Assembly: GCA_007128675.1 (NCBI GenBank)
Contig: SKWY01000299.1
Span: 1-34,911, forward strand
Direction: 5' to 3'
DNA: 34,911 bases
Origin: Deltaproteobacteria bacterium
GTDB taxonomy: Bacteria; Myxococcota; Myxococcia; SLRQ01
Shown: piece after piece, positions 1-34,911 of the stretch
Position numbering within the stretch: the first letter of the stretch is position 1
How the letters are laid out: every line of letters starts with the position of its first letter
The notes under the pieces: generated by a model
The model's database searches: none
What the model was told of the DNA's origin: nothing
What the model saw: the letters and a program-made list of their open reading frames with translations, nothing else
Program-made: the position numbers and the translations under genes

Positions 1-87
1 AATCTTTGATTGCGGGTCGGGCTCTCTTGGCTGCTCGAGCAGTAGGCAGGCTACTCGTGGAAAATGGCGGCCCAGGGGCTCATCCAT
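1..87 (-). CDS. Possible 5' end of imuB (Y-family-polymerase-like SOS mutagenesis protein), truncated by the window edge
   Basis: An ATG at 87-85 (minus strand) overlaps the imuA stop (ATGGATGA). The frame stays open for 29 codons to the window edge (MDEPLGRHFPRVACLLLEQPREPDPQSKI). The VACLLL segment resembles ImuB N-termini, and the position after imuA matches the known imuA-imuB-dnaE2 order. The fragment is too short to verify. Confidence 0.3.
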   Translation of the reverse strand, partial: MDEPLGRHFPRVACLLLEQPREPDPQSKI

Positions 88-955
88 GCCCATTGCCCGA
101 GAATTGGCCGAGCGCCGCCTGTTTTCTAGCCAGGGTCAGCCTTGCCTTTCTGCCCTCGCCGCCTAGACGAGATCTGATTAGCGTCGCGTCGATGGCAACC
201 CCTTGAAAGGTACGCGGCCCGAGATTTTCCATCTTCGGGGTCATGATGGCCTGGCTCGAGGCGTCGTAGCCGCTCTCTCTCGCTGGCGTCACACGAGGAC
301 CCTCGTCGCTCCAGAAGAGGCCGGTCCGCTCCAAGCGAATACATAGCGTCGCGATCCGAAAGAGAAGAGGTGGTGGGGGCGCATCCGAGAGGATGAGGCA
401 GCGGCTGGCTCCTGGTACGGAGCGCCCAAGACGGGCGGCGGCGCTCTCGCAGAGCTTATGGGGCCGGCGGCGTCCTACGGATCCCAGAGGATCGTCGCCT
501 GCGCCGAGATCCATGACGAGCAGGGATAGGGCGCCGCTTCTTAGCGTCAGGATGGCCGCGTGCAAGGCCTCTGATATGTCGCCTGGAGGAGGTCGAATCA
601 TCAGCACTCGCTGAAGGTCTAGGCCCGCCGCGGCAGCCGAAGGTGGGTGAAATGTTCCTTGCGTGTCGATCCAGGCTATGTGATTGCCGGTATTCGTAGG
701 GGTGGCCGCGATTGCCAGAGCGATGCTGGCTCGGCCGGAAGAGGGGGGGCCGCAGATGAGAGATATCCGCCCACCTGGGAGGCCGCCCCTTGGGAGTAGG
801 GAGTCGAAGCCGGCCAGCCCCGTTGGCTGGAAAGAAAGAGGGTTTGCGCCCTGGAAGGTCGCCGATGGGAAGCGGCGGCGCAGGGAGCCTTGCAGCTGCT
901 CGATCTCTTGGCGTCGATTACTCGGCGAGGACCGGTCCTTCATCATGCCGAACAT
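80..955 (-). CDS. imuA: ImuA-like RecA-fold SOS-response protein (cell division inhibitor SulA/ImuA family)
   Basis: 291-aa ORF 45 nt downstream of lexA on the same strand. It has a degenerate P-loop-like segment (GRISLICGPPSSGRASIALAIAA) and a WIDTQGTF segment typical of ImuA/RecA-like proteins. The true start could instead be the ATGATG at 946-941. Confidence 0.6.
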   Translation of the reverse strand: MFGMMKDRSSPSNRRQEIEQLQGSLRRRFPSATFQGANPLSFQPTGLAGFDSLLPRGGLPGGRISLICGPPSSGRASIALAIAATPTNTGNHIAWIDTQGTFHPPSAAAAGLDLQRVLMIRPPPGDISEALHAAILTLRSGALSLLVMDLGAGDDPLGSVGRRRPHKLCESAAARLGRSVPGASRCLILSDAPPPPLLFRIATLCIRLERTGLFWSDEGPRVTPARESGYDASSQAIMTPKMENLGPRTFQGVAIDATLIRSRLGGEGRKARLTLARKQAALGQFSGNGHG

Positions 956-964
956 TATACGAAC
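950..964 (-). promoter_or_regulatory. GAAC-N7-GAAC direct repeat (GTTC-N7-GTTC on the coding strand) overlapping the annotated imuA start; candidate LexA box
   Basis: The plus strand reads GAACATTATACGAAC. The minus strand reads GTTCGTATAATGTTC and contains a perfect TATAAT hexamer. The pattern equals the alphaproteobacterial-type SOS box consensus GTTC-N7-GTTC. It lies in the short lexA-imuA junction. Confidence 0.35.
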
Positions 965-1000
965 GGGGTCCGACAGGAAAGGCTCGATGTCCCCCGGCCG

Positions 1001-1612
1001 CTAGTCGAAGCGTCTCAAGACCCCCACCACCTTGCCTTGAACTTTCACCGACTCCGGCCAGGTCGGAGCCATCGTGGGGTTTGCGGGCTGCAGACGAACG
1101 CGTCCCCGGTCTCGGAATACCTTTTTCAAGGTGGCCGAGCCGTCGGGTAGAAGGGCGACTGCAATCGCGCCGTTTTCCACTCGAGACTGCTCCTTGACGA
1201 TGACCAGATCACCGTCGAGGATATGGCTGTCGATCATAGAGTTTCCTTGAACCTTTAGGGCATAAGTGCCTTCAGGGGCAAGAGAACTTGGCAGAAATAG
1301 GGGTTCTTCTGGAAGCTCGATTGCCTCGATGGGCCCCCCGGCGGCTATTGATCCCCGGACTGGAATCTCGTTCATCTCCCGGTCCTTGAAGCTGCCTTCC
1401 AGCTCGATCAACCCAAGGCCGTGGGCCGAGCCGTCCCTTTCCAAGATGCCTTTGGCGCAAAGAGCATTTATATGCTGCTGGATCGTGGAGGGGGCCCTGC
1501 CCAGCCGGCTAGCAATCTCTCTTACAGAGGGCATTCTCCCCTTGCTGGACGCAAAGCCGCGGATGAACTCGAGAAGCTCGAGCTGGCGAGCGGAAAGGGG
1601 CCTCATCTTCAC
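1001..1612 (-). CDS. lexA: LexA transcriptional repressor (S24 self-cleaving peptidase)
   Basis: 203 aa. N-terminal winged HTH (MPSVREIASRLG..STIQQHINAL). AAGG segment at the expected Ala-Gly cleavage site. Catalytic Ser in QGNSM and Lys in TLKKV. GTG start at 1612, alternative ATG at 1606. Confidence 0.95.
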   Translation of the reverse strand: MKMRPLSARQLELLEFIRGFASSKGRMPSVREIASRLGRAPSTIQQHINALCAKGILERDGSAHGLGLIELEGSFKDREMNEIPVRGSIAAGGPIEAIELPEEPLFLPSSLAPEGTYALKVQGNSMIDSHILDGDLVIVKEQSRVENGAIAVALLPDGSATLKKVFRDRGRVRLQPANPTMAPTWPESVKVQGKVVGVLRRFD

Positions 1613-1650
1613 CTCGTGGATGCGGGTTTCTCCGCAATAATGTGAGGATA

Positions 1651-1668
1651 CTTCGAAGACAGCTTCGA
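1651..1668 (-). promoter_or_regulatory. Candidate lexA operator: TCGAAG-N4-CTTCGA inverted repeat, also readable as CTTCGA-N6-CTTCGA direct repeat
   Basis: The plus strand reads CTTCGAAGACAGCTTCGA, 39-56 nt upstream of the lexA GTG. It differs from the Gram-positive/actinobacterial Cheo-type box TCGAAC-N4-GTTCGA only at the innermost base of each arm. Confidence 0.35.
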
Positions 1669-1763
1669 GAAAAGCGTCGAGGCCGACTCTCCTTGTCCCT
1701 CGGCTCTCGCCCTTTCCGATCCGCTCCTCGAGTATGGAGGGGATCCATTAGTCAACCTAGGTA

Positions 1764-1792
1764 TTGACTCACTGCGCCAACGCCGTGATATT
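1764..1792 (+). promoter_or_regulatory. Sigma70-like promoter candidate for aspS (TTGACT-17 nt-GATATT)
   Basis: TTGACT at 1764-1769, a 17-nt spacer, then GATATT at 1787-1792, about 80 nt upstream of the aspS GTG. The -35 element is part of an inverted repeat GTCAA-N8-TTGAC (1751-1768) centred on CCTAGG. Confidence 0.3.
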
Positions 1793-1872
1793 GCGGCTGG
1801 TAATGCTCCGGCCCGAGGTCGGTTTCTGGTCGCCTCGTTATTTTTGCGAAGGCGGCTGAAGGAGGAGGTTTA

Positions 1873-3654
1873 GTGGTGGCCGAACCCAAGCTCATCAGCG
1901 ATCTGAAGCGCACTCATTCTTGCGGTAGCCTGCGTGCGGGGGACATTGGCGAAAAGGTGGTCCTTTTCGGCTGGGTCCATGGGCGCCGCGATCTTGGCGG
2001 CTGCGTGTTCGTGGATCTTAGGGATCGACATGGTCTTACGCAGGTAGTCTTCGATCCGACGGTCGAGGCCACGGCCCACGGCATGGCGAGCGAGCTGCGC
2101 GGTGAGTACGTGGTCGGGATCCAGGGCACGGTGCGTTCTCGTGGGCACCAAATCAACGAGAGCATGCCCACCGGTGAGATCGAGGTCGCGGCCAGCCGGG
2201 TGGAGATATTCAGCAAGGCCGATACTCCGCCTTTTCACATAGAGGACGAGATCGACACGGGCGAGCAGCTTCTGCTTCGTTATCGCTACCTGGATCTTCG
2301 CCGTCGCCCTCTCCAGAACATCCTCGTGCGTCGCAGCCGCATGGCCCAAGCCACTCGCACCTTTCTCGATTCAGAAGGCTTCTTGGAGCTGGAGACGCCC
2401 TTTCTGACCAAGAGTACCCCCGAGGGAGCTCGTGACTATCTGGTCCCTTCGCGGGTGAACCCGGGCAAGTGGTTTGCCCTCCCGCAGTCGCCCCAGCTCT
2501 TCAAGCAGCTCTTCATGGTGGCCGGTTTCGATCGCTACTTCCAGATCGTGAAGTGCTTTCGTGACGAGGATCTACGCGCTGATCGGCAGCCGGAGTTCAC
2601 CCAGATCGATCTCGAGATGTCTTTCGTCTGCGAGGAAGACGTCCTTTCCTTGGTCGAAGGCATGATGAGCGCGATACTCGAGGCGGACGGTAAGGAAGCC
2701 GTCCCCAGGCCGTTTCCTCGATTGACCTTCGATGAAGCAATGAGCCGGTTCGGCTCGGATAAGCCGGATGTCCGTTTTGGGCTGGAGCTGGTGGACGTCT
2801 CCGATATCGCTCGGAAGAGCGGTTTTCGAGTCTTCGCCGACGCCGTGGACAAAGGCGGAATCGTCTCTGCGATAAACGCAAAGGGCGCGGATCTCTCTCG
2901 CTCCAAGATCGACGGGCTGGCCGAGGAGGTGGCGATCCACGGGGCCAAGGGCCTTGCTTGGGCGAAGGTGAAACCGGAGGGTTGGCAGGGTCCCGTGGCG
3001 AAGGTGGTGAGCGAGCAGGCAAGGGAACAGATCGTGGAGAGGCTCGGTGCCGTCCCGGGCGACGTGCTCTTCTTCGTAGCCGACAGAAGGGAGGTCGTCT
3101 TGGCTTCCCTTGGTCACCTGCGCCTCGTTTTGGGCGAGATGTTGAGCCTCATTCCCAAGGATGTCCTCTCGTTCGTATGGGTGACCGACTTCCCCTTGCT
3201 CGACTACGACGAGGAGCAGGGAAGGTGGGTGGCGCTGCATCATCCTTTCACCTCTCCCAGGGAGGAGGATATTCCCAGGCTCGAGAAGGATCCCGGATCA
3301 GTCCGTGCAAGAGCCTACGATCTCGCCCTCAACGGCAACGAGATCGGGGGCGGGTCGATTCGAATCCACGATAGAAGCGTCCAGGAGATGGTATTTCGAA
3401 CTTTGGGACTCTCCGAGGAAGAGCAGCAGGCGAAGTTCGGCTTCCTGTTGGATGCATTCAGGTTTGGCGCACCGCCACATGGCGGCATAGCCATGGGCTT
3501 CGATCGGATCGTGATGCTACTGACCGGGGCCAGCTCAATCCGCGACACCATCCCATTTCCCAAGACCCTAAGGGCCGTGGACGTCATGACCGACGCGCCC
3601 AGTGAGGTCGATTCGAGGCAGCTAGAGGAGCTTCACGTCAAGAACGTCCTCTGA
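1873..3654 (+). CDS. aspS: Aspartyl-tRNA synthetase (class IIb)
   Basis: 593 aa. Class II motifs are present (FQIVKCFRDEDLRADRQPEFTQIDLEMSF, GGGSIRIHD, GIAMGFDRIVMLL). GTG start is preceded by GGAGGAGG. Confidence 0.97.
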   Translation: MVAEPKLISDLKRTHSCGSLRAGDIGEKVVLFGWVHGRRDLGGCVFVDLRDRHGLTQVVFDPTVEATAHGMASELRGEYVVGIQGTVRSRGHQINESMPTGEIEVAASRVEIFSKADTPPFHIEDEIDTGEQLLLRYRYLDLRRRPLQNILVRRSRMAQATRTFLDSEGFLELETPFLTKSTPEGARDYLVPSRVNPGKWFALPQSPQLFKQLFMVAGFDRYFQIVKCFRDEDLRADRQPEFTQIDLEMSFVCEEDVLSLVEGMMSAILEADGKEAVPRPFPRLTFDEAMSRFGSDKPDVRFGLELVDVSDIARKSGFRVFADAVDKGGIVSAINAKGADLSRSKIDGLAEEVAIHGAKGLAWAKVKPEGWQGPVAKVVSEQAREQIVERLGAVPGDVLFFVADRREVVLASLGHLRLVLGEMLSLIPKDVLSFVWVTDFPLLDYDEEQGRWVALHHPFTSPREEDIPRLEKDPGSVRARAYDLALNGNEIGGGSIRIHDRSVQEMVFRTLGLSEEEQQAKFGFLLDAFRFGAPPHGGIAMGFDRIVMLLTGASSIRDTIPFPKTLRAVDVMTDAPSEVDSRQLEELHVKNVL

Positions 3655-3665
3655 AAGGAGGGGCC

Positions 3666-5330
3666 GTGTTCGACCTCATCGTAATCGGTGGAGGCGTGAA
3701 CGGCAGCGGCATCGCAAGAGACGCTGCGATGCGCGGCTTGTCGGTCGTGCTATTGGAGCGGGAGGATTTTGGGGTGGGGGCCAGCGGCAATAGCTCCTGG
3801 ATGGTGCATGGCGGTGTGCGCTACCTGTTCTCCGATCCGACCGTCACTCGGGACTCCTGCCGGGACTCCGGGTACATCCAGAAGATCGCATCGCACCTAA
3901 TCTTCCGGATTCCCTTCTTGATGCCCACGGTCGGTGGCAGGCCCGGCGGGCATCTCATGGATCGTGGCTATTTGTACGGCGTGGAGAGCTTCCTTGGGGT
4001 CTACGATCGATACCAGCCTCTGAAGCACGGCAAGCAGTCGGTACGCCTCTCCGCCAAGGAGGCCTATGACATCGAGCCTGGGCTACGAAGGGACATCGTG
4101 GGGGCGGCGACGCTGGACGAGTACGGCATAGACGCGTTCAGGCTTTGCGTGCTCAATGGTCTGGCCGCTTGTGAGAAGGGAGCCGATATTCGCACTTGGA
4201 CCGAGGTCGAGAGACTACTCCGTGATGGGAGCGGTAGGGTGCGGGGCGTGCTTGCCCGAGACAGGCTGACCGGAGACGTGGAGGAGATAGAAGGGAAGGT
4301 CACCGTGAATGCCGCGGGGGCTTGGTCGCCTCGCCTCGCGGGCCGAAACGGCCTTTCCGTGAAGATGAGGCCGGGCAAGGGGATCCACGTCGTTCTCGAC
4401 AGGAAGATCTCGAACTATGGCATCATCTCCCAAGCGGTCGATGGCAGGGATGTGTTCATCATCCCCCTCGAGACATCCTCGGTCATAGGAACGACGGACG
4501 ATGACTTCTATGGCGATCCGGGTCAGATCGAAGTGACCAACGACGAGGTCTCCTACCTTTTGGAGGCAATCGAGCACCTGCTCCCCGAAATAAGGAAGGC
4601 CAGGGTCATAAGGACCTACGCCGGTGTGAGGCCTACTCTCTACGAGTACGGCAGAAACGAAAGCGATCTCTCTCGGGATCACGCGATAGTCGATCACGCG
4701 GCGGAGGGGGCGCCGGGAATGCTGTCCATGGTCGGCGGCAAGCTCGCGGCATATCGAATGATGAGCGAGGAAGCCGTCGATTTGGTCGAGGACGCGCTTG
4801 GTCGTCCGCGCTCGAAATGCAGGACGGCGCTGGAGCCCCTGCCTGGAGGGGCTCCTCCACTACCCGACCCGGCTCTCTTGTCCGAGAAGTACGAGACGCC
4901 TCCCTGGGAGACGGAGCGGCTCGTGCATCGTCAAGGTAGCAGAGCCGAGGATGTGCTCGTCCTAACCAAGGATGAACCTGCTCTTCGGGCGCCGGTCTGT
5001 CAGTGTGAGGGGGTACTCGGCGCGGAGCTGGTTTGGTGCATGCGCAACGAGCACGTACGGCGTCTTTCGGATCTGATGCGCCGCTGCCGGCTCGGCCATG
5101 GACCCTGTGGGGGGACCCGCTGCGCCAGGACGGCCGCGACTATCTTCGCAAGGGAGCGAGGCCTCGATGCCGAGGCGGCCATGGCGGAACTCGTGGATTT
5201 CTTGGAAGGCCTCTGGCGCTTTCGCCGGCCGGCCCTCGATGGGCACCAGCTGGCACAGGAGGAGCTTGCTCGGGGCATTTGGCTGTCGTCCGCTGGGCTT
5301 GACGAGCCCGCGCGGGGAGGGTGCAGATGA
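3666..5330 (+). CDS. glpA: Anaerobic-type FAD-dependent glycerol-3-phosphate dehydrogenase, subunit A
   Basis: 554 aa. N-terminal dinucleotide fold (DLIVIGGGVNGSGIARDAAMRGL). C-terminal BFD-like 2Fe-2S Cys cluster (CQCEGV...GPCGGTRC), as in E. coli GlpA. RBS AAGGAGGGG. Starts only 11 nt after aspS. Confidence 0.85.
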   Translation: MFDLIVIGGGVNGSGIARDAAMRGLSVVLLEREDFGVGASGNSSWMVHGGVRYLFSDPTVTRDSCRDSGYIQKIASHLIFRIPFLMPTVGGRPGGHLMDRGYLYGVESFLGVYDRYQPLKHGKQSVRLSAKEAYDIEPGLRRDIVGAATLDEYGIDAFRLCVLNGLAACEKGADIRTWTEVERLLRDGSGRVRGVLARDRLTGDVEEIEGKVTVNAAGAWSPRLAGRNGLSVKMRPGKGIHVVLDRKISNYGIISQAVDGRDVFIIPLETSSVIGTTDDDFYGDPGQIEVTNDEVSYLLEAIEHLLPEIRKARVIRTYAGVRPTLYEYGRNESDLSRDHAIVDHAAEGAPGMLSMVGGKLAAYRMMSEEAVDLVEDALGRPRSKCRTALEPLPGGAPPLPDPALLSEKYETPPWETERLVHRQGSRAEDVLVLTKDEPALRAPVCQCEGVLGAELVWCMRNEHVRRLSDLMRRCRLGHGPCGGTRCARTAATIFARERGLDAEAAMAELVDFLEGLWRFRRPALDGHQLAQEELARGIWLSSAGLDEPARGGCR

Positions 5331-6598
5331 TGACTACCTCGTCCGATGTTCTCGTGGTTGGAGGAGGTATGGCCGGGGCCGTGGCGGCCCTAGCCGCGGC
5401 GACGCGAGGCCGCTCTGTCACGCTCCTTAGAAAGGCCCCCGGAGCCACGGCTCTTGCCAGCGGCGCCATCGATCTCGCGCCCATGGGGGAGCAAAGGCAT
5501 GTGACGAGTGTTGCCGTTGCTTCGGCGACTGCCGGCTGGCTCGAGGCGGTCGCTTCCAGATCTCCCTCCCATCCTTACTGCGCCGTCGGTCCCCGCGGGC
5601 TTGCCCTGATTGGTGACGCGGCGGACATGATTCTGGGTCGCCTGGCCGACGCCGGGCTTCCCCATGCCCCCTTTGATGCAAAGGGGCGAGGACATCTCGT
5701 GGTCGACCTGACAGGAAAGGTCAGAAGAGTTGCCAGCGCCCAGGCATCACAAAAGCTGGAGGAAACGGAGCCGGGGAAGCGACGAATAGGCGTAGTCCGC
5801 TTCCGCCGCCACCTTTCCCTCGATACGGGACTCACTCTCGCCGGACTGCGCGCGGTATTTGCCAACGTGGTACCCGTGGAGGTGGACTGGCCCGATGAGG
5901 CCGACGGAGCCTTCCTGTTGCCCGTGGAGATTGGTAGAAGGCTCGATGATCCTCGTGGGCGATCCGCGCTCTTCAAGCTTCTTCGCACGGCTGTTGCTGG
6001 GAAGAGGCTCACTCATCTAGTTCTTCCTCCCATCGCCGGCTTGGAGCACGTCAGCGAGGTCATGCGCGCCGTCTCGGATGTGACGGGCACCAAGGCCGTC
6101 GAGACTCTTGGCGGAGAGGCCTCCTTGCCTGGCCACAGGCTAGATAGGGCTCTTAGCCGCGCTCTCGAGGCCGCGGGCGTTCGTTTGGAGACGAATGCCC
6201 ACGGGGCATCCGATGGCAAGCTGAAGAGATTCCCCGGCGCCATCGTGCTCGCTTCGGGCCGCTTCATCGGCGGCGGCCTCGAGCGAAGAGATCGGCTTCG
6301 AGAGACCATCTTCGATTTGCCCGTCGACGATGGAGCACGCCCGATCAAGGACGAGCCCCTCGATGTCTTGACCTCCAGAAGGGGTCTTGGTGCGCACCGG
6401 GTTTTTCGAGCGGGCATTCGGATCGACGAGAACCTTCGGCCTCTCGATGTGGGTGGCAAGCCTTTTCGGGAGGGCTTGTTCGCGGCGGGCTCGGTGATAG
6501 GAGGTCATGATCCGCAAGCGGACTTTTCGGGCATGGGAGTGGCGATTCTCACGGGTTATCTCGCCGGGCTGCGCGCGGCGGAGTGGAAGAGGTCATGA
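5321..6598 (+). CDS. glpB: Anaerobic glycerol-3-phosphate dehydrogenase, subunit B
   Basis: 425 aa. N-terminus (DVLVVGGGMAGAVAALAAATRGRSVTLL...GATALASGAIDL) parallels E. coli GlpB. Probable start is the ATG at 5327, forming an ATGA overlap with the glpA stop. Confidence 0.7.
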   Translation: MQMMTTSSDVLVVGGGMAGAVAALAAATRGRSVTLLRKAPGATALASGAIDLAPMGEQRHVTSVAVASATAGWLEAVASRSPSHPYCAVGPRGLALIGDAADMILGRLADAGLPHAPFDAKGRGHLVVDLTGKVRRVASAQASQKLEETEPGKRRIGVVRFRRHLSLDTGLTLAGLRAVFANVVPVEVDWPDEADGAFLLPVEIGRRLDDPRGRSALFKLLRTAVAGKRLTHLVLPPIAGLEHVSEVMRAVSDVTGTKAVETLGGEASLPGHRLDRALSRALEAAGVRLETNAHGASDGKLKRFPGAIVLASGRFIGGGLERRDRLRETIFDLPVDDGARPIKDEPLDVLTSRRGLGAHRVFRAGIRIDENLRPLDVGGKPFREGLFAAGSVIGGHDPQADFSGMGVAILTGYLAGLRAAEWKRS

Positions 6599-7137
6599 AG
6601 CAGCTAATAAGGCGTTTTCGGGCTCTGGCGCTCCTGGGTATCCAGGCGTTGATCTTGCAGCCAATCAAGAGGCTGCGGAACCTCAAGGTCTCGGGAGAGG
6701 CTCGTTTCCTGGAAGCCTACACACCCGATCGTCTACTGCCTCTGACCGTCGAGGAGAGAAGGAGGCGCGATCGATTCAATGCCTGTATCAACTGCGGCCT
6801 ATGCGATGTGTCATGCGACCTATTGGCATCGGTTCGACGAAGCAGGCTGCCCTCCTTGTCTTCCGTTGCTGTTGGCTATGGCCGCTCGATGACCGAGTAC
6901 CCCTTCGCGCGGCTATCCCTCGAAGAGCTTTCGTCCTGCGACGATTGTCTCCGTTGTGAGGCTGCATGCCCACGTGGGGTTCCGCTCAAGGAGATGATAG
7001 ATGATCTTTTGGCCCATGCCACACGACTGGATAAGGCGGGCTTCGGGATGAAGCGTCTTTCCGCGGGCAGTGGCGGGGCGCTGGAGCTGCCTGAGAAGAG
7101 GCCTCTTGCGGCCGCTGGCATGGAGAAGTCCGAATGA
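6595..7137 (+). CDS. Small 2x[4Fe-4S] ferredoxin-domain protein with a hydrophobic N-terminal helix
   Basis: Two Cys motifs are present: CINCGLCDVSC and CDDCLRCEAACP. The N-terminal segment LIRRFRALALLGIQALILQPI is hydrophobic. The ATG at 6595 overlaps the glpB stop (ATGA). An alternative GTG lies at 6583. Confidence 0.6.
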   Translation: MKQLIRRFRALALLGIQALILQPIKRLRNLKVSGEARFLEAYTPDRLLPLTVEERRRRDRFNACINCGLCDVSCDLLASVRRSRLPSLSSVAVGYGRSMTEYPFARLSLEELSSCDDCLRCEAACPRGVPLKEMIDDLLAHATRLDKAGFGMKRLSAGSGGALELPEKRPLAAAGMEKSE

Positions 7138-8771
7138 GCGCCGTGGTCGAGAAGCTACACTCACGGATCGCCGAGGTGCTAGGTCGCCGTTTCGTGACCG
7201 ATGACGCCGAGCGCCTCGAGGCATACTCCAGGGATGCTTGGTCTCGGGTGTTTCTGGCTGCCCGGGAAGGTTGTTCGACCCCCTCTCCCGATCTCGTTGC
7301 CTGGCCGGCCGATGTCGAGCAGGTGGCGGCCATCATGGGTCTTGCCCGCCAGGCTGGGTGCCCCGTCGTCCCATACGGTGCCGGCAGCGGAGTGTGCGGC
7401 GGCACATATCTCTTGGATGGGGGGCTCATCATCGACCTGAAGCGAATCGATCATGTGGGAACGGTGGACCGGCAGGATCGGCTGGTGGAGGTCGGAGCTG
7501 GAGCCCTTGGAGAGCATTTCGAGCGACGTCTGGCGCTCCAGGGCTTCACCTGTGGACACTTTCCCTCCTCCATGTACTGCTCCACGGTAGGTGGCTGGCT
7601 GGCCGCTCGGAGTGCCGGCCAGATGAGCTCTCGTTACGGCAAGATCGAGGATATGGTCAGCGGCCTCACCTTCGTCGATGGTACGGCTCGAATACGGCGG
7701 CTAGGCGCCAGGCCGCGAGCCGGGGCCGGTCCGGATCTCATTCAAACCGTCGTGGGAAGTGAGGGAACTCTAGGCGCCGTGACCGATGCGGTCTTGCGGG
7801 TGCATAGGGCGCCGGCTGTACGAAGAATGCGTGGTGTTCTGATGCCATCGCTGGAATCCGGCGTCGAGGCGGTTCGTAAGATGTTTCAGGCTGGGCATCG
7901 TCCCGCCGTCGTGCGCCTCTACGATCCGCTGGACACGTTGGTCAACAAGGGCAAGGGCACGGATACGGGCGGCGGTGTCGTCTCCTTTCTTCGGCGGGGG
8001 CTCGGCAAGGCGCTGCCGAAGAGCGGTAAAGGTAACAAGAGGCGAACTCGGTCGGCAATCGTCGATGCCGTTTTGACTCGACCGAGGTTCTTCGGAGAGC
8101 TTCTCGATCGCGCGGCGGGCTCGTGCATGCTGGTTCTGGGTTCCGAGGGTCAAGATGCTAGACTGGTGGACTACGAAGCAAGAGAGATACTGAGTATCTC
8201 TCTTCGTCTAGGAGGCCTAGATCTCGGCGAGGCTCCCGGTGAGCACTGGCTCTCTCATCGCTACTCCGTGAGCTTCAAGCTCACCCCCGCCCTCGATATG
8301 GGACTTTTCGTGGACACCCTGGAAACCGCTGCCACCTGGGGGCGCGTCCTTGGGCTCTATCATGCCGTGCGTCAGGCGGTGCGCGAGCACGGCTTCGTCA
8401 TGGCTCATTTCTCTCACGCTTACGAGGAGGGGTGCTCGATCTACTTCACGCTGGCCGGTAGCGCGCCGGATCTGCAAGGAAGTGAGGAGGCCTACGATCG
8501 CTTGTGGCGGGCTGCCCTCGATGCCGTGGTGGCTGGAGGGGGCACAATCAGTCACCATCACGGCGTCGGCATGAGCAAGCAGGCTTTCATGCACAAGGAG
8601 CATGGAGAAGGAGGGATGGTGCTTCTGCGAGCGCTGAAAAAGGCCCTCGATCCCGACGGCATCATGAACCCGGGCAAGCTGGGTCTGGGCGGTGGACCAG
8701 AGCTTCCGGGAGCTCCCTGGAGGGTGACCCGAGCCGGCAGCGGCCGTGGCGGCTGGAAGGTGGCGGCATGA
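7134..8771 (+). CDS. FAD-linked oxidase (VAO/PCMH family), alkyl-DHAP-synthase-like large subunit
   Basis: 545 aa. FAD-binding segments (VVPYGAGSGVCGG, GSEGTLGAVTDAVLRV). The C-terminal ISHHHGVGMSK plus DPDGIMNPGKL match the AGPS HHH loop rather than the GEHGIG of GlcD/D-lactate dehydrogenases. ATGA overlap with the upstream gene. Confidence 0.8.
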   Translation: MSAVVEKLHSRIAEVLGRRFVTDDAERLEAYSRDAWSRVFLAAREGCSTPSPDLVAWPADVEQVAAIMGLARQAGCPVVPYGAGSGVCGGTYLLDGGLIIDLKRIDHVGTVDRQDRLVEVGAGALGEHFERRLALQGFTCGHFPSSMYCSTVGGWLAARSAGQMSSRYGKIEDMVSGLTFVDGTARIRRLGARPRAGAGPDLIQTVVGSEGTLGAVTDAVLRVHRAPAVRRMRGVLMPSLESGVEAVRKMFQAGHRPAVVRLYDPLDTLVNKGKGTDTGGGVVSFLRRGLGKALPKSGKGNKRRTRSAIVDAVLTRPRFFGELLDRAAGSCMLVLGSEGQDARLVDYEAREILSISLRLGGLDLGEAPGEHWLSHRYSVSFKLTPALDMGLFVDTLETAATWGRVLGLYHAVRQAVREHGFVMAHFSHAYEEGCSIYFTLAGSAPDLQGSEEAYDRLWRAALDAVVAGGGTISHHHGVGMSKQAFMHKEHGEGGMVLLRALKKALDPDGIMNPGKLGLGGGPELPGAPWRVTRAGSGRGGWKVAA

Positions 8772-10000
8772 GTCTCATCCAAGACCTCGAAGGAGTGGGG
8801 CTCGGGCTGTCGAAGGGCCAAGACGGGGCCATCAAGGCATACCCCCTCGATGCCGAAGAAGTGCAGGCTCTCGTGCGAACATGCAGGAGGGCCAAGGAGC
8901 ATGTCCTCTTGGAGATAGACGGCTTGCCTCCTACACCTCTTTGGGCGCCTCAAGAGGGCATGGCCTTCTCGTCCGCCGACGAAGAGACCCGAGTATGCGT
9001 CGATCTAGGCAAGATGAAGGCCGTTGCCCTGGATCGCGAAAGCCATCTCGTCAATGCCTTTGCCGGCATTTCCGTAAGTGATCTGGAGGAATACGTCTCG
9101 GAGCACGGCTTCACGTTGGGGCTCCAGGATCCTCCGGCTCTTGCCGTCGGTGCCTGGCTTGCCTTGAATGAGCCTGGGCCGGGATCGCGGCTGGCGTTTC
9201 CTGGATGGAGTCCCGTGGCCGCGGTGGAAGCGGTCCTTTTGGAAGGGAGCCTGATTCGAACCTCTCGTGTCCCCCGAAGCGCCACCGGACCGGACCCAAA
9301 GGCCCTGCTGATCGGGGGGAAGGGGCGTTTGGGAGTGATTACTCGCGTTACGCTAAGAATGTACCCGGCGGCCCGGGGCAAGAGAATCGTGATGGCCTTT
9401 GCCGACGCCGCCGACGCTGTGGGCGCGGTCATCGAAGCGCTTGGCCAGGACCTCGTTCCCGATGCCTTTGGGCTGCTCGATGGCGGGATTTCCGAGAGCG
9501 TGCTTGCCTGGGAGGTTCGAGGCGATCCGGGGCGGGTAGCTCGAGTGTCTCTGGCAATCGACGAGGTGGCGGCCTTGAACGGGGGGCGCCGCTTGGCCTC
9601 CATCGTGCGGGAGCCGGGGGCCCAAGGCGAGATGCTCAAAGAGCCTGAAGTGCCCGGCCTTGGCGATCTAGGGGCTGCCGGCCCGGTCGAGGTGCGGGCC
9701 GCCGCCGCGCGAAGGGCAGGGCGTAGGCCCGAGCCTTCGGTAGCGATAGGGTTTGGAGCCAGATGGTCCAGGATCGTCCTCGTTAGGCGGGCGCTCATAA
9801 ACGAACTGGGAGGGAGCGTAAGGCTCCACCTCGAGAAGGCTCTGCCGGAGGGGGGCATGGGGATAGCTTGTGTCGATTCCGAGAACTCTCCAAGGGCGCG
9901 TGACATCATAAGGCAGGCAGGTGGTTTTCCCGTGGGTGACGAAGAGTCCGAGAGCTGGATAGAAGGCGTCGCCGGCACCCTTCTAGGAGAGGCCCCATGA
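8768..10000 (+). CDS. Divergent FAD-binding PCMH-domain protein (GlcE-like second subunit)
   Basis: The ATG at 8768 overlaps the upstream stop (ATGA). The segment GPDPKALLIGGKGRLGVITRVTLRMYP matches the FAD_binding_4 core. The N-terminal FAD motif looks degenerate. The 8504 start in the ORF track is an out-of-frame overlap artefact. Confidence 0.6.
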   Translation: MSLIQDLEGVGLGLSKGQDGAIKAYPLDAEEVQALVRTCRRAKEHVLLEIDGLPPTPLWAPQEGMAFSSADEETRVCVDLGKMKAVALDRESHLVNAFAGISVSDLEEYVSEHGFTLGLQDPPALAVGAWLALNEPGPGSRLAFPGWSPVAAVEAVLLEGSLIRTSRVPRSATGPDPKALLIGGKGRLGVITRVTLRMYPAARGKRIVMAFADAADAVGAVIEALGQDLVPDAFGLLDGGISESVLAWEVRGDPGRVARVSLAIDEVAALNGGRRLASIVREPGAQGEMLKEPEVPGLGDLGAAGPVEVRAAAARRAGRRPEPSVAIGFGARWSRIVLVRRALINELGGSVRLHLEKALPEGGMGIACVDSENSPRARDIIRQAGGFPVGDEESESWIEGVAGTLLGEAP

Positions 10001-11337
10001 CGGCCAAGCAGAACCCGCGCGCCATGGACGAGAAGGGGGCCGATTCGGGGCCCACAGGTCTTCTCGGTCTCCACGATAAGGCACAGCGATACTGCAACCT
10101 TTGCCCCCGTCTGTGCCACCACAGCTGTCCTGTCTCGAACGCCGAACGAGACGAGACCGTCACTCCAGGACACAAGAACGCTTTGGCAGGCAGGGTGGCC
10201 CGTGCCATCAGACCCCTGGATGAAGAAGCGGCCGACATCTTCTACAAATGCGTCAACTGTGGCCTGTGCACGACGGTCTGCCAGCACGAAAACGATGTCT
10301 CCGAGAGCCTGCTCTCGGCTCGTGCTGTGGCTGTTCGAGCAGGGCTCGAGGCGCCGGCGCTGGCCGAGCTTCGAAGGAGTTTCCATAGTTTCGGAAACGC
10401 TTGGCTCGAGGATCTTCGGCCCAGGCTTCGGGATTTGGTCCCAAAGGATCTTCGGGTAGGTGATGGCGCCGCTAATCATGCCGGGCTTGGTGGTCGAGAA
10501 AGAGGCGCGGGGCGTTCGAGAAGGAAGCTTCGGGTGTACTGGCCCGGCTGCGCGGCGGTTGCGCGCCGGCCTGATCTGGTCTCCTTGACCCTCGAGGTCC
10601 TCGGCCGGCTTGGTGAGGGGGACGTCAAGGTCTATTGCGGCGATGAGGCGCAATGCTGCGGCTATCCTCTGCTCGCTGCCGGACAGCACGACGCATTCGT
10701 CGATCAAGCTAGGAAGGCCTCTCGTGCTTTGTCGGGCGCCGATGTCATCTTCACTGCCTCGCCAGAGTGCGCGTGGACCTTTGCCGTTGCGTGGCCGCGC
10801 CGCGCCGGCTTGGAGCCCCCAGCGAGGCACGTCGGCCATGTGGTCGATCTGCTCTTGCCCGCCGTCGAGCGTGCTCCGATGCAGAGCCCCCTCGACTTGG
10901 ATGTCGTCTATCACGACCCCTGCTACCTGGGGCGCTTTCTTGGCCGCTTCGATGAGCCTCGAAGCATTTTGAAGCGCCTGCTCCAGCGGCCGCCGGTGGA
11001 AGCCGGATCCTGGATTCGAGACGAGGGGTACTGCTGCGGTGCTGGCGGGGGGCTCGAAATTACGAGCCCCGACACCTCCCTTTCGATAGCTCGTGCCCGC
11101 GCCGGTCATCTTCTTGGGGTGACGACGGGGCCTCCCGGGGAGCCGGCGAGCCAGGCAGAGTTAGCTCGGGCTTCCAAGAATAGGCATATAGCCACCGCTT
11201 GCACCCGGTGCTCGATTCAGTTTGGTGAAGTCGGCGCCAGCGCCGTGGATATCGTGGAGCTTCTGGCTCGTTACCTTGGGATCGAAGGCGCCGCCAATCA
11301 TCCACGGCTAGAGGACGAGAGAGGAGGAGGCCTGTGA
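9997..11337 (+). CDS. Fe-S oxidoreductase with two 4Fe-4S motifs and two CCG domains (GlcF/GlpC/HdrD-like)
   Basis: Cys motifs CNLCPRLCHHSCP and CVNCGLCTTVCQ, followed by CCG motifs CCGYPL and YCCGAGGG. ATGA overlap with the upstream gene. Confidence 0.8.
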   Translation: MTAKQNPRAMDEKGADSGPTGLLGLHDKAQRYCNLCPRLCHHSCPVSNAERDETVTPGHKNALAGRVARAIRPLDEEAADIFYKCVNCGLCTTVCQHENDVSESLLSARAVAVRAGLEAPALAELRRSFHSFGNAWLEDLRPRLRDLVPKDLRVGDGAANHAGLGGRERGAGRSRRKLRVYWPGCAAVARRPDLVSLTLEVLGRLGEGDVKVYCGDEAQCCGYPLLAAGQHDAFVDQARKASRALSGADVIFTASPECAWTFAVAWPRRAGLEPPARHVGHVVDLLLPAVERAPMQSPLDLDVVYHDPCYLGRFLGRFDEPRSILKRLLQRPPVEAGSWIRDEGYCCGAGGGLEITSPDTSLSIARARAGHLLGVTTGPPGEPASQAELARASKNRHIATACTRCSIQFGEVGASAVDIVELLARYLGIEGAANHPRLEDERGGGL

Positions 11338-12266
11338 AGAAGGACGCCTATCGTACCTTCCTCATCGTCAATCCCCGCTCCGGCGGTGGGTTCGCGGGAC
11401 GTCGTTTCGAACGCATCGCCGAACACGTAGAGGCAGCCGTAGGCGACTTTGGGCATGCGCTCACTTCGGGTCCCGGCGATGCCACGAGGATAGCTCGAGA
11501 AGCCATCGAGAAGGGCTTCGAGATGATCGTTGCCGTCGGTGGGGATGGCACTTTCAACGAGGTAGTCAACGGGTTCTTCGAGAAAGGCGAGCCGCTCAAT
11601 CCGGAGGCTGTGTTCGGAGTCATTCCCCGTGGAACCGGCGGAGACCTGCGGCGCACTCTTGGAGTGCCAAAGGATCTTCGCCAGGCCTCCGCTCTCTTGA
11701 GCGGACGAAGGGTCAAGACAGTGGACGTTGGTCACGTTTCCTTCGTTTCCCACGATGGAAAGGAGGCGGAGCGGGTCTTCATCAATATCGCTTCCTTTGG
11801 GGTCAGCGGTCTGGTCGTCGATCGCGTCAACGGCGCCAGCAAGATCCTGGGCGGCAAGGCTTCCTTCATGATCGGATCGGTGAAGGCCTTGCTCCAGTAC
11901 AGGGATCAAGAAGTCACCGTCACCATGGACGATGGCCGGAGGGTGACCGGGCCCGTCACTTGTGTTGCCGTCTGTAATGGCCAGTACTTCGGCGGTGGCA
12001 TGAGAGTGGCTCCCTCGGCCAGGATGGACGACGGCCTCTTCGACGTCACCACCTGGGTCGGCTTCTCCCTCAAGGACTTCGCCGTGAGCTCGCGCATGCT
12101 ATACGACGGCAGTCACATCGAGGATCCGAGAACGCGAGCCGGGCACGCCAAAGTGCTTCGCGCCGATAGCGAGGAGAAGGTGCTCTTGGACATAGACGGG
12201 GAGCAGCCAGGCCATCTGCCCGTGACGATTCGTCTCTTACCCTCTACTCTCAAACTGAAGTGCTGA
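11334..12266 (+). CDS. Diacylglycerol-kinase-family lipid kinase (YegS/BmrU/Rv2252 type)
   Basis: 310 aa. DAGK catalytic domain motifs are present (FLIVNPRSGGG, VAVGGDGTFNEVVNG, VIPRGTGGDL). GTGA overlap with the upstream gene. Confidence 0.85.
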   Translation: MKKDAYRTFLIVNPRSGGGFAGRRFERIAEHVEAAVGDFGHALTSGPGDATRIAREAIEKGFEMIVAVGGDGTFNEVVNGFFEKGEPLNPEAVFGVIPRGTGGDLRRTLGVPKDLRQASALLSGRRVKTVDVGHVSFVSHDGKEAERVFINIASFGVSGLVVDRVNGASKILGGKASFMIGSVKALLQYRDQEVTVTMDDGRRVTGPVTCVAVCNGQYFGGGMRVAPSARMDDGLFDVTTWVGFSLKDFAVSSRMLYDGSHIEDPRTRAGHAKVLRADSEEKVLLDIDGEQPGHLPVTIRLLPSTLKLKC

Positions 12267-12287
12267 CCGTGGTGCTGCCTTCCGCGG

Positions 12288-12959
12288 CTAGCTCGTGGCC
12301 TGAAGGAAGGCAGCTGCGGCGGCTTGGGGAGAGTCGGATGCGATCACGGCCCTTATGAAGGCCACGCCGGCTGCCCCGGCTTCCAGCATTTGGCGGGCGA
12401 GCCTAGGGCAGGTCACTCCGCCGAGGGCGTAGACGGGAAACCTCTGTCCCTCCCTCGTGCGGATACTGGTCGCGGCCTCCAGCGCCTTGATTCCGACCGG
12501 GGGGCCGAACCTGCGCTTGCTGGGAGTATCAAGAACGGGCCCAAAGGTGACATAGCTGGCACCGGCCTCGGCGGCCGTTCGAACCTCCTCGAGGCTATGG
12601 GTCGAGACCCCAATCGTTGCCGATTCTCCCAGGAGAGTGCGGGCTATGTCGGGCGGTAGGCCCGAGGAAGGGAGGTGGACGCCATCGGTCTCAAGGGCCA
12701 GAGCGATGTCGACCCGGTCGTTCACGAGAACTGGTGCTCCCGCGGTTTTGGCAACCTTTCCCACACGGGCTACCAGATCGTGAAGCTGACGTGCCGACAG
12801 ATCCTTTTCCCGTACCATTACGGCCATCTGGCCCGAAGATGCGCCCAAGACGGCCTGCCGTATCGCCTCCACGAGGGCGCGGGTTCGATCGCCGTCGTGA
12901 GCCCGCAGGGCATTGCGGTCGGTAATCAGCAGGAGCCTGAAGCCTGGGGGGGTCGGCAC
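12288..12959 (-). CDS. thiE: Thiamine-phosphate synthase
   Basis: 223 aa. Motifs LLLITDR, VNDRVDIALA, DGVHL, GVSTHS and YALGGV are present. GTG start lies 6 nt after the thiG stop. Confidence 0.9.
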   Translation of the reverse strand: MPTPPGFRLLLITDRNALRAHDGDRTRALVEAIRQAVLGASSGQMAVMVREKDLSARQLHDLVARVGKVAKTAGAPVLVNDRVDIALALETDGVHLPSSGLPPDIARTLLGESATIGVSTHSLEEVRTAAEAGASYVTFGPVLDTPSKRRFGPPVGIKALEAATSIRTREGQRFPVYALGGVTCPRLARQMLEAGAAGVAFIRAVIASDSPQAAAAAFLQATS

Positions 12960-12965
12960 TCTGAC

Positions 12966-13772
12966 TCAAACTCCAATGCGCCCTTCGATTGGGCTAGAGG
13001 CGGTGGCGTAGAGCTTCATAGGTATCCTGCCCGACAAGTAAGCCTCTCGGCCGGCCTCGACGGCGAGTCGCATGGCCCTGGCCATGCGCACGGGATCGTC
13101 CGCTCCCGCAATGGCAGTGTTCATGAGCACCGCATCGCATCCCAGCTCCATGGCCACCGCGGCATCGGAGGCCGTTCCCACGCCGGCATCCACGATGACC
13201 GGCACTGTTGCCTGCTCCAGAATGATGCGAAGATTGTAGGGGTTGCGGATGCCGAGCCCCGATCCTATCGGAGCGGCCAGCGGCATGACGGCATGACAGC
13301 CGATATCCTGGAGCTGCCGGCATACGATGGGATCATCGGTGCAGTAAGGCAGAACGGTGAACCCTTCCTTCAGAAGGATCTCGGCGGCCTGGAGGGTGAG
13401 CTGATTGTCCGGAAAGAGCGTTTGATCATCGCCAATCACCTCGAGCTTGACGAGGTCACCCATGGATGCCTCGCGGGCGAGCCTGGCGGTTCGAACCGCT
13501 TCATCCACGGTGAAGCAGGCAGCGGTGTTTGGCAGAAGGGTCATGTTCGAAGGCAACCAGTTCAAAAGGTTCTCATCACCCTGTGCCGAAAGATCGATTC
13601 GTCTGACCGCGACGGTAACCATGTCGGCTCCCGATGCCTCCATGGCATCGCGCATCGTTCGAAAATCCTTGTACTTGCCGGTGCCGACGATAAGGCGGCT
13701 GTTGATTGTGTGGGCCCCTACCCGTAGGGCCCTTTCATTGGGGTTGGTACCGCTATCGAAAGGCATCTTCAT
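12966..13772 (-). CDS. thiG: Thiazole synthase
   Basis: 268 aa from MKMPFDSG. Typical ThiG core ([43 protein letters not shown]). The ATG overlaps the thiS stop (ATGA). The longer 406-aa ORF is an upstream extension through thiS in another frame. Confidence 0.95.
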
Positions 13773-13969
13773 CCTCCACCGATGAAGGAGACGATCTCTA
13801 TCGTGTCTCCTGGCTCGACCGGCGTTTTGTCGTGGGCTGTTTTCGGGACTATGGTGCGGTTCTTTTCCACTGCCACGCGGCTGCTGCGAACGTCTAGATG
13901 AGTGAGCAGATCGGAGATCGTAAGGCCCGCGGGTATTGAGCGGGGCTCCCCATTTATTCTGACATCCAT
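13769..13969 (-). CDS. thiS: Sulfur-carrier protein ThiS
   Basis: 66 aa from MDVRINGE, ending in the ubiquitin-like ...FIGGG C-terminus. An in-frame upstream extension to 14077 is possible but atypical. Confidence 0.85.
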
Positions 13970-14097
13970 TGATTGATTGGCATCGGCCGCCGGGGACCTC
14001 GTCTCTCGATCCGAGGGAGGGGTTCCAGTGGCCATCGAATCTGTCTGAACCTGGTTGCTCGTGCGATGTATGGTCATCTTCTGTAAGCTCGAAATGT

Positions 14098-15435
14098 TCA
14101 GAGGGGAAGGTCGAGGTCTTTGGACATGGCCTCTTCGATCTCTTCCACGGTAATCGGCAAGCCGGCCGAGAGCACCTCATGACCATCGGATGTGACGAGC
14201 ACGTCGTCCTCGATTCGAATGCCTATGCCTCGAAGATCCGCCGGCACGGTCTCATCATCCTTGGGTAGATAGATGCCCGGCTCCACCGTCAGCGCCATCC
14301 CCGGCTCTAGCGGGCGATAAACCTTCTCTTTCTCCAGGTAACGCCCGACGTCATGTACGTCCATGCCTAGCCAGTGGCCGGTGCGATGCATGTAGTAGGG
14401 TTTGTAGGCTTCCTTCTCGATCAGCTCCTCGATGTCGCCATCCAGAACGGCCAAGGATACAAGTCCCTCGGTGAGGCTCCTTACGGCGGCCACGTGAGGT
14501 GCGTCGCATGGTGCCTTCGGCCGGATCGCGTCTACAGCTTTTCTGTGGGCCGCAAGCACGACCTCGTAGACATCCTTCTGGCGAGGCGTGAAGCGACCGG
14601 ATATGGGCATCGTCCTCGTGATGTCTCCGCTGTATCCTTGCACGAGGGCGCCTGCGTCTACGAGTAGCAGCTCACCCTCTCGAAGGGTGGAGCCGCTGTC
14701 CGTGTAATGAAGAATGCAAGCGTTGCTTCCCGAAGCCGCGACGGTCTCATAACTAACTCCCTCGGCTCCGTGTCGTCTGAATACGTACTCGAGGACCGCT
14801 GCAACGTCTCTTTCCAATACCCCTTCGCGGACGAAATGCATCACCGCGAGGTGGCCCTGGCAGGTCACCTGCACAGCTCGCCGCAAACACTCGACCTCCT
14901 GGGGGGATTTGATTAGCCGGTGCTCGTGCAAGACCGTCGCCAAATCGATGGTGGCGTAGGGCACCCGCACTCCGTCACGGGTTCCCATCCGCAGACTACG
15001 GAGCACCGAGTCTATGGAACGATCGAGATCGGGGCGTCGGCCAGAGAAGTAGTAGAGGGCATCGTAGCCTCGCAATAGCTCGGGCAGAGCGGGCTCCAGC
15101 TCCTGAATCGTCTTGGCTTCATCAGCTCCGAAGACTGTCTTGGCCTCGTCGGTGCCGTGGCGGCGGCCCGTCCAAGTCTCGGCCTCCGGGTTTCGGGGGA
15201 GAACGAACAAGGTGAAGGGGTGCTCTTGCCCGGGCCTTAGGACGGCTACGGCCTGGGGCTCCGGAAAACCGGTCAGGTAACGAAAGTCGGCGTCCTGATG
15301 GAAAGGATAATCCACATCATTGCTTCGTCGCACGAGTGTAGCGGCGGGCACGATTGCCATGCCTCGTCCGTGTTTCGTGTCAGCGATGGCCTCGAGCAAG
15401 CGCTCGCGCCGTCGGCGATGAACATCCTTCGCCAT
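14098..15435 (-). CDS. pepP: Xaa-Pro aminopeptidase (M24B)
   Basis: 445 aa. Metal-ligand motifs are present ([35 protein letters not shown]). Confidence 0.9.
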
Positions 15436-15799
15436 GCGGCGATGAAGTTAGCGCAGCATCGATTGCTCCGCAAGCCAGGACTTCGCATGCGGGACTTCGC
15501 TCGAGAAGTCCCCTAATCGTTCCAATGGCTTGGCGGTAGGCCTGATTGGCTCGTGTTCTGACGCATCCAAAGGAAGTGAGCTGTCCAATCGTCGCTGCAT
15601 TGCGTCCTCTTTGCCGACCGGGCGGGCGGCTGCGGCCTCACCTCTTGAAGAAGAACGCCGGGTAGCGGCCCGCGTGACGCAGCCCCCATCGCCCTCGCGA
15701 CGGGCTCCTTGCAGGCTCGGTTTGGACCAGCAAGCTTTGGTCCGGGACAGGCTTCAGGTAGTGTGAAGAAGTACGCCAAGAAAAATAGGGAGGGTAGGC

Positions 15800-16492
15800 A
15801 TGGGGCGCTACAAGAGGTTCGTTCGTGAGGTCTCGATCTTTTCGGATCTCGATGAGGGTTCGCTGGACAGACTCGAGAGCCTCTTGACCTTGAGGTCTTA
15901 TTCGAAGGATGCCCTGATAGTGAGTCACGACGAGTCGGGAGACGCGCTGTTCATCGTGGTTTCCGGCCGGGCCAAGGCGGTTTTGCGTGGCAATAGTGGG
16001 CGCGAGGTCATCTTGTACTTGTTCAGGCAAGGCGACTTCTTCGGTGAGATGTCGCTCCTAGATAATCAACCTCGATCGGCGAGCGTCGAGGCTTGCGAGG
16101 ATACCTCCCTCCTGGTTCTTCGACGGGAGGCTTTCTTGCATCATATCGAGCGCTACCCCCAGACCGCCCTTTCCGTTCTGCGTGAGATGAGCCGCAGGCT
16201 TCGCTACGCCGACGAGATCATCGGCTCCCTAGCCTTGCTCGATGTGTACGCCCGAGTTGCTAGAATGCTTCGAGATATGGGAGAGAGGGACGGCGAAGAG
16301 ACGGAGGAGGGCGTCTTGATTCCCGATCGGCCCACGCAGCAGGATATGGCGGGCATGATAGGGGCTAGCCGTGAGACGGTTTCCAGGGCGCTTAGTGATC
16401 TGGCGAGAAGAGGCTACATCGAGCTCTCCGGAAAGAACGTGCTTTTACGTCACGCCTTCCTGATGGGGGGCGACATCGCGCGCTTGAGGTGA
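15800..16492 (+). CDS. Crp/Fnr-family transcriptional regulator
   Basis: 230 aa. cNMP-binding fold (FFGEMSLLD..PRSASVEA) plus C-terminal HTH (QQDMAGMIGASRETVSRALSDLARRGYI). RBS AGGGAGGG. Confidence 0.9.
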   Translation: MGRYKRFVREVSIFSDLDEGSLDRLESLLTLRSYSKDALIVSHDESGDALFIVVSGRAKAVLRGNSGREVILYLFRQGDFFGEMSLLDNQPRSASVEACEDTSLLVLRREAFLHHIERYPQTALSVLREMSRRLRYADEIIGSLALLDVYARVARMLRDMGERDGEETEEGVLIPDRPTQQDMAGMIGASRETVSRALSDLARRGYIELSGKNVLLRHAFLMGGDIARLR

Positions 16493-16696
16493 GAAGGGAC
16501 GAGCCGTCTCGTTGACCCCAAGGCGAGGCCGCCTTGCTGGCCACGGTTCTCTGAGGAGCCCGCTGGGCGGGTATGCGCTCCTTGGCGCAGGGCTCGAGGA
16601 GGCGGGCACGCCGGCGCTCCTTGCCGTGTGCCTTTGCCTTTGTCTTGGTTCGTTACGGGGCGCTCGTCTCTTGGGCCGGGGCCAGTGACGCGACGG

Positions 16697-17980
16697 TCAG
16701 AGCCAGCTTCGGAATAGGTAGCACAGCCAGCTTCGCAGCCTTGCAAGGCGAGATCTTGCTTTCCACTTTTCGAGGCGCAGGGGACGGCAAGACTCCGCTG
16801 CTTGTGCCAATGTGCGTTCCACGGCACTGGCGGTCTCTCTGGCGAGGACCATCGCGTTCACCTCGAGGTTGTACCTCAAGGAACGATGATCGAGGTTGTA
16901 TGTGCCGATGGTCAGCCATTTGCCGTCGACCACGGCGACCTTGGCATGGAGCACCGAAGCGTTCCACTCGTACAGTCTGACACCGGCGGCCAGGAGTCGC
17001 TCGTAAAGGTGTTGGCCCGCCCACATGATTACGTTGATGTCCGACTGTCCTGGAACGATGACTCGAACGTCGACGCCCCGTCTCCCGGCTCGCATGAGAG
17101 CACGGACGAAACGCCGATCCGGTGCGAAATAGCCGTTCATTATCCATATTCGTTCTCTTGCGTGGACAAGGGAGTCCATGTATGCCGCTCGTACCATTGC
17201 CCGGCGATGATGACGTCCGTTTTCGACGATTCTGACCGGAACGCCCTCGGGATTGGCCGGAGCTATTTCGGGAGAGGAGAGCTCGTCTCCTCCCTGGCGG
17301 ACCCATTCCTCGATGAACAGACGGTTCAAGCCGAGGGCGGCGGGGCCCTCGATGCGTAGATGGACGTCGAACCAGCCTTCCCCCCCTTGCTTCTTGGGCA
17401 TGGCGTGATCGGAGATGTTCATTCCACCAACGAATGCGACCTGGCCGTCTACAGCCAGTATCTTGCGGTGGTTTCGTCTATTCAGCGAGTAGGGGCCTCT
17501 CATTGGCCAGAGCCAGGGCCATATCGGGTGGTACTCCAAGACGAGCACCCCCGCATCTCTCAAGAAGGCAAGATAGTCGCTTGCGACCGGCATCCCTCCA
17601 ACCGAGTCATACATGAGCGCGCACTCGACCCCGGCCTCGGCTCGTTCCGCCAGTGCTCGCGCGAAGGTCCATCCCATGGCGTCGCTACGCAAGAGGTATG
17701 TCTCCATGTGAACGGCGCGATCGGCGTTTCGAATTGCTTGCAGCATGGCCGAGTAGCAGGAGGCACCTTCGTAGTAGACCTCCACGAGGTTGCCCGGGAC
17801 GTAGGTGCTGGGATAGGGCCATCTCAAGGCATGACGGCGCCGCAGCGTCCGGCTTCTTCGAATGGCTGCTCTTCGCTGCCGGACCGTCCACCTTCTCTTG
17901 CCCTGCTTTTCTTTGTCGATTCTTCGCACTTCGATCAACCTATAGACTGATTTCGCCTCGTGCGCTCGAAGCCGATTCAA
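16697..17980 (-). CDS. Phospholipase D-family cardiolipin synthase (ClsB-like, no obvious N-terminal TM segments)
   Basis: Two HKD motifs are present: HRKILAVDGQVAFVGGMNISD and LHAKVAVVDGKWLTIGTYNLDHRS. The start is uncertain. 17980 is a TTG, and in-frame TTG/GTG alternatives lie a few codons downstream. Confidence 0.85.
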   Translation of the reverse strand: MNRLRAHEAKSVYRLIEVRRIDKEKQGKRRWTVRQRRAAIRRSRTLRRRHALRWPYPSTYVPGNLVEVYYEGASCYSAMLQAIRNADRAVHMETYLLRSDAMGWTFARALAERAEAGVECALMYDSVGGMPVASDYLAFLRDAGVLVLEYHPIWPWLWPMRGPYSLNRRNHRKILAVDGQVAFVGGMNISDHAMPKKQGGEGWFDVHLRIEGPAALGLNRLFIEEWVRQGGDELSSPEIAPANPEGVPVRIVENGRHHRRAMVRAAYMDSLVHARERIWIMNGYFAPDRRFVRALMRAGRRGVDVRVIVPGQSDINVIMWAGQHLYERLLAAGVRLYEWNASVLHAKVAVVDGKWLTIGTYNLDHRSLRYNLEVNAMVLARETASAVERTLAQAAESCRPLRLEKWKARSRLARLRSWLCYLFRSWL

Positions 17981-18014
17981 GCTACATTCACTCGTTCACC
18001 GATGGAGGATTGAA

Positions 18015-18899
18015 GTGGCCAGGTCGTCGAAAGCTCCCATCAAGGCAGTCATCACCGATATGGACGGGACACTCTACTCCTGGGTGGACTACATCGTGCC
18101 CGCCCTCGAGGCCATGGTCAGGTCGCTCGAGACGACCACGGGTATGCCCAGGATCCGCATTGTTCAGTCCCTGAAGGAAGTCTACGAGAAGCATGGGACC
18201 AACGAGTATGCTTTTGCCATTCAGGAGTCCCAGATATTTCAGGAGTTCGGCTATGACTTCGACTCCTTCAATACGTTGGTGATCTGGCCGGCGCGCAGGG
18301 CTTTTTCCGAGGCCCGGCGTCAATATCTACGTACCTATAGGGGCGTGCTCGAAGGTTTGGAGGGGCTTCTAAGCAGGGGCGTGAGAATCGTGGCCCTGAC
18401 GGATGCGCCTCGAGGCCCGGCCGAACGGAGGCTGAAGCAACTGGAGATCGATAGGTTCTTCGACGCGCTCTACGCCCTCGAGGGATTCCCAGTCCCCGAT
18501 CTCGTCGACGAAGGGGTCAAGGAGAGAGAGAAGGCCGGCTACTATCGAAGCGCCGTGCCAACCGTCGTCGAGCTTCCCGCAAGCTTCGAGAAGCCTTCTG
18601 CCGAAGGTATTCGCCAGGTGCTGCGAGACCTCGAGCTTCGGCCGGAAGAGGTAATCATGGTCGGAGACAACTTGAAGAAGGACATGGCGGCCGCTACTAG
18701 TGCCGGGGTGCTGGGGGTATGGGCGGAGTATGGAACATACGTGCCTCCCGAGTACCGTGTTCGGCTCAACGTGATAAGTGCGAGGGCGGTCACGAAGAAG
18801 AACGTATCCGACGAAACCGAAGAGCGAATCGAGGAGCCCGAGCATGCGATTAGCAACTTCGGACGGGTTCTCGATATCATCGATAGGAGGGCTGGTTGA
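18015..18899 (+). CDS. HAD-superfamily hydrolase
   Basis: 294 aa. Motif I (VITDMDGTLY) and motif IV (VGDNLKKDM) are present. GTG start is preceded by GGAGGA. Confidence 0.8.
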   Translation: MARSSKAPIKAVITDMDGTLYSWVDYIVPALEAMVRSLETTTGMPRIRIVQSLKEVYEKHGTNEYAFAIQESQIFQEFGYDFDSFNTLVIWPARRAFSEARRQYLRTYRGVLEGLEGLLSRGVRIVALTDAPRGPAERRLKQLEIDRFFDALYALEGFPVPDLVDEGVKEREKAGYYRSAVPTVVELPASFEKPSAEGIRQVLRDLELRPEEVIMVGDNLKKDMAAATSAGVLGVWAEYGTYVPPEYRVRLNVISARAVTKKNVSDETEERIEEPEHAISNFGRVLDIIDRRAG

Positions 18900-19642
18900 T
18901 GGGATTGCTCGATGTCTTCGACAAGGAGAAGCGCCGTAAGAACGCCATTGCTCGTAACATCCGAAAGCTGCAGCAGAAGTACGGTCAGTCGGATATTCGT
19001 AGTAGAGCCGTGGTAGCCCTTCGTGATGATGGCAGCGAGGAGGCCATCTATGGTCTGCTGCAGCGGTACAAGGTCTCCGTCGATCCCAGCATCACCGATC
19101 AAGAGGAGAAGCAGTGGGTCCGTGAGGTCGTGGCCGACTTCGGCACCCAGGCCATAGGCCCGATAAGCAAGTTCGTCCATCGTGAGGCCGAGGTCATGTG
19201 GCCTCTTCGGATCCTTGCCGACATCCGGGGAACCGGGGAGGCGGTGGAGCTTGCCTGCGAGACGCTTCGCAAGGCAGCTTCCGAGTACCAGCGCGATCAC
19301 ACCAAGAAGGTAACGCTCTTGAAGCATCTGGTAGCGCTGGAGGCGAGCAGGCCGGAGGTGGTGGAGACAGTCGAGCTTCTTCTCGAGGACATGGACGGGG
19401 ACACCGTCATCGCCGCGGTAGAGGCACTGGCCAGACTGGATGAGAAAGGCGAGAGCCGAAATAAGGTGCTCGAGGTGCTCAAGGAACGAGGAAGAGAGAA
19501 CATACGCCTGAAGCTGGAAATCTTTCGTGTCCTCGTCGAGACGGGCTGGTCGGTGAAGGGGTTTCGGCCGACCGTCGAGGAGCTTCTCGAGGAGCCCTTC
19601 TATCTTACCGGTGATGGCATCATGAAGCAGCGCGAGGGTTAG
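18899..19642 (+). CDS. Hypothetical alpha-helical (HEAT-repeat-like) protein
   Basis: The ATG at 18899 overlaps the HAD stop by 1 nt, with RBS AGGAGGG 8 nt upstream. The sequence is acidic and helical, with HEAT-like segments (EEAIYGLLQR, VIAAVEALARLDE). No catalytic motif recognised. Confidence 0.5.
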   Translation: MGLLDVFDKEKRRKNAIARNIRKLQQKYGQSDIRSRAVVALRDDGSEEAIYGLLQRYKVSVDPSITDQEEKQWVREVVADFGTQAIGPISKFVHREAEVMWPLRILADIRGTGEAVELACETLRKAASEYQRDHTKKVTLLKHLVALEASRPEVVETVELLLEDMDGDTVIAAVEALARLDEKGESRNKVLEVLKERGRENIRLKLEIFRVLVETGWSVKGFRPTVEELLEEPFYLTGDGIMKQREG

Positions 19643-19663
19643 CTTTCGTATCTAGCCTTGCGC

Positions 19664-20320
19664 TCAAACAGCTTCGATGACGATTGCGCGAATCAAGGTG
19701 AAGTGACATATGGCGGCTACAATGACCAAGGCGTGGAAGACCTCGTGGTGGCCGAAGATGCCCGGGAAGGGCTCTGGCCATTTCAGGGCGTAGAGTATCG
19801 CGCCAAGGGTATAGATTGCCCCGCCCGCGAATAGCAGTCCGACCCCCTGGGCTCCGAGGGCCGCAGGCAAGGCCCCGAGGCTTCCTACGGCCAACCAGCC
19901 CATCGCCACATAGAGTAGGGCTGTTACCAGCCTGGGCGCCCCAACCCAAAAGAGGGATTTGATCACCCCGAGGGTGGCACAGATCCAAACCATCGCCAAA
20001 AGAGGCTGGCCTATCTCGTGGGGCAAGGCAAGTAGGCATATGGGCGTGTAGGTGGCGGCTATGAAGATGAAGATGGTGGAGTGATCGAGGCGGCGAAGGC
20101 GGCTTCTGATCGAGTTCTTCCACATGGGCTTGTGGTAGAGCGCGCTCACGCCGAAAAGGGCCAGGAGGCTTGCCACATAGACCAGTACCGGCGGGCCGCT
20201 CCCCGGGGGCGCCACGATCAACAGGTGCAAGCCGCCCAGAAGAGCGAGAACGGTGGCTAGCAGGTGCGAGGTGCCTCTGAGGGCCGGCTTGGCCTGGAAA
20301 ACCTCTGTTGCTTCTTTCAT
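19664..20320 (-). CDS. Hemolysin III / PAQR-family membrane protein
   Basis: Multi-pass hydrophobic protein with Hly-III motifs (ALYHKPMW, DHSTIFIFIAATYTP, GHHEVFHALV). The ATG at 20320 is preferred over the TTG at 20326. Confidence 0.88.
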   Translation of the reverse strand: MKEATEVFQAKPALRGTSHLLATVLALLGGLHLLIVAPPGSGPPVLVYVASLLALFGVSALYHKPMWKNSIRSRLRRLDHSTIFIFIAATYTPICLLALPHEIGQPLLAMVWICATLGVIKSLFWVGAPRLVTALLYVAMGWLAVGSLGALPAALGAQGVGLLFAGGAIYTLGAILYALKWPEPFPGIFGHHEVFHALVIVAAICHFTLIRAIVIEAV

Positions 20321-20346
20321 GCCCAATAGAATGGGGCATTACCGGA

Positions 20347-20365
20347 GAACCTTCAGTGAAGGTTC
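20347..20365. promoter_or_regulatory. Perfect 19-bp palindrome GAACCTTCA-G-TGAAGGTTC upstream of the hemolysin-III gene
   Basis: Read directly from the sequence. It lies 27-45 nt upstream of the ATG at 20320. On the coding strand it immediately follows a TTGACG -35-like hexamer (plus strand 20365-20370). Confidence 0.4.
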
Positions 20366-20482
20366 GTCAACATAATCGTCATGGTTGTGTAACGGCGCAT
20401 TCGGCTTCGACCGTCGCGATTTTTAGCCCAGCGCGTGCTCTCGGCCTGGCTACGGGAGGGGCGTCTGCCCAAAGGCTTCAGC

Positions 20483-21589
20483 CTAGATGTCCAGTCCCGC
20501 TCTCGGACTGGCTTTGTACTTCGACTCGAGAGTGTCGATGGCTTCCTTCAACTCGTCGTCGGGGGCCTCGGCCGGGAGGCGAACCGCTAGCGTGAGGTAT
20601 AAGTCGCCTGTCCCTTCTCCACGCGGGACGCCTCGGCCCTTCAGACGCAGCTTACGACCGGACTGAGAGCCGGGCGGAACCTTGACCTTCACGGAACCCT
20701 GGAAGGTGGGCACCTCGACGGTGGCGCCGTAGAGGGCCTCGCCGACCGTGACTGGAAGCTCGAGGAAGAGGTCTTGCCCCTCCCGCCGAATCAGAGGATG
20801 TGGTTGGACCTGCACCTTTACTAGGAGGTCGCCTGGTGGCCCTCCACCGGCGCCGGGAAGCCCCTGTCCGGCTAGACGAATCCGTTGGCCATCAAGGACG
20901 CCTGCTGGAATCTTGACCTTGAGTCGAGATTGACCGGTACGTAGCCCGGATCCCCCGCAGCTCTCACAGGCCGCCGTGCCTTCGCCGCCCGTTCCTTTGC
21001 AGCTCCCGCACGTGCGAGGCTTGTCGATCGATATCTGGCGGCTCGCTCCAAGGACTGCCTCCCGCAGGCTGATGCGTATGCTCGCCCCCGTATCGCCTCC
21101 CCGTCTTCGAGCTGGCTTTGGCCTGAACCCCGAAAAGGGGCTAGCTCTGCCGCTTTCCTTTTTCCGTTGACCAAAGAGATCGCCAAGAATGTCTCCGAGG
21201 TCGAAGCCTCCCGTGGCCTGTCCCCCTCCAAAGTCGAACCCGCCCATACCGGAGGGGTCGAAACCCTCGAAGCCCGCGGCTCTTCCGCCGGGACGGGTCT
21301 GCCACTTCTTGTAGGCCCTTGCCTGCTCCGGGTCGAACCCCATGCGCAGGGCGTCCTCACCGAACTCGTCGTACATCTTCCGTTTCTTCTCGTCCGAGAG
21401 AACCTCGAAGGCGGAGGTGGCCTCCTTGAAGCGCTTCTCGGCCTCGGCGTCCCCCGGCTTCACGTCCGGGTGAGTCGACCGGGCGATCTTCCGGTAGGCC
21501 TTCTTGATCTCCTGAGGAGATGCATTCTTTTTGACGCCGAGCACGGCGTATAGGTCTTTGGGAGACATGGTTTTGCTCGTTGCTATCAC
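20483..21589 (-). CDS. DnaJ-family co-chaperone with a reduced zinc-finger region
   Basis: J domain (DLYAVLGV...HPD), G/F-rich linker, only two CxxCxGxG motifs (CGSCKGTG, CESCGGSG), and C-terminal substrate-binding beta domains. GTG at 21589 or ATG at 21568. Confidence 0.85.
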   Translation of the reverse strand: MIATSKTMSPKDLYAVLGVKKNASPQEIKKAYRKIARSTHPDVKPGDAEAEKRFKEATSAFEVLSDEKKRKMYDEFGEDALRMGFDPEQARAYKKWQTRPGGRAAGFEGFDPSGMGGFDFGGGQATGGFDLGDILGDLFGQRKKESGRASPFSGFRPKPARRRGGDTGASIRISLREAVLGASRQISIDKPRTCGSCKGTGGEGTAACESCGGSGLRTGQSRLKVKIPAGVLDGQRIRLAGQGLPGAGGGPPGDLLVKVQVQPHPLIRREGQDLFLELPVTVGEALYGATVEVPTFQGSVKVKVPPGSQSGRKLRLKGRGVPRGEGTGDLYLTLAVRLPAEAPDDELKEAIDTLESKYKASPRAGLDI

Positions 21590-21624
21590 ATCTTTCCATA
21601 CAAGATGCGCATGATTCTTTGGAA

Positions 21625-21670
21625 GGCGAGCCCCTACTCGATCATCGGAGCGACCTCTCTGGGGCTCGCC
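21625..21670. repeat. 10-bp GC-rich inverted repeat GGCGAGCCCC-N26-GGGGCTCGCC in the dnaJ / surA-like divergent intergenic region
   Basis: Arms at 21625-21634 and 21661-21670 are perfectly complementary. Confidence 0.5.
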
Positions 21671-21868
21671 TCATGGACGAGCCGACCAGCGGCCTCGGCC
21701 TTTGGAGGGTAAGGGGGCTTCATTTGGACAAGGCATCCGACGAGGGATCTTCGGGAGGAGGTCTGGTAGGGCAAAGACCCGAGGCTTTCTGCCCGCCGGC
21801 CGCTATTTGAGGGCGTGGCCCCTTTTGGAGGGTTGCTCCCACGAGTCGTAGTAGGATGGCGGGGCAAG

Positions 21869-22618
21869 ATGTGCTTTCGTCATTCAGCTCTGCTCCTTGT
21901 TTGTCTTACGGCTCTGGTTGTCACCCCCGTTTCGACTCGACAGACGACCGTCGCGGCGGCACGACTCGGGCCGGTCGTAGAGGAGATCGTCGTTTCCGTC
22001 GGGAGCCGGTTCTTGACTCGCTCGGACCTCGAGGTAGAGGCTCGTGTTGCCCTGGTCATGGGAGGCGGAGAAGCTGGTGCTCATTCCGCGATTGGTGAAG
22101 AGACAGTCGCCTCGGTCCTCGACTACCTGGTCAACCAGCTCTTGATCATCGAGGAGGTGGAGCGGCTTCAGGTGTTCGAGGTCGATGCCAAGGATATCGC
22201 CTCGGAGTATGAAAGATTCGTTTCCTCTTTTCCGAGCCAGGCAGAGCTCGAAGCCTTCTTGGATGCCCTTGGTGTCGGCCCGGAGCGTCTTGCGGCCATC
22301 TTCCGTCGTAACCTTAGGGTTCAGCGCTTCCTAGAGAGCCGAATGAGGCTGGCAGTGCGCGTGGAAGAAGATGAGGTAGTGGCCTTCTACATCGACAACT
22401 CGGAGCGCTTCCCCGGCAGATCCCTGGATGACATGCGAGACACCATACGGGCTCGGCTCTTCCGTGAGCGTTTCGATGAGGCGATAAGAGACCTCATCGA
22501 TGATCTGCGCGGCCGATCGGATGTGCGTGTGCTCGCGGAGCCTAGAGGCTTTCCCGCCTTACAGACAGATGGATTGGGCAAAGACCTAGAGGAGCATGAG
22601 GGCTCGAGGGGGCAATGA
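21869..22618 (+). CDS. SurA-N-terminal-domain-like periplasmic chaperone (no PPIase domain seen)
   Basis: A start at the ATG at 21869 gives a signal-peptide-like N-terminus (MCFRHSALLLVCLTALVVTPVS). The remainder is helical and resembles SurA/PpiD N-domain proteins (LDYLVNQLLIIEE, VRVEEDEVVAFY). This is similarity judged by eye only. Confidence 0.5.
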   Translation: MCFRHSALLLVCLTALVVTPVSTRQTTVAAARLGPVVEEIVVSVGSRFLTRSDLEVEARVALVMGGGEAGAHSAIGEETVASVLDYLVNQLLIIEEVERLQVFEVDAKDIASEYERFVSSFPSQAELEAFLDALGVGPERLAAIFRRNLRVQRFLESRMRLAVRVEEDEVVAFYIDNSERFPGRSLDDMRDTIRARLFRERFDEAIRDLIDDLRGRSDVRVLAEPRGFPALQTDGLGKDLEEHEGSRGQ

Positions 22619-23082
22619 GAAGGAAGGGGAGCCAGGGGTTTGCCGTACGCGCAATGCGCGGCAGTGATCTCGAGAAGGTGGCCGAGATAGAGGCTAGGTG
22701 TTTTCGGAGTCCCTGGTCCCTTCGCATGTTGGCGGCCGAGCTGGAGTACGACTGGTCGACAACTCTCGTTGCCGTGTCTTCGAGGAGCCCAAAAGATGTC
22801 GTGGGCTTTCTTGTCTACTGGACAATAGTCGATGAGGTGCACATTTTGGATCTTGCCGTGGATCCGGACCTAGCGCGTAGGGGGATTGGCTCGACCTTGG
22901 TCAAAGCAATGCTCGAGAATGCGAGGGCCGAAGGCTCGAGGCGCGTTTCCCTGGAGGTGCGCCGAAGCAATGAGGTAGCGAAGAAGCTCTATCGTGAGGA
23001 AGGATTTCGAGCCGTGGGGGTCAGGCGAAAGTACTATGTCGATGAAGGCGAGGACGCCATCATCATGGAGCTGGAGCTTTGA
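22615..23082 (+). CDS. rimI: Ribosomal-protein-alanine N-acetyltransferase (GNAT)
   Basis: 155 aa. Acetyl-CoA motif (ILDLAVDPDLARRGIGSTLV) and C-terminal YY.DGEDAIIM pattern typical of RimI. ATGA overlap with the upstream gene. Confidence 0.8.
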   Translation: MRRKGSQGFAVRAMRGSDLEKVAEIEARCFRSPWSLRMLAAELEYDWSTTLVAVSSRSPKDVVGFLVYWTIVDEVHILDLAVDPDLARRGIGSTLVKAMLENARAEGSRRVSLEVRRSNEVAKKLYREEGFRAVGVRRKYYVDEGEDAIIMELEL

Positions 23083-23933
23083 ACTCGGATTCCATGCGCG
23101 TCCAGGAGCTGGCAAGTGTCGTCGAAAAGGACTCCCTTGCAGGCGGTTTGCATCACCTCGTTCTTCGAAGTCCTCGTATCGCAAGCGCGGCTCGGGCCGG
23201 CACCTTCGTGATGCTAAGCGTCCGTCCTGGAAAGACTGTCCCCCTCGAGCCCCTACTCCCAAGACCGTTCTCGCTCATGTCGACTCTGGCGGACGCCGGC
23301 CTTGTGGAGATCTACTTTCGGGTCGTTGGTAGGGGGACCGCGCTCTTGAGCGCTCTCGAGGTTGGCGACGTCCTGAACATGATTGGACCGCTGGGCCGCC
23401 CATGGCCTCATCCGCCAGGGGATGCGATAATCGTGGCTGGAGGGGCCGGAATGCCTCCCGCCCTGTTTCTGGCGGAGGAGCTGGGCCGGGCTGCCGGGGA
23501 AGCCAAGCGCCCTTCGACCACAAGCGGTCATGCAGCTTCAGGCTCGAGGGAGGTCATCGTCTTTTATGGGGCTAGCACGAGGTCGCAGCTCTTCTTCCTC
23601 GACCGTTTTTCTGCTGCTGGAGCCAAGGTCCATGTCTCCACCGATGATGGCTCCGCCTTTCGAAGGGGTACGTGCCTCGAACTCCTCGAGACCTGGCTCG
23701 ATGATACGAGACCCTCGCAAGCGACGGTCTATGGCTGTGGACCTCCCGTGATGCTCTCTCGTCTCTTTTCTCTCGTCTCCAGGTTCGGCTTGCCCTCATA
23801 CGTTTCGCTGGAGTCCCCCATGGCCTGTGGAGTTGGCGTTTGTCGCGGGTGCGCCGTGAAGATGCGAGATGGCAGCTTTCGTATGGCATGCACGGATGGG
23901 CCGGTCTTCAAAGGGGAGGAGGTGGCTTTCTAG
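23079..23933 (+). CDS. pyrK: Dihydroorotate dehydrogenase B electron-transfer subunit
   Basis: FAD motif RPFSL and C-terminal 2Fe-2S motif (MACGVGVCRGCAV...C). The TTG at 23079 overlaps the rimI stop. An alternative ATG lies at 23094. Confidence 0.85.
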   Translation: MNSDSMRVQELASVVEKDSLAGGLHHLVLRSPRIASAARAGTFVMLSVRPGKTVPLEPLLPRPFSLMSTLADAGLVEIYFRVVGRGTALLSALEVGDVLNMIGPLGRPWPHPPGDAIIVAGGAGMPPALFLAEELGRAAGEAKRPSTTSGHAASGSREVIVFYGASTRSQLFFLDRFSAAGAKVHVSTDDGSAFRRGTCLELLETWLDDTRPSQATVYGCGPPVMLSRLFSLVSRFGLPSYVSLESPMACGVGVCRGCAVKMRDGSFRMACTDGPVFKGEEVAF

Positions 23934-24869
23934 ATGAGCCGTCCAGACCTGCGAGTGAAGCTTGGCGGCCTAGTCCTGAAGAACCCAGTGCTTACCGCCA
24001 GCGGTTGCTCCGGCTACGGTGCGGAGTTGGCAGGTCTTTGTGACCTCGGCAAGCTTGGAGGCTTATGCACCAAAGGCCTTTCGCGTGAACCGAGAGCTGG
24101 AAACCCGCCGCCCCGGATACGAGAGACCACGGCGGGCATGCTCAACTCCATTGGTCTCGAGAACATAGGCATGGAGGCATTCTTGTCCGAGAAGGTTCCC
24201 GCGCTTCGGGGCCTTGAAACGGCCGTGATTACGAATCTTTTCGGAACTACGGTGGATGAGTACGCGACGCTGTGCGAGATGGCCGAGGATTGCGAGCGTA
24301 TCGATGCTGTCGAGCTGAACGTGTCGTGCCCCAACGTGGAGGAGGGAGGGGTCGAGTTCGGGCTCGATCCCGTGATGGCCGCCAAGGTCACGGCGGCAGC
24401 CCGGCGCGCCACCAAGAAGACGTTGCTGGTCAAGCTGTCACCAAACGCGGGGGATGCCATCGTTTCCGTGGCCAGAGCCGTTGCCGATGCCGGAGCCGAT
24501 GCCGTAAGCGTCATGAACACCATCTCGGGAATGGATATCGATGTTGCTCGTAGACGCCCCTGGTTGGCGCGAACCACCGGCGGGCTTTCTGGCCCAGCGA
24601 TAAAGCCCATAGCCCTGCGAATGGTCCACCTCATCCACTCCGAGGTCGCCGTTCCCATAGTTGGTATCGGAGGCATTCGCTCCTGGGAGGATGCCGCTGC
24701 CTTCCTGCTCGCTGGTGCCAGCGCAGTTCAAGTGGGCAGCGCGTGCTTTTCGAACCCCAGGGCACCGGAGCAGGTGCTCGATGGACTCATCGATTGGCTC
24801 GCGGGCGAGAATGCTCGAAGCGCGGCACAAATGGTTGGTGCGCTACGGACGGGACCGGAGGCCTGGTGA
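23934..24869 (+). CDS. pyrD: Dihydroorotate dehydrogenase, class 1B catalytic subunit
   Basis: 311 aa. Motifs LKNPVLTASGC, ELNVSCPN, NTISG and IVGIGGI are present. Starts immediately after the pyrK stop. Confidence 0.95.
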   Translation: MSRPDLRVKLGGLVLKNPVLTASGCSGYGAELAGLCDLGKLGGLCTKGLSREPRAGNPPPRIRETTAGMLNSIGLENIGMEAFLSEKVPALRGLETAVITNLFGTTVDEYATLCEMAEDCERIDAVELNVSCPNVEEGGVEFGLDPVMAAKVTAAARRATKKTLLVKLSPNAGDAIVSVARAVADAGADAVSVMNTISGMDIDVARRRPWLARTTGGLSGPAIKPIALRMVHLIHSEVAVPIVGIGGIRSWEDAAAFLLAGASAVQVGSACFSNPRAPEQVLDGLIDWLAGENARSAAQMVGALRTGPEAW

Positions 24870-24996
24870 GCCGCTTCGCAAAGGCTCGCTGTTGAGGCGA
24901 ACGGCGCCCCAAGAGCCCCCGGGCATCCGCAAGGTTCTGGAGCCGAACGGTTCTGCTTGACGAGATCCCCTAGGACTTGGCCGCAGGGGAGGGGGG

Positions 24997-25024
24997 TTGA
25001 CAGTATGACGCGAAGCGTTATCTT
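24997..25024 (+). promoter_or_regulatory. Sigma70-like promoter candidate (TTGACA-16 nt-TATCTT) for the phasin-like gene
   Basis: TTGACA at 24997-25002 and TATCTT at 25019-25024, about 70 nt upstream of the ATG at 25092. Confidence 0.3.
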
Positions 25025-25091
25025 GGCGCAGCGCGTCAAGAGGTCTTCTTGCAGCCGTTCGAGGACGGCCTTTTCATCTCGAGGAGGTTTT

Positions 25092-25649
25092 ATGGCCACG
25101 AATAAATCGAAAAACGGTGCACCCGAAAAAGGCGTCCATATTCACGTGCACGTTCCTTCCTTTGTCCATGGCGGGATCGAGGCTGGACGCAAACACCTGC
25201 AGGAGATCGAGGAGCAGGCAAGCGAGCTTTTCGAGGGGCTTCGAGCTCGCGGGTACGACGAGCTGCGGTCGCTTCGAGAGAGCCTCCCCGCCCCCAGCAT
25301 TCGTGAGAATTTGCCAATCGATCATTTGATCGAGAGGAGCAGGGAGGTAGAGACCGAGGCGCTCGAACGAGCTGGAAGCTTGGCGGCCAAAGTGGAGCAG
25401 AGCATTGATACGGTGAAGAGAGCGTTGTTGGACTTTGCTGGGATAGCTAGCCGTGACGATGTGGCCGCCATTGATGAGAAGCTGGAGCGTTTGTCCAAGC
25501 GGCTGGACCGCCTTGCAAGACAGGCTCGAAGCGCTGGGTCCGATCGACAGGGCAAGAAGAAGCCTGCCAATAAGACAAAGACGTCGGAGGGATCTGGCGG
25601 CAAGCCCCGTGGGAGCACGCCATCGCGGCCTCGCAAGCCACGGGGGTGA
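25092..25649 (+). CDS. Phasin-family (PHA-granule-associated, PhaF/PhaI-like) protein with a basic C-terminal tail
   Basis: The ATG at 25092 follows the RBS GAGGAGG. Coiled-coil sequence with an IASRDDVAAIDEKLERLSKRLDRL segment resembling the phasin PSR..V..L motif. The tail is Lys/Arg/Pro-rich (GKKKPANKTK...RPRKPRG). Confidence 0.45.
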   Translation: MATNKSKNGAPEKGVHIHVHVPSFVHGGIEAGRKHLQEIEEQASELFEGLRARGYDELRSLRESLPAPSIRENLPIDHLIERSREVETEALERAGSLAAKVEQSIDTVKRALLDFAGIASRDDVAAIDEKLERLSKRLDRLARQARSAGSDRQGKKKPANKTKTSEGSGGKPRGSTPSRPRKPRG

Positions 25650-25901
25650 GCCATCCCCCCCTTCAGTCTTCGAGCAATGCCTCGATGCCAACCGCGCTGG
25701 TCCCCTCTATTGGATGGCCACTTGCCGTATTCAGAAGCGGCCCCTTCCCCCCCCGGGGGAATCGCAGCTTCCCGTCGCGGCGAAGTCTCATTGGGATAGG
25801 TAGGCACGAAAGAGGGGATCCCGAAGAGGTGGCGCTGGCGATGGGAAACGAACGCTACCCTTGGCTGGAGAGCCGCCCACGTGATAGATAACGCCCCCGT
25901 C

Positions 25902-26795
25902 ATGGCCGAAAGAACTCTTGGAGTAGTGGGCGGCAGCGGGCTCTACGATCTGCCGGGACTCGATGATGTCGAGGAAGTGGTAGTGGAAACCCCCTTTGGC
26001 GAGCCATCGGATGCGTACTTAGTCGGAAACGTCGGCGATACGAAGGTGGTCTTCCTGGCTCGCCATGGGAAGGGCCATCGCCTCGCGCCAGGAGAGATTA
26101 ATTACAGAGCCAATATCTGGGGCCTGAAGAAACTAGGCTGCGAGCAGGTCATCTCCGTTACGGCCGTTGGCTCGATGAAGGAAAAGATTGCTCCAGGAGA
26201 CATCGTGCTCGTGGATCAGCTCTTCGATCGCACATCCAAGCGAGCGTCCACTTTTTTCAAAGACGGCGTTGTTGCTCACGTTGCCTTGGCGGATCCGATC
26301 TGCACGAAGCTCTCCGGCTCCCTCGAACAGGCGGCAAGGCGAACACCTGGTGGTCTTCATCGGGGCGGCACCTATTTGTGCATTGAAGGTCCTTCTTTTT
26401 CGACCAAGGCCGAGTCTCGCATCTATCGGCAGTGGGGTGTGGACGTCATTGGAATGACGAATCTGCCGGAGGCCAAGCTGGCCCGCGAGGCCGAGCTTTG
26501 TTATGCGGTGATGGCTCTCGCCACCGATTACGATTGCTGGCACGAAGGTGAGGAGGAGGTGTCGGTTCCCGCCGTCCTGGCGATGATGCAAAAGAACGTG
26601 GAGCGGGCCAAGGCCATAGTTGTCGACCTCGCAAGGCATCCGCCCGACACAGGTGACTGCAAATGTCGCTTTGCCCTCGACGGGGCGATCATGTCGGATC
26701 TGGATAAGGCCCCTCCCGAAACACTCGTTCGTCTAGATCTCTTGTTGGCTCGTCAGATATCGGAAGCTCGAGATGCCCCTGCTTCTCGAGGTTGA
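25902..26795 (+). CDS. mtnP: S-methyl-5'-thioadenosine phosphorylase
   Basis: Close collinear similarity to MTAP: LGVVGGSGLYD, TPFGEPSD, FLARHG, INYRANIWGLKKLG, VISVTAVGS, IEGPSFSTKAES, GVDVIGMTNLPEAKLAREAE and ATDYDCW. Confidence 0.92.
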   Translation: MAERTLGVVGGSGLYDLPGLDDVEEVVVETPFGEPSDAYLVGNVGDTKVVFLARHGKGHRLAPGEINYRANIWGLKKLGCEQVISVTAVGSMKEKIAPGDIVLVDQLFDRTSKRASTFFKDGVVAHVALADPICTKLSGSLEQAARRTPGGLHRGGTYLCIEGPSFSTKAESRIYRQWGVDVIGMTNLPEAKLAREAELCYAVMALATDYDCWHEGEEEVSVPAVLAMMQKNVERAKAIVVDLARHPPDTGDCKCRFALDGAIMSDLDKAPPETLVRLDLLLARQISEARDAPASRG

Positions 26796-26862
26796 AGCCC
26801 ACGGCTGCCCGCGTGCTCACGACTGAACGCGCATTGGTTGGCATAAGTAACGGAGGTTTTTC

Positions 26863-27798
26863 ATGTCCCTCGTCGCTGTCGGCTCGATGGCACTCGATAG
26901 CATAGAGACACCCCATGGCCGTCGGGACGATGTCTGGGGGGGCTCGGCCACATACTTCGCCACCGCCGCGTCAGTGTTCAGTCGGGTGTCTCTCGTTGCG
27001 GTGATAGGAGACGATTTCCCCCGGGAGATCCTCGAGTTCTTGGAGGATCGCGATGTATGTCTGGCAGGGCTGAAGCGAGCCGCGGGGTCCACATTTCGTT
27101 GGAAAGGGCGATATGGGGTGGACTTGAAGGATCCGGAGACCCTGGATACGCAGCTTGGCGTCTTCGATCAGTTCCGGCCGCGGTTGCCCGAGAGCTATCG
27201 AGAGGCCAGCTACGTATTCTTGGCGAACATAGACCCGGATTTGCAGCGTGACGTGCTCTCACAAGTGAAGAACCCTGGTCTAGTCGCTTGCGATACGATG
27301 AACTTCTGGATCGACGGCAAGGCCGAATCCCTTGCACGCACTTTGGCCGAGGTCGATTTGCTTGTAATCAACGATGGAGAAGCAAGGGCCCTGGCCGGAG
27401 AGAACAACCTCGTAAGAGCTGCGCGAAAGATTATGGATCTAGGGCCTGGTAGGCTCATCATCAAGCGCGGAGAGAACGGGGTCTTTCTTTTCGACGAGCA
27501 GGGCATTTTCGCTGCTCCGGCATATCCTTTGGCGGACATCATCGATCCCACTGGCGCGGGTGACTCATTCGCGGGGGGAATGATGGGTTATCTGGCGAGC
27601 AAGGGCAGGGTGGACGCCGAGGCCCTTCGACAGGCGATGGTAGTAGGCGGCGTCATGGCATCTTTCGCCGTCGAGGGGTTCAGTCTGGACAGGATGCGGG
27701 CCTTGACGATGGAGGACGTGGCGGAGCGGCTAAGACGCTATCGTGCCCTCACCCGGTTCGAGGAGATACCCGAGCCCGTTGCGCGTGCGGCTGGCTGA
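26863..27798 (+). CDS. PfkB-family carbohydrate/nucleoside kinase
   Basis: 311 aa. The C-terminal PfkB signature DPTGAGDSFAGG is present. RBS GGAGG. Confidence 0.85.
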   Translation: MSLVAVGSMALDSIETPHGRRDDVWGGSATYFATAASVFSRVSLVAVIGDDFPREILEFLEDRDVCLAGLKRAAGSTFRWKGRYGVDLKDPETLDTQLGVFDQFRPRLPESYREASYVFLANIDPDLQRDVLSQVKNPGLVACDTMNFWIDGKAESLARTLAEVDLLVINDGEARALAGENNLVRAARKIMDLGPGRLIIKRGENGVFLFDEQGIFAAPAYPLADIIDPTGAGDSFAGGMMGYLASKGRVDAEALRQAMVVGGVMASFAVEGFSLDRMRALTMEDVAERLRRYRALTRFEEIPEPVARAAG

Positions 27799-28305
27799 CG
27801 AAGAACGGATGATCTCGAAAGATTGATGACAGGGCAGATCTTTTGGGGGCTTCTGTTGCACAGGCGGTCCCTTATTTGTGAACCGCCCCATAAGCTCGTA
27901 GCTTCTCTTTCTCGCTCTCATGTATCCGGTTTGGACCCCGGGCTGCTCGGAAGATCGAGGGCGAGGAGGCTCTTTGCGCCAAGGGGGCTCCTGGACCATC
28001 CGCCGGCGCGGGGGACCCTTCTTGGCCGAGACCCGCCGCCGAACGGCGGCCCGTACCAGACACGCACCATCGCCGCACACCCCGCGAGACGCGCTTCTAA
28101 GAACGCAGACGCGGACGCCTCTCGTACAGCCAACTTTGCACCAACAAGACACATTCGCGCCAAGCCCCTATTCTCTCAAGAGGTTCATCTCCGCGCCTAT
28201 TTCGAGATGGAGGGAATCCATCAGTCGGCGTTGTCCTTGTCATGAGAGGTGAGCGAAGCTACAATGGACTTGTCAAGTGCCGGCTACTTGAGCCCTTGGC
28301 TGTAA

Positions 28306-28677
28306 ATGAGGGGGCCATTATTTCAGGCAATGACTAACCTCGAGAGACGAAGGTACCATCGAGTGCCCCTCAAGGAACGGTGTTGGTGTGAGGGCGCCTG
28401 TACCACGATCTACGCCATCATCAAGGACGTTTGTGAGGGCGGCCTTTTCATACGTACAAGTGCTCCCTTGAAGCAAGGAGCTCGAACAAGGATCAGATGG
28501 TCCTTGTTGCCCGGGCATGAAGAGATCCAGGCCGATGCAGTAGTGGTTTGGAGCCGATCGGATGCCAAGTCGCTGAGCGATCCCCCCGGAATGGGCCTGC
28601 GTATCGAAGGAATATCCAGTGAGGCGCGAGAGCGAATCAGAGACTACGTCAGGATGGCTCTTTCTTCCTCGGATTGA
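28306..28677 (+). CDS. PilZ-domain protein (putative c-di-GMP receptor)
   Basis: RRRYHR (RxxxR) and DVCEGGLFI (a variant of D-x-S-x-x-G) are present. The start may be the ATG at 28330. Confidence 0.7.
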   Translation: MRGPLFQAMTNLERRRYHRVPLKERCWCEGACTTIYAIIKDVCEGGLFIRTSAPLKQGARTRIRWSLLPGHEEIQADAVVVWSRSDAKSLSDPPGMGLRIEGISSEARERIRDYVRMALSSSD

Positions 28678-28947
28678 CCCTTGCTTGCTGAACCCGTAGG
28701 CGGGCTGACAAGACCCTTGCGTTGACGCCATTAGGGGGCTGGCGCGCGAAAAGCGAACGATACTCGCCCACCTGCCGCGTCTTGGGGGTCGCCAAGTGGC
28801 CTGCCGCCCTCGGGCTCCTGGATGATCATGGAGTCTAGTTACGTTGCTTCACACGATACCCGTTCAGGGATTTGCAGCTCTCTTGCACGCTCTCGTTGCG
28901 GTGCTCGAAAGGGCTGTGCTAGCTTGCGCGTCCAGAGACGAAACCTC

Positions 28948-29688
28948 ATGCGCATCGCTATCTTTTCGGACGTTCACGGAAATCTTGAAGCACTCGAGGA
29001 GGTCTTGAAGGCCTTCGACGAGTTGAGCATCGACAAGTACGTTTGCCTGGGGGATGTCGTGGGCTATGGGGCGCAGCCCAATGAGTGCTGCGAGTTGGTG
29101 CGTGAGCGAGTTTCCCATGCTGTTCTGGGAAACCATGATGCCGCCGTAGTTGGTCGGATGGACTACTCCTACTACTACGCGGCCGCGCGACAGGCGCTCG
29201 ATTGGTGCCAAGCGAGGCTCTCACCGGAGAATCGGGATTGGTTGGGCGGGCTGCCCTTGGAGATGAATGATTCCGATATTCCAGGGCTCCACTACTCCCA
29301 TGGCTCCCCACTGGAGCCTGATACTTTTGGATATGTCTTTGCCTTGGAGCAAGCTCGAGAGCTTCTTCCCCATCTTTCCTCCCTCGCCGCGGTGAGCTTC
29401 ATAGGCCACTCTCATCTATGCAAGTCGTTCGCGCTGGACGAGGAAAACGTCTTGGATCTAGTGGGACGGCGCCTTCTCATCGAGGAGCCACACAAGTACA
29501 TCGTGACTGTTGGTAGCGTGGGTCAGCCACGTGACTACGACAATCGCGCCTGCGCAGGGATCTTCGACTCCGATAGCAACACCTTCGAATACGTTCGAGT
29601 CGAGTACGACATCGAGTCGGCCGCTCGAAAGATTTTTGAAGCGGAGCTCGCACTGAACTTTGGCAAGCGACTATTTCTGGGAATCTAG
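28948..29688 (+). CDS. Metallophosphoesterase (calcineurin-like phosphoesterase family)
   Basis: A start at MRIAIFSDVHGN gives the canonical motifs DVHGN, GDVVGYG, GNHD and GHSH. The 42-codon upstream extension in the ORF track is unlikely to be real. Confidence 0.85.
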   Translation: MRIAIFSDVHGNLEALEEVLKAFDELSIDKYVCLGDVVGYGAQPNECCELVRERVSHAVLGNHDAAVVGRMDYSYYYAAARQALDWCQARLSPENRDWLGGLPLEMNDSDIPGLHYSHGSPLEPDTFGYVFALEQARELLPHLSSLAAVSFIGHSHLCKSFALDEENVLDLVGRRLLIEEPHKYIVTVGSVGQPRDYDNRACAGIFDSDSNTFEYVRVEYDIESAARKIFEAELALNFGKRLFLGI

Positions 29689-29725
29689 AGAGGCTGATCT
29701 CTTCGAGTATTGAAAGCCTTCAGGC

Positions 29726-32023
29726 CTAGACGATGGAAAGATGCGTGGCGATTCTGGTAGCCTGCACCGTACCTTCGGGATCGACCAGAAAAGTCGTCAG
29801 ATGCTTGTTTGTCAGAACCTGCTCGATCTCGTGCATGCTTTCTGGAGTCAGAGATCCGAGCAGTGAGCCGTCTTGCAGATCGACCAGATACAGGGCTTGG
29901 CTGGCGACCAGAAGGACTCCCCGCCCGGCGCAAAGAGCGGGGCGGGTTTCGGGGTGTGGCTCCGGACAGGGGATCCGAGAGGTCCAGAGAAGACGGCCTC
30001 GTCTTCCAAGCGCCGCTAGGTTCCCATGGCGATCCGCTACGTAGATCCTGCTGCGTGTTGCTAGAACGCTCGGAACACCCCTGAAGCTCTCTAGCACTAC
30101 TCTTCGATCTCCTCCTCCCGGGGTGGAGATGACCACCACGGACACATTACCAAGGATGCCGGGAATGACGGCTCGGCCTCCCGTATGTATCGCTCTGCCG
30201 GCGCGATCCATGGCAAGTACCCTTCGCTCGGTGCTGCTTCCAGTCGCGGTATCGGTGCGAAAGAGAACAGGTCCTTCGGCCGAATCTCCCATCACATGAA
30301 CCTTGCCGCCCACCGAGAAGGGCTCGCTCACGGGCTCCATTCTCGTTCGAGCGCGCCAACGGGGCTTGCCCGTGTCTGCGTTCAAGGCGAACAGGAAACC
30401 GGAGTTGCTTGCCACAAGAACTCCAGCTCTTCCTCCGCTGACATGGCAGAGGCTGCTGTGCGGGGGAACGAAGCGCCATTGAATGCGCCCATCCGTTTCG
30501 CATAGAGCCAGGATCGACCTGTCGTCGGGGCAAAATAGAAGATTTCCGGCGCCACGAAGATACAACTCGCTATTGGAGGCTCCTGCCTCGAGGGCCACCG
30601 CCGACCAGGCGGTTTTTCCGACCGGAGTTACGAGATCCAGCCCAACGGGGGTCGACATGAGTACTGGGTCGCTTCGCCGGGGACCGCGCCAGACGTTTCC
30701 GACCCCTTCTCTCACCCAGGATGGTCGACCCGATTCCGTCTCCAAGTTGAAGGCACCTTCTTCTCCGGCGACGAGAAGTCCCCGGCCCAGGAATCCGAAT
30801 CCCCCAGGCACGAGAGGGCCAACATCGAAGGTCCACAGTGACTTCATCGAGACTCTTCGCAGCTTGTGGGCACAGAGCTTCTCTTTCGATACGGTCGTCG
30901 GTGCCGGCCCAACTGTGGAAGCCTTGTCATGTGGCCTTGGGCCAATCCTGTCGCCCTCTAGGAGGGCCAGACAGTACTCCTTGAGATGTCCTGCATCCTC
31001 CGCCAGTTCGGATAGGTAGGAGTTCGATCTCTGCATGGGGGCGAGACGGCTCACTGTGTCGAAGAAGTCCAGTGTTGCCTGCAAGATGACGACCGCAAGC
31101 TGAATGGGTCGGGTCGACCACTTGCCTCGAGGACTCTCGAGAAGGCCGGAGGCGAAGTAGAACGTGAGCCTTGTCGAGCCAAGGTGGAGGCTTGCCTGAC
31201 AGTCGCCGCCCTCGAGGGCCGAGAGGAAGTCTCGCAGCTCGAAGACCAAGCATCGAAAGGCAAGGTAGGGAGGACCATTCCATTTTGCGATGAGCTCGTT
31301 TCTGGACCCGCGAAGGCTGACGTGACCGTTGCCTAGGAGGGAATGAAGATCGCCCGGCGCTCCCCCATCCCATTCGAAAACTCTGTCGCTGCTCCTTGAG
31401 AGTTCGAAGGTACACGTCATTTCGCCGAATACCGCCGCTCCTCCCGTATCGATCTGCTTCTCCCATTTTCGAGAAGGGCGCCTCGAGTGGAGCCTTTGTC
31501 GGGAGCGACCTCGAAGTCGCCTTGCCTTGGCTGCCAGAGAGGATACGAAAGGGCCTCGGCCCAGCTTTGGAGATACCTCTAGGATGTCGGAAAGGAAACC
31601 TTCGATGAACTCTTGAATGGCCTCGAAAAAGGTCTCGCAGTCCAGGGCAAAGCCGTCCAATCTCACCTCGGGAGGAGGGCCGAGGACGACAAGGGAAACT
31701 AGGATCTCGGTGCCCCGCCTATGTAGCAGAAGCTCTGTTGGTGGTGAGCCGAAGGGCAGGGATGCTCGCTTGTTTCCTCTGGCCAGCGTTTCTGCGGCTC
31801 TGGCCACATCCGAAACGACCTGAAAAAGTGGCGATTCTCGAATGTCCGCAACCAGATTGATGCCGTCCACGGAGACTGTCAGTACATCAAGGACGTCCAT
31901 TTCCTCCGAAAACCGTGAGGTAGGCTCACGGCCTTCGAAATGGTGCTGCTCCATGGACCGCTGGTAGGCGGGGTTCGAGAGCCATGCGCGGCCGGCACGT
32001 AAAGAAAACATGAGCTTTTCCAC
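29726..32023 (-). CDS. Large hypothetical protein: unknown ~390-aa N-terminal region fused to a PQQ/BamB-like beta-propeller
   Basis: 765 aa. The C-terminal half has repeated propeller-blade signatures (LALCETDGRIQWRF, LFALNADTGKPRWRA, IYVADRHGNLAALGRRGRLLWTS, LYLVDLQDGSLLGSL). No signal peptide is visible. The N-terminal region has no motif I recognise. Confidence 0.6.
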   Translation of the reverse strand: MEKLMFSLRAGRAWLSNPAYQRSMEQHHFEGREPTSRFSEEMDVLDVLTVSVDGINLVADIRESPLFQVVSDVARAAETLARGNKRASLPFGSPPTELLLHRRGTEILVSLVVLGPPPEVRLDGFALDCETFFEAIQEFIEGFLSDILEVSPKLGRGPFVSSLAAKARRLRGRSRQRLHSRRPSRKWEKQIDTGGAAVFGEMTCTFELSRSSDRVFEWDGGAPGDLHSLLGNGHVSLRGSRNELIAKWNGPPYLAFRCLVFELRDFLSALEGGDCQASLHLGSTRLTFYFASGLLESPRGKWSTRPIQLAVVILQATLDFFDTVSRLAPMQRSNSYLSELAEDAGHLKEYCLALLEGDRIGPRPHDKASTVGPAPTTVSKEKLCAHKLRRVSMKSLWTFDVGPLVPGGFGFLGRGLLVAGEEGAFNLETESGRPSWVREGVGNVWRGPRRSDPVLMSTPVGLDLVTPVGKTAWSAVALEAGASNSELYLRGAGNLLFCPDDRSILALCETDGRIQWRFVPPHSSLCHVSGGRAGVLVASNSGFLFALNADTGKPRWRARTRMEPVSEPFSVGGKVHVMGDSAEGPVLFRTDTATGSSTERRVLAMDRAGRAIHTGGRAVIPGILGNVSVVVISTPGGGDRRVVLESFRGVPSVLATRSRIYVADRHGNLAALGRRGRLLWTSRIPCPEPHPETRPALCAGRGVLLVASQALYLVDLQDGSLLGSLTPESMHEIEQVLTNKHLTTFLVDPEGTVQATRIATHLSIV

Positions 32024-32047
32024 TCTAAGATGCTAGTTGGCGGCAGG

Positions 32048-32059
32048 TTGCCTAGGCAA
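32048..32059. promoter_or_regulatory. Perfect 12-bp palindrome TTGCCTAGGCAA in the divergent promoter region
   Basis: Read directly from the sequence. It lies 25 nt upstream of the 765-aa gene start and about 145 nt upstream of the HARE-HTH gene. Confidence 0.35.
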
Positions 32060-32202
32060 GACGTTGTTCGGCTGCGAGCGCTGTCCACGGAAACAAAGGA
32101 GACACTATCGTGTTCCTGTTTCCCTTCTTCATACGTCACCGCGGCTCGTGAGCCTTGTACCGTCTTTACCAACAGACGCTGAGCGACTAGATTGCCGTCT
32201 CC

Positions 32203-33417
32203 ATGACATTCTATGAAGCTGCATTAGACGTTCTAGGTAGGGAAGGGAAGCCTCTCCACTATGAGGAGATTACGCGCCGGGCGCTAGAGGAGGGCCTGCT
32301 TTCGCATGTAGGGCGAGTTCCCTGCGACATCATGCGCGCCCGCCTGTTGGCGATGGCACGTCGTGATGACGGGAAGACCCTGGCGGTTGTGGAACCCGGG
32401 GTTTTTGGTCTAGTGCAGTGGGGCCTAGTGCAGGCTAGGGAGGCTCTCGAGGCCACTGAACCCGAACTTCCCGATAGCAAGTACAGTCTTAGGCCCAACG
32501 AGCGCACGCCAATGACCCTCGCAGAACGCCGAGCGGTACGTGAGGCGGAGCGGACAGGCCGCTTCCAGGCCGAAGACAAGGAGGCGAGGGCACGCGGTAA
32601 ACGGCGCCGTCGTCGTGGTCGCAAGGGTGAATCCCCAGCCGATGCTCTTGCGGCGATGGTTCACGAGCTTGGCGACGGCCCGGTGGATCTACAGTATGTC
32701 GTCGATGCACTAGATCGCCAGGTGGCTCTTCCCGAAGGCTTCCCTTCAAAGCTCGAAGGTCTCTGTGAGCTTGCACGACAGGAGAATGAGAGGTTGGCGC
32801 GCCTCGGTGAGCCCCCCCGCTTCCTGCTCGAAGGAGATAGGGTGACACTTGCCCCAGAAAGACCCGCAAGGCAGCGGCCCGCGGCCGCCGCCGCCGGCCC
32901 ACAGAAGGAGCCGGCACCCTTCGTTCTGCGCAGAGACGCCCAACAGGCTGTCTCGAAGACAATCCTAGCGGCGTTGAAGGAAATGTCCCACGAGAAGCTC
33001 GAGCAGATACTGCTTGCGCTGGCTCGAAGCCATTCTCTCACCGATGCGAAGGTAGCCAAGCGTTCAGCGAAGGGGAGCCCTCTTTTCACCGGGATGGTCA
33101 GGTTCGGGGTCAGTCAGCTCCGCTGCGCGGTGCGGATGCTTTTGTCGGGCAGGGATGTTCGAGAAGACGACGTCGATGAACTCAGGGCAGACCTACAGAA
33201 CTACAGCGCCGCGGTGGGAGTATTGCTAAGCCTCGGCAGAATCCCGCGCTCGGTTCGCTCTCGGGCCGAGGATATGAGTCAGAAACCGGTGTTGCTATTC
33301 GATGGCGAAGCGCTCGCCGATGCATGCGTGGGCTCGCGGATCGGTGTCAGGACGCGTTTCGAGGAGGTCTTTCAGTTTGCCCCCGAGCTTCTCGAGACTC
33401 CAGAACCCAACGAATAA
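32203..33417 (+). CDS. HARE-HTH domain protein with a C-terminal Mrr-like (restriction endonuclease fold) domain that appears catalytically degenerate
   Basis: The N-terminus (MTFYEAALDVLGREGKPLHYEEITRRALEEGLL...VFGLVQWG) matches the HARE-HTH pattern. A basic linker follows (RARGKRRRRRGRKG). The C-terminal end (PVLLFDGEALADACVGSRIGV) resembles the Mrr_cat terminus (I.LIDG..L..L....G.GV). I do not see the DGGID / QxK catalytic segments. Confidence 0.5.
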   Translation: MTFYEAALDVLGREGKPLHYEEITRRALEEGLLSHVGRVPCDIMRARLLAMARRDDGKTLAVVEPGVFGLVQWGLVQAREALEATEPELPDSKYSLRPNERTPMTLAERRAVREAERTGRFQAEDKEARARGKRRRRRGRKGESPADALAAMVHELGDGPVDLQYVVDALDRQVALPEGFPSKLEGLCELARQENERLARLGEPPRFLLEGDRVTLAPERPARQRPAAAAAGPQKEPAPFVLRRDAQQAVSKTILAALKEMSHEKLEQILLALARSHSLTDAKVAKRSAKGSPLFTGMVRFGVSQLRCAVRMLLSGRDVREDDVDELRADLQNYSAAVGVLLSLGRIPRSVRSRAEDMSQKPVLLFDGEALADACVGSRIGVRTRFEEVFQFAPELLETPEPNE

Positions 33418-33439
33418 TGCCGATGAGGACCCCCAAGAG

Positions 33440-34066
33440 ATGAAAAAAATCCAGGTTCTACTGGCCGCAACAAATGTCTTCGTTTTGACCCTCGCCTTTT
33501 CGGCGATACTCCTCGTGGGCTGTGCCAGGGGACAGAAGCCTGACCCCGAGACCAAGCCGCCCACACCGCCTCAAGGATACTCGGTGGCCCCCTTCTTCCC
33601 TTTGGAGGTCGGGAATACCTGGCGATACAAGGCCCACCATCTTGGAGAGACGAACGAGCACGAGGTTCGCATCGTGAGTCGGGAAGGGGCTTGGTTCGTC
33701 GACAGCGAGGGCGAACGATTCCTCGTCGATGGCGAGGGACTCCGAGGACCCGATCGCTACCTGCTTCGTGCACCGCTGCGTCCCGGTGAGGAGTGGTCAT
33801 CGGTGGTCGATCTATCCGTTACCGAGCATTACGAGATAACGGAGACCGGCGTATCGGCTAGTGTCCCTGCCGGAACGTTTCACGGTTGCCTGCGCGTAGT
33901 TGGGCGAGTCAGGATCAACCCAACGATAACCTTGTTCAAGCAAGATACATACTGCCACAGCGTCGGCCTGGTTCGAGTTAGAACCTGGCTCGACGCCGCG
34001 GCAAAGGGAAAGATCCCTCAAGCGGAGCTGGAGCTTGTCAGCTACCAGCTCGTCGATGGTGACTGA
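33440..34066 (+). CDS. Lipoprotein of unknown function
   Basis: The ATG at 33440 gives MKKIQVLLAATNVFVLTLAFSAILLVGCARG, a signal peptide plus an LVGC lipobox. The mature part is about 180 aa and looks beta-rich. Confidence 0.6.
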   Translation: MKKIQVLLAATNVFVLTLAFSAILLVGCARGQKPDPETKPPTPPQGYSVAPFFPLEVGNTWRYKAHHLGETNEHEVRIVSREGAWFVDSEGERFLVDGEGLRGPDRYLLRAPLRPGEEWSSVVDLSVTEHYEITETGVSASVPAGTFHGCLRVVGRVRINPTITLFKQDTYCHSVGLVRVRTWLDAAAKGKIPQAELELVSYQLVDGD

Positions 34067-34072
34067 TACCCG

Positions 34073-34911
34073 TCAGTTCTGGATCCGGGTGGCTTCGAAG
34101 GTGCCATGTGCATCGTGAAGCTCACCGTCGATACCGATGGTGCCGGACCAGACGCCGTTCGAGAGACGATCGGGCTTGAGGTCGCGGGAGTCATCGCTCA
34201 ATTGTGCGGCGCCTTCGAGCGTTAGCGTGTTCGTGTAACCGATGGCCAGCCCGTTCAGCGCACCGTCGACGATGTTGCCTGCCGCCGCCAAGCCGGAGAG
34301 GCAGTATCTTTCCACGTCATCGATCGAGATCGAGATGCCCGCGATCGTGAAGTAGCCGTCAGACTCGCCGTCATAGTCGTCCAGGTTGATGGCGAACGCG
34401 GTGCAGTCGACGAGGCCCTGTAGCAGCTGTGCGCTGTTATTGGCCCCCGGAACGATGTGGGGGTAGAGAATCTCCAAGATGAAGAGGTGGAAGAGGCGTG
34501 CGTACTGGAGAGAACGTTGGTGCTCGGCGAGTCGTAGGACCTCGCCATCCACGGTAGCCTCGTACGTGGTTATGAGTTCACCAATGTGCGTATTCCTCAT
34601 TGCGATTCGGTGCTCGTCACAGCCGGGGTCGGTGGAGGGGTTGCACCCTGCCCGCCAGCGGAAGAGTACGGTCTCCCAGCGCTCGTCGACCATCAGTCTG
34701 CCGTCGTTGGTCTCGTGAATCGTCATGGTGCCTTCGTACTCCATGTTCGTCACGACGCGAACTGTATCGCTGACGTAATCGAAGAGGTTCATGAAGCGCT
34801 CGGGGACGAAGCTGCGGATCAGATCGTCCACGAAGGCAATCAGAGCCTCCTTGGCGAAACCGAAGTTCAGACCCGCCTCTTGCTCTAGGAGATTCACCAG
34901 GAACCTTGCGG
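34073..34911 (-). CDS. Hypothetical protein, 5' end probably outside the window
   Basis: The frame is open from the window edge; the codons upstream of the GTG at 34897 contain no stop. Coding-like composition, but no recognisable motif. Confidence 0.45.
   Translation of the reverse strand, partial: ARFLVNLLEQEAGLNFGFAKEALIAFVDDLIRSFVPERFMNLFDYVSDTVRVVTNMEYEGTMTIHETNDGRLMVDERWETVLFRWRAGCNPSTDPGCDEHRIAMRNTHIGELITTYEATVDGEVLRLAEHQRSLQYARLFHLFILEILYPHIVPGANNSAQLLQGLVDCTAFAINLDDYDGESDGYFTIAGISISIDDVERYCLSGLAAAGNIVDGALNGLAIGYTNTLTLEGAAQLSDDSRDLKPDRLSNGVWSGTIGIDGELHDAHGTFEATRIQN

Follow-up and report, generated by a model that had tools for sequence, protein, structure and literature searches.

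A conserved seven-gene operon of a Deltaproteobacteria bacterium combines GlpAB-like subunits, an AGPS-like flavoprotein, a CCG iron-sulfur protein, and a kinase of the diacylglycerol kinase fold

Seven overlapping genes in a contig from a Deltaproteobacteria bacterium (SKWY01000299.1, positions 1 to 34,911; this whole stretch of 34,911 nucleotides is called the window here) encode a GlpAB-like pair, a ferredoxin, an AGPS-family flavoprotein (alpha), a second flavoprotein-like subunit (beta), an iron-sulfur subunit (gamma), and a diacylglycerol (DAG) kinase-family protein. Judging from sequence, we put the chances at about even that this operon specifies a respiratory-type dehydrogenase/kinase module for substrates of the glycerol-phosphate type. 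In this best explanation as a whole, the module of alpha, beta, gamma, and the kinase would be the evolutionary core of the operon, and GlpAB would have been added in this lineage. No published characterization of the seven-gene system was found in the literature. The operon set recurs in many uncultured bacteria and is therefore a real, though unstudied, system, probably one for glycerol phosphates.

Operon layout and conservation

The seven open reading frames follow one another between positions 3666 and 12266, each intact and in frame (Table 1). As the first-pass annotation of this DNA had read them, all six internal junctions are 4-nt start/stop overlaps (ATGA at 5327, 6595, 7134, 8768, and 9997 and GTGA at 11334), and the first gene lies 11 nt beyond the end of aspS. 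A purine-rich Shine-Dalgarno-like run is present 5′ of every start. Because such overlaps are frequent in this genome (others occur in the window at 18896, 22615, and 23079, or about 3 of 12 other same-strand junctions), one 4-nt overlap carries little weight. Six consecutive overlaps are noteworthy since they are conserved in related loci: L001 and L004 keep all six, and the remaining seven-gene loci keep most of them, at protein identities of 46 to 60%. Terminator-like sites inside the operon numbered 13, versus 7.9 ± 3.1 expected from shuffles; all were weak, and none stood out. A promoter-like site was found 5′ of aspS, which may be cotranscribed with the seven genes. aspS is also upstream in L001, L002, L004, L062, L077, and L083 and lies a few kb off in L003 and L051. 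At the other end, a stable hairpin directly 3′ of the last stop codon falls where the operon and thiE (− strand, ending at 12288) converge, and the operon probably finishes there. Transmembrane segments were predicted in none of the seven proteins. The seven genes would be one translationally coupled operon encoding a soluble or peripheral flavo-iron-sulfur assembly.

Table 1. Coordinates of the operon genes and flanking features in the window
Feature	Position	Strand	Supporting matches
Promoter-like site	1764-1792		
aspS (aspartate--tRNA ligase)	1873-3654	+	NF001750, 834 bits (cutoff, 443)
GlpA-like FAD glycerol-3-phosphate dehydrogenase subunit with C-terminal BFD-type [2Fe-2S] region	3666-5330	+	Pfam DAO, 3.6e-46; DAO_C, 5.7e-14; Fer2_BFD, 1.8e-4
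GlpB-like flavoprotein subunit	5327-6598	+	NF003723 GlpB, 2e-61 (208 bits, under cutoff); FAD_binding_2, 8.7e-22
180-aa 2x[4Fe-4S] ferredoxin, equivalent to GlpC N-terminal part	6595-7137	+	CxxCxxCxxxC twice, at C64-C74 and C115-C125
Alpha, AGPS-family PCMH flavoprotein	7134-8771	+	Pfam FAD_binding_4, 3.2e-34; FAD-oxidase_C, 4.3e-42
Beta, in GlcE-like position	8768-10000	+	FAD_binding_4 only, 8.4e-13
Gamma, Fe-S subunit (GlcF/GlpC/HdrD-like) with two 4Fe-4S motifs and two CCG domains	9997-11337	+	CCG (two copies), 5e-19; Fer4_8, 2.4e-8
YegS/Rv2252/BmrU-family kinase (DAG kinase fold)	11334-12266	+	DAGK_cat, 1.2e-28; YegS_C, 3.6e-31
Stable hairpin; core stem 12274-12283 paired with 12305-12314	12262-12323	+	-38.9 kcal/mol; z = -2.72

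The complete order glpA-glpB-ferredoxin-alpha-beta-gamma-kinase was found in eight other loci from Myxococcota or "delta" MAGs (L001, L004, L052, L058, L062, L075, L077, and L083). Conservation of the neighborhood beyond this genome, on which the earlier reading depended, was thus borne out, and the operon is a conserved unit rather than a chance juxtaposition. The four-gene core (alpha, beta, the Fer4+CCG gamma, and the kinase) occurs without GlpAB in L002, L003, L051, L053, L084, and L086. AGPS-like genes adjoin glpD-like genes in about 55 loci, in 19 of which a GlpK-like kinase gene lies downstream, and AGPS-like, kinase, and glpD genes are found together in L050, L066, L080, and L082 (Actinomycetota and other MAGs). 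AGPS-like relatives that share alpha's catalytic residues are present in glpD/glpK-like operons of Actinomycetota and Binatia, and a single contig of an archaeal-labelled MAG carries a glpK-glpA-glpB-glpC-AGPS-like-CCG operon.

Alpha, beta, and gamma subunits

Domain searches with HMMs returned the assignments made at first pass for all seven products (Table 1). Alpha is presumed to be the catalytic subunit. Its best match in both sequence and structure is AGPS (EC 2.5.1.26; PDB 2uuu and 4bby; MXAN_1676 of Myxococcus xanthus), with which it has PCMH FAD and cap domains in common. Against the PDB, alpha matched AGPS 2uuu at 1.4e-62 and LDHD at 3.4e-35; in a Foldseek search with the fused homologue P0056, AGPS gave the best matches (about 2e-28) and LDHD was the second-best structural match. 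Arg419, Tyr578, and His615-617 of AGPS, which we take to be its catalytic residues (guinea pig numbering; Nenci et al. 2012), together with Thr568, align with R261, Y437, H474-476, and S427 of alpha, respectively, and these alpha residues did not vary in any of the 60 full-length relatives examined. Since the catalytic residues are fully intact, alpha could still carry out classical acyl/alkyl exchange. Its active-site loop is the AGPS-type SHHHGVG, at the position where GlcD and D-LDH presumably have an ExHG-type metal site. The flavoprotein therefore groups with AGPS and not with glycolate or D-lactate oxidases, as its AGPS-like label had implied.

Alpha also differs from AGPS. The AGPS N-terminal region is absent: the alignment begins at alpha residues 38 to 40 versus AGPS residue 193 (guinea pig) or 126 (Dictyostelium), leaving alpha without roughly 90 to 150 N-terminal residues. 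In addition, a basic stretch of about 60 aa (residues 268 to 335) that is specific to CCG-linked forms is inserted in alpha, and in a crude neighbor-joining tree with no outgroup, alpha grouped with archaeal-labelled and other CCG-linked forms. While AGPS is a homodimer, alpha has a degenerate paralogue as its partner, either separate or fused, and is accompanied by a dedicated Fer4+CCG subunit.

That paralogue is beta. It had been proposed to be a GlcE-type subunit but instead derives from alpha, as a degenerate paralogue and not a GlcE orthologue. Beta has no GxGSGxxGG FAD P-loop, no catalytic Tyr, and no HHH loop, and it is probably noncatalytic. In many loci, from many independent sources, a single protein of about 940 aa combines alpha and beta, and the AF2 model of one such fusion had a pTM of 0.86. 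Gamma passed no equivalog model and had no PDB relative by sequence. The three subunits follow the same three-part logic as GlcDEF (a catalytic PCMH flavoprotein, a second PCMH-like subunit, and a 2x4Fe-4S + 2xCCG protein) but differ from it in the AGPS-type active site of alpha and the origin of beta. They would form a GlcDEF-like trimer, with alpha as the catalytic subunit, beta as its partner, and gamma for electron transfer.

GlpAB, the ferredoxin, and the kinase

As in GlpABC, adjacent and overlapped genes encode a GlpA-like protein (DAO+DAO_C+BFD) and a GlpB-like protein, and the next gene matches the N-terminal ferredoxin domain of GlpC (PRK11168 positions 5 to 82). The GlpA-like protein scored 369 bits with TIGR03377 GlpA, under the cutoff of 552.8, and has Cys445, 447, 474, 481, and 486 in place; the GlpB equivalog comparison gave 107 versus a cutoff of 174. 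The ferredoxin has an amphipathic N terminus and, in the domain search, no CCG domain. In contrast with GlpABC, the adjacent gene has no counterpart of the CCG half of GlpC, and the sole CCG protein accompanies the AGPS-like pair, three genes downstream of the GlpC slot that the ferredoxin occupies. Bacterial glpA normally and consistently co-occurs with glpB and glpC (PMC11962113). A full-length GlpC (Fer4 plus two CCG domains) as third gene was absent here and in the eight homologous loci; the ferredoxin was present in 9 of 9 GlpAB-containing loci, and a second CCG gene was present in 0 of 9.

A ferredoxin resembling the GlpC N terminus in place of GlpC suggests that two dehydrogenases use one CCG exit, and the gene content fits the earlier proposal to this effect. 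Because GlpAB lacks its own GlpC and is accompanied only by this ferredoxin, its electrons would most likely pass via the ferredoxin to gamma, through which both dehydrogenases would reach the quinone pool. The ferredoxin also occurs in one locus that lacks GlpAB (L086) and for that reason may belong to the alpha-beta-gamma complex and not to GlpAB.

The kinase has DAGK_cat and YegS_C domains in common with the soluble lipid kinases DgkB, YegS, and Rv2252 and, like them, passes TIGR00147 (158.2 bits; cutoff, 118.65). Unlike DgkB and YegS, it reaches neither equivalog (DgkB NF009874, 146 versus 385; YegS TIGR03702, 104 versus 387), and members of its subfamily occur as fusions with GlpD (P0282) and perhaps with the CCG subunit (L003). 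The GlpD::kinase fusion adjoins a glycerol-1-phosphate-dehydrogenase-like gene (NF002022, 170 bits, under cutoff). The single CCG::kinase fusion may be an artifact, given its origin in a nanopore MAG in which a frameshift was also seen. In the proposed module, the kinase would phosphorylate an alcohol with a glycerol backbone and so supply the substrate. Since this kinase family takes its name from lipid substrates, it is conceivable that the whole module acts on a lipid.

Substrate of alpha and competing explanations

The presence of a dedicated Fe-S subunit points to net redox chemistry. Alpha may be a net dehydrogenase or processing enzyme whose substrate is of the DHAP or glycerol-phosphate type (an sn-1-substituted glycerol phosphate, for example, or the other stereoisomer of glycerol phosphate), and not a classical redox-neutral ether-lipid synthase. 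The conservation of every AGPS catalytic residue, the AGPS entries as nearest solved structures, and a kinase that passes a lipid kinase family model would also be in keeping with a dedicated ether-lipid module, which we consider unlikely. In such a module, GlpAB would make DHAP, an acyltransferase encoded elsewhere would form acyl-DHAP, and alpha would be a true AGPS that generates alkyl-DHAP; the Fe-S subunit would keep the flavin oxidized or reduce alkyl-DHAP, and the kinase would recycle alkyl- or acylglycerols. Myxococcota are known ether-lipid producers, a PlsB-type acyltransferase gene adjoins the core in L002, and distant agps homologues are treated as ether-lipid genes in the literature. 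However, MXAN_1676, the myxobacterial AGPS whose role has been proven genetically, is encoded alongside FAR-GNPAT (MXAN_1675-type) in another operon, while alpha is encoded with GlpAB and the kinase. FAR (fatty acyl-CoA reductase) and GNPAT (DHAP acyltransferase) genes were absent from the window and were not enriched near AGPS-like relatives. Furthermore, AGPS catalyzes a redox-neutral reaction for which an Fe-S partner is unnecessary, alpha is without the N-terminal region of AGPS, and homologues with the same residues lie in glpD, glpK, and glpABC operons, one of them in the archaeal-labelled MAG. Thus, of the dedicated glycerolipid or ether-lipid module first suggested, the AGPS-like subunit and the lipid-type kinase stand, and the ether-lipid part is weakened.

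The Fe-S exit, which suits a respiratory dehydrogenase, would also serve a salvage pathway for phosphatidylglycerol turnover, a purely inferential scheme that we hold to be quite improbable. Alpha, beta, and gamma would then act as a quinone-linked dehydrogenase on sn-glycerol-1-phosphate, which is released from phosphatidylglycerol head groups and also forms the backbone of archaeal lipids, with GlpAB handling sn-glycerol-3-phosphate and the kinase recycling diacylglycerol from the same reactions. This scheme would account for the joint linkage to glycerol-3-phosphate dehydrogenases, a DAG kinase-family enzyme, and an archaeal-labelled glycerol operon, as well as for the gene next to the GlpD::kinase fusion. 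Against it, simple hydride transfer has no obvious need for the AGPS acid/base residues that alpha keeps intact, and the GlpK-like kinases of Actinomycetota-type operons have no known link to glycerol-1-phosphate. The combination of two PCMH proteins with a CCG protein, the weak matches to GlcD, GlcE, and GlcF models, and the second-best structural match to LDHD could also reflect an ordinary GlcDEF-type glycolate or D-lactate oxidase placed by chance between glpAB and a DAG kinase gene, for instance, to clear D-lactate made from DHAP via methylglyoxal. We judge this very improbable: the equivalog scores were all far under their cutoffs (TIGR00387, 162 versus 567.9; PRK11282, 51 versus 284, on alpha and not on beta; PRK11274, 36.7 versus 333), the active-site loop is of the AGPS type, and linkage both to the kinase and to glycerol-3-phosphate dehydrogenases is retained across phyla and through gene fusions.

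The same three classes as in the operon (a glycerol-3-phosphate dehydrogenase, flavoprotein(s), and a YegS/Rv2252-family kinase) adjoin in Mycobacterium tuberculosis at Rv2249c (glpD1)-Rv2250A/Rv2251-Rv2252, where Rv2251 is presumably AGPS-like. The mycobacterial locus differs in having GlpD instead of GlpAB, no reported CCG or ferredoxin gene, and a looser, divergent layout. The first-pass annotation had pointed to this locus, and its account agrees with the published annotations of glpD1, the flavoproteins Rv2250A and Rv2251, and the DAG kinase Rv2252.

Operon layout and gene products

The seven genes form, as the first-pass annotation had described and as re-reading of the window confirmed, a run of plus-strand frames, all intact, that begins 11 nt after the end of aspS and is joined at all six internal junctions by 4-nt start/stop overlaps (five ATGA and one GTGA). 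A purine-rich, Shine-Dalgarno-like run lies ahead of every start, within the preceding gene. Overlaps of 4 nt are common in this genome (others occur in the window at 18896, 22615, and 23079), so the chain of six is notable mainly because it is conserved in homologous loci from other genomes. L001 and L004, at about 60% protein identity to the window, keep all six overlaps, and the remaining seven-gene loci keep most. Promoter and terminator scans within the operon gave nothing beyond chance, with no internal terminator-like sites above shuffled expectation, and an Rfam search of the window returned no matches. A strong hairpin (-38.9 kcal/mol, z = -2.7) lies 3′ of the last stop codon and faces the convergent thiE. 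The GC3 of the operon genes (0.65 to 0.74) is in line with that of their neighbors, and horizontal acquisition was therefore rejected. Transmembrane segments were predicted in none of the seven proteins, so an integral membrane anchor encoded inside the operon is no longer proposed. In the window, as in L001 to L004, L051, L062, L077, and L083, aspS lies directly or closely 5′ of the module; the arrangement may reflect mere synteny, or the operon may share a transcript with this housekeeping tRNA ligase gene.

Features of the window discussed in the text
Feature	Position	Strand	Remark
lexA and gene for 291-aa protein	80-1612	-	adjoining
aspS	1873-3654		5′ of operon
GlpA-like	3666-5330	+	gene 1
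GlpB-like	5327-6598	+	gene 2
Ferredoxin	6595-7137	+	gene 3
Alpha, AGPS-like flavoprotein	7134-8771	+	gene 4
Beta, alpha paralogue (predicted)	8768-10000	+	gene 5
Gamma, Fe-S/CCG protein	9997-11337	+	gene 6
Kinase	11334-12266	+	gene 7
ThiG	12966-15435 region	-	
Aminopeptidase P	14098-15435	-	
PLD-type (cardiolipin-synthase-like)	within 16697-18899	-	4.5-6.5 kb downstream of operon
HAD phosphatase	within 16697-18899	+	weak PGP-phosphatase match; 4.5-6.5 kb downstream of operon

Domain and conservation searches showed the structural reading first given to the seven genes to be largely right. The GlpA-like product has DAO and DAO_C domains and a BFD-type cysteine cluster; both it and the GlpB-like product score under the NCBIfam equivalog cutoffs. 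The third product, a 180-aa ferredoxin with two CxxCxxCxxxC motifs, aligns to GlpC positions 5 to 82 and, judged by this alignment, is the ferredoxin half of GlpC without the CCG domains. In gamma, two 4Fe-4S motifs are combined with two CCG domains; it passes no equivalog model, and no solved relative was found by sequence. The kinase passes the YegS/Rv2252/BmrU lipid kinase family model (158 bits against a cutoff of 118.65) and neither the DgkB nor the YegS equivalog model.

Alpha carries FAD_binding_4 and FAD-oxidase_C domains, and its best solved relatives are alkyl-dihydroxyacetonephosphate synthases (AGPS; 2uuu, 1.4e-62; 4bby, 1.2e-54), with mouse LDHD at 3.4e-35. Residues R261, S427, Y437, and H474 to H476 align with AGPS Arg419, Thr568, Tyr578, and His615 to His617, the histidines sitting in the motif SHHHGVG. 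Because the first aligned AGPS residue is 193 in the guinea pig enzyme and 126 in the Dictyostelium enzyme, the AGPS N-terminal region is absent from alpha. Beta has FAD_binding_4 as its sole domain match and, when aligned with alpha, shows no GxGSGxxGG FAD P-loop, no Tyr, and none of the HHH loop. It reads from this alignment as a degenerate paralogue of alpha and is not a GlcE orthologue. An intact AGPS-type active site is present in alpha only, alongside an Fe-S/CCG partner. Alphas linked to CCG genes also contain a basic insertion of 40 to 65 residues that is missing from AGPS-like forms linked to GlpD. In the window it comprises residues 268 to 335 (7935 to 8138), with 14 K/R versus 4 D/E in 68 residues, and the equivalent region of a fused homologue has a pLDDT of <50 at about residues 263 to 303 of its AlphaFold2 model. 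The insertion may be a docking or membrane-binding segment.

Conservation, fusions, and the proposed Fe-S exit

The full seven-gene order recurs in eight other loci (L001, L004, L052, L058, L062, L075, L077, and L083), all from Myxococcota or "deltaproteobacterial" metagenome-assembled genomes (MAGs) and most with aspS upstream. The glpAB, flavoenzyme, and kinase blocks are therefore not confined to this genome, and the proposal that they belong together survived this comparison. Four loci (L002, L003, L051, and L053) have the alpha, beta, gamma, and kinase core but no GlpAB, and in L084 and L086 unrelated genes break up this core. The gene set is conserved and translationally coupled, and alpha and beta are paired through fusion: alpha::beta fusions of about 940 aa occur in many clusters from independent sources. 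A fusion was accepted only where one open frame spans both genes, as confirmed in L003, L024, L051, and L053; apparent fusions in L062, L075, and L077 were artefacts of cross-matches between beta and alpha. An AlphaFold2 model of one fusion, P0056, built from a 32-sequence alignment (mean pLDDT, 82.9; pTM, 0.86), indicates a defined alpha-beta arrangement, and its closest solved folds are AGPS (~2e-28) and then LDHD (~1e-23).

An apparent CCG::kinase fusion in L003 (10843-12897) is also one frame. Because the ccg gene of the same nanopore MAG contains a frameshift, this fusion may be an assembly artefact; no second example was found among 120 CCG relatives or 150 kinase representatives, and it was set aside as an unreliable Rosetta-stone link. 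In two unrelated loci, a gene of the 3-hydroxyacyl-CoA dehydrogenase family lies divergently, directly upstream of alpha-beta (L084:6042-6938 and L085:5992-6885), a possible link to fatty-acid metabolism.

The ferredoxin gene is present in 9/9 GlpAB-containing loci and a second CCG gene in 0/9. A published survey found bacterial glpA consistently accompanied by glpB and glpC (PMC11962113), so that GlpAB with just the ferredoxin half of GlpC breaks with this pattern. Most simply, gamma would supply the missing CCG function, giving two dehydrogenases one exit. Two interpretations had been offered at first, and gene content better supports the shared Fe-S exit; the ether-lipid module is the weaker half. 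A strict rule of ferredoxin if and only if GlpAB fails at a single locus, L086, which has the ferredoxin without GlpAB. There (6552-9406), a 4-nt overlap joins the ferredoxin homologue to the gene for an 801-aa alpha-type protein, whose extra C-terminal region of about 290 aa was assigned to no family, and CCG and kinase genes lie nearby.

AGPS-like proteins in other genomes and the predicted function of the module

AGPS-like proteins are numerous: 4,674 of 8,000 scored candidates match alpha at E ≤ 1e-20, and 7,637 of 8,000 match an Actinomycetes-labelled MAG relative at E ≤ 1e-30. To our knowledge, members of the family are routinely auto-annotated as ether-lipid synthases. The R/S/Y/HHH residues are kept in 60/60 full-length proteins. 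A genome scan found about 55 loci with a shorter AGPS-like gene directly adjoining a glpD/glpA-like gene, mostly downstream (Acidimicrobiales, other Actinomycetota, Binatia, Myxococcales, Acidobacteriota, and one Mixta), and four further loci combine AGPS-like, glpD-like, and DAG-kinase-fold kinase genes. In a census of neighbors, the commonest downstream gene of the GlpD-linked class was an FGGY kinase (19 loci), best matched by glycerol kinase (GlpK) models, with scores of 340 to 440 bits where the cutoffs are 498 to 590, and acyltransferases and fatty-acyl reductases were not enriched near AGPS-like genes. The triad of glpD-like gene, AGPS-like gene (~450 to 500 aa, all AGPS catalytic residues), and GlpK-like FGGY kinase recurs in L007, L009 to L049, and others from Acidimicrobiales, other Actinomycetota, and Binatia (e.g., L009:8103-12773 and L021:8160-12572).

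In one MAG labelled Thermoproteota (L005:3933-12262), an AGPS-like gene and a second CCG gene come after glpK-glpA-glpB-glpC. A predicted AGPS-type active site in an archaeal-labelled glycerol operon is unexpected, and this single contig is possibly misbinned. In a crude neighbor-joining tree, CCG-linked alphas, including those of the window and of L005, form one clade, and GlpD-linked forms fall in others. Among the closest kinase relatives is P0282 (881 aa; L087:7001-11521, also L088 and L089), a fusion of a GlpD-type glycerol-3-phosphate (G3P) dehydrogenase with a YegS/Rv2252-family kinase. It is preceded by a xylose-isomerase-like TIM-barrel gene and followed by a 434-aa protein that best matches NAD(P)-dependent glycerol-1-phosphate dehydrogenase (at 170 bits, under the cutoff). 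The GlpD-linked loci, their FGGY kinases, the archaeal-labelled operon, and the GlpD::kinase fusion thus point to one recurring combination: a G3P dehydrogenase, an AGPS-like flavoprotein, and a kinase, either GlpK-like or of the DAG-kinase fold.

The module is thus real and conserved, a variant assembled from known families whose function can be predicted as follows. Alpha, beta, and gamma would form a GlcDEF-like dehydrogenase in which electrons pass between the flavin of alpha and the quinone pool through gamma; GlpAB and its ferredoxin would plug into the same gamma, and the kinase would deliver a phosphorylated glycerol-backbone substrate. Lysophosphatidate and alkyl-glycerol-phosphate, which would be interconverted with acyl- and alkyl-DHAP, are candidates for the substrate, as is sn-glycerol-1-phosphate. 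We favor such a net redox role on a glycerol-phosphate/DHAP-type substrate over the classical AGPS exchange, because the AGPS reaction does not depend on a partner for electron transfer, members of the family are encoded in glycerol-catabolic operons (one labelled archaeal), genes supplying fatty alcohol or acyl-DHAP were not found alongside, and alpha lacks the AGPS N-terminal region. On the same grounds, classical ether-lipid synthesis is unlikely, but it keeps some plausibility given the full conservation of the catalytic residues and the production of ether lipids by Myxococcota. Less likely still is ordinary oxidation of glycolate or D-lactate.

MXAN_1676, a myxobacterial AGPS validated by genetics, is encoded in a three-gene operon with a fusion of fatty-acyl reductase (FAR) and DHAP acyltransferase (GNPAT) and an NAD-dependent epimerase-family gene (bioRxiv 10.1101/2025.10.10.681575), a context different from that of the window operon. 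Distant agps homologues have been taken to indicate a further ether-lipid pathway (PMC13159169). The mycobacterial parallel drawn in the first-pass annotation agrees with the published annotations of these genes: glpD1 for Rv2249c, flavoproteins for Rv2250A and Rv2251, and a DAG kinase for Rv2252 (PMC4866775, PMC6689984, PMC3229680). A homologue search with the L007 Actinomycetes AGPS-like query gave only Acidimicrobiales-type MAG proteins among the matches listed, and no Rv2251. Rv2251 of M. tuberculosis is a putative member of the AGPS-like family. In literature on Rv2251/Rv2252, MXAN_1676, agpS/glpD1, AGPS-G3P dehydrogenase clusters, and gylX, no characterization of the alpha-beta-gamma-kinase module was found. 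All of its parts come from known families, and their combination is without description in the literature searched. It brings together a GlcDEF-like Fe-S complex whose active site is of the AGPS type, GlpAB with a bare ferredoxin in place of GlpC, and a DAG-kinase-fold kinase that is coupled to them and that some lineages have as a fusion with G3P dehydrogenase.

A broader proposal, doubtful but possible, is that AGPS-family proteins outside FAR/GNPAT operons are an unrecognized class of respiratory glycerol-backbone dehydrogenases and not ether-lipid synthases, with sn-glycerol-1-phosphate, lysophosphatidate, and alkyl-glycerol-phosphate as candidate substrates. The class may cover the alpha of the window and thousands of Actinomycetota "alkyl-DHAP synthase" annotations and, if the proposal holds, would probably include Rv2251; in Myxococcota, it and GlpAB may be wired to a single CCG exit and fed by the DAG-kinase-fold kinase. 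Were AGPS-like proteins to act in glycerol-phosphate catabolism or respiration, ether-lipid potential would be over-called from genomes and metagenomes, and a step in bacterial, possibly archaeal, glycerol and lipid-backbone metabolism would become testable, including in mycobacteria (Rv2249c-Rv2252). An sn-1-substituted glycerol phosphate substrate would imply an oxygen-independent route that makes or cleaves ether and ester bonds via the DHAP level.

Other genes in the window

Two phospholipid head-group enzymes, the PLD-type protein and the HAD phosphatase, are encoded near the glycerol-phosphate module. The longest ThiG frame (406 aa) overlaps the aminopeptidase P gene by 89 nt and has its ThiG domain at residues 156 to 399 only; the true start is probably further downstream, or else the protein has an N-terminal extension. 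The 291-aa protein beside lexA (LexA_DNA_bind and Peptidase_S24) matches the RecA domain at profile positions 33 to 140 of 262 and, by the extent of this match, is a RecA-like ATPase shorter than RecA itself.

Follow-up and report, generated by a model that had tools for sequence, protein, structure and literature searches.

Alkyl-dihydroxyacetonephosphate synthase (AGPS) is a textbook flavoenzyme, which uses FAD without net redox change. What, then, is the role of an AGPS-like flavoprotein whose operon also encodes a lipid kinase and an iron-sulfur subunit for electron transfer, an arrangement that no studied AGPS shares? The question is raised by P0001, a protein encoded in the window, which is the whole stretch of 34,911 nucleotides analysed here (Table 1). 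The original prediction placed an AGPS-type HHH loop at the GlcD position of a GlcDEF-like gene set; both the position and the loop are real, and the flanking genes, one with FAD_binding_4 only and one with Fer4 and two CCG domains, are as it described. Its proposal that the protein is a redox-active relative of AGPS, or couples ether-bond formation to an electron sink, is plausible and is the leading reading here. With a probability of about 50%, P0001 would belong to an uncharacterised branch of the AGPS lineage that is coupled to Fe-S proteins, act there as the catalytic subunit and work by the mechanism set out below; it would most likely perform chemistry of the AGPS type on a lipid with a DHAP backbone, its flavin being predicted to be wired to an Fe-S chain.

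Table 1. Positions in the window of the genes and codons discussed.
Feature	Positions	Strand	Basis or content
aspS, start marker of the conserved block	1873..3654	+	Pfam tRNA-synt_2 / GAD / OB
GlpA-like FAD glycerol-3-phosphate dehydrogenase subunit with BFD-type [2Fe-2S] domain	3666..5330	+	Pfam DAO + DAO_C + Fer2_BFD
GlpB-like subunit	5327..6598	+	NCBIfam GlpB models to 1e-61
Small 2x[4Fe-4S] ferredoxin, 180 aa, hydrophobic N-terminal helix	6595..7137	+	Pfam Fer4_8; two CxxCxxCxxxC motifs
P0001, AGPS-lineage FAD flavoprotein, putative catalytic 'D-position' subunit	7134..8771	+	545 aa; Pfam, PDB matches, AF2/Foldseek, tree
Arg261, equivalent of Arg419 (guinea pig) / Arg352 (Dictyostelium)	7914..7916	+	VVRLYDP aligns to SIRLMDN / MIRVYDP
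Tyr437, equivalent of catalytic base Tyr578 (guinea pig) / Tyr508 (Dictyostelium)	8442..8444	+	CSIYF aligns to ACIYF
HHH loop codons, His474-His476	8553..8561	+	Aligned to SHHHGVG of AGPS structures
Degenerate second flavoprotein-like subunit, 'E-position', 410 aa	8768..10000	+	PF01565 alone detected
GlcF/GlpC-type Fe-S subunit, 446 aa, 2x[4Fe-4S] + two CCG	9997..11337	+	Pfam Fer4_8 + CCG x2
YegS/Rv2252/BmrU-family lipid kinase, 310 aa	11334..12266	+	TIGR00147; Pfam DAGK_cat + YegS_C

P0001, which has a FAD_binding_4 domain (PF01565, residues 52-190) and a FAD-oxidase_C domain (PF02913, residues 227-516), shares the VAO/PCMH two-domain FAD fold with AGPS/ADPS (EC 2.5.1.26; 2uuu, 4bby; MXAN_1676 in M. 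xanthus), its top match by sequence and by fold. Its translation includes '...AGGGTISHHHGVGMSKQAF...ALDPDGIMNPGKL', as quoted in the original prediction. The best phmmer matches in the PDB are the AGPS structures 2uuu (1.4e-62) and 4bby (1.2e-54), against an E-value of 3e-35 for D-lactate dehydrogenase, and the score with the GlcD equivalog model TIGR00387 is 162, far under its cut-off of 567.9. The best 36 Foldseek matches of the AF2 model (pLDDT 88.4) are all AGPS, with TM-scores of 0.69-0.79; structures of LDHD and D-lactate dehydrogenase reach 0.70-0.73, nearly the AGPS level, so the fold comparison alone cannot split AGPS from LDHD-type enzymes.

The catalytic residues are more telling. 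Residues 469-479 (GGGTISHHHGVG) align one to one with the HHH loop of AGPS, and phmmer places 'gggtishhhgvg' of P0001 directly over 'ggslshhhgvg' of the Dictyostelium (2uuu) and guinea-pig (4bby) enzymes, where the matched histidines are His615-617 of the guinea-pig protein. The phmmer and MAFFT alignments support the proposed homology between this segment and the loop of AGPS; in characterised AGPS that loop, which had been given as ISHHHGVGK, actually reads LSHHHGVG(K/Y). In a MAFFT alignment of 49 sequences, the same columns read GEHGIG in E. coli GlcD and SEHGIG in the GlcD-like paralogue of the MAG itself, which bears out the GEHG motif expected at the equivalent place in GlcD. GlcD-type enzymes also have Glu in the column of Arg261, and Tyr437 replaces the region with the GlcD His. 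The tyrosine aligned with Tyr437 has a catalytic role in AGPS (PMC3509576), and the Y578F mutant structure 4bca shows ACIFF at this place.

H474, H475 and H476 are invariant across 115 homologues of the P0001 family, so HHH is a conserved feature and no chance run of histidines; Tyr437 and Arg261 are invariant in the same set. The agreement with AGPS structures that had been sought for Tyr, Arg and His thus covers Y437, R261 and H474-476 and fails at the arginine of the YIRD/YMRD motif. This arginine (R447), which is required in Dictyostelium AGPS (PMC3509576), is kept in canonical AGPS and in clade C, while its column in the P0001 family is variable (L/M/Q/S, in FKLT, YKMS and others), so the substrate of the family may not be a DHAP ester.

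In the tree, the P0001 family lies inside the HHH superclade and outside the canonical AGPS clade (support 99/93), which comprises Dictyostelium, guinea pig and myxobacterial (Myxococcus-type) sequences. Clades C and X join canonical AGPS on a 100/100 branch from which the P0001 family is excluded, and the GlcD-type outgroup is split from the family at 100/100; the nesting in 2-hydroxyacid dehydrogenase clades that the original prediction had considered is not found. P0001 is ~28% identical to bacterial canonical AGPS and, by sequence comparison only, is without the ~110-aa N-terminal extension (gate-keeping-helix domain) of AGPS: its FAD domain starts at residue 52 versus 165 in Archangium AGPS, and its alignment to the AGPS structures begins at chain residue 126 in 2uuu and 193 in 4bby. 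On these relationships the P0001 family is a separate paralogous family and no orthologue of canonical AGPS. The claim of an AGPS-type subunit in a new context consequently survives for the context, and the subunit belongs to a paralogous family.

A P0001-family A-type gene is found in ~30% of 301 sampled Myxococcota genomes, and MAGs labelled Persicimonas, Microvenator and Haliangium are among the carriers of the cluster. One Archangium MAG carries both a canonical AGPS-FARAT operon and a P0001-type cluster, which argues for a distinct role of the family. Among the best 120 relatives of a Myxococcaceae-labelled member no model-organism orthologue is found, all being MAG or metagenome proteins. 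In the phylum survey, a probably Myxococcus-like genus represented by several complete genomes carries the canonical AGPS (640 aa) alone, so the genetics of M. xanthus (PMC9131029) is uninformative on the P0001 family.

In the window, GlpA-like, GlpB-like and ferredoxin genes stand upstream of the AGPS-like, E-like, Fe-S and kinase genes, with 4-nt overlaps at all six internal junctions, the GlpB-like ATG at 5327 overlapping the glpA stop. Downstream, the AGPS-like gene is followed by the E-like gene in 48/56, by the FeS/CCG gene in 42/56 and by the kinase gene in 32/53 informative loci, and the Fe-S gene is non-adjacent in about a quarter of them. Upstream, aspS is found in 24 loci, a G3P dehydrogenase gene stands directly before the AGPS-like gene in 13/59 informative loci, GlpAB occurs in about one-fifth of related loci, and the ferredoxin between glpB and the AGPS-like gene is conserved in 10 loci. 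Many relatives have natural fusions of the AGPS-like with the E-like protein (~940 aa; AF2 model of one, pTM 0.87), and a fusion of CCG with DAGK (579 aa) also occurs among relatives. The predicted three-subunit context is therefore real and unusual for AGPS, and is kept across ~80 loci. A conserved operon with an Fe-S subunit and a lipid kinase, in which most of the catalytic AGPS residues are kept, makes a related, redox-linked chemistry probable. Gene order and fusions signify association, which does not imply electron transfer to the AGPS-like flavin.

In the regions examined, neighbours of the FeS/CCG, kinase or GlpA type are absent both around canonical AGPS, which sits with a FAR-GNPAT fusion gene, and around the members of two other clades of HHH paralogues. 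Linkage to FARAT was never seen for P0001-family genes in the loci examined, and searches of a literature library found nothing connecting AGPS with Fe-S/CCG subunits or GlcF, and nothing relevant on Rv2251. The difference in partners is thus between Fe-S and kinase genes for P0001 and FAR-GNPAT and an epimerase-family gene for the canonical enzyme (PMC9131029).

The E-like subunit lacks the GxGxS/GGG FAD loop. It matches best with the second AGPS-like copies that other lineages have (1e-17) and with AGPS (1.7e-10), and E. coli GlcE reaches only 0.003; by these matches the supposed GlcE is a degenerate copy that arose within the AGPS-like lineage, resembling GlcE by position and analogy and not by orthology. 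The Fe-S subunit has a complete set of Fe-S and CCG cysteines (C33/36/40/44, C85/88/91/95, C220-C221-G and C346-C347-G...C402xxC405) and shares its overall architecture with GlcF of E. coli, to which it aligns from end to end (22% over 421 aa, E 2.6e-7); a PDB sequence search with it found no solved relative. The kinase encoded by the last gene of the operon scores 158.2 bits with TIGR00147, above the cut-off of 118.65, and matches DgkB/BmrU-type structures at 1e-29. To our knowledge, no DgkB/YegS/Rv2252 kinase has been described as operon-linked or fused with an Fe-S/CCG protein or an AGPS-like enzyme.

In the leading reading, the AGPS-like subunit would bind a 1-acyl- or 1-alkyl-dihydroxyacetone-phosphate-type lipid. 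Tyr437 would abstract the C1 proton and the carbanion would then add to N5 of the oxidised FAD, the adduct being stabilised by Arg261 and His474-476 in an AGPS-like manner. Unlike in AGPS, the flavin of P0001 would be linked to an electron path. The AGPS-like protein would pair with its degenerate paralogue, itself probably without FAD, and the pair would dock on the GlcF/GlpC-type subunit, whose two [4Fe-4S] and two CCG clusters would carry electrons to or from the quinone pool; with a flavin wired in this way, the complex can be read as a redox-competent AGPS relative. It could oxidise 1-radyl-glycerol-3-phosphate, generating the keto substrate in place, or it could hold the flavin in, or return it to, the oxidised state on which the exchange chemistry depends. 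The co-translated YegS/DgkB-type kinase may be the source of the phosphorylated glycerolipid, and in the source lineage GlpA, GlpB and the ferredoxin may have a common Fe-S exit and tie the module to G3P/DHAP. The analysis shows the homology, the conserved catalytic residues, the paralogue status, the conserved operon, the fusions and the cysteine ligands; from these we infer the substrate, the direction of electron flow and the roles of the kinase and GlpAB.

A true alkyl-DHAP synthase (acyl-DHAP + fatty alcohol -> alkyl-DHAP + fatty acid), making ether lipids in lineages without canonical AGPS, is a possible if doubtful alternative. Because canonical AGPS, a stand-alone non-redox enzyme, catalyses its reaction without net transfer of electrons (PMC3509576), the partners could have a structural or membrane-anchoring role. 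They might otherwise merely re-oxidise flavin that is accidentally reduced in an anoxic cell. The conserved Arg, Tyr and HHH speak for a synthase, P0001 is the sole HHH-type protein found in the source MAG (85.6% complete), and the upstream GlpAB could supply DHAP. Genes for a reductase of the FAR type (PF07993), at an unlinked position, and for an acyltransferase of the PlsB/GPAT type are also present in the MAG, and in locus L002 a PlsB-like gene lies close by. PF07993 is present too in NRPS/PKS reductase domains, which are common in Myxococcota, and the PEDS1/CarF profile (PF10520) has no matches in the MAG and none in control genomes, which makes the negative uninformative. Such a synthase would, however, lie outside the characterised AGPS clade, lack the YIRD Arg and the N-terminal extension, never be linked to FARAT as canonical AGPS is, and coexist with canonical AGPS in some genomes; an Fe-S subunit with all its ligands is also hard to square with a reaction without net redox change.

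A bolder and unlikely form of the leading reading is an O2-free 'hydrogen-borrowing' ether enzyme. It would take a 1-radyl-glycerol-3-phosphate from the fused kinase, oxidise its sn-2 hydroxyl and store the electrons on the Fe-S chain, after which AGPS-type N5-adduct chemistry would swap or release the sn-1 chain. If this were true, ether lipids could be made directly from ordinary lysophosphatidate in one direction, and in the reverse direction they could be cleaved anaerobically, a route of which we know no description. The basal P0001 family would then be a living relic of a redox ancestor of non-redox AGPS.

The Fe-S subunit of the window might instead be a GlpC that serves GlpAB only. The GlpA- and GlpB-like genes lie directly upstream, and the CCG-containing subunit and the ferredoxin, with the N-terminal sequence MKQLIRRFRALALLGIQALIL, together recall the Fe-S/CCG content of GlpC. 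The GlpA-like gene, the only GlpA/GlpD-type gene of the MAG, scores 369 bits with TIGR03377 against an equivalog cut-off of 552.8; its GlpB-like neighbour scores 106.9 against 174.15, under the cut-off as with every GlpB model, and GlpC models give 29-54 bits for the Fe-S proteins of the operon against ~279, a family-level similarity. In contrast to GlpABC, all three scores are thus under their equivalog cut-offs and a contiguous glpC is missing: a pair of inserted flavoprotein genes separates glpB/ferredoxin from the CCG protein. A split GlpC made of the Fe-S subunit and the ferredoxin, with the AGPS-like/E-like pair as an independent, non-redox pair that only shares the operon, is quite improbable: weak NCBIfam GlpC matches for both Fe-S proteins and the lack of another GlpC candidate for the window's GlpAB speak for it, but most loci have the AGPS-like, E-like and FeS/CCG genes with no GlpA or GlpB nearby, and in the non-myxobacterial loci L026, L051, L085 and L086 the FeS/CCG gene comes immediately after the AGPS-like gene.

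The VAO-type catalytic subunit, the paralogous second subunit and the subunit with 2x[4Fe-4S] and 2xCCG recall GlcDEF of E. coli (b2979, b4468, b4467), from which P0001 differs by AGPS residues in place of the GEHG/His/Glu site, by an E-like subunit of AGPS-like lineage and by the extra lipid kinase. An ordinary GlcDEF-like dehydrogenase of a small soluble substrate (a 2-hydroxyacid, or DHAP/glycerol derivatives), with HHH/Tyr/Arg replacing the GlcD/LDHD metal site and with the kinase and GlpAB as thematic neighbours only, is very improbable, since the layout, the GlcF-like subunit and the close superposition of LDHD and D-lactate dehydrogenase are outweighed by the missing metal motif and Glu, the low GlcD equivalog score, the 100/100 split from GlcD-type enzymes and the kinase-CCG fusion of relatives, which argues for a lipid-linked function.

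A widespread sister family of AGPS with an Fe-S subunit could show how AGPS chemistry evolved from GlcDEF-like dehydrogenases, and may reveal redox-coupled making or breaking of glycerol ether bonds in anoxic sediments. It also matters for environmental lipid surveys, in which a BLAST match to M. xanthus AGPS counts as an 'Agps homologue' from 30% identity upwards at E < 1e-30 (PMC11868695). The P0001 family stands right at this threshold (28-30% identity, E ~1e-55 to 1e-62) and therefore could be mis-scored as ether-lipid or plasmalogen capacity.

Three sequencing runs hold the stretch, all from soda-lake or alkali-sediment samples and all listed as probable DNA, with zero RNA runs, and Rfam detected no RNA families across the whole window. 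De novo clustering of neighbouring ORFs, in which spurious antisense ORFs of the GC-rich DNA add noise, gave only 3-hydroxyacyl-CoA dehydrogenase, Lnt and MMPL as weak extra neighbours in Kofleriaceae-type loci.

P0001, the AGPS-like protein, is encoded by the fifth of eight co-directional genes (Pfam/NCBIfam assignments) in a window that derives from soda-lake/alkali-sediment metagenomes. From glpA to the lipid kinase, all six junctions are 4-nt overlaps, five ATGA and one GTGA.

The eight co-directional genes and two unlinked genes of the same MAG (G000)
Feature	Location	Strand	Remark
aspS	1873-3654	+	
glpA-like	3666-5330	+	
glpB-like	5327-6598	+	
2x[4Fe-4S] ferredoxin	6595-7137	+	180 aa
AGPS-like gene (P0001)	7134-8771	+	545 aa
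FAD_binding_4-only protein	8768-10000	+	second subunit, E position
Fer4 + 2xCCG protein	9997-11337	+	F subunit
YegS/Rv2252-type lipid kinase	11334-12266	+	
Stand-alone FAR-type reductase (PF07993)	G000:C312 (L110:1534-2739)		401 aa; unlinked to operon
PlsB/GPAT-type acyltransferase	G000:C529 (L109:424-3276)	-	950 aa; unlinked to operon

Translation of the P0001 gene gives the C-terminal sequence quoted in the original prediction, and the product has FAD_binding_4 and FAD-oxidase_C domains (Pfam). A search of all PDB sequences ranks AGPS first, with the Dictyostelium (2uuu, 1.4e-62) and guinea-pig (4bby, 1.2e-54) enzymes ahead of mouse D-lactate dehydrogenase (3.4e-35) and a glycolate-oxidase/D-lactate-dehydrogenase entry (1.4e-29). 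In these alignments 'csiyf' of P0001 falls on 'aciyf', the position altered in the Y578F mutant (4bca), 'vvrlyd' falls on 'sirlmd', the site of Arg419, and 'tishhhgvg' falls on 'slshhhgvg', which confirms the predicted AGPS-type HHH loop. The corresponding residues R261, Y437 and H474-476 are invariant among the 115 homologues compared. E. coli GlcD and the GlcD-like paralogue of the MAG have GEHG, as anticipated, and Glu and His-type residues in the same columns (49-sequence alignment). The AF2 model of P0001 is confident (pLDDT 88.4), and its first 36 Foldseek ranks are AGPS chains (TM 0.66-0.79); LDHD-type enzymes come next, their TM-scores being similar.

A tree of the 49 sequences (IQ-TREE, LG+C20) sets GlcD-type enzymes apart from every HHH-type protein, with 100/100 support. 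Canonical AGPS of Dictyostelium, guinea pig and myxobacteria form one clade (99/93), which is united at 100/100 with two bacterial paralogue groups, clades C and X, and the P0001 family is a basal grade outside this group. Unlike canonical AGPS, the family does not conserve the third residue whose importance mutagenesis established in Dictyostelium ADPS, the Arg of the YIRD motif (R447; PMC3509576), and, judged from sequence, appears to lack the N-terminal extension (about 110 aa) that bears the gating helix. An Archangium MAG with the AGPS-like cluster (L060) also holds a 631-aa protein bearing GGSLSHHHGVGKIR, with 28% identity to P0001, whose gene precedes one for a FAR-acyltransferase fusion and one of the epimerase family; the arrangement is that of the MXAN_1676-1675-1674 operon known from M. 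xanthus (PMC9131029, PMC13012113). Among the HHH-type clades examined, Fe-S, kinase or GlpA neighbours are confined to the P0001 family; the 19-kb regions examined for clades X and C gave no FeS/CCG, lipid-kinase or GlpA matches. Both of these paralogue clades occur in Myxococcota genomes (L104-L107, e.g. L107:8570-10279, minus strand; L102:8599-10284, minus strand). Clade X has the motif THHHAVG and keeps the Arg and Tyr; clade C, which adjoins a WYL/HTH regulator, has retained the YSRD Arg.

The alignment of the F subunit to E. coli GlcF runs over the full length, and all expected cysteines are present. The second subunit lacks the GxGxS/GGG FAD loop; it is closest to the second AGPS-like copies found in other lineages (1e-17), then to AGPS, and E. 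coli GlcE matches at 0.003 only. A few loci from outside the myxobacteria have a complete AGPS-like paralogue at the E position, with HHH/R/Y kept (L036:12201-13676, L041:5023-6462) or lost (L015:10311-12014). These look like intermediate stages of decay and indicate the route by which the degenerate subunit arose.

Homologues of P0001 at 44-75% identity are numerous, the named ones almost all from Myxococcota MAGs, and many have about 940 aa, the AGPS-like protein being fused to the second subunit (AF2 model of one natural fusion: pTM 0.87 over 937 residues). In 82 loci examined, counting informative loci, an E-like gene lies downstream in 48/56, a FeS/CCG gene within 4.5 kb in 42/56, a lipid kinase downstream in 32/53, and a G3P dehydrogenase directly upstream in 13/59, eight with GlpB. 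Locus L002 has aspS, AGPS-like, FAD_binding_4, FeS/CCG and DAGK genes without glpAB, and in L001 the next gene fuses the CCG region to the lipid kinase.

Since the Fe-S subunit is conserved, translationally coupled and sometimes fused, electron transfer is argued to be part of the function. The invariant Arg, Tyr and HHH speak for chemistry of the AGPS type, by way of a carbanion and an N5 adduct, with an enolisable keto-phosphate as substrate, and the kinase and G3P dehydrogenase indicate glycerolipid/DHAP metabolism. We favour, at a probability of about 0.5, a membrane-associated, redox-competent AGPS relative whose flavin would communicate with the quinone pool through the F subunit. The complex might make its own 1-radyl-DHAP by oxidising 1-radyl-G3P, or might keep the exchange reaction supplied with oxidised flavin. 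A plain ether-lipid AGPS with accessory subunits is a weaker candidate, rather unlikely, although the MAG (85.6% complete) encodes no other HHH protein and has the FAR-type reductase and PlsB-type acyltransferase. That the Fe-S parts serve GlpAB only is improbable, as GlpAB is missing from most loci, and an ordinary small-molecule GlcDEF-like dehydrogenase is the least probable reading of the complex.

P0001-family proteins are labelled alkyldihydroxyacetonephosphate synthase (JGI) or FAD-binding oxidoreductase (NCBI), and a literature search found no paper tying AGPS to Fe-S/CCG partners. The family is of interest for flavoenzyme evolution, as it points to a non-redox enzyme having had a redox ancestor, and for possible anaerobic ether-bond chemistry, and it bears on the reliability of the 'Agps homologue' screens used in environmental lipid studies (PMC11868695). 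Full-length members (E <= 1e-90) occur in 89/301 evenly sampled Myxococcota genomes; one genus with 9-11 Mb genomes, several complete, has the canonical enzyme only, and the 120 nearest relatives found for a Myxococcaceae-labelled member include no named cultured myxobacteria.

Locus L072, in a 3.4-Mb chromosome-level MAG assembly, has the order kinase, GlpA, GlpB, ferredoxin, AGPS-like, with no E-like or FeS/CCG gene detected nearby. In Kofleriaceae/Haliangiales-type loci (e.g. L057:7990-8982, minus; L035:9612-11207, plus; L078:411-2909, plus) some lipid-flavoured genes recur as neighbours: a divergent 3-hydroxyacyl-CoA dehydrogenase (nine loci), apolipoprotein N-acyltransferase Lnt (six) and an MMPL transporter (five). 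In the window, a 223-aa minus-strand ORF (12288-12959) has a conserved counterpart in L008 (56% identity), again immediately behind the operon; the 350-aa plus-strand ORF overlapping it (12675-13727), with no Pfam or NCBIfam match, is probably spurious. A 406-aa minus-strand ORF (12966-14186) matches ThiG at residues 156-399 only, its long N-terminal part probably being an over-extended start or a thiS frame joined to thiG.
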